From contig JAPDFW010000128.1 of the NCBI GenBank assembly GCA_028826165.1, forward strand, positions 1 to 64,000: a DNA stretch of 64,000 nt, in the 5' to 3' direction. Below, piece by piece: positions 1 to 64,000 of the stretch. The position numbers and the translations under genes are program-made. The notes beneath the pieces were generated by a model. It searched no databases, was not told the origin of the DNA, and was given only the letters and a program-made list of their open reading frames with translations. The stretch comes from Anaeramoeba ignava BMAN (lineage: Eukaryota > Protista > Anaeramoebae). Numbering within the stretch: the stretch's first letter is position 1; each line of letters starts with the position of its first letter.

Positions 1-1133
1 AGACTGAGGATGTCTGAAGCACGCATATTTTTGGAAGTGTGAGCAACAACAGATTCCGAATTAGAATTCAAATTATACGCTAAAATGGACTCGTTTTTAA
101 AGTAAATAATATTGTTTTCATTCGAGCAAAAAGCGGGTCTTTCGCTGTTCAATTTGAATACAAAAACACCGTGATCATGAGCAGCGGCGAAGAGGGTGCT
201 ACTTGGATGAGCAGCAACAGCCCAGAATTTGCTTCCTTCCTTGCGGAAAGTTTTTGTATTGATGTTTTTCTGTATGTTCCAAACACGCAAAGTTGAGTCT
301 TCTGAAGTTGAGAGAACAAGATTATCAACTGGGTCGAAAATGGCGCAAGAAATTGACGAGCGATGGCCGTTGAATGTGTCCATAAGCCAGGCTTGAGTGT
401 CTGAAATTTTCCAGAGTTTCAAAGTGTTGTCATTTGATCCTGAAATAATAAGCGGTAATTCAGGATGAAAACTTGCCCAATTAACACCTTTTTCATGGTC
501 TTCAAGAATAAATTTAAGCATAACGTCAGTTGATCCAAAAAGATCACTTTGAAGTTCCGAAATTGAATTCGGACCGTTAGTTAAAAAATTTGCCTGTTCA
601 GTATTTGGAGCAACGGAAAAATATTTATTTTTCAATCCAGTGATGTCCCAAACCCTTATAGTGTTGTCTAAACTTGACGAGATGATCAAATCCTTTTTTT
701 CATGGAAAGCGGCGCTTGTTACAAAGTGGTCATGACCAGATATAACGGAAATGCAGGTGCGATTCTGCCAGTTCCAGATCCGCATCGTTTGATCATCTGA
801 TGAGCTGATAAGCCATGGATACTCGTTATGGAACTGAACGCTCCGAATGTAGTCAATATGTCCGCTCAGCTCAAAGATGCATTTGTTTTGCTTGTAGTTC
901 CAAACTCTCACGATCCCGTCTTCTCCTCCTGATGCGAAAAGTGGTTGATTTGGATGGAAATCTATCCCGCTTACTTCCCCTTTGTGTTGATCATATCTTC
1001 CAATTCGTAGTTTGCTTCGATAATCCCAGATCTCTATTGTTCCGTTAGAAAATCCGTTTATTATCCAGGGTCTTGTTGCGTGGAATTTTATACATTTTAT
1101 TCTTTTCGTTTTTATATCAAATTTTATTTTCAT
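1..1133 (-). CDS. COPA: Coatomer subunit alpha, N-terminal WD40 region; runs off the left edge
   Basis: Manual translation from ATG at 1133: MKIKFDIKTKRIKCIKFHATRPW...GHIDYIRSVQFHNEYPWLISSSDDQTMRIWNWQNRTCISVISGHDHFV...HEKGVNWASFHPELPLIISG, matching alpha-COP motifs. Absent from the ORF track because no stop lies inside the window. Confidence 0.93.
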   Translation of the reverse strand, partial: MKIKFDIKTKRIKCIKFHATRPWIINGFSNGTIEIWDYRSKLRIGRYDQHKGEVSGIDFHPNQPLFASGGEDGIVRVWNYKQNKCIFELSGHIDYIRSVQFHNEYPWLISSSDDQTMRIWNWQNRTCISVISGHDHFVTSAAFHEKKDLIISSSLDNTIRVWDITGLKNKYFSVAPNTEQANFLTNGPNSISELQSDLFGSTDVMLKFILEDHEKGVNWASFHPELPLIISGSNDNTLKLWKISDTQAWLMDTFNGHRSSISCAIFDPVDNLVLSTSEDSTLRVWNIQKNINTKTFRKEGSKFWAVAAHPSSTLFAAAHDHGVFVFKLNSERPAFCSNENNIIYFKNESILAYNLNSNSESVVAHTSKNMRASDILS

Positions 1134-1261
1134 TTTTTTAATAAAGAAAAAAAATGAAAATTTAAATTTAAAAAATTATTAAAAAAAAATTTTTATTTTC
1201 AATTTTTTAAAAAAGAAAAGAAAACTTTTTTTATTCTTTTTATTTTTTAACAAATAATAAA

Positions 1262-2750
1262 AAAATTTGTTTCCAATTTAAATTTCATTTTAAATCCATT
1301 TCCAATTTTCATTCCTTTTTTCTTTTTTTTAAATTTGTTTTAAATTTCATTTTTAAATTTCATTTTAAATTTCATTTTAAATTTCATTTTAAATTTCATT
1401 TTAAATTTGTTTTCAATTTGTTTTAAATTTGTTTTTAAATTTCATTTTTAAATTTCATTTTAAATTTCATTTTAAAATTCATTTTAAATTTGTTTTAAAT
1501 TTCATTTTAAATTTCATTTTAAATTTGTTTTTAAATTTGTTTTTAAATTTCATTTTAAATTTCATTTTAAATTTCATTTTAAATTTGTTTTAAATCTATT
1601 TTTAAATTTCATTTTAAATTTCATTTTAAATTTCATTTTAAATTTGTTTTTAATTTGTTTTAAATTTGTTTTTAAATTTCATTTTAAATTTGTTTTAAAT
1701 TTGTTTTTAAATTTCATTTTAAATTTCATTTTTAAATTTCATTTTTAAATTTCATTTTAAATTTCATTTTAAATTTCATTTTAAATTTGTTTTAAATTTA
1801 TTTCTAAATTTCATTTTAAATTTGTTTTAAATTTCTTTTTAAATTTCTTTTAAAATTGTTTTAAATCTATTTCCAATTTTCATTCCTTTTTTCTTTTTTT
1901 TAAATTTGTTTTAAATTTGTTTTAAATTTCATTTTAAATTTCATTTTAAATTTCATTTTAAATTTCATTTTAAATTTCATTTTAAATTTCATTTTAAATT
2001 TCATTTTAAATTTGTTTTAAATTTGTTTTTAAATTTGTTTTAAATTTGTTTTAAATTTCTTTTTAAATTTGTTTTTAAATTTCATTTTAAAATTTGTTTT
2101 AAATTTATTTCTAAATTTCATTTTAAAATTTCATTTTAAATTTATTTTTAAATTTCATTTTAAATTTATTTTTAAATTTCATTTTAAATTTCATTTTAAA
2201 TTTCATTTTAAAATTTCATTTTAAATTTCATTTTAAATTTCATTTTAAATTTATTTTTAAATTTCATTTTAAATTTCATTTTAAATTTGTTTTAAATTTG
2301 TTTTTAAATTTCATTTTAAATTTGTTTTAAATTTGTTTTTAAATTTCATTTTAAATTTCATTTTTAAATTTCATTTTTAAATTTCATTTTAAATTTCATT
2401 TTTAAATTTCATTTTAAATTTCTTTTTAATTTCTTTTTTAATTTCATTTTTAAATTTGTTTTTAAATTTCATTTTAAATTTGTTTTAAATTTCATTTTAA
2501 ATTTGTTTTTAAATTTGTTTTAAATTTGTTTTAAATTTGTTTTAAATTTGTTTTAAATTTGTTTTAAATTTCATTTTAAATTTCATTTTAAATTTCATTT
2601 TAAATTTCATTTTAAATTTGTTTTAAATTTGTTTTTAAATTCATTTTAAATTTCATTTTAAATTTCATTTTTAAATTTCATTTTAATTTCATTTTAAATT
2701 TCTTTTCAAAATTCTTTTTAAATTTGTTGAAATTTCCTTTTTAAATTGTT
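1262..2750. repeat. Intergenic minisatellite, 11-12 bp unit TTTTAAATTT(CA/G)
   Basis: About 1.5 kb of tandem ttttaaatttca / ttttaaatttg units. A unique segment (atttccaattttcattccttttt) occurs twice, near 1298 and 1869, indicating a higher-order duplication. Confidence 0.9.
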
Positions 2751-5700
2751 TTAAATTTGTTGGAAATTCCCAAAAGGTACATTCTCTTGAATTTTAAAAG
2801 ACTTTTCCCACATCTCTTTCTCAGAAAAAATATTCGATTCATCATAAAAAAAATTTTGTATAATTTCAACAGGTTTAAATAAAAAAGGAATTTTTTGGAA
2901 ACTTTTGAGTTGTTTAACAGCCAAAAACATTCTTTTTCTTTTCTTCCAAAAAATCAAATTATTCGCAACACGATTTGGCATTTCTTCAATTTTCGCCAAA
3001 TCAGAAAGATAATAACCAAGAAAAGGAACTGAAGGTGGTTGAATTTTTGACAGTTTTTCTCTGAGCTCTCTAAATCCACCCAAAGCACTTGTTAGATCAT
3101 CAAAACTCTTGTATTTGCTCATAAATTTGGGTGAAACTAATTGCCAGGTTTTGCTTAAACGATCCACAGTGACATGTTGCAATCCAGAAATAATAGCAAC
3201 TCCATCATTATAATTTTGCATTTCAAAAAGACAATCCATCAATTTGATTAATTGCTCAATGAACTTCACTCGCTCTTTCATTTTTGAATAAAGAAGCACG
3301 TTGCATGTCACCCAATTCGCAAGATGATCGAACCAACTCACCGTCTCAATTACATTCGGACTGATCAAGTTTTTGTTCCGTTTCGTCCATGCTGTGCCAA
3401 GAAGCTCTTTTGTCTGTATTTTTGAGAATTTGCTGAATGTCACAAGAGTCAGTTGTCTTGCTGCCTCTTCAGGTGATATTTTGAATAATGTCAGCTTCTT
3501 TATGTTTTTGATCCGCGGAACTTTTGATTTCGGTATTTTTGTGATCGGATACTCATTTTGTGTTTTTTCAAATTCTATCATTTTTTCCATTTCATTATCA
3601 GTGCTTTCATCATCAAAACGTGCTTCTTTTGTTTCTTGTATTCGAACACTTTTGCTATTTTTCAATTCCTTCTTCTCGTTTTCCTTTTCTTTGATTTTTT
3701 ATTGATTTTGATTTTGGATTTTGATTTTTCTTTTATTTTTGATTTGGATTTTGATTTTTGCAGTTTTTCTAAATCAGAAAAAATGTTTTTTTCTGGTTCT
3801 TGATCAGGAATTGAGTTTTGAAGAAAATCAACAATCTTCAAACCTTTATGTTGAAATTTGATGCTTTTATGTTGAATAAGATGATTTTGGATAAAATTTT
3901 GAATCAGTGATTTTGTTTCATGTCGAATTGTTGTTCGACTCACAATACAAAATAGAATGATAATGTGAACTATTCTTGATTGAATTTTTGTCTTTTCTTC
4001 CAAACTAAATTCAGTATTTGTTTTTGGATTGATTGCAGGCATTTGGAAAACATCAAATAATTTCTGAAGAAATATTTCATCTTCAGTGATTGTTGTCAGT
4101 AATTCAATAAACATTTTCGCAAATTCATCAACATTTTCTTCGGTGAAAACAAGCATTTCAATTGCTTTATTCAAACTTGATGCCTTTGTTCTTTCAATTT
4201 CATTTCCATTTCCATTCAAAGAATTGTTATTTTTGTTGTTATTTTCATTTTGTTGAGAATCTGGTTCGTAAATTATTGATTTGTAATTTGCTCCAAATTC
4301 CTCCCAAAATGGAAGTTTATCTAAATTATTATCAACAGAATTTTCCTCCAATTCTCTTTTTTTTAAAATTTCATATTGCGATTTTGTGATGATTTTCTGG
4401 TTTTTAGTGTCAATAGTAACTTCTTCGAAATCAAAAATTTCCTCAATTTTTTCATTACTTAAAACTAAATTCAAATCCATTTGAGGATCTTTATTTCGAT
4501 TTGTTTCGTAATCATCAAAAGAAAGAGATCCATCAAAAAATTCTTGCATTTGCGAATACTGTTGTTTGATTCCTAATTCAGACTCGTTTTGAATCAACTT
4601 GAGATTATCACCAACTTTTATTCCTTGCAAATTAAAAGGCAAATCTTCTGATAAAAAATTCAATTCAACAATTTTCTTGTTTTTTTCCTTTTTGTTTTGA
4701 TTCTTTTTGATTTGATTGATAATATTTTCATCCTCAGACAAATTTTCCGAATTCAAATCAGTCTCAAAATCTTCTGTACTTAATTCATCATATCCATAAA
4801 TCACTTGGAAAAGAGAAAATTTAGAGTCTGTCCAATTACAATAAGCTTTTGTGAATTCTTTGATGAAAATTTTTGTTTGAATTGTAAAATCGATAATAAT
4901 TTTCATTTCCTTTTGAATAATTTTCTTTTCTGATTGATTATCAAGAATAGGATAAGAAATTGTAACTTCTCCAGGTTTTGGTTGAAAAACTGAATAAATA
5001 TATCCGCCAACCTTTATAAGATTAAAATTTAAAATTAAAATTAAAATTAAAATTAAAATTAAAATTAAAATTAAAATTAAAATTAAAATTAAAATTAAAA
5101 TTTGAAATTAAAATTAAATTTAAAATTAAAATTTAAATTAAAATTAAAATTAAAATTAAAATTAAAATTAAAATTAAAATTAAAATTGAAATTTAAAATT
5201 AAAATTAAAATTAAAATTAAAATTTGAAATTAAAATTAAAATTAAAATTAAAATTAAAATTAAATTGATTTTTTTACATAATATTGACAAATATAACTGA
5301 AAAATGTTCTTTGTTTCTCATCTTCCATCCAAACTCCAAATGCTGCTTCAGGAATCGAAGTTGAAAATCCATCTTTGAAAAATTTATTTTTATCCGATGA
5401 AACAAAAGAAAGTTGTGGAATTTCATAAGATGATTCTGAATCCGATGATTCTGAATCAAGTATTTTTTTGGTTTCCTTTTTGATTGTTTTTTTGGGAATT
5501 TTTAAAAGTAATCCATATTCCTGTTTTGTGGTTTGCAAATCAAAACACAACTTTGCCAAAGCTGTTGATATTAATGTATTCACAGGAAAACTTGTGTGTT
5601 TTTGTTTTAATTCATGCGGATTCTGTGGGAGAATCACATCAATTTTTGGAGGTGGTTTTTTACGAAACTGCAAATTTTGATTTGAATATAAAATTATGGG

Positions 5701-8467
5701 AGAATCAGAAGGAATAAAATTCCCATCAAATATTGTTGGGTTTTCAACATTGAATGAAGTAAATGATTTCAATTTTTGAACTTCCATTCTGGGTGTTGTT
5801 GGTTGAGTTTCCAAATTAAAAGTTGCAAAAATTCCATATTCTTCCGTTATTGAATTTACTGATTTCAAAAATTCATCAACAACATCTTTTGCTGTTGTTT
5901 TTTCTGTTACTTTAAATGGTGATGCATTTCCATCAGGTAAAGTAATTGAAAAATTGTGTGAAACTGTTGGATTTTTCCTTTTGCTCACTTTATCACTTTC
6001 ATTTTGATTTTCATCCATTTTTAAATCATCATTTGATGGAATTGAAATTGTAAGTCCTAATTTCTCTCCATTTTGTTTGCGAATTTCTTCCAATTTTGGT
6101 AATTCCTTTTGTTTCTATTTATATTATATTATATTATATTATTATATATTATTTTTTTTTTGTTAGAAGAAAAAAGAAGATGTGAAATTTTAATTCAAAT
6201 GATTTACTTTATCAAATAAATCAAAATCAAAATCATAATCTTCTAATTTTTGTTTTGATGAATCAGGCAAATCTTCCACAAATTTTTGTAAATTTATAAA
6301 GAATTTATCATCCAATTCAACATTTGCTGAAATGAGAATTTTTGTGATTCTTCCCATTAATGTAAGTCCACAAATTTGAATATCTTTTGGGATTGATTGT
6401 GCTTGCAAAATCTCCAGAAGTCTTACAAAATCAATCTGGAAATTTGTAATTTTGGGAAATTTCGGTTTGTTAATTTCAGGAAAATAGGAACGTAAAAGAT
6501 CAAATAAACATAACGGAATCACAAGAGGAATAACTAAAGATTCCACTTCAATATTAATTAAAGCAATATCTGCTTTTTTGGCAAGTTCTGAAAAGAATGA
6601 ACTATTTTTGGTCAGATTTATTAATGTTTTGATCACATTAATTCTTTTTTTGTGACTTGCTTTTTGATCAACTCTTTTCATTTGTAAAGGTTTTTTCTTT
6701 CTAAAAGAAAAAAAAGTGAGAATTATTTTTATATATTTTTTTTTGCCAGAAAACATATTAGGGAAAAAGTAAGAATTTGTTATTAATTAAAAAAAAATTG
6801 TTTTACTTTTCAACTTTTTTGAGATAAACAAAAGGAGAATCTGGAAGGCATGTAAGTACAAAATAAAATAAGGCTATTCCTTTTATTCCAATTAAACTTT
6901 TCAATTTTCTCATTAATTGTCTACTAAAAACCTTAAACATTTTACTATACATTGCCATCCAAACAAGCATTTTATCATTAGAAACTGCTGTATTTACTCG
7001 ATAATTTCCAGTAATTTTTGATGAAGTTGGTTTGATATCTTTTGTATTTGGATTTATATTTTGATTTTCTTTATTTTCCTCCATTTCTTTATTTTCAATT
7101 TGGTTATTATCTATATGATTTGTTTTATTTTCTTGAGTTTCCGTTTGTGATATATTTTCTTGATCTATTAAATCTACTTTTTCTTTTTTGGAATGATTAA
7201 AAAAATTTGAATAAATTTATATCTTTTTTTTTTTTTTACTTTCTGCTTTTTTTCTTCTTAAGTGTTTTCTATTAGAGAATGGTGCTGGAATTTGAAATTC
7301 AAATCTATCTGAAATTGGTGTTGTTGTCATTGAGAGATCATCTGATTCTTCTTTATTTAATGCAAGAAATCTTCTTTTTTTTTCTGTAGAAAGGGATTCA
7401 ATAATTCTTCTCTGATTTGAATCCAAACTAAATTTTTATATACAATTTATATAAATTTTGATATACAATTTATATAAATTTTGATATACAATTTATATAA
7501 TTTTTGATATAAATTTTGATATACAATTTATATAAATTTAATTAATTTAATTATAAATTTAATTATAAATTTTAATTATAAATTTCATTATAATTTTCAT
7601 TATAATTTTCATTATAATTTTCATTATAATTTTCATTATAATTTTCATTATAATTTTCATTATAATTTTCATTATAATTTTCATTATAATTTTCATTATA
7701 ATTTTCATTATAATTTTCATTTTAATTTTAATTTTAATTTTTTAATTTTCATTTTAATTTTCATTTAAATTTTCATTTTAATTTTCATTATAATTTTCAT
7801 TATAAATTTCATTTTAATTTTAATTATAAATTTCATTATAATTTAGATGGTAATACTCCCAAGAATTTAATAATTGTTCTAATTTAGATTCAACTAAATC
7901 ATCAGAAATTTGATAAACAGAATTATCTTTTTCTAAATATTCTGGAAGAATAAATGTATTTTTCTTTCTTTTGCCTTTATTTGGAGCAAGAGTAACTGGT
8001 CTTTGATGAACAGAAGATAAAGATCTTGATAGTTTAGCTGGTTTAATAGGTTTTTGTGAAATTTTATCACCTTTTTTATTTGATAAATTGTTTTTTATTT
8101 GATTTAAATTGTTTTTCATTTGATTTAAATTGTTTTTTTAAAATTGTTGTTTTTTTTTTTTTAAATTGTTTTTAAATTTGATTTTTTTTTAAAATTGTTT
8201 TTCAATCAAATAAAAACCTTCAAGATTTTGTTTTGTTTCTTTTAATAAAACTGGTTTTTCTCTTGCTTTTTTTATATCTAAATTCTTTTTAATTTCACTT
8301 AAAACTTGATTAACTTCTTTTGAATTCAACTTTTTTTAAATTGAAAAAAAATTTCAATTAAATAAAAATTTGATTTCTTTTTTATTCGATTAAGATTTAA
8401 AAATTAAATTTACTTGTGGTTTTAAATTGTTTTCTGATTGAAATGAAAAGTGTTTTCTTAATGACAT
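2751..8467 (-). CDS. Multi-exon Ras guanine-nucleotide exchange factor (ubiquitin-like RA/FERM-type folds, REM, CDC25 domain); one apparent frameshift near 3695-3700
   Basis: ATG at 8467. About 8 exons joined in frame by GT-AG introns (approx. 8414-8467, 8218-8329, 7857-8070, 7240-7427, 6807-7164, 6209-6701, 5278-6114, 2751-5011). CDC25 motifs PEEAARQLTL, NYNDGVAIISGL, RLSKTW, PSVPFLGYYLSDL; REM-like KASSLNKAIEML; RA-like FSITLPDG...VTEKTTAKDVV. Confidence 0.85.
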
Positions 8468-8829
8468 TATTTATTTAAATTCTTTTTTTTTTGTTTTTAA
8501 ATTTTGTTTGGATCGTTAAAATCGAAAAAAAAATTTTTTTTTATAAAATAGATTGTGAAAGGATTAAATTAAATGATTAAATAAATAAATTTTGTTGTTT
8601 TTGTTTGATTTACAAAAAAACTAATTAACAAAAATAAAATGAATTTAATTGAAATAAAAGAAAAAAGAAAAATGAAAAAAAAAATGAATTAAGAAAAAAT
8701 AAATTTTTAAATTAAATTTTTTTTTAATTAAAAAACAAAAGAAAAACAAAAAAAAACAAAAAAAAACAAAAGAAAAAGACTTTTTCAAAATCAATTAATT
8801 TGAGATTATTTTTTTGGATACAAATTCTT

Positions 8830-11800
8830 TTACATAACAAAACAACATTTTTTGTGATTATTTATGTATTTATCATAAGGAACATTCTTTTGAAAATCCT
8901 TTTGATTTTGAAAATTTTCATGATCATAATTTTCCATTTCAATTTCAAGATTATTTGGTTCAAAACTTCTTCCTTGTTGTTGAATTCTTTTAAGCTGTTG
9001 TTCAAACAACTCAGCATTTTGAGGAGAAGTTGGGTCATAAACCACAACTGGTTTTTGTGGTGTTCCATTAAGAGGGAATTAATAGGTGTTTGATTAGTAA
9101 ATTGATTTGGATTTTGATTATTTTCTTGTGATTGAATTGGTCTAAATGAAGTATTTCGAGCTATAACTGGACTTAAACTATTTGTTTCCATTAAATTCTT
9201 GGAAAATCTTGGGTTTTTAGTATTAATTTCTTGTAATTGTCCTGATTGATTTTGACCTGCATTTCCATGTTTTGAATGTTTTCTAAAATATTCAAATCAA
9301 ATATTAAATTAAATATTAAAATAAATATTAAATTAAATATTAAAATAAATATTGAAATAAATATTAAAATAAATATTTAAATTAAATATTGAAATAAATA
9401 TTGAAATAAATATTTAAATTAATATTAAAATAAATATTGAAATAAATATTAAAATAATTTACTGTGAATTGCTTTCAGAATTTTGTGAAATTTCCCAATC
9501 AAATGGATAATTATCATCAAAATGATAACGTAAATAAGTTTCTCGAAGTAAATTTCTTAAATATTGATAATTAGGTTTATCTTCATATTTCAAATCTATT
9601 TTTGGAAACAACAAAATTAAAAACAGAAAAGAATAAAAATAATTATAATAATAATAATTACTGTCAACATGATCAGAAAATTTTGCAAATTCAGGTGGTA
9701 ATCCTTGACATAAAGATGAAGGTGTATATTTAATTTTCATTTCTTTGATTTCATCTTTCTCTTTTAATTTTCTCCATGGTAATTGTCCAATTAAAAATTC
9801 AATTAAAAGATAAAACAAAGACCATAAATCATCTCTTCTTCCAAGTTCCTTTTTAATTTATGATTATTATTATTATTATTTTAAATAAAAAAATAATTGG
9901 GAAGAAATTTAATATTTATTTTACTTCTGATTTATGTGATGCTATTGAAGCATATCTTGCAGTTCCTCTAAATCCAATATTTTGTCTTGCCTAAATTATT
10001 ATATTTTATAATTAAATTATATTTTGTAAATAAATTATATTTTGGAATTAAATTATATTTTGTAATTAAATTATATTTTATAAATAAATTATATTTTATA
10101 AATAAATTATATTTTATAATTAAATTATATTTTATAATTAAATATTATTTTATAAATAAATTATATTTTAGAAATAAATTATATTTTGTAATTAAATTAT
10201 ATTTTGGAAATAAATTATATTTTGTAAATAAATTATATTTTATAATTAAATTATATTTTGTAATTAAATAATATTTTATAAATAAATTATATTTTATAAA
10301 TAAATTATATTTTATAATTAAATTATATTTTATAAATAAATATATTTTGTAATTAAATTATATTTTATAAATAAATTATATTTTGTAATTAAATTATATT
10401 TTATAATTAAATTATATTTTATAATTAAATTATATTTTGTAAATAAATTATATTTTATAAATAAATTATATTTTTGTAGATAAATTATATTTTGGAATTA
10501 AATTATATTTTTGGAAATAAATTATATTTTGGAAATAAATTATATTTTTATAAATAAATTATATTTTATAAATAAATTATATTTTGGAATTAAATTATAT
10601 TTTATAAATAAATTATATTTTATAAATAAATTATATTTTAGAATTAAATTATATTTTAGAATTAAATTATATTTTAAATAAATTATATTTTATAAATAAA
10701 TTATATTTTATAAATAAATTATATTTTGTAAATAAATTATATATTTTGTAATTAAATTATATTTTATATTTAAATTATATTTTGTAATTAAATTATATTT
10801 TATAAATAAATTATATTTTATAAATAAATTATATTTTATAAATAAATTATATTTTATAAATAAATTATATTTTGTAATTAAATTATATTTTATAAATAAA
10901 TTATATTTTGTAAATAAATTATATTTTTGTAAATTAAATTATATTTTATAAATAAATTATATTTTGTAATTAAATTATATTTTGTAATTAAATTATATTT
11001 TATAATTAAATTATATTTTGTAATTAAATTATATTTTGGAAATAAATTATATTTTGTAAATAAATTATATTTTATAATTAGAATTATATTTTGTAATTAA
11101 ATTATATTTTTATAATTAAATTATATTTTATAAATAAATATATTTTGTAATTAAATTATATTTTGTAATTAAATTATATTTTTATAATTAAATTATATTT
11201 TGTAATTAAATTATATTTTGTAATTAAATTATATTTTGTAATTAAATTATATTTTGTAATTAAATTATATTTTTGTAATTAAATTATATTTTATAATTAA
11301 ATTATATTTTATAATTAAAATATATTTTATAATTAAATTATATTTTATAATTAAATTATATTTTATAATTAAATTATATTTTGTAAATAAATTATATTTT
11401 ATAAATAAATTATATTTTGGAATTAAATTATATTTTTAAAATAAATTATATTTTATAATTAAATTATATTTTGGAATTAAATTATATTTTATAAATAAAA
11501 TTATATTTTATAATTAAATTATATTTTTATAATTAAATTATATTTTATAATTAAATTATATTTTATAATTAAATTATATTTTGTAAATAAATTATATTTT
11601 TATTAAATAATATTTTGTAAAAAAAATAATATTTTATAAATAAATTATATTTTGTAAATAAATTATATTTTAGAATTAAATTATATTTTATAATTAAATT
11701 ATATTTTATAAATAAATTATATTTTATAAATAAATTATATTTTATAAATAAATTATATTTTATAAATAAATTATATTTTATAGATAAATTATATTTTATA

Positions 11801-13224
11801 AATAAATTATATTTTGGAAATAAATTATATTTTATAATTAAATTATATTTTGTAATTAAATAATATATTTTGTAATTAAATTATATTTTGTAATTAAATA
11901 ATATTTTATAATTAAATTATATTTTATAAATAAATTATATTTTATAATTAAATTATATTTTATAAATAAATTATATTTTGTAATTAAATTATATTTTGTA
12001 ATTTAAATAATATTTTATAAATAAATTATATTTTGTAATTAAATAATATTTTATAATTAAATTATATTTTATAAATAAATTATATTTTATAATTAAATTA
12101 TATTTTATAAATAAATTATATTTTATAAATAAATTATATTTTATAATTAAATTATATTTTGTAAATAAATTATATTTTATAAATAAATTATATTTTGGAA
12201 TTAAATTATATTTTATAAATAAATTATATTTTATAAATAAATTATATTTTATAAATAAATTATATTTTATAAATAAATTATATTTTATAAATAAATTATA
12301 TTTTATAATTAAATTATATTTTATAATTAAATTATATTTTATAATTAAATTATATTTTATAAATAAATTATATTTTATAAATAAAGATCTTTGTGGAATT
12401 TAAGCATATTTTGGGGATTAAATTATAAATTATAAATTACAGGTCGAATTTGAAAATTTGAATCAAGATATTTTCTGGCTAATCCAAAATCAATAATACA
12501 ACAAAATGATTGACCTTTATGACAATTTCTTCTCAAAGCAAAATTTGACTAAAAAATAAAAGAAAATAAATAAGAAAATAAGAAAATAAAAATTTGATTT
12601 GTTTTTTCAAGAATAAATTACTGGCTTTATATCTCGATGTAAATAACCAGCTTCATGAACATCTTCTATTGCAGATATCATTTCAATTCCTAATCTTAAA
12701 GTAGTTCCTAAAGAAAATTTTCCTGTTGGCATTTTTCTTTTTAATTGTGCTAAATTATTCCCTAATAATTCCATAACAACATAATTATAATTTGGGATTC
12801 TGCCACATGAAATATAAATAGGTGCAAATGGAGAGTCTGTTTTCAAAGATTAATCCATATTTTTTAAATCAATTTTTTTTTTATTTTTTTGTTTTAATTT
12901 TTAATTGATTTTTGTTTTAATTTTTTTGTTTTAATTTTTTTGTTTTAATTTTTAATTATTTTTACCTTGAATTGATTTTAAAACAACAACTTCGAGTTTT
13001 AAAGACTCTCTTTTTTTGGCACATTCTTCCATTTTTACTGCTACATTTTTCTTTGTTTCAATATCTCTTGCTGCATAAATATCACCTTTTAAAAAAATTA
13101 AAATTAAAATTAAAAATTAAATTAAAAATTAAATTTAAAATTAAAATTAAAATAACTAACCAAAAGCTCCTTGTCCTATTTTTTTCTCAAGAATCCATCG
13201 ATTTCTTAATGTTGTACCAATCAT
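8830..13224 (-). CDS. Casein kinase 1 / tau-tubulin kinase family protein kinase, 8 exons, C-terminal CCFVM; one apparent frameshift near 9074-9076
   Basis: Exons 13161-13224, 12966-13085, 12622-12836, 12441-12548, 9925-9990, 9662-9848, 9463-9595, 8830-9282. They give IGQGAFG, VAVKME, LKLEV, MELLG, HRDIKPSNF, IIDFGLAR, FRGTARYAS, GRRDDLWS, LPW (TTBK-like). Confidence 0.9.
9993..12385. repeat. Intronic minisatellite, ~19-20 bp unit (AAATTATATTTT[A/G]TAA[A/T]T), filling a 2450-bp intron
   Basis: Tandem units throughout kinase intron 9991-12440, which has GT/AG ends on the minus strand. Confidence 0.92.
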
Positions 13225-13404
13225 ATTTATTTAAAAATGATCAAATCAATTCAAAATTATAAAATAAAGAAAATAAAGAAAAGAAAAGAAAAGAAAAGAA
13301 AAGCGAGAAAAAAAATAAAATAAAAAATGAGAAAATTTTGATCTTTTTTTCCTTTTTAAAAATTTTTTTCTTTTTTCATTTTTTTCATTTTTTTTCTTTT
13401 AAAA

Positions 13405-15204
13405 ATGAATGAAATTTTATTTTTTGGTTATAATCAATCTCCAAAACTTATCAAAAATGAACTAGATAAAATAAGAAAACCAATTCAATTTAAATTTGAA
13501 AATGAAAATGAAAATGAAAATGAAAATGAAAATGAAAAACAAATTAAACAAATTTCATCAGGTTTTTTTGGAACAATTTTACTTTTTAAAAATGGAAAAG
13601 CAATAGAATATCTAAAAGATTCAAAACAAAATCCTTCAAAAATCCAAATTGAAAATATTCAAAAAGTAACTGTTGGTTATCAAAATGAAGCTATTTTAAC
13701 AATAGAAGGAAATGTATTTGCCAAAGGAAGAGATATTAATCCAAAAAATCCAAAAGAATTTATCAATATTTCATCATTAATTGAAGATACAAATGATAGA
13801 ATAATTCAAGATGTTGTTTCTGGAGCTCATTCAATTTATTTATTAACTTCAAATCAAAATACTTATGGATTTGGTTATAATCAATTTGGTCAACTTGGTT
13901 TAGATTCTAAAACACTTGAAAAAACAGAAAAACCAATTTTAATGATGAAAAATGTTTCTAAAATATTTTCAGGAAATTGCTCAAGTCATATTTTTCTTTT
14001 AAATTCAAATCAAGAATTATTTGGATGCGGCGATAATAGATTTGATAAACTTGGATTAGGAAAATCAAGAAAAAAAGAAGAAAGAATCGATAAATTAACC
14101 AAAATCCAAAATATTCCAAAAGGCAAAATAATTGATATTCAATGTGGATATCATTATTCAATAATGTTGACTGAAAATGAAAATCAAAATCAAAATCCAA
14201 AAAGAAAACTTTATTCATGTGGTCATCATCAATATAATGGACTTGGCAAAAATAAATATATTTATGAATTTACTGAAATCAAATCATCTTTATTTGATGA
14301 TGATATTCTTGATTTTTCTGTTGGAGATAATTATACTTTGATTTTAACTTCCAAATCAAAATTGATAGGATTTGGAGATAATTATTTTGGTCAATTAGGA
14401 ACTGGAGATATAGAACATCAACAAATTCCAATTCAAATTGAACTTCCTAAATTAAGATTTAATAAAGATATTTCCAATTATCATATTTATTGTGGTTATT
14501 ACAAATCATTTCTTTATTATTCTCCTCCTTCTTTTTCCAATCTTGAAGAAGATTTGATAAAACTATTTGAAAGAAAAGAATTTTGTAATATTTCATTTAA
14601 AACCAAAAATGGAGAAATAATTAAAGCTCATAAATTAATATTGAAATATAGATTAAATCAAAATCAAAATCAAATTGAAAAACTTCAAGAAATTATTTCA
14701 AAAAAATCAATTAAAGAATCAAATCAAATATTTGAAATGATTTATTCAAATAGAATAATAAATACAATATTATATTCTGAAATTAAAGAAATTATAAATT
14801 TAAATGAAAAAATTGAAGAAACAATGAAAAGAATTTATTTAAATGAAAATGAAAATGAAAATGAAAATGAAAATGAAAAAGATTTTATAATTGAAAGAAA
14901 AGAAAAGAAATATAAATTTCCTAAATTAATATTAATAATGAGAAGTGAATTATATCGAGGAATGTTTTTATCTGTAACAGAAGATAAATCTAATAAAGTT
15001 AAAGATTATAGTGAATTAAGTAATAAATCATTTCAAATATTTGAATATTGGATTTATTCAAATCAAATTAAAGAAGGAATTCAAATTACACAAGAAATTA
15101 TTCAAGAATTAGAAACAGGAATTGATTATTTTCAATTAAATCAAACAAATCCAAATTTATTTGATTTATTAATTAACAAATTTAATAATCAAAATCAAAA
15201 TTAA
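13405..15204 (+). CDS. RCC1-repeat beta-propeller + tandem BTB/POZ protein, copy 1
   Basis: RCC1 motifs GxNxxGQLG, IIDIQCGxxHS, SVGxxxTLIL; BTB motifs FCNISF...AHKLILKYR and FPKLILIMRSELYRGMF...FEYWIYSN. Intronless, 599 aa. Confidence 0.92.
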   Translation: MNEILFFGYNQSPKLIKNELDKIRKPIQFKFENENENENENENEKQIKQISSGFFGTILLFKNGKAIEYLKDSKQNPSKIQIENIQKVTVGYQNEAILTIEGNVFAKGRDINPKNPKEFINISSLIEDTNDRIIQDVVSGAHSIYLLTSNQNTYGFGYNQFGQLGLDSKTLEKTEKPILMMKNVSKIFSGNCSSHIFLLNSNQELFGCGDNRFDKLGLGKSRKKEERIDKLTKIQNIPKGKIIDIQCGYHYSIMLTENENQNQNPKRKLYSCGHHQYNGLGKNKYIYEFTEIKSSLFDDDILDFSVGDNYTLILTSKSKLIGFGDNYFGQLGTGDIEHQQIPIQIELPKLRFNKDISNYHIYCGYYKSFLYYSPPSFSNLEEDLIKLFERKEFCNISFKTKNGEIIKAHKLILKYRLNQNQNQIEKLQEIISKKSIKESNQIFEMIYSNRIINTILYSEIKEIINLNEKIEETMKRIYLNENENENENENEKDFIIERKEKKYKFPKLILIMRSELYRGMFLSVTEDKSNKVKDYSELSNKSFQIFEYWIYSNQIKEGIQITQEIIQELETGIDYFQLNQTNPNLFDLLINKFNNQNQN

Positions 15205-15340
15205 AATAAAAATCAAAATTAAAATCAAAATTAAAATTAAAATTAAAATTAAAATTAAAATTAAAATTAAAATTAAAATTAAAATTAAAATTAAAATTAA
15301 AATTAAAATTAAAATTAAAATTAAAATTAAAATTAAAATT
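15205..15340. repeat. (TAAAAT)n spacer microsatellite; similar tracts at ~17203-17390, 18590-18890, 20945-21030, 22907-22995, 24873-24985 and in intron 5012-5277
   Basis: Directly visible hexamer arrays between every gene of the RCC1-BTB cluster. Confidence 0.9.
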
Positions 15341-15369
15341 CATTTTTTTCATTTTTTTCTTTTCTAAAA

Positions 15370-17202
15370 ATGAATGATTGTTTATTTTTTGGTGAAAATC
15401 AATTTCCAATTCTTATCAAAAATAAGTCATATCTAATCACAAAACCAATTCAATTTAAATTTGAAAATGAAAATGAAAATGAAAATGAAAATGAAAATGA
15501 AAATGAAAATGAAAATGAAAATGAAAAACAAATTAAACAAATTTCATCAAATTCGTTTGCAACAATTTTCCTTTTCAAAAATGGAAAAGCAATAGAATAT
15601 TTAAGAGATTCAAAACAAAATCCTTCAAAAATCCAAATTGAAAATATTCAAAAAGTATCTGTTGGTTATCGAAATGAAGCTATTTTAACAATAGAAGGAA
15701 ATATATTCGCAAAAGGATATCTAATTGATTCAAAAAATCCAAAAGAATTTATCAATATTTCATCATTAATTGAAGATACAAATGATAGAATAATTCAAGA
15801 TATTGTTTCTGGAATTGGTTCAATTTATTTATTAACTTCAAATCAAAATGCTTATGGAATTGGTTTAAATAGATCAGGTCAAATTGGTTTTGATTCTGAA
15901 AAATTTCCAAAAACAGAAAAACCAATTTTAATGATGGAAAATGTTTCTAAAATATTTTCAGGAAATTTGTCTTATCATGTTTTTCTTTTAAATTCAAATC
16001 AAGAATTATTTGGATGCGGATTGAATAGATATACACAACTTGGATTAGGAGAATCAAGAAAAGAAGAAACAATCGATAAATTAACCAAAATCCAAAATAT
16101 TCCAAAAGGCAAAATAATTGATATTCAATGTGGATATGGTCATTCAGTAATGTTGATTGAAAATGAAAATGAATATGAATATGAATATGAATATGAAGAT
16201 GTTGAAAATCCAAAAAGAAAACTTTATTCATGTGGATATTCTGAAAATAATGGACTTGAAAAATTTGAAGACACTGATGAATTTACTGAAATCAAATCAT
16301 TTTTATTTGAAAATGATGATAATATTCTTGAAATTTCTGTTAGTGATTATTATACTTTGATTTTAACTTCTAAATCAAAATTGATAGGATTTGGAATTAA
16401 TTCTTATGGTCAATTAGGAACTGGAGATACAAATAATCAACGAATTCCAATTCAAATTGAACTTCCTAAATTAAGATTTGATGAAGATATTTCTAATTAT
16501 CATCTTTCTTGTGGACTAAGGAAATCATTTCTTTATTATTCTCTTTTTTCTTTTTCCAATCTTGAAGAAGATTTGATAAAATTGTTTGGAAGAAAAGAAT
16601 TTTGTGATATTTCATTTAAAACAGAAAATGGAGAAATAATTGAAGCTCATAAATTAATATTGAAATATAGATTAAATCAAAATCAAGATGAAATTGAAAA
16701 ACTTAAAGAAATCATCTTAAATAAATCAATTAAAGAATCAAATCAAATATTTGAAATGATTTATTCAAATAATTCCAAAATAAATCCAAAATTATATTCT
16801 GAAATTAAAGAAATTATAAATTCCAATGAAAAAATTGAAGAAACAATGAAAAGAATTTATTTAAATGAAAATGAAAAAGATTTTATTATTGAAAGAAAAG
16901 AAAAACAATATAAATTTCCAAAATTAATATTAATAATGAGAAGTGAATTATATCGAGGAATGTTTTTATCTGTAATAAATGATACTTCTAATAAAGTTAG
17001 AGATTATAGTGAATTAAGTAATAAATCATTTCAAATATTTGAATATTGGATTTATTCAAATCAAATTAAAGAAGGAATTAAAATTACACAAGAAATTATT
17101 CAAGAATTAGAAACAGGAATTGATTATTTTCAATTAAATCAAACAAATCCAAATTTATTTGATTTATTAATTAAAAAATTTAATAATCATAATCATAATT
17201 AA
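15370..17202 (+). CDS. RCC1-repeat + BTB protein, copy 2
   Basis: Colinear paralog of 13405-15204, 610 aa. Confidence 0.92.
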   Translation: MNDCLFFGENQFPILIKNKSYLITKPIQFKFENENENENENENENENENENEKQIKQISSNSFATIFLFKNGKAIEYLRDSKQNPSKIQIENIQKVSVGYRNEAILTIEGNIFAKGYLIDSKNPKEFINISSLIEDTNDRIIQDIVSGIGSIYLLTSNQNAYGIGLNRSGQIGFDSEKFPKTEKPILMMENVSKIFSGNLSYHVFLLNSNQELFGCGLNRYTQLGLGESRKEETIDKLTKIQNIPKGKIIDIQCGYGHSVMLIENENEYEYEYEYEDVENPKRKLYSCGYSENNGLEKFEDTDEFTEIKSFLFENDDNILEISVSDYYTLILTSKSKLIGFGINSYGQLGTGDTNNQRIPIQIELPKLRFDEDISNYHLSCGLRKSFLYYSLFSFSNLEEDLIKLFGRKEFCDISFKTENGEIIEAHKLILKYRLNQNQDEIEKLKEIILNKSIKESNQIFEMIYSNNSKINPKLYSEIKEIINSNEKIEETMKRIYLNENEKDFIIERKEKQYKFPKLILIMRSELYRGMFLSVINDTSNKVRDYSELSNKSFQIFEYWIYSNQIKEGIKITQEIIQELETGIDYFQLNQTNPNLFDLLIKKFNNHNHN

Positions 17203-17428
17203 AATTAAAATTAAAATTAAAATTAAAATTAAAATTAATATTAAAAATCAAAACTAAAATTAAAATCAAAATTAAAATTAAAATTAAAATTAAAATTAAA
17301 ATCAAAATTAAAATTAATATTAAAATTAAAATTAAAATTAAAATTAAAATTAAAATCAAAATTAAAATTAAAATCAAAATTAAAATTAAAAATTTTTTCA
17401 TTTTTTTCTTTTCAAATTTTAAATAAAA

Positions 17429-18571
17429 ATGGATAATTATGATTTTGAAAATATTCAGTCATTAGTTATTGATAATGGATCAGGAATGATAAAAGCAGGA
17501 TTTGCAGGAGATGATGCACCAAGAGCAGTTTTCCCGACAATTGTAGGAAGATTAAGACACGAAGAGATTATGATTGGAATGGATCAAAATAAATCATATG
17601 TAGGAGATGAAGCCGAATACAAAAGGGGATTTTCAACAATAAATTATCCAATAGAACATGGAATAGTGAGAAATTGGGAGGAAATGGAAAAAATATGGAA
17701 TCATACATTTTATAATGAATTAAAAGTAGCACCTGAAGAACATCCTGTTTTATTAACGGAATCAATATTGAATCCAAAAAGGAATAGAGAAAAAATGACT
17801 GAGATTATGTTTGAAACTTTCAAACTCCCAGCGTTTTATGTTGCAATCACAGGAATATTATCAGTTTATTCTTCAGGAAGAAATACAGCAATGAATATTG
17901 AAATGGGTGATGGAGTTTGTTTTACTTTTCCCGTTATTGAGGGATATACTTTGCCTCATACAATCACAAAAATCAATTTGGCTGGAAGAGATTTAACTGA
18001 TTATTTAATCCAAAATTTAACTAGAAGAGGATATTTTTTTGAAAATAGTTCACAAAGAGAAATTGTTAAAGATATTAAAGAAAAACTTTGTTATATTGCT
18101 TATGATTTTGAACAGGAAATCCAAAATGCAAATGAATTCCAATCTTCAATTCAGAAACCTTATGAATTGCCTGATGGAAATATTATCACAATTGGAAACG
18201 AAAGATTTACAATCCCTGAAGCTTTGTTTAATCCTTCTTTGATTGGAAAAGATCACAAAGGAATTCATCAAGTGCTTTTTGATTCAATTAACAAATGTGA
18301 TTTGGAAATGAGAAAAGATTTTTATTCAAATATTCTGATTTCTGGTGGATCTTCAATGTTTCAAGGAATTCAAGACAGAATTGAAAAAGAAGTTTCAAAA
18401 TTAGCTCCAAAAAATATGAAAATAAAAATTATTGCTCCTCCTGAAAGGAAATATTCTGTTTGGATTGGTGGATCAATTTTGGCTTCTCTTTCTACTTTTC
18501 AACAAATGTGGATTTTAAAAAAAGAATTTGACGAATTTGGTTCTTCTATTGTTCACAAAAAATGTTTTTGA
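17429..18571 (+). CDS. Divergent actin paralog, intronless
   Basis: [75 protein letters not shown]-terminal HKKCF; many substitutions relative to conventional actin. Confidence 0.95.
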
Positions 18572-18922
18572 ATCCGAATCCGAATCCAAATCAAAATCAA
18601 AATTAAAATTAAAATTAAAATTAAAAATTAAAATTAAAATCAAAATTAAAATTAAAATTAAAATTTAAATTAAAATTAAAATTAAAATTAAAATTAAAAT
18701 TAAAATTAAAATTAAAATTAAAATTAAAATTAAAATTAAAATTAAAATTAAAATTAAAATTAAAATTAAAATTAAAATTAAAATTAAAATCAAAATTAAA
18801 ATTAAAATTAAAATTAAAATTAAAAATTAAAATTAAAATTAAAATTAAAATTAAAATTAAAATTAAAATTAAAATTAAAATTAAAATCCAAAAATATTTT
18901 TTTCATTTTTTTCTTTTTTAAA

Positions 18923-20929
18923 ATGAATGAAATTTTATTTTGGGGAAGAAATAAATTTCCAATTCTTTTCAAAAATAAACCAGAAGAAATAATAAAACCA
19001 ATTCAATTTAAATTTGAAAATGAAAATGAAAATGTAAAACAAATTAAACAAATTTTTTCAGGTTATTCTTCAGTAGTTTTCCTTTTCGAAAATGGAAAAG
19101 CAATAAAATATTCAAATGAAGAAAATGATTCAAATCCAAAACCTTCAAAAATGCCAATTAAAAATATTCAAAAAGTATCTGTTGGTCATTTTATTGAAAC
19201 TATTTTAACAATAGAAGGAAATTTATTTGCCAAAGGATATTATATAAATTCAAAAAATCCAAAAGAATTTACTAATATTTCATCATTAATTGAAGATACA
19301 AATGATAGAATAATTGAAGATTTTGTTTCTGGAGATAGTGCAATTTACTTATTAACTTCAAATCAAAATGCTTATGGAATTGGCTTCAATGAATATGCTA
19401 AACTTGGAGTTGATCCTAAAAAACTTCCAAAATCAGAAGAACCAATTTTAATGATGAAAAATGTTTCTAAAATATTTTCAGGAACTTCTTCAATTTCCGT
19501 TTTTCTTTTAAATTCAAATCAAGAATTATTTGGATGCGGATATAATTATGATTATCAACTTGGATTAGGAAAATCAAGAAGAGCAACAACAATCGATAAA
19601 TTAACCCAAATACAAAATATTCCAAAAGGCAAAATAATTGATATTCAATGTGGATTTTATCATTCAATAATGTTGATTGAAAATGAAAATGAAAATCCAA
19701 AAAGAAAACTTTATTCATGTGGGTATTATAGATATAATGGACTTGGACAAGATAAAGGATATACTTATGAATTTACTGAAATCAAATCATCTTTATTTGA
19801 AAATGATTATATTCTTGAAATTTCTGTTGGATTTATTGAGACTTTGATTTTAACTTCTAATTCAAAATTAATAGAATTTGGAGATAATAATTGGGGTCAA
19901 TTAGGAGATGATAATAATAAATATCGGTTAATTCCAATTCAAGTTGAGCATTCTGAATTAAAATTTAATGAAGATATTTCCAATTATCATATTTCTTGTG
20001 GATATCACAAATCATTTATTTATTATTCTCCTTCTTTTTCCAATCTTGAAGAAGATTTGATAAAATTATTTGAAAGAAAAGAATTTTGTGATATTTCATT
20101 TAAAACCAAAAATGGAGAAATAATTGAAGCTCATAAATTAATATTGAAATATAGATTAAAAGATGAAAATCAAAATGAAAAACTTCAAGAAATTATTTCA
20201 AAAAAATCAATTAAAGAATCAAATCAAATATTTGAAATGATTTATTCAAACAGAATAATAAATCCAAAATTATATTCAGAAATTAAAGAAATTATAAATT
20301 CAAATGAAAAAATTGAAGAAACAATGAAAAGAATTTATTTAAATGAAATTGAAAATGAAAATGAAAAAGATTTTATTATTGAAAGAAAAGAAAAACAATA
20401 TAAATTTCCTAAATTAATATTAATAATGAGAAGTGAATTATATCGAGGAATGTTTTTATCTGTAACTGATGATACTTCAAATAAAGTTACAGATTATAGT
20501 GAATTAAGTAATAAATCATTTCAAATATTTGAATATTGGATTTATTCAAATCAAATTAAAGATGGAATTAAAATTACACAAGAAATAATTAATGAAATTC
20601 AAATTGGAATTGATTATTTTCAATTAAATCAAACAAATCCAAATTTATTTGATTTATTAATTAAAAAATTTAATAATCAAAATCCAAAAAAAAAAGAAAA
20701 AGAAGAACGAAAAAAAAAACAAAAACAAAAAGAAAAAGAAGAAAAAGAAAAACGAGAACAAGAAAAACGAGAACAAGAAAAACGAGAACAAGAAAAACGA
20801 GAACAAGAAATCCAAAAACAAAAAGAACAAGAAGAAAAAGAAAAAGAAGAAAAAGAAGAACAAGAAATCCAAAAACAAAAAGAAAGAGAAATATTAAAAA
20901 GAAAACAGAAAAAATGTTCGATTTTTTGA
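18923..20929 (+). CDS. RCC1-repeat + BTB protein, copy 3, with charged coiled-coil tail and CaaX-like end (CSIF)
   Basis: Same scaffold as the other copies plus an (EQEKR)n extension ending KRKQKKCSIF. Confidence 0.92.
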   Translation: MNEILFWGRNKFPILFKNKPEEIIKPIQFKFENENENVKQIKQIFSGYSSVVFLFENGKAIKYSNEENDSNPKPSKMPIKNIQKVSVGHFIETILTIEGNLFAKGYYINSKNPKEFTNISSLIEDTNDRIIEDFVSGDSAIYLLTSNQNAYGIGFNEYAKLGVDPKKLPKSEEPILMMKNVSKIFSGTSSISVFLLNSNQELFGCGYNYDYQLGLGKSRRATTIDKLTQIQNIPKGKIIDIQCGFYHSIMLIENENENPKRKLYSCGYYRYNGLGQDKGYTYEFTEIKSSLFENDYILEISVGFIETLILTSNSKLIEFGDNNWGQLGDDNNKYRLIPIQVEHSELKFNEDISNYHISCGYHKSFIYYSPSFSNLEEDLIKLFERKEFCDISFKTKNGEIIEAHKLILKYRLKDENQNEKLQEIISKKSIKESNQIFEMIYSNRIINPKLYSEIKEIINSNEKIEETMKRIYLNEIENENEKDFIIERKEKQYKFPKLILIMRSELYRGMFLSVTDDTSNKVTDYSELSNKSFQIFEYWIYSNQIKDGIKITQEIINEIQIGIDYFQLNQTNPNLFDLLIKKFNNQNPKKKEKEERKKKQKQKEKEEKEKREQEKREQEKREQEKREQEIQKQKEQEEKEKEEKEEQEIQKQKEREILKRKQKKCSIF

Positions 20930-21070
20930 AAAGAAATTATTAATAAAATTAAAAATCAAAATTAAAATCAAAATCAAAATCCAAATTAAAATCAAAATCA
21001 AAATCAAAATTAAAATCATAATTAAAAACCAAAATCAATATTCATTTTTCATTTTTTTTCTTTTCTAAAA

Positions 21071-22906
21071 ATGAATGATTGTTTATTTTTTGGTCAAAAT
21101 GAATATCCAATTCTTATCAAAAATAAACCAGATAAAATAATAAAACCAATTCAATTTAAATTTGAAAATGAAAATGAAAATGAAAATGAAAATGAAAATG
21201 AAAATGAAAATGAAAATGAAAATGAAAATGAAAATGAAAATGAAATTAAACAAATTTCATCAGGAAATTTTTCAACAATTTTCCTTTTTAAAAATGGAAA
21301 AGCAATAGAATATTTAAATGAAAATGATTCAAAACAAAATCCTTCAAAAATTCAAATTGAAGAAAATATTCAAAAAGTAACTGTTGGTTATCGAAATGAA
21401 GCTATTTTAACAATAGAAGGAAATGTATTTTCCAAAGGAAGTGATATTAATTCAAAAAATCTAAATGAATTTATCAATATTTCATCATTAATTGAAGATA
21501 AAAATAATAGAATAATTCAAGATATTGTTTCTGGATTAAGTTCAATTTATTTATTAACTTCAAATCAAAATGCTTATGGAATTGGTTCAAATTATTGGTG
21601 TCAACTTGGTTTTGATTATGAAACACTTAAAGAAACAGAAAAACCAATTTTAATGATGGAAAATGTTTCTAAAATATTTTCAGGAAATAATTCACGTCAT
21701 GTTTTTCTTTTAAATTCAAATCAAGAATTATTTGGATGTGGTTGGAATGAACATGCTCAACTTGGATTAGGAGAATCAAGAAAAAAAGAAACAAAAATCC
21801 AAAAATTAACCAAAATCCAAAATATTCCAAAAGGTAAAATAATTGATATTCAATGTGGTGATTATCATTCCATAATGTTGATTGAAGATGAAAATGAAAA
21901 CACAAAAAGAAAACTTTATTCATGTGGATATTATTCATATAATGGACTTGGCAAAGATCAAAATACAAAAGAATTTACTGAAATCAAATCATCTTTATTT
22001 GAAAATGATAATAATATTCTTGATTTTTCTGTTGGAAGTGCTCATACTTTGATTTTAACATCTAAAGGGAAAGTGATAGGATTTGGACATAATGAACTTG
22101 GCCAATTAGGAAGTGGAGATACAAAAAATCAATTAATTCCAATTCAAATTGAACTTCCTAAATTAAGATTTAATGAAAATATTTCCAACTATCATATTTA
22201 TTGTGGATATTACAGATCATTTATTTATTATTATTCTCCTTCTTTTTCCAATCTTGAAGAAGATTTGATAAAATTATTTAAAAGAAAAGAATTTTGTAAT
22301 ATTTCATTTAAAACAGAAACTGGAGAAATAATCAAAGTTCATAAATTAATATTGAAATATAGATTAAATCAAAATCAAAATCAAATTGAAAAACTTAAAG
22401 AAATTATTTCAAAAAAATCAATTAAAGAATCAAATCAAATATTTGAAATGATTTATTCAAATAATTCCAAAATAAATCCAAAATTATATTTTGAAATTAA
22501 AGAAATTATAAATTCAAATGAAAAAATTGAAGAAACAATGAAAAGAATTTATTTAAATGAAAATGAAAATGAAAATGAAAAAGATTTTATAATTGAAAGA
22601 AAAGAAAAGAAATATAAATTTCCTAAATTAATATTAATAATGAGAAGTGAATTATATCGAGGAATGTTTTTATCTGTTACAGATGATACTTCTAATAAAG
22701 TTACAGATTATAGTGAATTAAGTAATAAATCATTTGAAATATTTGAATATTGGATTTATTCAAATCAAATTAAAGATGAAATTCAAATTACACAAGAAAT
22801 AATTGATGAAATAGAAACAGGAATTGATTATTTTCAATTAAATCAAACAAATCCAAATTTATTTGATTTATTAATTAATAAATTTAATAATCAAAATCAA
22901 AATTAA
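21071..22906 (+). CDS. RCC1-repeat + BTB protein, copy 4
   Basis: Colinear paralog, 611 aa. Confidence 0.92.
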   Translation: MNDCLFFGQNEYPILIKNKPDKIIKPIQFKFENENENENENENENENENENENENENEIKQISSGNFSTIFLFKNGKAIEYLNENDSKQNPSKIQIEENIQKVTVGYRNEAILTIEGNVFSKGSDINSKNLNEFINISSLIEDKNNRIIQDIVSGLSSIYLLTSNQNAYGIGSNYWCQLGFDYETLKETEKPILMMENVSKIFSGNNSRHVFLLNSNQELFGCGWNEHAQLGLGESRKKETKIQKLTKIQNIPKGKIIDIQCGDYHSIMLIEDENENTKRKLYSCGYYSYNGLGKDQNTKEFTEIKSSLFENDNNILDFSVGSAHTLILTSKGKVIGFGHNELGQLGSGDTKNQLIPIQIELPKLRFNENISNYHIYCGYYRSFIYYYSPSFSNLEEDLIKLFKRKEFCNISFKTETGEIIKVHKLILKYRLNQNQNQIEKLKEIISKKSIKESNQIFEMIYSNNSKINPKLYFEIKEIINSNEKIEETMKRIYLNENENENEKDFIIERKEKKYKFPKLILIMRSELYRGMFLSVTDDTSNKVTDYSELSNKSFEIFEYWIYSNQIKDEIQITQEIIDEIETGIDYFQLNQTNPNLFDLLINKFNNQNQN

Positions 22907-23030
22907 AATTAAAATCAAAATCAAAATTAAAATTAAAATTAAAATTTAAAATTAAAATTAAAATTAAAATTAAAATTAAAATCAAAATTAAAATTCCAAA
23001 AATATTTTTTTCATTTTTTTCTTTTCAAAA

Positions 23031-24872
23031 ATGAATGATTGTTTATTTTGGGGTGAAAATGAATATCCAATTCTTATCAAAAATAAACCAAATAAAATAA
23101 TAAAACCAATTCAATTTAAATTTGAAAATGAAAATGAAAATGAAAATGAAAATGAAAATGAAAATGAAAACGAAAATGAAAATGAAAATGAAAATGAAAA
23201 TAAAAAACAAATTAAACAAATTTCATCAGGAATATTTTCAACAATTTTCCTTTTTGAAAATGGAAAAGCAATAGAATATTTAAATGAAAATGATTCAAAT
23301 CAAAATCTTGAAAAAATTCAAATTGAAGAAAATATTCAAAAAGTAACTGTTGGTTATCGAAATGAAGCTATTTTAACAATAGAAGGAAATGTATTTGCCA
23401 AAGGAAGTGATATTAATCTAAAAAATCCAAATGAATTTATCAATATTTCATCATTAATTGAAGATAAAAATGATAGAATAATTCAAGATATTGTTTCTGG
23501 ATTAAGTTCAATTTATTTATTAACTTCAAATCAAAATGCTTATGGAATTGGTTCAAATTATTGGTGCCAACTTGGTTTTGATTATGAAACACTTGAAGAA
23601 ACAGAAAAACCAATTTTAATGATGAAAAATGTTTCTAAAATATTTTCAAGAATTTCTTCACGTCATGTTTTTCTTTTAAATTCAAATCAAGAATTATTTG
23701 GATGTGGTTGGAATGAACATGCTCAAGTTGGATTAGGAGAATCAAGAAAAAAAGAAAGAAAAATCCAAAAATTAACCAAAATCCAAAGTATTCCAAAAGG
23801 CAAAATAATTGATATTCAATGTGGAATATATCATTCAATAATGTTGATTGAAGATGAAAACACAAAAAGAAAACTTTATTCATGTGGAAATTATTCATAT
23901 AATGGACTTGGCAAAGATCAAAATACTTATGAATTTACTGAAATCAAATCATCTTTATTTGAAAATGATAATAATATTCTTGATTTTTCTGTTGGAAGTG
24001 CTCATACTTTGATTTTAACATCTAAAGGGAAAGTGATAGGATTTGGACATAATGAATTTGGCCAATTAGGAACTGGAAATACAAAAAATCAATCAATTCC
24101 AATTCAAATTGAACTTCCTAAATTAAGATTTAATGAAGATATTTCCAATTATCATATTTATTGTGGTGCTTATAGATCATTTATTTATTATTCTCCTCCT
24201 TCTTTTTCCAATCTTGAAGAAGATTTGATAAAATTATTTAGAAGAAAAGAATTTTGTAATATTTCATTTAAAACCAAAAATGGAGAAATAATCAAAGCTC
24301 ATAAATTAATATTAAAATATAGATTAAATCAAAATCAAAATCAAATTGAAAAACTTCAAGAAATTATTTCAAATAAATCAATTAAAGAATCAAATCAAAT
24401 ATTTGAAATGATTTATTCAAACAATTCCAAAATAAATCCAAAATTATATTCTGAAATTAAAGAAATTATAAATTCAAATGAAAAAATTGAAGAAACAATG
24501 AAAAGAATTTATTTAAATGAAAATGAAAATGAAAATGAAAATGAAAAAGATTTTATTATTGAAAGAAAAGAAAAACAATATAAATTTCCAAAATTAATAT
24601 TAATAATGAGAAGTGAATTATATCGAGGAATGTTTTTATCTGTAATAAATGATACTTCTAATAAAGTTACAGATTATAGTGAATTAAGTAATAAATCATT
24701 TCAAATATTTGAATATTGGATTTATTCAAATCAAATTAAAGATGAAATTCAAATTACACAAGAAATTATTGATGAAATTCAAATTGGAATTGATTATTTT
24801 CAATTAAATCAAACAAATCCAAATTTATTTGATTTATTAATTAATAAATTTAATAATCAAAATCAAAATTAA
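23031..24872 (+). CDS. RCC1-repeat + BTB protein, copy 5 (closest to copy 4)
   Basis: Colinear paralog, 613 aa; shares most variable loops with copy 4. Confidence 0.92.
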   Translation: MNDCLFWGENEYPILIKNKPNKIIKPIQFKFENENENENENENENENENENENENENKKQIKQISSGIFSTIFLFENGKAIEYLNENDSNQNLEKIQIEENIQKVTVGYRNEAILTIEGNVFAKGSDINLKNPNEFINISSLIEDKNDRIIQDIVSGLSSIYLLTSNQNAYGIGSNYWCQLGFDYETLEETEKPILMMKNVSKIFSRISSRHVFLLNSNQELFGCGWNEHAQVGLGESRKKERKIQKLTKIQSIPKGKIIDIQCGIYHSIMLIEDENTKRKLYSCGNYSYNGLGKDQNTYEFTEIKSSLFENDNNILDFSVGSAHTLILTSKGKVIGFGHNEFGQLGTGNTKNQSIPIQIELPKLRFNEDISNYHIYCGAYRSFIYYSPPSFSNLEEDLIKLFRRKEFCNISFKTKNGEIIKAHKLILKYRLNQNQNQIEKLQEIISNKSIKESNQIFEMIYSNNSKINPKLYSEIKEIINSNEKIEETMKRIYLNENENENENEKDFIIERKEKQYKFPKLILIMRSELYRGMFLSVINDTSNKVTDYSELSNKSFQIFEYWIYSNQIKDEIQITQEIIDEIQIGIDYFQLNQTNPNLFDLLINKFNNQNQN

Positions 24873-25020
24873 AATCAAAATTAAAATCAAAATTAAAATT
24901 AAAATTAAAATTAAAAATTAAAATTAAAATTAAAATCAAAACCAAAATTAAAATTAAAATTAAAATTAAAATCAAAATTAAAATTCCAAAAATATTTTTT
25001 TCATTTTTTTCTTTTCAAAA

Positions 25021-26769
25021 ATGAATGGTTGTTTATTTTTTGGAAGAAATAAATTTCCAACTCTCATAAAAAATAAACCAAATGAAATAATAAGAAAACT
25101 AATTCAATTTAAATTTGAAAATGAAAATGAAAAACAAATTAAACAAATTTCATCAAGTTTTTTTGCAACAATTTTCCTTTTTAAAAATGGAAAAGCAATA
25201 AAATATTTAAAATATTCAAAACAAAATCCTCAAAAAATCCAAATTGAAGAAAATATTCAAAAAGTAACTGTTGGTTTTCAAAATGAAGCTATTTTAACAA
25301 TAGAAGGAAATGTATTTGCCAAAGGAAGTGATATTAATCTAAAAAATCTAAATGAATTTATCAATATTTCATCATTAATTGAAGATACAAATGATCGAAT
25401 AATTCAAGATATTGTTTCTGGAATTGGTTCAATTTATTTATTAACTTCAAATCAAAATGCTTATGGAATTGGTTCAAATTATTGGTGTCAACTTGGTTTT
25501 GATTCTGAAACACTTCAAAAAACAGAAAAACCAATTTTAATGATGGAAAATGTTTCTAAAATATTTTCAGGAAATACTTCAAAATATGTTTTTCTTTTAA
25601 ATTCAAATCAAGAATTATTTGGATGCGGAGATAATACTTTTGGCCGACTTGGATTAGGAGAATCAAGAAAAGATCGGATAATCGATAAATTAACCAAAAT
25701 CCAAAATATTCCAAAAGGCAAAATAATTGATATTCAATGTGGATTTACTCATTCAATAATGATGATTGAAAATGAAAATCAAAATCCAAAAAGAAAACTT
25801 TATTCATGTGGAATTTATGAATATAATGGATTTGGCAAATATACAAATGAATTTACTGAAATCAAATCACCTTTATTTGAAAATGATAATATTATTGATT
25901 TTTCTGTTGGAAATGCTCATACTTTGATTTTAACATCCAATTCAAAATTGATTGAATTTGGATATAATTATTTTGGTCAATTAGGAACTGGAGATACAAA
26001 TGATCAATCAATTCAAATTCAAATTGAACTTCCTAAATTAAGATTTAATGAAGATATTTCCAATTATCATATTTATTGTGGTTATTACAACTCATTTCTT
26101 TATTATTCTCCTTCTTTTTCCAATCTTGAAGAAGATTTGATAAAATTATTTAGAAGAAAAGAATTTTGTAATATTTCATTTAAAACCGAAAATGGAGAAA
26201 TAATCAAAGCTCATAAATTAATATTAAAATATAGATTAAATCAAAATCAAAATCAAATTGAAAATCTTAAAGAAATTATTTCAAAAAAATCAATTAAAGA
26301 ATCAAATCAAATATTTGAAATGATTTATTCAAACAGAATAATAAATCCAATATTATATTCTGAAATTAAAGAAATTATAAATTTAAATGAAAAAATTGAA
26401 GAAACAATGAAAAGAATTTATTTAAATGAAAATGAAAATGAAAATGGAAAAGATTTTATAATTGAAAGAAAAGAAAAACAATATAAATTTCCAAAATTAA
26501 TATTAATAATGAGAAGTGAATTATATCGAGGAATGTTTTTATCTGTAACAGAAGATAAATCTAATAAAGTTAGAGATTATAGTGAATTAAGTAATAAATC
26601 ATTTCAAATATTTGAATATTGGATTTATTCAAATCAAATTAAAGATGAAATTCAAATTACTCAAGAAATCATTGATGAAATTGAAATTGGAATTGATTAT
26701 TTTCAATTAAATCAAACAAATCCAAATTTATTTGATTTATTAATTAACAAATTTAATTATCAAAATTAA
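25021..26769 (+). CDS. RCC1-repeat + BTB protein, copy 6
   Basis: Colinear paralog, 582 aa. Confidence 0.92.
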   Translation: MNGCLFFGRNKFPTLIKNKPNEIIRKLIQFKFENENEKQIKQISSSFFATIFLFKNGKAIKYLKYSKQNPQKIQIEENIQKVTVGFQNEAILTIEGNVFAKGSDINLKNLNEFINISSLIEDTNDRIIQDIVSGIGSIYLLTSNQNAYGIGSNYWCQLGFDSETLQKTEKPILMMENVSKIFSGNTSKYVFLLNSNQELFGCGDNTFGRLGLGESRKDRIIDKLTKIQNIPKGKIIDIQCGFTHSIMMIENENQNPKRKLYSCGIYEYNGFGKYTNEFTEIKSPLFENDNIIDFSVGNAHTLILTSNSKLIEFGYNYFGQLGTGDTNDQSIQIQIELPKLRFNEDISNYHIYCGYYNSFLYYSPSFSNLEEDLIKLFRRKEFCNISFKTENGEIIKAHKLILKYRLNQNQNQIENLKEIISKKSIKESNQIFEMIYSNRIINPILYSEIKEIINLNEKIEETMKRIYLNENENENGKDFIIERKEKQYKFPKLILIMRSELYRGMFLSVTEDKSNKVRDYSELSNKSFQIFEYWIYSNQIKDEIQITQEIIDEIEIGIDYFQLNQTNPNLFDLLINKFNYQN

Positions 26770-26827
26770 AATTAAAATCAAAATCAAAATTAAAATTAAA
26801 TTTAAAATTTTTTTAATTGTTTTCTAT

Positions 26828-28162
26828 TTATTTTTTTGAATAATTGATATTCAATAATTTTTTTGACTTTTCAGAACGTGGTTTTCCAAGAAATTCTTGA
26901 TAAAGCTTCTGCAAAGAAGGATTCAAAAAGAAAACACCAAAAGGATCACTTGACAGTTTTTTTTGAGAAAATGAATTGGAAGAAGAAGAGAAAAAAGGAA
27001 CAAGATCTGAATCAACACAGCCTTGTTCACAAGCTAAGAATTCAGTAAAAGAGTGCAAAAAATCCGCATTTTCAGTCATTTGAAGATATTTTTCGATATT
27101 GGCCGAGCCTTTAACAAAAGCAGAAGTGATTACAACACCATTAAAATCAATTTGAGCTTCGTGAATATAATCAAATCCACTTATTGATTTAAATTTGATA
27201 GGATGAAAAAGTTTTCCTGTTCCAATTTCATAAGCGGTCTTGAGAATGGAGCTTGCAAGACCGCCACAAAACCCAAACATGTTGATATTTATGTCTTTGT
27301 TTGCGGGTTTGTGATGAAAAAATTGATCTGTATTGATTTCCTTTAAGGAATTCCATTCAATATTATTGATTCTAAATAAATTTTCAAACTCCTTGGAAGT
27401 CAAGACATAGTCAATGTTTTGCAATCCATTCTTCAAGAGGTTTTGTTTTCTCAATATTTGATCGTTTTTTAGTGAACATCTCATAACGGAAACTGTTTTA
27501 ATTTTTTCGGGTCGAATGTGGTTTTTTTCGGCCCAATAATTTTTGATCAGTGAAGACAGCACGACATGAGGCGAGCAAGTAGAAGATATATTAGGAATGA
27601 AATGGGGATATTTTGTCTGCACTAAATCAACCCAAGGCGAACAAGAAGAGGAAAACATTGGCATGATTCCATTGTATTTTAATCTGTGCAATAATTCATG
27701 TGCCTCTTCAACAATTATAAAGTTGGTTGCAAGCTCCGTGTCAAACACATAATCTACTCCTAGTTTTTTCAGTGCTGATACTATTTTTCCTCTGGATATT
27801 TTCCCAAAAGAAAGTCCATATTCTTTACAAAGTGAAAATTCAATTGATGGTGTGATTTGGAAAATTATCATTTGATCCTCTTTTTTCTTCAATAAATTAT
27901 TCACTTTCCCAATATCATAATTGCTTAAATCAATTCCTTGCGAAAAATTCAATTTCTCTTTTATGCTTGAATTCTTTTTTCCTTTCTTATTTTTATTGTT
28001 TTTTTTCTGTTGTGAAAAAAACATTTTTGTAAATTTTTCATTTTTTTGCATTAATTCATTTTGTTTTGAATTCAAAAAGATTGAGAAATTATTTCTAATT
28101 GAAGAAGAAATGAAATGATTATTTTGAAGTTTTGATTTTTGATTTGAACGTAAAGAAATCAT
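26828..28162 (-). CDS. Degenerate [FeFe]-hydrogenase-family protein (H-domain only) with probable hydrogenosomal presequence
   Basis: GKIVSALKKLGVDYVFDT, IVEEAHELLHRL, PMFSSSCSPWV (L1), NISSTCSP, VSVMRCSLK (L2), IDYVLTSKE, EFLACEQGC (L3), and the small-subunit-like tail NPSLQKLYQEFLGKP. The N-terminus is S/R/K/F-rich and acid-poor. Confidence 0.85.
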   Translation of the reverse strand: MISLRSNQKSKLQNNHFISSSIRNNFSIFLNSKQNELMQKNEKFTKMFFSQQKKNNKNKKGKKNSSIKEKLNFSQGIDLSNYDIGKVNNLLKKKEDQMIIFQITPSIEFSLCKEYGLSFGKISRGKIVSALKKLGVDYVFDTELATNFIIVEEAHELLHRLKYNGIMPMFSSSCSPWVDLVQTKYPHFIPNISSTCSPHVVLSSLIKNYWAEKNHIRPEKIKTVSVMRCSLKNDQILRKQNLLKNGLQNIDYVLTSKEFENLFRINNIEWNSLKEINTDQFFHHKPANKDININMFGFCGGLASSILKTAYEIGTGKLFHPIKFKSISGFDYIHEAQIDFNGVVITSAFVKGSANIEKYLQMTENADFLHSFTEFLACEQGCVDSDLVPFFSSSSNSFSQKKLSSDPFGVFFLNPSLQKLYQEFLGKPRSEKSKKLLNINYSKK

Positions 28163-28261
28163 TTTTTAAAAAAAGAAAAAAAGTGAAAAAAAATGAAAAA
28201 AATAATTTTGATTGATTTTTGTTCCACTTTTTTTTTTATTTTAAATTTTCCAATTAATTTT

Positions 28262-30900
28262 TCAAACACCAATCAAAATACTTATAATTTCTTTGTAATT
28301 TTGAAAATCTGAAAAAGCCAAATCAAGAGGAGTTAAATTATCCTTATCAAAAACATCCAAAGAAGCGCCAAAATTTTTCAATAATTTTACGCATTTAAAA
28401 GCTTTTTCAACAACAGCTTCATGAAGAGGAGTTCTCAAGTCGTAATCTCTGACATCAAGACTTGCGCCAGCCTTTATCAAAAGATTGGCGATATCTGAAG
28501 CATCCAAAGCAATTGCTGCATAAATTGCGGTTTTTCCTTTATTATTTGGATTCGGCCAATTGACAAGATGAGCCGAATTTTCTGGTAAATTTAAATTCAA
28601 AAATTGGTAATCTCCAACACTTGATGCAAAAAATAACAGATTGCTTTTGATATCGTCATCAATTTGTATATATCCTCCTCTAGAAATTAATCCCCAATTT
28701 TTCTCCCGCATTTTCATTCTTTTCTTTCTTTCTTGATCCACAAATATTTCGTTGTCAAATTGTTCTTCTTTTTTGAATTTGTTATGCGGGAATTGATAAA
28801 GTTCTGAATTTTGCTTTGATTTTTCAATGTTTTCAAATGTTTTTTTCCATTTGTTTCTGTTATTTCTTGCGAGATTGGAAATGTTTTCAAATTCTATTAA
28901 TGAATTTTCAGAAAATGATTGATTCTTTTCTTGTTTTTTTTGATCTAAAATGGTTTTTTCATAATTTTTGGCTTTTGTTTCAAAATCTTCATCTAAACTC
29001 AATTCTGATATTTCATCATCAAATGAATTCCACAAAAAATTTTCCTTTTCAAAATCAATAAAAGATGTATCGTCTTCATCATTTTCATTTTCATTTTCAT
29101 TTTCATTTTCAATATTTTCATTTTGAATATTTTCATTAGAAATATTGATTTCCATTTTCGAAACTTCATTTAAAATGACTTCTTTTGGAAAAGCGTTCAT
29201 TCTAAATTTCTGAAATAATGAACTCGATAAAAATTTTGGGAAATAAACTGTTTTCATTTGTTGTAAAATTTCTTCCATTGCTTCATCAAATATTGTGATA
29301 TTTGGCGATTTCATTGATTCCATAATTTTTTGTTTAATTTCATCTGCAAATTCAATCTTTTTTTTTTTAATAATTTTAAAATTATTTTCAAATTAAAATG
29401 ATAATTTGTTTGTTTGTTTGTTTTTTGATTAAATTGAATTTCAAACATGAGAATATCCATTTTCTTCAACATATTCTTCGTAAATCTCTTTGATTTTTTC
29501 TTTAGATTCATCAAAATTTTCAATTGATTTGAATTCTTGAACTGATAAATAAAAATCAATTAATTCTGCTGAAAATTCTTGTTCAAGAAAAGTTCTAAAT
29601 CATTTATTTTTTTAAAACAAATTAAATTTAAATTTAATTTCCAATTTTCAATAAATTACTTGAAAAATTCAGTTGCAAAATGATTATCAAGAATATCTTC
29701 AAAAGTTATTAATTCCTTTTCAAAAAAAACTGGTAAAATTGGTGATATAATTGAATTTGGATTTTTTTTGAGTTCAATTTGTTTGATATTTTTAGCAATT
29801 TCATCAAATGATTTAACATGATGATCAAAAACCTAAATTAAATATCAATAAAATATTCATCATTTTTATTTTTCCATTGATTTTCCATTTTGAAATTTAC
29901 ATTCACAAAAGATTTACAAACAAAATCATCTTTTCTATCAAGAAAGTCATATAAATCTTGAAGAAGTCCGTTATTAATTTCGTCATAAACTTTAACTCTT
30001 TCTTGAATTAATTTTTGTTTATTTGGATCGTTTTTGTGTTTTTTTAATAATCTTTCTTGTTTTTTAAGTTGAGATCCAAGACCTTCTCTTTGTTTTAAAC
30101 GATCCTATAAAAGACATTTTTAATATTATAAATTTTATAAATGAATTTTATAAATGAATTTTATAAATAAATTTTAATTTTAATTTGAATTTTAATTTTA
30201 TAAATGAATTTTAATTTTATAAATGAATTTTAATTTGAATTTTAATTTTAATTTTAATATTATAAATTTTATAAATAAATTTTATAAATAGATTTAAATG
30301 AATTTTATAAATGAATTTTAATTTTATAAATGAATTTTATAAATGAATTTTAATTTTATAAATGAATTTTAATCATTTTCCTTCAAAAATTGTTTTAAAT
30401 TTTAATTCATTTTCCTTCAAAAAATTGTTTCAAAAAAAAAAATAATTTCATTTTAATTTCTTTTGTTTTTGTTTTTTTTTTTGAATTTAAAAATACAATT
30501 TTTTTTTTCGTTTTCTTAAATCCAATTGAAATTTGTTTTGCTTTTTTATTTTCAAAAGTATCTTCATCAAAAAATTCTTCAAAATTATGAAATAAATTTG
30601 AAGCAGAATTTGCAATTTCTAAATAAAAAAAAAATTTATATAATTTTAAATTGTTTTTTTTAATAAATTTCTAATTAAAAAAACCTTGTGTTGTTTTTTC
30701 ATAAAAATCAAGACAACCATAAATCATATTTGAAATATTTTGTATTTTTAAATATTCTCCTCTTGCTTCAAGAAATTCTTTTGATTTACTCTAAAAAATT
30801 TAAAAAACAAAATTTTTTATATTTTAATTTTAATTTTTTAATTTTTAATTTTTAATTTTATTTAATTTACAGTTTTTCGTAAATTAATTGTTCTACTCAT
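28262..30900 (-). CDS. Multi-exon protein: BAR-like coiled region + RGS domain + ankyrin repeats
   Basis: ATG at 30900. Spliced exons give TFEDILDNHFATEFFKTFLEQEFSAELIDFY...IYEEYV...IFDEAMEEILQQMKTVYFPKFL (RGS) and GKTAIYAA / RTPLHEA / LTPLDLA (ankyrin). YDEINNGLLQDLYDFLDRKDDFV resembles BAR helix 3 (weaker call). Confidence 0.8.
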
Positions 30901-30961
30901 TTTAAAAATGAAAAAAATGAAAAAAATGAAAAAAAATAAAATTCATTTTTTTTCTTTTTAA
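30901..30961. promoter_or_regulatory. Putative 61-bp bidirectional core promoter with TCA-T-tract (Inr-like) elements on both strands
   Basis: Lies between divergent ATGs at 30900(-) and 30962(+). Three aaaaatga units (TCATTTTT on the minus strand) and one ttcatttttttt on the plus strand. Confidence 0.55.
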
Positions 30962-32394
30962 ATGGAAACTTATTTAAATTTAGAAAAACTTTCAAATGAT
31001 TTAAAAAATTTATTTCAAAATCAAAATCAAAATGAAAAAGAAAAAGAAAGTTATTTTGATTTTGAAATAATTTGTGAACAAAATCAAAATTTCATTTAAA
31101 ACTCATAAATCAATTCTTTCTTCAAGAAGTCAATATTTTAAATCTCTTTTCAATTCAAAAATGAAAGAATATCAAGAAAATAAATTAATTCTAAAAGATG
31201 TTTCAAGTTCAATTCTATTTTCAATTTTAAATTATTTTTATTCAGGAAAGATTGAAATTAATTTAGAAAATGCAATTCAAATTTTAATTTTTTCATCAAA
31301 ATATTTAATTGATGAATTAATTAATGTTTCTTCAAATTTTATCAAAAACAATTTACAAATTTGAAACTATTGTTGATATTCTTAAATTATCTGAAACAAT
31401 GAACTTAAATCAATTATTGGATTTTTGCTTATCAATTTATTTTTGAAAATTTTGAAAAATTTATTAAAAACCATTTTTTCTTGAACTTGAAGAAAATCAT
31501 TTAAATTTTATTTTATCAAATGATGATATTGAAATAAATGAATTTGAACTATTCCAATCAATAATAAAATGGGGAAAACATAAATTAAATATTAATCAAG
31601 AAAAAGAACTTGAAAAAGAAGAAAAAGAAAAAATTCAAGATCAAATTTCAAATATTATTGATAAAATCAGATTTATTAATTTCTCAAAAGAAGAACTTGA
31701 AGATACTTTGAAACAAGATTTAATTCCAAATCAAATTTCACAAAAATTAATTCAATTCCAAAAACTTCAAAATGAAAAAGAAAACTCATTCATTTTCAAA
31801 TCAAAGTTTAAATCAAAAATCATTTCAGAAAAATATCATTCCAAGAAATTAAAAGAATGGATAAATGATGATAAATTCTTTTCTAAAATGAAAAAAGGAT
31901 ATTCAGCTCAAAAAGATGGATTTGATTGTAAAAAATGGCATGATATTTGTGATAATAAAGGAAAAACATTAATTATTATCAAAACAAAAGATAATTTTAT
32001 TTTTGGAGGATTTACTTCAATTGGCTTTACAACAAATAAATCAAAATGGAGAAAAGAAGATAGAAACAATGAGAAAGGATATATTTTTGATTCAAATGCA
32101 TTTATTTTTACATTAAGAAATGATAAAAATAATAGAAAACCACAAAAATTTCCAATTAGAGAAAGTCATCAAAAATATTCAATTTTTTATAATTATTCAA
32201 GTTGTGGTCCAGATTTTGGATTTAGTGGATTTGATTTTTCTTTAGATTCTCATTTACAACCTTTTCGTTCAAATTTTGGTTATAGTTATAATCTCCCTAA
32301 TGGAATTAATTATGGAACAAAAGAAGCTAAATGTTATTTAGCTGGTTCTTATAATTCATGGGTTGTTGATGAACTTGAGACTTATTTCATTTAA
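30962..32394 (+). pseudogene. BTB-BACK-TLDc gene disrupted by about 4 frameshifts (pseudogene or local assembly errors)
   Basis: METYLNLEKLSNDLKNLF...FDFEIICE / FKTHKSILSSRSQYF (BTB) and KDGFDCKKWHDICDNKGKTLIIIKTKDNFIFGGFT...ELETYFI (TLDc). Frame breaks near 31090, 31360, 31430 and 31470. Confidence 0.75.
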
Positions 32395-32583
32395 AATTAA
32401 ATTTAAATTTAAAATTCAATTCAAATTCTGATTTTAAATTTAATTTTGATTTTGATTTTGATTTTGATTTTAATTTGAATTTTGATTTTAATTTTAATTT
32501 TAATTTGAATTTTGATTTTAATTTATAAATTAAATATTAAATTAAATCTATTCTTATTTTTTATTTCGATTTTGATTTTGATT

Positions 32584-32900
32584 TTAATTATTAAATTTTT
32601 TAATTAATAAATCAAATAAATTTGGATTTGTTTGATTTAATTGAAAATAATCAATTCCAATTTGAATTTCATGAATAATTTCTTGAGTAATTTGAATTTC
32701 ATCTTTAATTTGATTTGAATAAATCCAATATTCAAATATTTGAAATGATTTATTACTTAATTCACTATAATCTGTAACTTTATTAGAAGTATCATTTGTT
32801 ACAGATAAAAACATTCCTCGATATAATTCACTTCTCATTATTAATATTAATTTAGGAAATTTATATTGTTTTTCTTTTCTTTCAATTATAAAATCTTTTT
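32584..32900 (-). pseudogene. 3' fragment of an RCC1-BTB gene (second BTB only)
   Basis: KDFIIERKEKQYKFPKLILIMRSELYRGMF...FNN*. Homology stops at ~32900, where the 145-bp array begins. Confidence 0.88.
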
Positions 32901-33470
32901 AATTAATTTATTTCAAAAATGGAATAAAGAATATTAAATAATTAAATTTGAAATTAATTATATTTTATATATTTTATTAATATTTCTTTATTTAAAATAA
33001 TATAAAATTATTCTCAATAATTTAATAAAATTAATAAAATATTTTCATTAATTTATTTCAAAAATGGAATAAAGAATATTAAATAATTAAATTTGAAATT
33101 AATTATAACTTATATATTTTATTAATATTTCTTTATTTAAAATAATATAAAATTATTCCCAATAATTTAATAAAATAAATAAAATATTTTAATTAATTTA
33201 TTTCAAAAATGGAATAAAGAATATTAAATAATTAAATTTGAAATTAATTATATTTTATATATTTTATTAATATTTCTTTATTTAAAATAATATAAAATTA
33301 TTCTCAATAATTTAATAAAATTAATAAAATATTTTAATTAATTTATTTCAAAAAAATAAAATAAAAATATTAAATAATTAAATTTTAAAATTAATTATAT
33401 TTTATATATTTTATCAATATTTCTTTATTTAAAAATAATATAAAATTATTCCCAATAATTTAATAAAATT
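32901..33470. repeat. Four tandem copies of a 145-bp AT-rich unit
   Basis: Marker tttcaaaaa recurs at 32911, 33056, 33201 and 33346 (period 145). Confidence 0.9.
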
Positions 33471-34107
33471 GAGAAGAAAATTGAAATATTTTAATAAAGA
33501 TAAATATTTAATCTTAATAATATTTAATAATAATTTAATTTAAATTTATTTTATTTTAATTTGAAATAATATTTTTATTTATTATATTAATATTTTTGAT
33601 TATTTATTATTCTAATTTTAATTATAATAAAATATATTAAAAATAAAATTAAAAATTAAAAATTTTAAATAAATTGAATTTAACATGGTTGAATAAGATA
33701 AACTTTCTAAAAAAATAATTTACTAATTATTCTATTTTTGATTTTGATTATAATTTATTAATATTTAAATATTAATTAATAATAAATTTTATTTGATTTT
33801 TTTATTTTAATATTTTAATTAATGAATTTAAATTTAATTATTATTAATTTCTATTTTCAATTTTTATTTTTATTTATTATATTAAAAATATTCAATTTTT
33901 AAAATTTATTATTTTTTTTTTGGATTATTTTTATTAATTAAATTTTTAATAAATATTTTAAATTAAAATTAAATTATTTAAAATTAAATTTGTTTCTTAT
34001 TTATTATTTTAAAGAAATTAATTTGATTAAAAGTAAATTAAAATTGAATTAAATTTTGAAAAAAAAATTAAAAAAAAAAGTTTGATTTTCTTATTATTAA
34101 TTAATTT

Positions 34108-35739
34108 TTAAATGAAATAAGATTCAAGTTCATCAACAACCCATGAAGAATAAGAACCAGCTAAATAACTTCTAGCTTCATTTGATTGGAAAGTAATTCC
34201 ATTAGGTAGATTATAACTTTCACCAAAATTTGAAAAACCAGATTGTAAATTAGAATCTATTCGGAAATCATGTTCATTTCCACGACCAAATAATGGACCC
34301 CAACTTAAAGCAGAATAAATTGCATAATCTTGTTTATATGTAAACTTTGCAGGTATTCTATCTCCTTTATCATTTCTTAATGAAAAAATAAATGCATTTG
34401 AGTCATTAATGTATCCTGTATTTCCATTAAATCCAACTTGAGTAAAACCTCCAAAAATAAAATTATCTTTTGTTTTGATAATAACTAATGTTTTTCCTTT
34501 CCTATCAACTGCTTTATGCCAATTTTCAGAATTAAATCCATCTCTTTTTGCTGAAAATCCTTTTTTCATTTTAGAAAAAAAATCATTATCATTTATCCAT
34601 TCTTGTAATTTCTTAACATATTCAATATCTTTAACAATTTCTGAATCTGAAAATTGAGGAAAATTCTTTCTTAATTCAATCTCCATTTGATATTGATCAA
34701 AAACAGGTTTCATTTTCTCATTCTCTTCTTTTATTTTCTCAATTTCTTTGTTTTTATCTTCAATTTCTTTGTTTTTATCTTCAATTTCTTTGTTCTTATC
34801 TTCAATTTCAATTTTCATTTGTTGATTTTCTTTGTTTTTATCTTCAATTTCTTTTTCTTTGTTTTCAATTTCTTTTTGATTATCTTGAATAACTTTGTTT
34901 TGAATATCAACTAAAAAAGATTTGGGAAAAAAATCAAATTGTTTTAATTTATCAAAATCTTGTTTTGAAATTGAATCTTTATCAAATAATGAAAAAAAAG
35001 AATGAAATAATCTTTTCTTTTCAATTCCCTTTTCTTTTTCTTTTTCTTTTTCTTTCTTTCCTTTTAATCTTTCATTTCTTTTTTCAATCCAATTATTTAA
35101 AAATTGAAAAAAATCAAATTGAAAAATTTCTTTTTTTTCTTGTTTAAATTGAATAAATTTGATAATTTCTTCTTTAGTTAAATTGAATAAATTTTCATTA
35201 TTCTGAATTTGGGAAAAATTTTGATTTATTAATTCAAAACATTTTATTTCAATTTCATTTGAATTTAAATTTCGATTTTGGAATAAAAATTGGAAAAAAT
35301 TTGAATAATTAATTGAATTTAAAATTTTTTTTTGAATAATTTCTTTCAATAAATTTAATTTAAAATAAATTGAAATTTCCAATAATTGAAAAAGATTTTC
35401 TTGATTCTCAAAAGAAATATTTCCATAATAAATATAACTCAAAATTGATTCCATTTCTTTTTTATTAAATTGATTTAAAGAAATAGAAAGAGATTCTTGT
35501 CTTAAAGACTCATTAAAAAAAGGAGATCTTGAAAATAAAATTGATTTATGAACTTTAATTTCAAAAGGATTTGATTTATTCTCAACAAAAATTGAAAAAT
35601 CTTTAAATGAATTTCCATTTAAAAGGTTTGAATAATTTTTAATTAAATTTTTTGTTACTTTTTTTTTTAAATTTTTCATTTCATTTTCATTTTCATTTTG
35701 ATTTGCATTTTCAATTTGGTTATTATTATTATTATCCAT
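34108..35739 (-). CDS. BTB + BACK-like + coiled coil + TLDc domain protein
   Basis: FKDFSIFV...IKVHKSILFSRSPFF (BTB); (EDKNKEI)n heptads; KGFSAKRDGFNSENWHKAVDRKGKTLVIIKTKDNFIFGGFT, AFIFSL, GPLFG, VDELESYFI (TLDc). Confidence 0.9.
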   Translation of the reverse strand: MDNNNNNQIENANQNENENEMKNLKKKVTKNLIKNYSNLLNGNSFKDFSIFVENKSNPFEIKVHKSILFSRSPFFNESLRQESLSISLNQFNKKEMESILSYIYYGNISFENQENLFQLLEISIYFKLNLLKEIIQKKILNSINYSNFFQFLFQNRNLNSNEIEIKCFELINQNFSQIQNNENLFNLTKEEIIKFIQFKQEKKEIFQFDFFQFLNNWIEKRNERLKGKKEKEKEKEKGIEKKRLFHSFFSLFDKDSISKQDFDKLKQFDFFPKSFLVDIQNKVIQDNQKEIENKEKEIEDKNKENQQMKIEIEDKNKEIEDKNKEIEDKNKEIEKIKEENEKMKPVFDQYQMEIELRKNFPQFSDSEIVKDIEYVKKLQEWINDNDFFSKMKKGFSAKRDGFNSENWHKAVDRKGKTLVIIKTKDNFIFGGFTQVGFNGNTGYINDSNAFIFSLRNDKGDRIPAKFTYKQDYAIYSALSWGPLFGRGNEHDFRIDSNLQSGFSNFGESYNLPNGITFQSNEARSYLAGSYSSWVVDELESYFI

Positions 35740-36120
35740 TTTGTTTTGCGTTTTTTGTTTTTGTGTTTAAAAAAAAAGGAAAAAAATGAAAAAAAAAAAT
35801 TTAAATAAAAAAAGTGGATTTTGAAAATAAATAAAAAATATAAAAAATAAGAATAAATTTAAATTAATAATTAATTTAATTTTCTTTTTAATTTATTATT
35901 TTAAATTAATTTATTAATAAATTATTATTATTTTTTATTAATTTTTTTTATTAAAAAAAAAGGAAAATTATTTTAATTTAATTTTTAATTTAATTTTTTT
36001 TTTTGGAATTTAAAAATTATTAATAAATTTAAATTTAAAAACAAATTTCTAAATTAATATTAATTCAATTTAATTCAAAAAAAAAGATAAAATTTTAATT
36101 TCAAAAAAAATCAATTTTCA

Positions 36121-36695
36121 AAATATTTTTAAATAATAAAATACTTAAATCTAAAACAATAAATTATTATTTTAAACATAAAATTAAATATTAAATTATA
36201 TTTTTAAATTAATTTATAAATTAAATATTAAATTAAACCTATTCTTATTTTTTATATTTATATGTTAAATATTTAAATAATAAAATATTTAAATCTAAAA
36301 CATTAAATTATTATTTTAAAAATAAAATTAAATATTAAATTATATTTTTAAATTAATTTATAAATTAAATATTAAATTAAACCTATTCTTATTTTTATAT
36401 TTATATGTTAAATATTTTAAATAATAAAATATTTATATCTAAAACAATAAATTAATATTTTAAACATAAAATTAAATATTAAATTATATTTCTAAATTAT
36501 TTTATTAATTAAATATTAAATTAAACTTATTTTTATATTTTTATTTTTATATTTATATGTTAAATATTTAAATAATAAAATATTTAAATCTAAAACATTA
36601 AATTATTATTTTAATAATAAAATTAAATATTAAATTATATTTTTAAATTAATTTATAAATTAAATATTAAATTAAATCTATTCTTATTTTTTATT
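36121..36695. repeat. Four tandem copies of a ~144-bp AT-rich unit
   Basis: Marker ctaaaaca recurs at 36151, 36295, 36439 and 36590. Confidence 0.88.
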
Positions 36696-36699
36696 GATT

Positions 36700-38424
36700 T
36701 TAATTATTAAATTTATTAATTAATAAATCAAATAAATTTGGATTTGTTTGATTTAATTGAAAATAATCAATTCCAATTTGGATTTCTTCAATAATTTCTT
36801 GTGTAATTTGAATTTCATCTTTAATTTGATTTGAATAAATCCAATATTCAAATAATTGAAATGATTTATTACTTAATTCACTATAATCTGTAACTTTATT
36901 AGAAGTATCATTTGTTACAGATAAAAACATTCCTCGATATAATTCACTTCTCATTATTAATATTAATTTTGGAAATTTATATTGTTTTTCTTTTCTTTCA
37001 ATAATAAAATCTTTTTCATTTTCATTTTCATTTAAATAAATTCTTTTAATTGTTTCTTCAATTTTTTCATTTGAATTTATAATTTCTTTAATTTCAGAAT
37101 ATAATTTTGGATTTATAATTCTATTTGAATAAATCATTTCAAATATTTGATTTGATTCTTTAATTGATTTATTTGAAATAATTTCTTGAAGTTTTTCAAT
37201 TTCATTTTGATTTAATCTATATTTCAATATTAATTTATGAGCTTCAATTATTTCTCCATTTTTGGTTTTAAATGAAATATTACAAAATTCTTTTCTTCTA
37301 AATAATTTTATCAAATCTTCTTCAATATTGGAAAAAGAAGAATGAGAATAATAAAGAAATGATTTGTAAGCACCACAATAAATATGATAATTGGAAATAT
37401 CTTCATTAAATCTTAATTTAGGAAGTTCAATTTGAATTGGAATGAATTGATTATTTATATCTCCAATTCCTAATTCACCCCAATAATTATTTCCAAATCC
37501 TATCACTTTCCCTTTAGAAGTTAAAATCAAAGTATGTTCATATCCAACAGAAATTTCAAGAATATCATTATCATTTTCAAATAAAGATGATTTGATTTCA
37601 GTAAATTCTTAAGTATTTTGATATTTTCCAAGTCCATTATATAGAGAATATCCACATGAATAAAGTTTTCTTTTTGGATTTTGATTTTGATTTTCATTTT
37701 CAATCAACATTATTGAATAAGCAAATCCACATTGAATATCAATTATTTTACCTTTTGGAATATTTTGAATTTTGGTTAATTTTTGGATTCTTGTTTCTTG
37801 TTTTCTTGATTCTCCTAATCCAAGTTGACTATATTCATTATTACCGCATCCAAATAATTCTTGATTTGAATTTAAAAGAAAAACATTATTTGAAGAAATT
37901 CCTGAAAATATTTTAGAAACATTTTTCATCATTAAAATTGGTTTTTCTGTTTCATGATTTACATATGAATCAAAACCAAGTTGATAATATTGATTTGAAC
38001 CAATTCCATAAGCATTTTGATTTGAAGTTAATAAATAAATTGAGCTATCTCCAGAAACAATATCTTGGATTATTCTATCATTTTTATCTTCAATTAATAA
38101 TGAAATATTGATAAATTCTTTTGAATTTTTTGGATTAATGTCTTTTCCTTTGGCAAATACATTTCCTTCTTTTGTTAAAATAGCTTCATTTCTATAACCA
38201 ACAGTTACTTTTTGAATATTTTCTTCAATTTGGATTTTTTCAGGTTTTTGATTTGGATCATTTTCATTTAAATATTCTATTGCTTTTCCATTTTTAAAAA
38301 GGAAAATTGTTGAAAATATTCCTGATGAAATTTGTTTAATTTGTTTTTCATTTTCATTTTCATTTTCATTTTCAAATTTAAATTGAATTGGTTTTATTAT
38401 TTTTTCTGATTTATTTTTGAAAAG
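36700..38424 (-). pseudogene. RCC1-BTB pseudogene: start codon deleted, in-frame TAA at 37609-37611
   Basis: Colinear with copies 1-6 from ...NKSEKIIKPIQFKF onward. No ATG at the homologous position; TAA where paralogs have TAT, AAA, GAT or AAT. Confidence 0.88.
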
Positions 38425-38509
38425 AAAAAAATGAAAACTAAGATTGAATGAGAAAAATTGAAAGAAAAAAGAAAAAAATGAACAAAAAAATGAAGAAGAA
38501 AAAAAGGAG

Positions 38510-38564
38510 TTGTTTTGTTTTGTTTTGTTTTGTTTTGTTTTGTTTTGTTTTTGTTTTAGTTTTG

Positions 38565-38595
<31 letters not shown>

Positions 38596-38813
38596 TGTTT
38601 TGTTTTTGTTTTGTTTTTGTTTTGTTTTGTGTTTTGTTTTGTTTTTTTTTTTTTTTTTGTTTTGTTTTTGTTTTTTTTTTTTTTTGTTTTTTTTTTTTGT
38701 TTTTTTGTTTTTTTTTTTTTTTTTTTTGTTTTGTTTTTGTTTTGTTTTGTTTTGGTTTTGTTTTGTTTTTGTTTTGTGTTGTTTTGTTTTGTTTTTGTTT
38801 AGTTTTGTTTTTG

Positions 38814-38860
<47 letters not shown>

Positions 38861-38922
38861 GTTTTGTTTTGTTTTGTTTTGTTTTGTTTTGTTTTGTTTT
38901 GTTTTGTTTTTGTTTTGTGTTG

Positions 38923-38955
<33 letters not shown>
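38510..38955. repeat. (TTTTG)n/(TTTTTG)n microsatellite
   Basis: Directly visible; it generates the spurious F/C/V/L ORFs in the track. Confidence 0.95.
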
Positions 38956-38957
<2 letters not shown>

Positions 38958-41900
38958 AGAAAAGAATCTGAAAGATGAACAAGAAAGCAAGAAGAAAATA
39001 AGAGAAATTTGTGATAGAAAAAGCATCAGAAGCCAAGAAATGCAAATCCATTTTAAAAGTAGTATTAGCAGAAGAATCACATTCATCAAAAGCAAGAACC
39101 ATTACATCAAGAACACGGGAGTATTCCCTGTTTGGATTACCAGAGAAAGTGCGTGTATCACTTGCGAATTGGAGCCAAGAAGGAAGAGGAGATCCATCAT
39201 CAAGTTGGGCTTTATAAGTGAGAGAAATTGAATAAATGTCGGAAAAAACGTTGCTTTCAAAAGAGTATGAAATGGAAGATTTGCCCTTGTAATAGAAGTC
39301 AGGGATTGCACCGACAACAGTTGGCGGTTCGTTGACAATTTTGAACGGAACCGTTTGAGGAACTTGAGTGCAACCGTCACTAGCTGTCAAAATTAAGTTA
39401 TAATTACTGTTGGGACACTGATTATTCGGAACTGTTCCTGAAAACCTAAGCGAAGTGTTGTCGAACTTGATCCAAGTTGGATAGCTCCCTGATTCAGCAG
39501 AAATTGAATACACAAGCTGGCTCGCTGTGTCGTCGTCTTGGAAACTCGAAACCGTAAATGAAAAATATCTTCCGTTGTAAATTGTTTGGCGAGAGATTGG
39601 CGATGTGTAATAAGGTGCGTCGTTCTGCATCAATAGTTTGAATGTGTCATTCCCGACATTCGCGCAATCGTCTGTTGCGTTGAGACGAATTGTGTAGGTT
39701 TGGTTGCAGAGAGTCTTTGGCGGTGTGGAGTTGAACAAGCGAGATGAAGATGTGAATGTCAACCATGTCGGAAGTGCTGATCCGTTTGATTGACCTGCTG
39801 AATAAACAAGAAGGGAAGTTGCGGTATCGCCATCAGCGAAAGTGTATTCGGGGAAAACATAGGTGTGGGGATTGAGATTGAAAGCCATGTCGGGGATCGA
39901 GGTGTTGACATACGGCGATTGACTCAAAATTTGGAAAAGAAAAGTGTCAGTTATTGTTGTGCAGTTGTCATTCACAAATAGAGTGATGTTGCGTGAGTAA
40001 CCACACAGAACCTCGGACGGAGGTGTTCCTGAAAACACAAGCGTGTTGGTGTTGAAATTGATCCATGCTGGAAGAGGATCCATATTGTCCAGTGATGCTG
40101 TGAAGCTCAATGCTTCGTTATCTTCGTCTCTAAAAGAATTTTTATCAATTTGAAAATTAAACGGTGTGAAATTGAAATTTCTGTCGGGAACAGTTGCAAC
40201 AATAATAGGCTTGTCGTTCTCAATCGAGAGGTTGAAAAATTGTGTTGCAGAAGAGCATCCATCACTCACAGAAATCGCAATTTCTAGTTTGAGTCCTGTG
40301 CAGTAGTAATCATTGGGCGCAAGATACCCATAAAAATGCGGATTCGATGCTGATCCGTCAAAATTCAACCATCCTGGAAGATTGGATCCGTTGGAAAGCT
40401 TTGCTGTGTATATAAACTCTGTTGAGGCAGTGTCCGGATCCTGGAAACTTGCGGTTGATATCGCAAAGGAAAAGTCATTAACCGAAATTGTTTGCTGTTG
40501 GATCGTGGTATGCACAAAAGGCGGGTTGTTGATGACAGTTATTGTGAAGCTAAAATCTACTGAGTTGCATCCATCGCTTGCAGTAACTCTGAACGGAAGA
40601 TCCATGTCGCAAACATTAGGTGCTGTTGCGATGAATGTAAGCGTGGCTGCATCGAAAGACAACCATGCTGGCTTTGTTCCCCCAAGATAATCAATTGTGT
40701 ATGTTAAAGGAGAAGTATCAGGATCATAGAAAGTGGATTTGTCGATTGAAAACGCGAACCCTCGAGCATCATACACAGGCGACTGTATCGATCCAACCAT
40801 TCGAGGAGCAACATTGTCGTAAAAAATATTAAAGATATCTGTCACTGTTTGACAGGTGTCGTTAGCTGTCACTGCAACTTCCAAAGCAAGATGACAGGTT
40901 TCCGGCGGTTTTCCTGTAAAATAAAAATGGGTCGAATTTGTTTGGAAATTTAACCATTGCGGAAGTGCGCTTCCATTCACAAGTTTCGCCGTGATAATAA
41001 GATTGTTCGGACTCTCATCAGCAAAAATTGATTTCTCATATGCTATGTTTGCACTTTGACTGAACATGAAATAGTGATCTGGAATCGAGCGACTCACTGT
41101 TGGTTTCTTGTTGATAACCTCGAAATAGAACGTTGTGTTTGTTTGCGCGCATTGGTCGTCTGCAACAACAGCAATTTCAAAAGTGGATGCGCACATTTGG
41201 AACGGCGGTTGTGCAACAAATGTTCGATTTGCAGAGAAGAAATTGATCCACGAGGGAAGAGCATTTCCATTTGTGAGTTTAGCTGTCAAAATGATGTCAG
41301 AATCAGGATCAGTGAAAAGATCAGAAGGAAGTGCAAATACAGCAAAGTTTGTGACCGGAACTTGGCGACTGGGAAGATATTGATTAAGCATAGGACCGTT
41401 GTTGATAAGTTCGCCAGTGAAATAGTAGTGAGAAGTGGAACATCCGTCGAAGGCTTGGACATCCACAAAAATAGTTTCAGAGCAAATTTCTGTGCCAACG
41501 CTCATGTAGTCAGTGTGGAAAAGTAACGTCAACGGATTAAATTGCAGCCATGCAGGAAGTTGATTTCCGCCAAAAAGAAACGCGCTGAAAACAAGAGTGT
41601 TTGATTCAGGATCCGTAAATGCTGAACTTGGAAATTGGACTTGAGAATACACTCCATACTCGAATATTTGGTCATCAAAACTCCCCACATTGACAAGAGG
41701 AGCGCGATTTGTAACTTTAACAATGAATGTTGTTGTTGATATGTAGCATCCGTCTGTGGCAGAAAGTCTGACAGTCAAACTCTCAGAGCATTGAGAAGCT
41801 GATGGAGTGATACTCACACCCATTGTCGGCTCGTTGAACTTGATCCACAACGGAAGTGCGGATCCGTTTGCTAAATCCATTGAATATTGCAAAGTTGCTC

Positions 41901-44231
41901 CGTTTGGATCTTCGAAAATATTTGCCGGAATGGTGAAAAAATTACTTCCGTTTGTATACAACTGCACGTTGTCAATAACCGAATTCTGCACAAGAGGATC
42001 GTTTTGGATTGCAACCTCAAAATCAACGCGTTTTGTGGAACAGTAGTCTGTGGTCTGCAGCATGAGCGAGTAGCTGACATTGCAGAGTGAGATATTGGGT
42101 GTTCCTGTAAATTGTTTGTTGATTGGATCGAAGGAAATCCACGAAGGAAGATCTCCACCTGAAGAGAGCGAGGATGAGAACTGCAAAATGGATGAAGAGT
42201 CGTTGTCGAAAAAGACGTTTGAAAAAGAAAAACTGAAGGGTTGATTGACAACAACGGTCTGACTTGGCATGGGTGTTGACACAACTGGTGGGGAATTTGT
42301 CAGATGCACCCTGAAGATGTACGGCGTGAATCCGCATGAGCCTGATGCAGAGAGCTCGACAAACAAGTCGTATTCGCATGTTTGGCCTTCTCCCTGTGGA
42401 GGCGTTACTGAGAGAGCCCCTGATGAAGTAATGTTCATCCAATTTGGAATTGAACTTCCGTTTTGCAATTTCGCTGTATAAGTGATTGTTTGATCCTCAG
42501 GATCCACAAAAGTGTCGAACGGAACTTGATACTCGTGATAATTGAAATTCCATGAAATGTCTGCAATATCCTTCATTCTGACAGGCGGGAAATTTCTAAT
42601 TGTCAGGAAAAAAGAAGTGGAAGTTGTAAAAGAGCATTCATCTTCTGCAAAAACAAAAATATGCTCAGTCGCTCCGCATGTGAACGGTGCAGATCCAAAG
42701 AACTTCAGCAGATTTGGATCGAACATTAACCACGATGAATCTGGCGGGATTGTAGTGTAGTTGTCATAGGTCGCCGAGTATGTAAGTGTGGGCGAGTCCG
42801 AATCACTAAACACATTTTGCTGCGTAAAATTGAACGTTTTTGTGGAATTGACAATCTGGTTGTCCATTAGCTCCAATGTAACCGGTGGCTGCGCAAGACG
42901 GAGAGTGCGTGCCATTATCTTGTTTGGGACATCTGTTTCCTGCCAGACGAAAACAGCGGAGTTATTTCCGAAATTGATAATTTCCGGGTTTTGCTCATTT
43001 TGGATTGAGTTGTTAACAAGTGCAAATTCGGAAGTGATATTCTCACGTTTGCTGTTGTAGACCTTCGCAAAAACACCCTGAGTGCCACCATCTTGGCCTT
43101 CCCATGCAATTACAAACTGTCCTGAAGGCATCATGGCGTTTGAAGATTGGGTCTGATCGCCTTGCTGCACAGAATTCACCAAGAATTCTCCCCCTAATTT
43201 ATCGCAATCCTCAGTGAAAACCTGCGCAAATATCTCATAATCACTCACCAGTCTCTGCCACGAGATGATGAATGTATTATTGGCCGCTGAATTGGTAGAA
43301 ATAAAAGGAATTTTATTGTCAACACCACTGGGCGAATTCACTTGAAATTTGTCCATTATTTTCGACCCATTGTTCCAGAACGGCTGCGCATAAATCTGCG
43401 AGGGGTTGTCCGTTGAGATCTTGCTCTCCCACGAAACAATGAATTTCTGAGTCCCGATGTTGCAGACAAACGGGTTGATGACCTGCGTTGTTGATTCATT
43501 ATAAATATTAATTTCATTCCCAACTTTTTCTCCGTTAGAATTAAAAATTTGTCCATAAACCCAAGTTGTAGTTTGTCCAAAGCCCTGCCAAACAATGATG
43601 AACCCATCCTCTCCTATTGCGCACACTTGGGGATATTGGGAATTCTGCGCAATAGAATTGACCTGAAATTCATTTCCAACTTTTGATCCATCAACAGAAA
43701 AAATTTGTGCCTTAACTTGTCTCAATGTATCTCCTTGTGATTCCCAAGTTACCACAAACCTTCCGTTTCCCAGTAATGCCATCGCTTGGTTTTCTTGATC
43801 GTTTGTCACTACTGTATTCACCTGAAACTCTGTACTCTTTAGTCTTTCTCCGTTGTAACTGAAAATGTTCGCGAAAATTCCTTTTCCGTATCCGTCCTCT
43901 TGGTTTGAAACCCATGAAACTGCATATTTTCCGTTACCCAATCTTATCCCTTTTGGGTTTGTTTGTGTGAAATTTGTTGTTGATAATTCATAAATTGGAG
44001 AATCAAATGCCACGCAATTTTGAGTTTCTTATTATTTTAAATTAAATAAAAATTTATAAACAAATTAAATTTAAAATAAAAAGAAATATTTACTTATAAA
44101 TTCAATAATTAAAGCAAAAAGCAGAATGAACTTAACACTATTTAATTTAATTTAATATTTAATTAATTTAATTTAATTTTATTAATTTAATTTAATTTAA
44201 TTTAATATTTAATTTTATTTTACATTTTCAT
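38956..44231 (-). CDS. Large cell-surface protein: signal peptide, N-terminal bacterial-type beta-repeat domain, 13 dystroglycan-type cadherin-like (CADG/He_PIG) domains, hydrophobic C-terminal anchor
   Basis: Exons 44224-44231, ~44094-44138 and 38956-44027 give MKIVKFILLFALIIEFIKTQNCVAF... Repeats EFQVNx...P.V...G.FVVxW, then ~100-aa repeats F.D.D...L.Y.A.L.NGS.LP.W..F......F.GTP...A.D. The tail ASDAFSITNFSYFLLAFLFIFQILF is GPI-signal-like. Confidence 0.88.
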
Positions 44232-44610
44232 ATTTTTTATCTGTTTGTTTTGTTTGAAAAAAAAAAAAAGAAAATATTTTTTAACTAGATGATGATTATA
44301 AAAAAAGAAAAGAAAATAAAAGAAAAAAGAAAAAAATGTTCTTAATCACAATTGATGAAAGAGAAAAATGAAAAAAAAAAATTCAAAAAAAAAATAATTT
44401 TTTTCTTTTTTTTTCTTTTTTTTTCAATTAAAAAAAATAAAATTTAAAAAAAGATAAATTAGGAAATTGAGAAATTTAATGAATTCTTTTTGATTTTGAT
44501 TTTGATTTTGGATTTTAGATTTTTGTTTTTGGATTTTGTTATTGTAAATTTGTAAAAAAAAAAAGCAAAAAAAAAAGTGGAAAATTAATTTTGATTTGAA
44601 AAATTTTTTT

Positions 44611-47600
44611 TTAAAGTTCTTTTTTATCTGGTTTTTCAGTTTCAGTTTCAGTTTCAGTTTCAGTTTCAGTTTCTGTTTCTGTTTCTGTTTCTGTTTCTGT
44701 TTCTGTTTCTGTTTCATTTTCAAGTTGTTGCATTGCTTCAACTCTTTTTCTTTCTTCTTCAACTTTTCTTTGTTCTTCTAGAACTTTTACAAGCATTTCT
44801 TTTTCAGCTTTTTGATTTTTTGCCCATGTTTCTTTTGCTAATTTCTTTGCATATTCCATATCATCTGTAACTAAAATATTATCGAAAATAGTTCCTTTTT
44901 CTCCTTGATACATTCTTAATGCAACAAAATTAAGGTTTTTGAAAATGTAAACATCTTTTCTTGGTTTATAATTTGCATTTGGAATTAATTTTGGTGCCCA
45001 TTCTCCTTTATAATTTGGATTTGGAATCATTCTTGGCTATTTTTATCCAAATTTAATTTTAAATTTAATTTTGAATTTAATTTTGAATTTTGAATTTAAT
45101 TTTTAATTTAATTTTGAATTTAATTTTGAATTTAATATTTAATTTAATTTTGAATTTAATTTTAAATTTAATTTTGAATTTAATTTTTAATTTAATTTTG
45201 AATTTAATTTTGAATTTAATATTTAATTTAATTTTGAATTTAATTTTTAAATTTAATTTTGAATTTAATTTTTAATTTAATTTTTAATTTAATTTTGAAT
45301 TTAATATTTAATTTTGAATTTAATTTTTTGGATTTAATATTTAATTTTTTGAATTTAATTTTGAATTTAAATTTAATTTTTAATTTAATATTGAATTTAA
45401 TTTTGAATTTAATTTTAATTTAATTTTGAATTTAATTTTGAATTTAATTTTGAATTTAATTTTGAATTTAATTTTTAATTTAAATTTTGAATTTAATTTT
45501 GAATTTAATTTAATTTTTAATTTAATTTTGAATTTAATTTTGAATTTAATTTTGAATTTAATTTTAAATTTAATTTTTAATTTTGAATTTAATTTTGAAT
45601 TTAATTTTGAATTTAATTTTAATTTAATTTTAAATTTAATTTTTGGAATTTAATTTTAATTTTAATTTAATTTTGAATTTAATTTTTTTTAATTTAATTT
45701 TGAATTTAATATTGAATTTAATTTTTAATTTAATTTTTAATTTAATTTTAATTTAATTTTTAATTTTTAAATTTAATTTTAAATTTAAATTTTTAAATTT
45801 AATTTTATTTAATTTAATTTTAATTTAATTTAATTTAATTTTGAATTTAATTTTGAATTTAATATTGAATTTAATTTTGAATTTAATTTTGAATTTAATT
45901 TTGAATTTAATTTTTGAATTTAATATTGAATTTAATTTTGAATTTAATTTTGAATTTAATTTTGAATTTAATTTTGAATTTAATTTTTAAATTTAATTTT
46001 GAATTTAATTTTGAATTTAATTTTGAATTTAATATTTAATTTAATTTTGAATTTAATATTGAATTTAATATTGAATTTAATTTTGAATTTAATATTGAAT
46101 TTAATATTGAATTTAATTTTGAATTTAATATTGAATTTAATTTTGAATTTAATTTTGAATTTAATTTTGAATTTAATTTTGAATTTAATTTTTAATTTTA
46201 AATTTAATTTAAATTTTTTAATTTTTAATTTTTTAATTTAATTTAATTTTGAATTTAATTTTGAATTTAATTTTTAATTTAATATTGAATTTAATTTTGA
46301 ATTTAATTCAAATAAAATTCTTATTGAAATTTACTGCCCATTCTCCTTTATATTCTGGATTTGGAATCATTGGTGGTTCCCATTCTCCATCTTCATCATC
46401 TTCCCAATAATCTGGTTTTTTAGCTTTTGGATCAGGAATTTCTTCTGGAATATCATCCCATCCTTCAGGTTTTTTATCATCTGGATCAACCATTTCTGGA
46501 TCATCAACCCAATCCTAATTTATATTGATTTCAAAAATCAAAATTATTTTTAATTTATGGAAAATCTATTCAAACTATTTGATATTGATTTACTGTTGGT
46601 TTTTTATCATCTGGATCAGGAATTTCTTTTGGTTCAGCAAATTCCCAATCTTCTAATAAAGAACCTTTTGCAACTCTTTTAAGATCTGTCCAAACCTATT
46701 AATATTTAATATTTTTTTAATAATTAATATTTAATAATTTAATTATTTAATATTTAATATTATTTTTTAATATTTAATATTATTAATAATTAATTTTTTA
46801 ATAATTAATATTTAATATTTAATATTTAATATTTAATATTTAATATTTAATAATTAATAATTAATATTTAATATTTAATAATTAATATTTAATATTTAAT
46901 ATTTAATATTTAATAATTAATAATTAATAATTAATAATTAATAATTAATATTTAATAATTAATAATTAATAATTAATAATTAATAATTAATAATTAATAA
47001 TTAATATTTAATAATTAATAATTAATATTTAATATTTAATATTTTATATTTAATATTTAATATTTAATAATTAATATTTAATAATTAATAATTTATTTAA
47101 TTACTTCATATTTATCTCCAGGTGAGATAACAAGTGTATAAACATGTGTTAATTGATCTTTAGGCCAATCAAGTGTTTTTTTCCAAATTAAATTTCTTCC
47201 TTCAAATCCAAAGAAAACTCGAAGTGATTTATCTTTTGCACAAATATCAGGTCCAAATAAGATTCTAAAAATTAAATTATTTTATAAATTATTTTATTAA
47301 TTATTTTATTAATTAATTTATTAATTATTTTATAAATTATTTTATAAATTATTTTATAAATTATTTTATAAATTATTTTATTAATTATTTTATTAATTAT
47401 TTTATAAATTATTTTATTAATTATTTTATTAATTATTTTATAAATTATTTTATTTATTATTTTATAAATTATTTTATTAATTATTTTATTAATTATTTTA
47501 TTAATTATTTTATAAATTATTTTATAAATTATTTTATTAATTATTTTATTAATTATTTTATTAATTATTTTATTAATTAATTAATTATTTTATTTATTTT

Positions 47601-49089
47601 TTATAAATTATTTTATTAATTATTTTTATTAATTATTTATTAATTATTTTTTAAATTATTTTTTTTATTTTATTATTATTTTATTAATTATTTTTTATTT
47701 TTAATTATTTTTTTATTTTATAAATTATTTTTAAATTATTTTATTAATTATTTTATTATTATTTTATTTTATTTTTAATTATTTTATTATTTTTTTATAA
47801 ATTATTTTTATTAATTATTTTATAAATTATTTTTAATTATTTTTATTTATTTTAAAATTATTTTATTATTTTTATTATATTATTAATTATTTTATTAATT
47901 ATTTTATTAATTATTTTTTTTAATTAATTAATTATTTTTATTAATTTTATTTTATTTATAAATTAATTATTTTATTAATTATTTTTTAATTTATTTTATT
48001 TATTTTTTTTTTTATTTATTTTATTTTATTATTATTTTATAAATTATTTTATTAATTATTTTATTAATTATTTTATTAATTATTTTATAAATTATTTTAT
48101 TAATTATTTTATTAATTATTTTATTAATTTTATAAATTATTTTATAAATTATTTTATAAATTTTATTAAATTATTTTTAATTATTTTTAATTTATTTTTA
48201 AATTATTTTATTAATTATTTTTTTTAATTTTTTAATTATTTTATTAATTATTTTATTAATTATTTTTTATTATTATTTTATTAATTATTTTATTAATTAT
48301 TTTATTAATTATTTTATTAATTATTTTATTAATTATTTTATTAATTATTTTATTAATTATTTTATTAATTAATTATTTTATAAATTATTTTTAAATTATT
48401 TTATTTTATTTTTATTATTTTATTAATTTATAAAATTAATTTATTAATTATTTTATAAATTATTTTATAAATTATTTTATAAATTATTTTATTTATTATT
48501 TTATTAATTATTTTATTAATTATTTTATTAATTATTTTATTAATTATTTTATTAATTATTTTATTAATTATTTTATTAATTATTTTATTAATTATTTTAT
48601 TTATTATTTTATTAATTATTTTATTAATTATTTTATTAATTATTTTATTAATTATTTTATAAATTATTTTATAAATTATTTTATTAATTAATATAAAAAA
48701 TACGCATAATCTTTGCCATCTTGTTCCAAAGCTTTTTGGTCAGCATCCGAAGATAAAATCTGGATATAACCACCACCACATCTAATATCTTGAGTAAACT
48801 TAAGATTAAATTGAATAATAAGATTTTTGCCTTCATTTGAACTCAACTCATTTTGGAATTTTGAAGAAATAGCATAATGTTTGTTTGGTTCAGTTGTCAT
48901 AAGACCTCTACTTTCTATAGGATCTGCATAATAATCACCTGCACTTAAAATAAATTTGCCAAATTCTCCATTTTCTGAATTAATCCATCTTGATTCCCAT
49001 CCTTCTTTGAATCCTTCTTCAAAATATACAGTTGAAAATGCTCCAAATCCAAGAAATAATATTATTGTTGTGATTAATATTAATTTCAT
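44611..49089 (-). CDS. CALR: Calreticulin paralog, 5 exons, C-terminal KKEL
   Basis: Exons 48704-49089, 47105-47264, 46594-46695, 46335-46514, 44611-45036. Signal peptide, VYFEEGF, CGGGY, FGPDIC, THVYTL, P-domain [12 protein letters not shown] / [30 protein letters not shown]. Confidence 0.93.
45050..46308. repeat. Intronic 12-bp minisatellite (TTTTGAATTTAA)n
   Basis: Fills calreticulin intron 45037-46334. Confidence 0.9.
46700..47100. repeat. Intronic 7-bp microsatellite (TAATATT/TAATAAT)n
   Basis: Fills calreticulin intron 46696-47104. Confidence 0.88.
47270..48690. repeat. Intronic 12-bp pure-AT minisatellite (TTTTAT[T/A]AATTA)n
   Basis: Fills calreticulin intron 47265-48703; essentially no G or C. 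Confidence 0.9.
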
Positions 49090-49215
49090 TATTATCCCTT
49101 TTTTGTTTTTGTTTTTGTTTTTGTTTGGAAAAAAATGAAAAAATGAAAAATTAAAAAAAATTTTTTTTTTCCTTTTTTTTTTTTTTCATTTTTTTTTTTG
49201 TTTGTTTTTGTTTAA
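49090..49215. promoter_or_regulatory. Putative bidirectional promoter between calreticulin and exportin
   Basis: 126 bp between divergent ATGs; aaaaatgaaa twice (minus-strand TCA-T tract) and ttttcatttttt (plus strand). Confidence 0.5.
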
Positions 49216-52200
49216 ATGAATTTTTTGAAAGAAAATGAACAGTTTAATTTAGATTTATTTGATTCTATTGTTCAAATTTTTTATTATGGAAAAGAAAATG
49301 AAGTAGTTATTTAATTCCTTTTTATTTAAAAAATTTAAAAAATTTAAAAAATTAAAATCTTTATATATATAAAAAAAATCAATAAAGAAACAAAATGCTC
49401 ATCAAATGTTAATAGATTTTCAACAAAATCAACTCTCATGGAAATATGTTGATTTAATAATTCAAAATTCAAATTCTCAAGAATCTCGTTTTATTGCTTT
49501 AAATATTTTAGAAAATGCAATAAAATTTAATTGGGAATCTATTGAAACATCAGATCAAGAAAATATAACAAATTTTATTATAGAATTAACATCACAAATT
49601 CTTGAAAATGCAGAAACAAAAGAGTCCAATAAATTACTTCTTAATAAATTAAATCTAATATTAATTGAAGTGAATACCGATACAAAAAACTTTATCCAAT
49701 TTAATTCAATATTTATTTTAATATTTAATATTTAATATAATATTTAATATAATATTTAATTTATTTAATTTATTTTATTTTAATATTTAATATTTAATTT
49801 AATATTTAATATTTAATATTTAATATTTAATTTAATATTTAATATTTAATATTTAATATTTAATATTTATTTTAATATAAAAAGATCCTAAAAAAACAAC
49901 AAACACAAGATTTACTTCTCCAAATAATTTCTCAATCTTCTTCTTCTCCTCTTGTTTATGAAAATACAATTATAATTATCCAACTTTTACTTGAAGATGT
50001 TTTCGAATTTTCTCAAAAAGAATTAACAAATGATTCAACAAAAATACTCAAAGAACAAATCAAAACAATACAATTCGAAATTTTCAAAATTCTTACAGAA
50101 GTTTTAATAGAATTTTCTCAAATAAATAATTTTGAAGAAGAAAATCATCTTCAAATTATTCAAGTATTTTATTTCCATAAAGAAGAAAAAAAAAATTTTT
50201 TTTTTATTCATTCCACTTTTTATTTTTGTTAATTGATTAAAGGTTGTAATTTCATTATTATCCATTTTATTTAGAGAAGTTTCTCCTGAAAATATATATC
50301 AAATGAATATTATTGATCAAATTTCAATTAATGTAAAAAAAATTAAAATTAAAAATTAAAATTTAAAATTAAAATATTTTTATTTTTGATTTCCAGTATT
50401 TACAAGAACCAAAAACTTCTTATATTTCAATGAAATTCCTTGCAGATATTTCAGGAATAAAAAGTGGATTTGAATTTAAAGAAGAATATATTAAATTATT
50501 TGTCGATACAACTTCTTCTCTGATGAAAATATTTCAACAAAATGATTTGAATGAAATATTCAAACACGGTTTAGATGAAGACCATTTTTTCCTTAAAAAT
50601 ATTGCCATTTTTTTATCTAAAACATTACAAGCTCATTTTAATTTGCTATTTCAACAAGATTCCCTTTTTGACTTACTTCATTTTGCTCATGATTTACTTC
50701 TCAATTTAACAATAATCAATGAAGAGGATTCTGAAATGCTCACAATTTGCTTTGAATACTGGAATTTTTTCATGAATATTCTTTCATCAAATAATGCAAA
50801 ATTTTCAATAGAAAAAATCAATTCTCAAAATCATCTTAATTTATACAATGAAATTGTTGAAAAATTAAGAGAACTAACAATCAACTACATGCAGCTGCCT
50901 TCTGAAATCCATCTTGAGAATCCTGATGAAGAAGATTTCACAACGGAAATACAATCTAACGATATTTACTCATTCATGTCTCAAACTTTAATTTGTATTT
51001 GGAAAATCCAACCTCAAAAAACACTTGATAATCTTACCCAAAAATTGAGCAATGAAATATCAAATCTTCACCAACAAAACTACCAACAAATAACTCCATT
51101 TAATAGAATTTGTAGATCGATTTCTTCAATAGGAAAAGCCTTGCCATCAACAAATCAATCAAGTGTGTTTTTAACACAGATTTTCTCAATTTTAATGGAT
51201 CTTTTTAAAAAATGCCCTGTTAAAAATATTAGGCCCATCATAATCGCAAATATCCTTGTTATCGCAGCCGAATCTACAACTTTCCTCAATTCATCCCCAA
51301 AATTCCTCAAAATTATTATCAATAAAATATTCCAATTCATGGGAAAATCTCACCACGAACTTTCTCAAATAAGTTGCCAAGCTTTTTCTAACATTTCAAA
51401 GAGATGCAACAAGCAAATTGTCAAACAAGAATTCTCAGAAAAAACACCTTTTGTCTTCTCAATTATTTCTCAACTCAATCAAGTTGTTTCCCGATTAAAT
51501 CAGCAACAACAACAAATTTGTTTCCAATCTATTGGCAAAATTATATCTGTTGCTCCAAATAATTTCAAACAAGAGCTCATTTCAAATTTATTCCAAAACA
51601 TAAATCAACACTTCCTCCAATTATTTCTTCCTATTCAAAACTGCTCCAAAAACCCAAACAAGAATGATATTCTTCATCTTTTTTCTGGTAATTTTACTGA
51701 GGAAATTCTTTTCATCCTGAAAATAAACAGAAGCGTTTCCAAAACTTCCCATGTTTCCTTTCGAAATCAATTTGCGCAATTCTCTGAAAATTATTTGTTG
51801 ATCTTCCAATCATACTCATCTTTCTTTTCATCCATACATTTTGATCCAAAAATGACCAAATTGATGAATAATGATATACTCACCCAAATTCGTCTAATTA
51901 AAAAGGAAATTCTGCTTCTTTTCATTTCAGTAATCACTCACAATCTTCAAACTGACGATATAGACGAGAAGTTTCTCAATACAATTCTTGATATTCTGAC
52001 CCAAGATTACAAATATAATATTGAAAACCAAAATAGACCTCCCGAAGTTCTAAATTTAATCATCTCAATAATATCAAAATTGAAAAGCAAAGCAACAAAC
52101 CAAATCCCTAGAATATTCGCATACGTCTTTGATTCAACTTGGTTAATGATAGGAAATGATCACGAACAGTTTCCAGAACACAGAATCAACTTATATTCTC

Positions 52201-52751
52201 TAATTTACAAAATTATCAAATATTGTTATCATTTCTTTTTGGTTTTAAATCAAGATCAATTCGCAAAAATTATTGAATGCTTGATTTGGGGAATGAAACA
52301 CATTCACCATTTAATTTCTCGATTGGGGTTGAAATCACTTCATTTATTGTTCCAGAAAATCTCTTCTCAATCAGAAAATGCAGGAAATTTTTATCAACAA
52401 TTTTACTTAGTGATTCTTAATGAATTACTTATTATAATTTTTGACACTTTCCACAAACAAACAATTCATAATCAAATTCAATTTCTTCAACATTTGATTC
52501 ATTTAGTTAATCACAACAAAATTTTAGTTACTTTATTTCCTGATTTTTCAGATTCTTATGATCAAAATGAACATTTCGTAAAAGATTTTATTTTTAATTT
52601 TTTAAAATCAAATTTCCCAAATTTAAAAGAATCTCAATCACTTTTATTTATTGAACAGATATTTATTCAAAATAGAGATAATTTATCAACTCCTTTATTT
52701 GAAAATTTAGTTATTGATTTTTTGAAAGAAATTAAAAAATTTTTATTATAA
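49216..52751 (+). CDS. Divergent exportin-1 (CRM1/XPO1)-like karyopherin, 5 exons
   Basis: Exons 49216-49302, 49388-49669, 49885-50163, 50243-50332, 50397-52751. Motifs FNLDLFDSIVQIFYYG, LLNKLNLILIEI, ICFEYWN, KFLKIIINKIFQFM, LIKKEILLL, RPPEVL, VFDSTWLMI...FPEHRINLY, WGMKH, DTFHK, DFLKEIK match CRM1. Confidence 0.85.
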
Positions 52752-52848
52752 AGTTTTTATTTAAATTCCACTTTTCTTGTTTTTCCTTTTTCCTTTTTTT
52801 TCCTTTTTTTATTTTTTTTTCATTTTTTTTCTTTCATTTTTTACAAAA

Positions 52849-55800
52849 ATGGATTTACAAACAAAAAATCAACAAATTCATTTTTATGTTTTTTTTCAAT
52901 CACAGAAAGAATCTGAAAAACTCTTTATTAAGTGTAATAACAAAAGAACTGTTCTTAAAAAACTAAATTCCTTAATTTTTTTTCGTAACTTTTCTTTACA
53001 AGAACTTGAAAAAACTTCAAAAAACAATTTTTCTTTTTTAATTATCCATAAAGAAGGAAAAAAAGGAATTGGAAAACAAAAAATATCATTTCAAATTAAT
53101 CCAAAAGAAGAAGTTATATTCCTTTTTCATATTCAAAAAAATATTGGTTATACAGAACAAGAAGTTTTTTATCATTTTATTGATTCAATTTTGGAAAAAG
53201 AAACCATTTTAGAAGAAACGAAAAAAAATTTTATTAATTTTTGGAAAGGAATTAAATCTTTGGAAGATTTTTTACAAAACAATAACCCTCAAGAGTTCAA
53301 ATACATTTTCGAATTTTCTGTTGAAAATTTTTTACAAAAAATCAAAAACGGTGTTTTGGTTGAAGAACCTCATGATTTGATGATATTCATTTTAATTTCT
53401 TTATCAGTTCATTATCAAGTCTTTTCTAACGAATTAAGTGATTATTCTTCGGAATATTATAATGCTTTGAAAAAAGTATTTGGAAATAATAAGTGGATTC
53501 AAAGTGAAGAACCAGAACTTCAAGAAATTCAACAATATTATCAAATTCTTCGAGAAACATTTCCAGTAATCGAAAATTATAAAAATTTAAATCAAAATAA
53601 TGAAAATTTAAATCAATTTCAAATTGAAAATGAAAATGAAAATTTAAACCAATTTCAAATTGAAAATGAAAATGAAAATTTAAATCAAAATAATGAAAAT
53701 TTAAATCAATTTCAAATTGAAAATTATAAAAATCTAAATCAAAATTATGAAAATTTAAACCAATTTCAAATTGAAAATGAAAATGAAAATTTAAATCAAT
53801 TTCAAATTGAAAATTATGAAAATCTAAATCAAAATTATGAAAATCTAAATCAAAATTATGAAAATTTAAATCAATTTCAAATTGAAAATGAAAATATAAA
53901 CCAATTTCAAAATGAAAATAAATATAATATTGATTTAACAAATGAAAATGAAAATGAAAATGAAAATGAAAATGAAAATGAAAATGAAAATGAAAATGAA
54001 AATGAAAATGAAAATGAAAATGGAAATGATTTTGATTTTGGAAATGATTTTGATTTTGGAAACGAAATGGAATTACAAAAAGAAATTGAAATTGAAATTG
54101 AAATTGAAATTGAAATTGAAAAACAAAAACAAAAACAAAAACAAAAACAAAAAGAAATTGAAATGGAATTACAAAAGGAATTGGGAAATGAAAATTATAA
54201 ATTATTTCAATACATTCTATCTTGTAGGAATTATCAAGAATTCCAAAAATCAAATTTCTCAAATGATGAAAGGGGTTGTGAGATTTTTTTAAAAGAGATG
54301 ATCGAAAAAAAAAACCAAGCAGCATTTATCCAATTAGTATCTCAAAGAAAAATAAGAATTCTTATACAAATGATTCACAAACATTATTCAAAAAATTTTG
54401 AATATCTTACAATACTAAATCAATTTTATGGAATTTTTAAAGAAGCTTTGAAAATTATAGAAAAAAAAACCAAAATTTCTCTTCACTTTGCTAATCCAGA
54501 AGATAATGAAACAAATAAAAATGGAGAGACTAAAAACAAATTCAAGAATTTAAAACAAAAAATAAAAGACTCAATTAAGGATAATTTAACAAAATTTCTT
54601 TCACAACAAAAATCAGAAATAGATTGCTTTGAAAAAATTTCAAATTCAAAACTAATTATACCTCAGAATTATTCCCCAAACTTCATTTCTCAGGTTTTAT
54701 ATAATTATATGGAAAAAAAATATTCTGAAAAGAAACCAAAATATATTGTTGAAAATCCAGATATTATAAAACTTACACCATTAATAATTCAAATTCCTTT
54801 TTGGGAAAAGTATTGCACTCTTAGATTACCAGAAAATGAGAATTTTGCACATTTTTGGATAAAACACCCTCATCAAATTCAAAATGAGCTCACTTTATTA
54901 ATTCAATGGTTTAAAACCATTCCTAAGAATTTAACTTCTGATTTTGAGACTTTTATCAGTTCGAATCAAGATTTAAAAATTTCTCAAATTTCTCAAATCT
55001 CAGAAAGTTCTGAAAGTTCTGAAAGTTCTGAAAATTCTGAAAATTCTAAAACACTTTTTGAAGATATTCAACCAAAAATCAAAACAAATGAATTATTTTT
55101 TCTAAATATTAAAATATTTGTTGATTTGATAGACAAGTATTTTGAAAAAGTTAAAAAGAATGATATTTCCTATAACGAACTGGAAGATCTAAATTCAATT
55201 GAAAATTCTCCACATCCAGTTTCAAAATTTGGTGATATAATTCCTGAAATCATTTTAAAAAATTTTTCCACATTGGAAAAACAAATTAGTTTGTTGAACA
55301 AAAATTGTTCAGAAACAAATCCATATAAGCAAAAGATTAAGAAAATTCACGCAATGTCAACAGATGGAAAAACTCCAATTAAAAATTTAAAAAATTTCAT
55401 AAATTCTCAAAAAGACATTATCCAGAAAATCTTTAAAAAGGAACCAAATCAACAAAATAAACCAAATCAACAAAATAAATCAAATCAACTAACAAAATCA
55501 AATCAACTAATAAAATCAAATCAACTAACAAAATCAAATCAACTAACAAAATCAAATCAACTAACAAAATCAAATCAACTAACAAAATCAAATCAACTAA
55601 CAAAACCAAAAAATCCAAAAAACCCAAAAAATCCAAAAAACCCAAAAAACCCAACAAAACAACCAAATCAAAATTTAAAAGAAACTAATCAAATTCACGC
55701 AACATCAACAAATAGAAAAACTCCAATTAAATTTTTAAAAAATTTGGTAAATTCAGGAAAAGAAATTATCCAGAAAATCTTTAAAAAGGAACCAAATCAA

Positions 55801-58800
55801 CAAAATAAACCAAATCAGCAAAATAAACCAAAAAACCTAACAAAACCAAAAATCCAACAAAAACCAAAAAATCCAACAAAATCCAAAAAATCCAACAAAC
55901 CAAAAACCCAACAAAAAATCCAACAAAACCAAAAAATCCAACAAAACCAAAAATCCACAAAAAACCAAAAAAAAAAACCAAAAATCCAAAAAATCCAACA
56001 AATCCAAAAAAAACCAACAAAACCAACAAAACCAAAAAAACCAAAAAATCTAACAAAACCAACAAATCCAAAAAATCTAACAAATCCAACAAATCCAAAA
56101 AACCAACAAATCCAACAAATCCAAAAAAACCAACAAAATCAATCAAATCAAAATTTAGAAGAAAAATTACCAAAATGGATAATCCAATTATTCACACAAA
56201 TTCCTTTTAAAAGCATTTTTTATTCAAATTTCTTCAATCAAAAATGGCAAAATGAAGCATTAGAAAATTCAGAAAATTTACAAAAATTTAATGAAATATT
56301 AAAAGAAATTGAAAAAATCCAACAAATTCCTGATTTATTGCAAGATTTCGTGATTCATAACTTTTCACAATTATTTGATATTTTCCAAAAATTCCAAGAT
56401 GAAAAAGAATTCCTTTATTTTCTTTCTTTAGTGTATTATGATAGTACCTTTATTCAACACTTCAAACAAATCCAAAAAATTATTCAAACATACATTCTTG
56501 CTCTAAAACATTTTCCTTCATTTAAACCTTATGATGAAATCCCTCAAGTTCAACCCAAACCCAAAGATCAAAAAAATATTTCTTCGCCAGAAATGACTTC
56601 AATTATCTCAAAAATGAAAACATTTTTCGAAATTCGATTTTTTGTTCAGAAGAAAATTGATTATTATTTATCTCAAATTTTTGAAACCAATATTCAATTC
56701 ATCTTCAATTATTCACAAAAAAATCCAGAAGTTTTTTCATGTATAATTCCAAATCATCCAATATTACATTTCCAAGAATTTTGTGAAATCAATTCATTTT
56801 TCAATTCATCTTCTCAAGTTGGAGAATATGGAAACAGTTTCAAAGAAATGTTTGTACAAATTGCAAGAATCCGAGCAATATGCATTGATCTTCAACAATA
56901 CTCTCATTTTTTCGATATATCATCTCATATCCAAATAAATATCCAAATCCAAAATAAAAATTACAAAGATATTTTGCAAAAACTGAAAAACAACTTTCAA
57001 AACTATTATCAGACTGGGAACAAACTATCATAAATATTACCAATAAATTTATTGTTTTCTCCTTATTTTCTCAAGAACAAATATCATCTATCATTGAAAG
57101 CTTTTTGAATCAAGATCCATCTATTCAAGAAAATTCATTTCAGCTCTTGCTTTCATTTTATCCAGATTTGGAAAGAGATGCTTTTAATAAATTTTTTAGT
57201 ACTCAATCCAACACAGAAAATTTTGATTTATATCAATTCATTAGTGATCTCCAAGAATTAGTTCCTTTACAAAAATCAATTAAAAGCAGAATTGGAGATG
57301 AAGAAAAACTTTCCAAATACAAAAAAAACGAAATCAAAAATCAATTACAGAGAGAAAATCTCCCACATGTTTTCTTTTATCAACTCCAAAATGAAAACCA
57401 AGTATATGAAATGACAACAAGTTTATTTGCTACATATTGCAGTCATTTTCCTTTAAAAGAAAACATATTGATTTGCAATCATGAAAGTACCACCATCTCA
57501 GATATCCAAAGATTTTTCACTGTTTACAGATTTTTCAATCAATTAAAAATTCCAGGAAAAAATCATTTATTTTGCATTCTTCATTCTCATAAACTCAACC
57601 AACAAAACGCAAAAATACTAATTCAACAAATCCAACAAATCAAATTCAAAACTCGTTTTCCATTGGTAATTTTCTTTTATCAAAAAAATGCTGACGACTT
57701 CTCTATTATCAATCATTTCCCTCATTTCTTATTATTTGACAATATTGAAACTCTCCAAAAAAAAGAACTTAAATCAATTTTCAAATCAATCTCAAATAAT
57801 TATCCAATGATTAAAGTATTCACTTCAAAACTTTCTGGAATGGGAAAAACTTATCAAATCCAAAAAAATTTTTTCGAAAATTATCAAACAAAAAAGGAAA
57901 ATGCAACATATATAAATATTGTTCTCACAAAAGGAACATCAAAAGAAATGATCAACAAAATTGTTCAATCTCAAATACCTCTCGAAAAACCCAATCTTCT
58001 ATTCAAGTTTCTTCATATAGAATTGCCTTATTTCCCTGAATCTCAAATGTTGGATAATCTCTGGTCTTTATCAATGTGGAATTTGATTGAATCAAAAAGA
58101 AAATATTCTCCACACTTCATCCAAAAATTTGATCCAAACTTTCATTTTGTATTTGAAATTCCAAGCTGTTTGAAGGAAACAGCAGAAACTCAACTCAACA
58201 TTTTCCCTCCTTTAGAATATTTCCAAGAAACTATATGCGGAATTAATAACAAAATTTTTTCTTTTGATAAATTTGAACTTTCACAAACAAATGTAAATGA
58301 AAAGAATCCAAAATGCTTTCAATTCACAAAAATTGCGGATCAAGAAATAAATTATGTTGCTCGTTTTATTGAATTATGGAAAGAAAATTTCAAGTCATTG
58401 ATCAATGCAAATTTACAAAAAAGGGAAGATATTCTCCGACAAAAGGCAAGTGAAGAGAAGTTTTATGATTTTTTAAAACAAATCATCTTAGAAAAATTTC
58501 CCTCTCAAGATTTTACTTTTAGAGCAATATCAAATTTTGTTGGTTCACTAAAAACTCAAATCTCTCTTTTCTCTGATTATTCGTTTTTAGATATTCATTT
58601 GCCCAATCAAAACAAAGACCAATTTCTAAACGAATTGTCTCAACAATCTTTGAGATTTTATTTCAAATCCATTTTCAACCTTTCATGCCGTTTTCTTAAA
58701 TGGACAAATGAATATAATAATCTCAAAAATATCGAGCAAGAAGAAGTTACATCTCATTTACTGAATAAAATGATTATCTGGAGTAATACATTGTTAGCCT

Positions 58801-61800
58801 TCCCCATTATATACACACACACAATAATTAAAGACCAAAATGCAAAAAAAAATGCGATTGTGATAATAAGTAATTATAATGTTCAATCAAATTTCGAACA
58901 GAAAATCCAAGATTTCTTCCAAAATAATCAAAATATCAAAATTTACGAAAACTTAAACAATGAGGAATATATTGAAGAAAAAATGCAACAAGAAATCTTC
59001 AAAGCAATCCAATCATCCAATCCAAATCATATAAATAGTGATCATATAATGAAAGAAAGCAATTTTCCCTTAACAACAGATAGTTTATTGAAAATTCTCT
59101 TTATCCATTTCAGATTATCCCAAAGTACTCCACTTTTATTCATAGATGGTAACGACTATGAACAGATACTGCTAGTTCATTATTTATTGAAAGAAGTTTT
59201 ACACCAAAAATTACTTTTCAAATCAATTAATCCAAGAACAAAAAAGGCAGAAATTATTCAATTAATCCAACAAAATTCAAATCTAAATCCCAAATCTGTT
59301 GTTAATATCTTTTTCCACCAAATGAATACAGCATCCAAGAAATGCATCATTTTATTCAAACAAATTTTATTTGACTATAAAATTGGTCAGCAAAAGATAC
59401 CTAAAAATATTCGCTTTTTAGTTTCCTTAAGATCCGTTTCCTCATATCAAAATCAACACAAACAAATAAATGAATATCATAAAAAAAACAACCAAGAGAT
59501 GAAGCAAGTTATAATTGAACATCCAAATTTTATTCCAAACTCATTTTATGAAAATATTTATAATTTCGGATATTTAAAAGAGAAATCAGAACTAAATTAT
59601 ATCTCTTTATTTTTCTCTCAAATATGCAAAAAATTGCCAAATCAAATTACAAAAGAAACCCAAAATTACATTTCCAAATTGATCTTTTTTTCACGTCATC
59701 AAATCAAAAAAATCCCAATTCATCAATCCTTTTAAATTCTTTCAAAGATGTTTCGTTTTGTCTGAGAATATTCCAATGGTTATCAAATTTTAGAATTCAT
59801 CAAAAAATATTCCAAGAAAACCAAAATTCAAATCATTTAGGTTTTGAATTATTACTTTCATTATATGTTGTTTATGGTTCATTGCTTGAGAAAAAGCAAA
59901 GAAATGAATTTTTATTATCAATACAAAATAATTCCGAAAAACAAAACAAAGATCCTTTAATTGATTATTTACAAAAAACAAATGGTTTTGAAATTATTAA
60001 TAATTTCAACCAAAAATTGATTGAAATTATAGAAAAGAACGATAATAACAAATTTTTGTGTAGAAATTCCTTCTTAGAAGAAAATGTTTTATTCATATTC
60101 ATTTCCTGTTTTACAAGAATACCATTATTTATAACTGGGAAACCAGGTAAAAATATTCATTTCTCTCTTTTTTTTTTTTATTTTAAGAAAAAAAAAAAGA
60201 TTGTTTTGAAATGATTAACCCTTTCTTTTTTTTTTAAAAAAAAAACAAATTTGGAAATAATAGGAACATCAAAATCATCATCTTTAAATGCAATTTTAAA
60301 CTCATTTCAATTTGTAGAAAATGAAAATCTTTTTCAATTACCAATCTTAAAGGAATTGCAAATTCATTATCCCAATTTAATTACTCCAAATCAACTTCAA
60401 AATCAAATTCGCAATTTGCCTCAATATATTTATCAACAAAATATTATTCCAGTAATCATTTTGAAAGATATTTCAAAACTAAATCAAGAATCTTTGATGG
60501 TTGTTCGTTCAGAAATTGAATCAATTATGAATGAATCCCAATTTTTGGAAATGCAAGAACAAAAACTTATTTTTCCTTCCTTCATTTTATTTTCAAACGA
60601 AGCCGTAAATTTCAATATTCCAGGCATTAATTTAATTCAGGAAAGTTTAACAAAGGAAGAATTGGGGTTGATGATTGACCAAAAATTTAAACCATATTCA
60701 CAAGATTTCATTAATTTAATTTGGGAAATTTTGACTAATCAAAATGGAATTATCAAAGAAGTGTTCGGAGGATTGCCAAAACAGATTTATGGGTTTCAAG
60801 ATTTCTATTCTTTTCTCAATCAAATAACTAAAGATTTTGCTAAAAAAAATCAAAATCAAAATCAAAACCTTTTCCAGATATTTTGTAATTCTCTTTATAG
60901 GAATTTTGGGATAAACGAAAAAATATTCGAGAATAACGAATTCAAGCAGAAGTTTAAAAATGATGGAGAACTTTTGGAATTTGATTTGGAATCTTTAATA
61001 TCACAAAATCTAGACCAACAAAATTATTTTGGATTCATGGGAATTTCACGACCTTTAATGCTATTTATCCAAGACATTTCTTTTTTTTCATTCGTTTACC
61101 AAAACTTTTTCAAGGATTCGGTTGTTATATTTGGTTCAAATTCATTATCTTTATCACAAATGGAAATGGGAGATCAAGAGAAAGTTTATTCAAAATTAAG
61201 AACTGTTGAATATTGTGTTTGTGAAGGAAAAGTATTGGTTATTGTGGATTGCCAAGATATTTATCCTTATATATTTGATTTATTTACTCACAGTTATGCT
61301 AAATCAAATCAAATGCTATTAACAGAGATATTTTTGGGGGGAAAACCAAGAGCAGTCCGCATAAACCCAAAATTCAGACTAGTTGTAGTTACATCAAAAG
61401 CTATCAATTATGAATTTAATGATCCTTTATTACTATCTTGTTTTGAAAAACAATTTCTTGATATTTATTCACTTTTCCACATCCTCAAAAATAAATATGA
61501 GAACAAAAGCGACAAAAGAGAAGAAATTAAAAAAAGGAAGAAAATTCTGGCTCCAATCGAAAAGAGCACAAAAAAGAAATTCACTCAAGATCAGTTAGTT
61601 TTTGGATTTAGTCAAAATTTATTACTTTCTTTTTATCCTAATCAAAACAAAGAAGCTAAACTATCTCAATTATTTCGATATGACAAAATGTTTGAAGTTA
61701 AGTTATGGCTATCGGAATATGAAGATAAAAAATTGGAAAAAACGGATGCGATGGTCCAAACTAAGAGGATTATTAGCAATTATTTCCAATCTCTATCAAA

Positions 61801-64000
61801 TGATTTTAATGAATTCCTCGACAACAAAATTGTTGAACAGAAAATAAAAAACTCAATTATTTTCACAAAAACAGATCCAGAAGAAACGGAACAAAATCTG
61901 AAAAAAATTTCTAAATACAAAACCCATTTTATAAATTTCAAATTGAAAGAGAAGTTGGAACAAGAAGAAGAGGAAAAAATAAAAGAGTTTGCTCAAAATG
62001 AAGGATTTATTTTGATCATTTACTTTGCAGAAAAACAAGTCAACAAATTCTATGAAGTTAAGTTTTATCTTGAGAAAATGATTGGCTCGTTTCTTGGGAG
62101 TAATAATTATAGTAATCAAATAAATCAATATCAGGTGATATTATTTGTTCAACTAGAACATGACTCACAACACAATCACTTTCCATTTCATTTTGAAAAT
62201 GATTGGGAATATTATTATTTAGAAGATCTATATCCAAAATTGCCTCTAGATGATTTGCCAATAACATTTTCATCAACATTTGAAAAATTGAGAGAAAAAA
62301 AAGAATTGGAAAAAATATACAGTTCTATTCTCGTTGTTTATCTTCCAAGAAGGGATCATTCTTCCAATATGAATTTGATTAAAAAGTTTGAAGAACAAGA
62401 ATTTATGGAAAAAATCAAGAAAATGATTGATTTAGGAACAGAAAAGAATCACCTCATTTGCAAATGGGTTATTGATGAAATTATTCAAGGATTAAAAGCA
62501 AAAACCTTGAATTATTCTTTATATGAAAAATTCATTTTGAGTATGTTTGATTTATTGGAAATATTTGTGCAAAATATTAACCAAGATGGAAACTTATTAA
62601 TGTTGGAATCACAAAATTCAAGAAATTCAAGGATTACCAAACTGTGGATGACAATCTGGAAAAAAATGGAGATTCCTTTTTTTAAAATGGAGAATGTACA
62701 TATCAAATCTTATCATAGCCAATTACCAAAATTGCAAATACCTTTTTCATCATCAATATTTTCAGCAATTCAAAAATACGAAAATATCCTTTCATCTCAT
62801 CCAGTATTTCCTTTTATAAAACAGCATCTATCTGAATTTAAAAATGAAGGAATATATAAACATAGACATAACCAAATGGACTTTATAAACGAATATTTCC
62901 AAGATTTTATCAAATTCGCACTAAATCCAGAACAAGAAAAGATTTTTAAATCCTTACATATAAATTTATTGGAATGGATTTCAAATCTAAATACAAAAGA
63001 AACCAATTTTGAAAATTCATCGCTAATTGATCTTCACAAAATTTATTTTGAAAAAATTCATCCCCATTTAATTTATTTGATTTCACTTGCTTCAACTATC
63101 AACTACAGTCCAACAGATGGTAAATTTTCGTTTTTATCATTTATGGAGCAATTAACCAATAAATCAAATGAAGATCCAGAATTGAAGAAAGAGATATTTA
63201 ATCTTGATTCAACTAGAATGGAAGAAATGATTAATTTTTTTGTGGAAGCCCAAAAAAATGAAAAGAAATTTCGTCAGATGAAGAAAAATTGGGATATTCA
63301 ATTCTTTAATGCTAATTTCCCGATCAAATTGGAAAAACTCGATCATAACCAAAGCATTGAGGAGCATTGCAAAGCAATTGAAAGATATTATTCTATTGAT
63401 AAAATTTCAATAAATTTATTAAAGAAATTATTTAGTGAACAAGGAAATTATTTAGAAATCCAAATTTGCAAACGATCATATAAAACAAACGATAAAATGT
63501 ACTTAACAATGAAATCAGATGGAGAAACAAATAAAGAAAAATGTCCCATTTGTTCAAAGACACTTAGAGGAAATGATTCTCATTTCGAATCTATTGAAAA
63601 AAAAGATCTTGAAAAACACAGAAACTATGTCCGTGGAATTGCTGACAAATTTGTTAGATGTTTATCATTTTATGGAGATTTGCTTTACCGAAAATTGATT
63701 TTCTTGAAGAAACGAACAAACAATTACAATCTGAATTCCATTAAAGAATTTTTGAATTATTTAAACCAGAAAGTTAAGTTGTTTTATCAAATGGATTCAA
63801 TTCAGACTCTTTATCTAGTATATTTTCCTTTATTCAAAAATTTACTCTGGTTATATAATGATAATGATAATGATAATGATAATGATATTTATGAATTTAT
63901 TGAAGAAGAATTAAGTAATAAAAACACAAATTCATTACATAAAAAACCAGAAAATATTATTATTCTTGTTTGCACAAAAATTATTTACGAAAACCATGAT
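52849..64000 (+). CDS. RNF213 (mysterin)-like giant AAA+ protein, running off the right edge; two apparent frameshifts (~56958, ~59709) and an intron at 60147-60263
   Basis: ATG at 52849. KVFTSKLSGMGKT; LTTDSLLKILFIHFRL; RIPLFITGKPG|TSKS rebuilt across the intron; IYGFQDFYS, YRNFG, SRPLML, IFGS, IYPYIFDLFTHSY, VRINPKFRLVV and PLLSCFEK follow RNF213 motif order. The last exon appears open from 60264 to the window end. Confidence 0.82.
53580..54190 (+). repeat. Coding low-complexity repeats (ENLNQFQI units, (EN)n, (IE)n, (KQ)n) in the RNF213-like gene
   Basis: Visible in both DNA and translation. Confidence 0.85.
55345..56160 (+). repeat. Internal duplication (IHAxSTxxKTPIKxLKNxxNSxKxIIQKIFKKEPNQQNKPNQQNK twice), each copy followed by C/A-rich short repeats
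   Basis: Copies start near 55345 and 55693, followed by (KSNQLT)n and (PKN)n type repeats. Confidence 0.85.

What the first reader, a model, noticed from the sequence alone, without database searches (positions are those of the whole stretch)
13405..26769. Hypervariable RCC1-BTB array: candidate diversified receptor repertoire for Cullin-3 ubiquitination
Seen: six intact tandem paralogs (plus two relics) have a nearly constant BTB half and propeller strands, while substitutions concentrate in about 12 short loops following conserved Gly residues. Examples across copies 1-6: VSG[AH/IG/DS/LS/LS/IG]; CG[DNRFDK/LNRYTQ/YNYDYQ/WNEHAQ/WNEHAQ/DNTFGR]; QCG[YHY/YGH/FYH/DYH/IYH/FTH]; SCG[HHQ/YSE/YYR/YYS/NYS/IYE]; FG[DNYF/INSY/DNNW/HNEL/HNEF/YNYF]. 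The loops are rich in Y/W/F/H/R/D, like antibody CDRs. Established: BTB domains are Cul3 adaptors and RCC1 propellers bind ligands through loop faces. Inference: a variable-recognition / constant-effector family under diversifying selection, possibly targeting symbiont or pathogen proteins for ubiquitination.
Basis: partly seen in the sequence, partly recalled or inferred. Interest (0 to 1): 0.85.

Follow-up and report, generated by a model that had tools for sequence, protein, structure and literature searches.

The report
Thousand-gene hypervariable RCC1-BTB receptor family
The anaerobic amoeba Anaeramoeba ignava carries about 1,260 near-identical genes for a propeller-plus-BTB protein that differ almost only in 14 short loops on one face of the propeller, which looks like a large inherited repertoire of binding proteins that the genome papers I could search do not describe.

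Summary
The window, from Anaeramoeba ignava, holds six intact intronless genes for an RCC1 propeller fused to a tandem BTB module. Two relics lie outside the given coordinates. A 30-nt BTB motif occurs 1,259 times in the 42.8 Mb genome.

All 37 propeller positions with at least 2 bits of entropy lie in the two loop classes that share one propeller face. They align with the dimer-interface residues of UVR8. The BTB half is almost invariant, even at synonymous sites.

The diversifying-selection claim is only partly supported.
- My own M2a versus M1a test is hugely significant (omega 5.5).
- The family recombines freely, so tree-based tests are unreliable.
- Synonymous change is also raised at and beside the loops, which gives a local omega of about 0.9.
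- The two youngest duplicate pairs have no loop changes.
- Loop residues are rich in Tyr, Ser, Asp, Glu, Arg and Trp, far from the AT-biased neutral expectation.

My best reading is a scaffold homogenised by concerted evolution, with loop diversity kept by selection. Cullin-3 binding, the targets and expression are untested. First-stage readers of this scan noted the same family 49 times elsewhere in this genome.

The parts
13405..15204 (+). Copy 1, an intact RCC1-BTB-BTB gene of 599 aa
   Evidence: ORF; Pfam RCC1/RCC1_2/WD40_RLD + BTB
15370..17202 (+). Copy 2, intact, 610 aa
17429..18571 (+). Divergent actin gene (380 aa) lying inside the array. It is not a family member.
   Evidence: Pfam Actin, E = 8e-135
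18923..20929 (+). Copy 3, intact, 668 aa. It carries an extra Lys/Glu-rich tail (20684-20926) that ends in CSIF, a CaaX-like prenylation box (20915-20926).
   Evidence: The same K-rich + C[LSF]IF tail is found in 10 of 59 sampled ORFs and 15 of 120 annotated relatives.
21071..22906 (+). Copy 4, intact, 611 aa. This is the reference copy for all residue numbers in this report.
   Evidence: AlphaFold2 model, mean pLDDT 86.3
21071..22234 (+). Seven-bladed RCC1 propeller of copy 4 (aa 1-388). The N-terminal strands 4-9 and 22-28 close blade 7. A disordered Asn/Glu repeat occupies aa 31-58 (21161-21244).
   Evidence: AF2 secondary structure; Foldseek best hits are RCC1, HERC2 RLD, RPGR and UVR8, TM by target 0.7-0.83; phmmer to UVR8, E = 5e-33
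21095..22216 (+). Span holding the 14 hypervariable loop patches of copy 4: aa 9-12 (21095-21106), 65-67 (21263-21271), 107-108 (21389-21394), 124-128 (21440-21454), 156-157 (21536-21541), 173-177 (21587-21601), 206-209 (21686-21697), 225-229 (21743-21757), 264-265 (21860-21865), 287-290 (21929-21940), 323-324 (22037-22042), 340-343 (22088-22099), 353-355 (22127-22135) and 380-382 (22208-22216).
   Evidence: Entropy profiles; 36-61 nucleotide alleles per patch among 68 genes; all patches lie in strand1>2 or strand3>4 loops
22235..22903 (+). Constant C-terminal module of copy 4 (aa 389-611). It consists of two BTB folds in tandem: BTB-1 at about aa 394-495, which lacks one strand, and a complete BTB-2 at about aa 504-610.
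   Evidence: Pfam BTB in two stretches; AF2 model of this half, pLDDT 88; best Foldseek hits are tethered Miz1-BCL6 and Miz1-Nac1 POZ dimers, TM 0.52-0.57 over about 250 columns; single BTBs including SPOP in complex with Cul3 also match
23031..24872 (+). Copy 5, intact, 613 aa. It is the closest relative of copy 4 (92% aa identity).
25021..26769 (+). Copy 6, intact, 582 aa. It is a mosaic: 96-97% nucleotide identity to copy 5 over aa 106-180, but 81-82% over aa 211-240.
36718..38424 (-). Relic 1, a near full-length pseudogene. The first 14 codons and the start codon are lost, there is one internal stop, and a (TTGTT)n tract lies upstream.
   Evidence: tblastn and translation; it still carries the exact 30-nt BTB motif
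32575..32904 (-). Relic 2, a fragment holding the C-terminal 110 aa (BTB-2).
   Evidence: tblastn at 89-95% identity; exact 30-nt motif

Best explanation
The array is a small part of a family of about 1,260 loci that I found only in Anaeramoeba ignava. The roughly one thousand intact copies is my extrapolation. Each gene encodes a cytosolic protein with the RCBTB/IBtk architecture: a seven-bladed RCC1 propeller followed by a tandem BTB-BTB module.

Shown here:
- The BTB module and the propeller scaffold are almost identical in all copies, even at synonymous sites.
- 14 short loops, all on one face of the propeller, carry 36-61 different alleles each among 68 genes.
- The alleles combine almost at random, so nearly every gene has a unique surface.
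- The family behaves like a recombining population, with common dimorphic scaffold sites in linkage equilibrium and mosaic tandem neighbours.
- Synonymous diversity peaks at the loops and decays within a few codons.

Inferred:
- Gene conversion or unequal crossing-over homogenises the scaffold.
- Selection keeps the loop variants from being overwritten and keeps each gene's own loops intact. The result is a germline repertoire of binding specificities on one constant module.
- By analogy with RCBTB1 and other BTB proteins, the constant module docks the bound ligand to a Cullin-3-type ubiquitin ligase, or at least oligomerises. About 15% of members are membrane-anchored through a Lys-rich C[LSF]IF prenylation tail.

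The ligands are unknown. Proteins of prey or symbiotic bacteria, of viruses or mobile elements, or of the amoeba's own expanded families are all possible.
For: Architecture: Pfam RCC1 + BTB in all six copies. The AF2 models have pLDDT 86 and 88. Foldseek matches RCC1-like propellers and tethered BTB dimers. [quoted passage not shown]

Organism and family size: every relative, from the closest down to 34% identity, is named A. ignava. A 30-nt motif gives 1,259 hits at up to 2 mismatches against 0 for the reversed control, and 8 hits in the window, which equals the 6 genes plus 2 relics.

One face: all 37 high-entropy positions lie in the strand1>2 and strand3>4 loops or the strand residues adjoining them, against 0 of 76 in the opposite-face loops. 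Copy 4 residues S323/A324 and H340 align with UVR8 W285/R286 and W302, which lie at the UVR8 dimer interface (PMC7455749).

Recombining family: r2 is about 0.02 beyond 10 nt. Four-gamete incompatibility rises from 0.60 to 0.82 with distance (permutation p < 0.001). Background divergence sits at a plateau of 4.1% synonymous and 11.7% nonsynonymous per codon whatever the loop identity (rho = 0.03). Sites with common variants supply 82% of it. Identity between tandem copies is mosaic. Loops change in blocks between sister genes.

Selection on the loops:
- Third-position transition diversity falls from 0.100 at the loops through 0.061, 0.053, 0.032 and 0.028, to 0.020 in the BTB half.
- Flanking codons have omega 0.21 but a synonymous rate 3.3 times background.
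- The residue composition is far from the AT-biased neutral expectation.
- The two youngest duplicate pairs differ at 50 codons, none of them among the 56 hypervariable codons.

Cullins are present at 7 or more loci. The prenylation tails were counted.
Against: - No binding, ubiquitination or expression data exist.
- Cullin-3 binding was not tested. The best fold matches of the BTB module are transcription-factor POZ dimers, which do not use Cul3, and no BACK or 3-box follows BTB-2.
- The local omega at the loops is 0.73-0.90, not above 1. Neutral drift of unconstrained loops, protected from conversion by their own divergence, is therefore not excluded by that test alone.
- The 'youngest duplicates' evidence rests on one duplicated segment holding two genes, which could be allelic contigs.
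- The one-face argument uses propeller topology and a sequence alignment to UVR8, not measured coordinates.
- I sampled about 70 of about 1,260 loci.
Confidence: 0.55

Rival explanations
1. The loops are simply unconstrained. The family was amplified and is homogenised by gene conversion. The loops drift neutrally and, once diverged, block conversion through heteroduplex rejection, so they stay different. On this view there is no functional repertoire.
For: Omega at the hypervariable codons is 0.73-0.90 and not different from 1 when their own synonymous rate is used. Copies 4 and 5 differ at 7 of 28 loop codons, about the neutral expectation. Raised synonymous diversity beside the loops is also expected if conversion tracts stop there.
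Against: - Loop composition is far from AT-biased mutational equilibrium. Ile, Lys and Leu are 3-10 times depleted. Glu, Asp, Arg, Ser, Ala, Gly and Trp are 4-54 times enriched.
- Only one face varies, and surface loops of the other face are as constant as the strands.
- There are 0 changes at 56 loop codons in the youngest duplicates, against about 8 expected under neutrality.
- Nearly all sampled copies keep open frames.
Confidence: 0.15
2. A targeted diversification mechanism acts on the loops. This could be local hypermutation, or templated short-patch conversion directed at the loop codons. It would actively generate variation, as in chicken immunoglobulin genes or the antigen families of parasites.
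For: - The synonymous rate is about 7 times background at the loop codons and about 3 times at the two codons on either side.
- More than half of the loop differences between sister genes involve 2-3 nucleotides of a codon.
- Flanking synonymous differences co-occur with changed loops, 7.5% against 1.1%.
- Derived G/C at third positions falls from 6.5% to 0.9% with distance from the loops.
Against: There are no loop changes at all in the two youngest duplicate pairs, although 50 other codons differ. The loop differences between copies 4 and 5 are mostly single-base changes. No dedicated machinery or template is evident. The same signals are expected from old, selected loop alleles in a recombining family.
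Confidence: 0.1
3. The proteins are not ubiquitin-ligase adaptors. The RCC1-like propeller would act as an exchange factor or binding partner for the amoeba's expanded small GTPases or other endogenous families, with the BTB pair serving only for oligomerisation or scaffolding.
For: RCC1-like domains include GTPase exchange factors. The automatic names given to relatives (claret, secretion-regulating GEF, RCC1-like exchange factor) reflect this. Anaeramoeba genomes have greatly expanded Rab families (PMC11550330). About 15% of members carry a Lys-rich prenylation tail like that of small-GTPase partners at membranes. The variable face is the one that carries functional interfaces in UVR8.
Against: The genome paper stresses the Rab expansion most in A. 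flamelloides (almost 400 Rabs), and I saw no A. flamelloides protein among the relatives I looked up. About 1,260 loci far outnumber even those ~400 Rabs. Exchange-factor catalysis would call for conserved rather than hypervariable contact residues. The RCC1 + BTB pairing is the architecture of the reported CUL3 adaptor RCBTB1 (PMC4974088).
Confidence: 0.2

Closest known systems
RCBTB1/RCBTB2 and IBtk (animal RCC1 + BTB proteins)
   Same: The domain order is the same: an RCC1-like propeller followed by BTB. Automatic annotation and ESM Atlas neighbours place the family here. RCBTB1 is reported as a putative CUL3 substrate adaptor (PMC4974088).
   Different: Animals have one or two conserved genes. 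Here there are about 1,260 loci with hypervariable loops. Identity to any non-ignava protein is low, and Cul3 binding is untested.
MATH-BTB (BATH) and F-box families of Caenorhabditis and plants
   Same: These are lineage-specific expansions of ubiquitin-ligase substrate adaptors with a constant ligase-docking domain and a fast-evolving substrate-binding domain. They have been proposed to target foreign proteins (Thomas 2006, Genome Res 16:1017, cited in PMC4091423; its content is from my own knowledge). See also PMC12951971 and PMC3030570.
   Different: The recognition domain differs: an RCC1 propeller rather than MATH or FBA. The copy number per genome size is several-fold higher. Variation is confined to 14 discrete loops on a nearly invariant DNA scaffold. 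The host is a free-living metamonad amoeba.
UVR8 / RCC1 propellers
   Same: The seven-bladed fold is the same. The hypervariable positions coincide with the GWRHT and GWGW-type loop residues that form the UVR8 dimer interface (PMC7455749).
   Different: These are single-copy proteins with conserved interfaces and no BTB.
Recombining variant gene families (var genes of Plasmodium, VSG genes of trypanosomes, MHC peptide-binding regions)
   Same: They show mosaic paralogs and frequent ectopic exchange. Conserved frameworks carry hypervariable binding patches, and synonymous diversity is raised next to the selected codons (from my own knowledge).
   Different: Those are surface or secreted molecules. 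These proteins have no signal peptide or transmembrane segment and are expected to be cytosolic.

Membership tests
RCC1-like domain (RLD) propeller | Seven RCC1 repeats folding into a seven-bladed beta-propeller | tested here: met
   Pfam RCC1, RCC1_2 and WD40_RLD. phmmer to UVR8, RCC1, HERC and RPGR structures. AF2 model plus Foldseek, TM by target up to 0.83.
RCBTB / IBtk-type architecture | An RCC1-like propeller followed in the same chain by BTB domain(s) | tested here: met
   Pfam BTB in two stretches after the propeller. The C-terminal half folds like a tethered BTB dimer. The nearest Atlas clusters are named RCBTB1 and Btk-binding protein-related.
RCBTB / IBtk-type architecture | Orthology to animal RCBTB1/2 | not tested
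   No phylogeny with animal sequences was made. All relatives I looked up, down to 34% identity, are A. ignava.
Cullin-3 (CRL3) substrate adaptor | BTB fold | tested here: met
   (includes matches to SPOP BTB in complex with Cul3, 4eoz)
Cullin-3 (CRL3) substrate adaptor | Cul3-contacting motif and a 3-box/BACK helical pair after the BTB | tested here: inconclusive
   BTB-2 ends at the C-terminus with its last core helix, and no extra helical pair follows it. Contact residues were not compared because no Cul3-bound reference sequence could be brought in by reference.
Cullin-3 (CRL3) substrate adaptor | Physical binding to a Cul3 orthologue of the same organism | not testable with these tools
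No complex prediction was run.
Gene family under diversifying (positive) selection | dN/dS > 1 at the variable sites | tested here: inconclusive
   M2a versus M1a gives 2dlnL = 832 and omega 5.5. With a class-specific synonymous rate, omega is 0.73-0.90. Recombination violates the tree assumption.
Gene family under diversifying (positive) selection | Variable sites clustered on one ligand-binding surface | tested here: met
   from topology, plus the UVR8 alignment.
Prenylated (CaaX) proteins, for a subset of members | C-terminal Cys-aliphatic-aliphatic-X preceded by a basic stretch | tested here: met
   Copy 3 ends ...KRKQKKCSIF. Of 59 sampled ORFs, 10 end in K-rich + CLIF or CSIF, as do 15 of 120 annotated relatives (CLIF, CSIF or CFIF). 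Prenylation itself is untested.

The most novel reading that the evidence does not exclude
A free-living protist maintains a germline repertoire of about a thousand cytosolic recognition proteins whose 14 loops are combined almost at random. Ectopic gene conversion would both homogenise the scaffold and reshuffle the loop cassettes. That would make it an intracellular counterpart of the variable receptor families of animal immunity, used to tag foreign proteins (from prey, symbiont, virus or mobile element) for ubiquitination, partly at membranes.
Probability: 0.3. Interest if true: 0.9.

Novelty: new variant of a known kind. Interest (0 to 1): 0.78.

Why it matters
If this reading holds, about 5% of the DNA of a small protist genome is devoted to one family of binding proteins with CDR-like loops. 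That would be among the largest such families reported for a microbial eukaryote.

The organism is notable for housing bacterial symbionts in a special membrane organelle and for taking up many foreign genes. The family therefore offers a concrete handle on how a single-celled eukaryote might tell many intracellular or engulfed partners apart.

It is also a clean natural example of concerted evolution of a scaffold with preserved hypervariable patches. Finally, it shows how standard dN/dS site tests can mislead in a recombining gene family. The genome papers I could search do not mention the family.

Tried and rejected
Expression is untested.
Copies were collected instead from two own-genome searches.
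- Cul3 complex prediction: not run, because no A. ignava cullin sequence could be fetched by reference.
- Per-site two-rate grid (FUBAR-like, my own code): only 12 sites passed P > 0.9, because single-site synonymous rates are too noisy. It was replaced by pooled class fits.
- Selecting 'recently shared segments' by zero differences at scaffold codons: this failed, because the scaffold is so uniform that unrelated paralogs also pass.
- Subtelomeric location: the window start shows no telomere-like repeat, so the idea was dropped.
- Dictyostelid origin, my first guess from the composition: rejected.
- Supplement search of the genome paper for RCC1, BTB and PANTHER ids: it found only LGT tallies for A. 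flamelloides RCC1-like genes and nothing on this family. Some files were cut when stored.


Full report
**What is in the window.**
The window is about 20% G+C. Between 13405 and 26769 it holds six intact, intronless ORFs of 582-668 aa on the + strand, separated by 120-350 bp of simple AAAATT-type repeats. A divergent actin gene (17429-18571) sits between copies 2 and 3. Every copy scores for RCC1, RCC1_2 and WD40_RLD over roughly aa 70-385, and for BTB in two stretches after that. Two further copies lie outside the stated coordinates on the minus strand. One is a pseudogene at 36718-38424 with a lost start and one stop. The other is a 110-aa C-terminal fragment at 32575-32904.

**Organism and family size.**
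The best 120 database relatives are all named Anaeramoeba ignava, and the window's own proteins sit on a 149,219-bp contig of that assembly. Two searches of the window's own 42.8 Mb genome each returned 72-74 scored full-length copies at 77-86% identity (the window's own copies score higher). The two lists hardly overlap, and each came from about 3,000 first-look candidates. A 30-nt stretch of the second BTB domain occurs 1,259 times at up to 2 mismatches, against 0 for the reversed control. The window has 8 hits, which equals its 6 genes plus 2 relics. At about 1.8 kb per gene, this family is about 5% of the genome.

All more distant RCC1-BTB relatives that I looked up, down to 34% identity, are also A. 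ignava. The genome paper (PMC11550330) does not mention RCC1, BTB, ubiquitin or cullin in its main text. The supplements held here carry only LGT tallies of RCC1-like genes for the sister species. No paper in the library links Anaeramoeba with this family: the only one listed that holds both 'Anaeramoeba' and 'BTB' is a Preaxostyla genomics paper with a single BTB mention. Only copies 3 and 6 exist as exact annotated proteins, so the public gene models for copies 1, 2, 4 and 5 differ or are missing.

**Structure.**
AlphaFold2 on copy 4 gives mean pLDDT 86. Residues 1-388 form a seven-bladed propeller closed by the N-terminal strands, with a disordered Asn/Glu repeat at aa 31-58. Foldseek matches RCC1, HERC1/2, RPGR and UVR8 propellers.

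The C-terminal half, modelled alone, has pLDDT 88. Its best matches are single-chain tethered Miz1-BCL6 and Miz1-Nac1 POZ dimers over about 250 columns. It also matches single BTB domains, including SPOP bound to Cul3. The constant module is therefore a tandem BTB-BTB pseudo-dimer. BTB-2 ends at the C-terminus with no BACK or 3-box after it. The ESM Atlas neighbours are clusters named RCBTB1 and Btk-binding protein-related, from arthropods, chordates and oomycetes. The architecture is therefore old and widespread, while the expansion was found only in this species.

**Where the variation lies.**
In 38 and then 70 paralogs the entropy profile is a comb. There are peaks of 2-3.5 bits at aa 9-12, 65-67, 107-108, 124-128, 156-157, 173-177, 206-209, 225-229, 264-265, 287-290, 323-324, 340-343, 353-355 and 380-382. 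Elsewhere the profile is near zero.

I used the model's strands to name four strands per blade. All 37 positions with at least 2 bits then fall in the strand1>2 and strand3>4 loops or at their strand ends. None of the 76 residues in the strand2>3 and strand4>1' loops does (Fisher p = 9e-7). In an antiparallel four-stranded blade, successive loops alternate between faces, so the variable loops share one face. This is an inference from topology, because I had no model coordinates.

Independently, phmmer aligns copy 4 S323/A324 with UVR8 W285/R286, H340 with W302, and the conserved F338 with the buried W300. W285 and W302 lie at the UVR8 dimer interface, and W300 is in the buried ring (PMC7455749).

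Each patch has 36-61 nucleotide alleles among 68 genes. The number of patches shared by two genes follows the expectation for independent assortment, apart from a handful of close pairs. The BTB half has mean entropy 0.22 bits. It contains 36-nt windows that are 99.8% identical at the DNA level across 70 genes.

**Selection tests.**
I wrote a codon-likelihood program with fixed topology and scaled branch lengths.
- On 38 genes, M0 gives omega 0.34.
- M1a gives lnL -16196.9 and M2a gives -15780.7, so 2dlnL = 832.
- Under M2a, 6% of sites have omega 5.5. Thirty sites pass P > 0.95, and 28 of them lie in the loop patches or on the loop B path leading into strand 4.

- I defined the hypervariable set from the six window copies only and fitted a separate synonymous rate on 32 other genes. 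This gives alpha 5.3 (against 1.2 elsewhere) and omega 0.73.
- A second cross-validation on 30 new genes gives alpha 6.0 and omega 0.90, with an interval of roughly 0.6-1.35. Forcing the background alpha is rejected (2dlnL = 70.6) and would give omega 6.7.
- In that second fit, the two codons on either side of a loop have omega 0.21 but alpha 2.9. The scaffold has alpha 0.87 and omega 0.37, and the BTB half has 0.95 and 0.16.
- Third-position transition diversity decays with distance from a loop codon: 0.100, 0.061, 0.053, 0.032 and 0.028, then 0.020 in the BTB half.
- Derived G/C at third positions follows the same gradient.

**The family recombines.**
- Among 172 informative sites, r2 is 0.12 within 10 nt and 0.02 (about 1/n) beyond that.
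- All four gametes occur in 60-82% of site pairs, and the share rises with distance (permutation p < 0.001).
- Background divergence between two genes sits at a plateau of 4.1% synonymous and 11.7% nonsynonymous codons whatever their loop identity (Spearman 0.03).
- Sites with common variants (142 of them) supply 82% of that divergence.
- The same dimorphisms recur in independent pairs.
- Tandem neighbours are mosaics. For example, copy 6 is 96-97% identical to copy 5 over aa 106-180 and 81-82% over aa 211-240.
- In sister pairs the changed and unchanged loops form blocks.
- Synonymous differences in the three codons beside a loop are 7.5% when the loop differs and 1.1% when it does not (p = 3e-7). 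The scaffold between loops differs less sharply, 3.05% against 1.85%.

A star tree with independent mutation would give rare variants rather than common ones in equilibrium. Gene conversion or unequal crossing-over among paralogs is therefore the simplest account. It also means that any tree-based omega is unreliable here.

**What argues for function of the loops.**
- Composition: Tyr is 18%, and Ser, Glu, Gln, Asp, Arg, Ala, Gly and Trp are 4-54 times the expectation from third-position base composition. Ile, Lys and Leu are 3-10 times depleted.
- Only one face varies.
- The two youngest duplicate pairs are two adjacent genes duplicated between contigs C129 and C45. They differ at 50 codons, and none of these is among the 56 hypervariable codons. 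About 8 would be expected under neutrality, and about 16 if loops were overwritten as often as the scaffold (the expectations are my arithmetic). This rests on one duplicated segment, which could be allelic.
- Nearly all sampled copies have open frames.

Copies 4 and 5 differ at 7 of 28 loop codons, mostly by single bases. That is about the neutral rate or below it, so I see no sign of ongoing rapid positive selection or hypermutation.

**Reading.**
The data fit a family in which exchange among paralogs keeps the scaffold and the BTB module uniform. Loop variants are old, are kept from being overwritten and are conserved within each gene. The peaks of linked synonymous diversity are what long-maintained variants produce in a recombining population. 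The rivals are:
- neutral loops that merely block conversion;
- an active loop-directed mutator or conversion process;
- a non-ligase function, for instance as partners of the expanded small GTPases.

**Function.**
That the constant module recruits a Cullin-3 ligase is an analogy with RCBTB1 (PMC4974088) and with BTB adaptors in general. The genome has at least seven cullin loci, but I could not fetch them. No complex was predicted, and this step is reported as not done.

About 13-17% of members, including copy 3, end in a Lys-rich tail plus CLIF, CSIF or CFIF. This is a CaaX-type box, which predicts geranylgeranylation and membrane attachment (by established CaaX rules).

**Comparison and novelty.**
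Expanded, fast-evolving ubiquitin-ligase adaptor families are known in nematodes and plants (Thomas 2006, cited in PMC4091423; PMC12951971; PMC3030570). This case is a new variant of that kind for four reasons:
- the recognition domain is different (an RCC1 propeller);
- there are about 1,260 loci in a 43 Mb protist genome;
- variation is restricted to 14 discrete loops on a DNA-level constant scaffold;
- the population-like recombination is clear.

First-stage readers of this scan flagged the same family 49 times elsewhere in this genome, and none of those notes had been followed up.

Noticed in passing
window 38956-44013 (-): A 1,685-aa ORF has about 42% G+C in a 20% G+C genome. It carries seven He_PIG putative Ig domains and a sarcoglycan/dystroglycan-type domain. 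It resembles the 'dystroglycan-related' lateral-transfer candidates tallied in the genome paper's supplement. It sits directly beside the RCC1-BTB pseudogene, separated from it by a (TTGTT)n tract at 38510-38957.
   Followed up: partly
window 20684-20926 (tail of copy 3) and loci L016, L023, L026, L030, L038, L042, L044, L059, L060: A subset of family members has an added Lys/Glu-rich tail ending in CLIF, CSIF or CFIF (a CaaX-like box). The other members stop at ...KFNNQN(QN). The tail looks like an optional 3' cassette that would send some members to membranes.
   Followed up: partly
window 17429-18571 (+): A divergent 380-aa actin gene is embedded between copies 2 and 3 of the array.
   Followed up: no
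window 34108-35739 (-): An ORF combines a BTB domain with a TLDc domain. It is an unrelated BTB protein lying between the two relics.
   Followed up: no
window 32884-33470 and 36128-36694: Two arrays of about 145-bp tandem repeats (about 4 copies each, 90-94% matches) lie next to the two relics. They may mark the breakpoints where copies were truncated.
   Followed up: no
window 9998-12385, 1277-2758, 45050-46308 and 47275-48690: There are very long 12- and 18-nt satellite arrays of 108-132 copies each. In the 2-kb bin 10001-12000, which the first array (9998-12385) fills, G+C drops to 3%.
   Followed up: no
L043 (G000 C129:123303-128069) and L056 (C45:24008-28777): A two-gene segment of the family is present on two contigs at 96-98% nucleotide identity. 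It is either a very recent segmental duplication or a pair of allelic contigs in the assembly.
   Followed up: partly
window copies 1, 2, 4 and 5: The exact translations of these four intact ORFs are absent from the public protein collection. Some annotated relatives are about 1,040 aa long and look like fusions of neighbouring copies. The public gene models for this family appear unreliable.
   Followed up: partly
window 26828-28162 (-): An iron-hydrogenase-like gene (large-subunit C-terminal domain plus small-subunit domain) lies directly downstream of the array.
   Followed up: no
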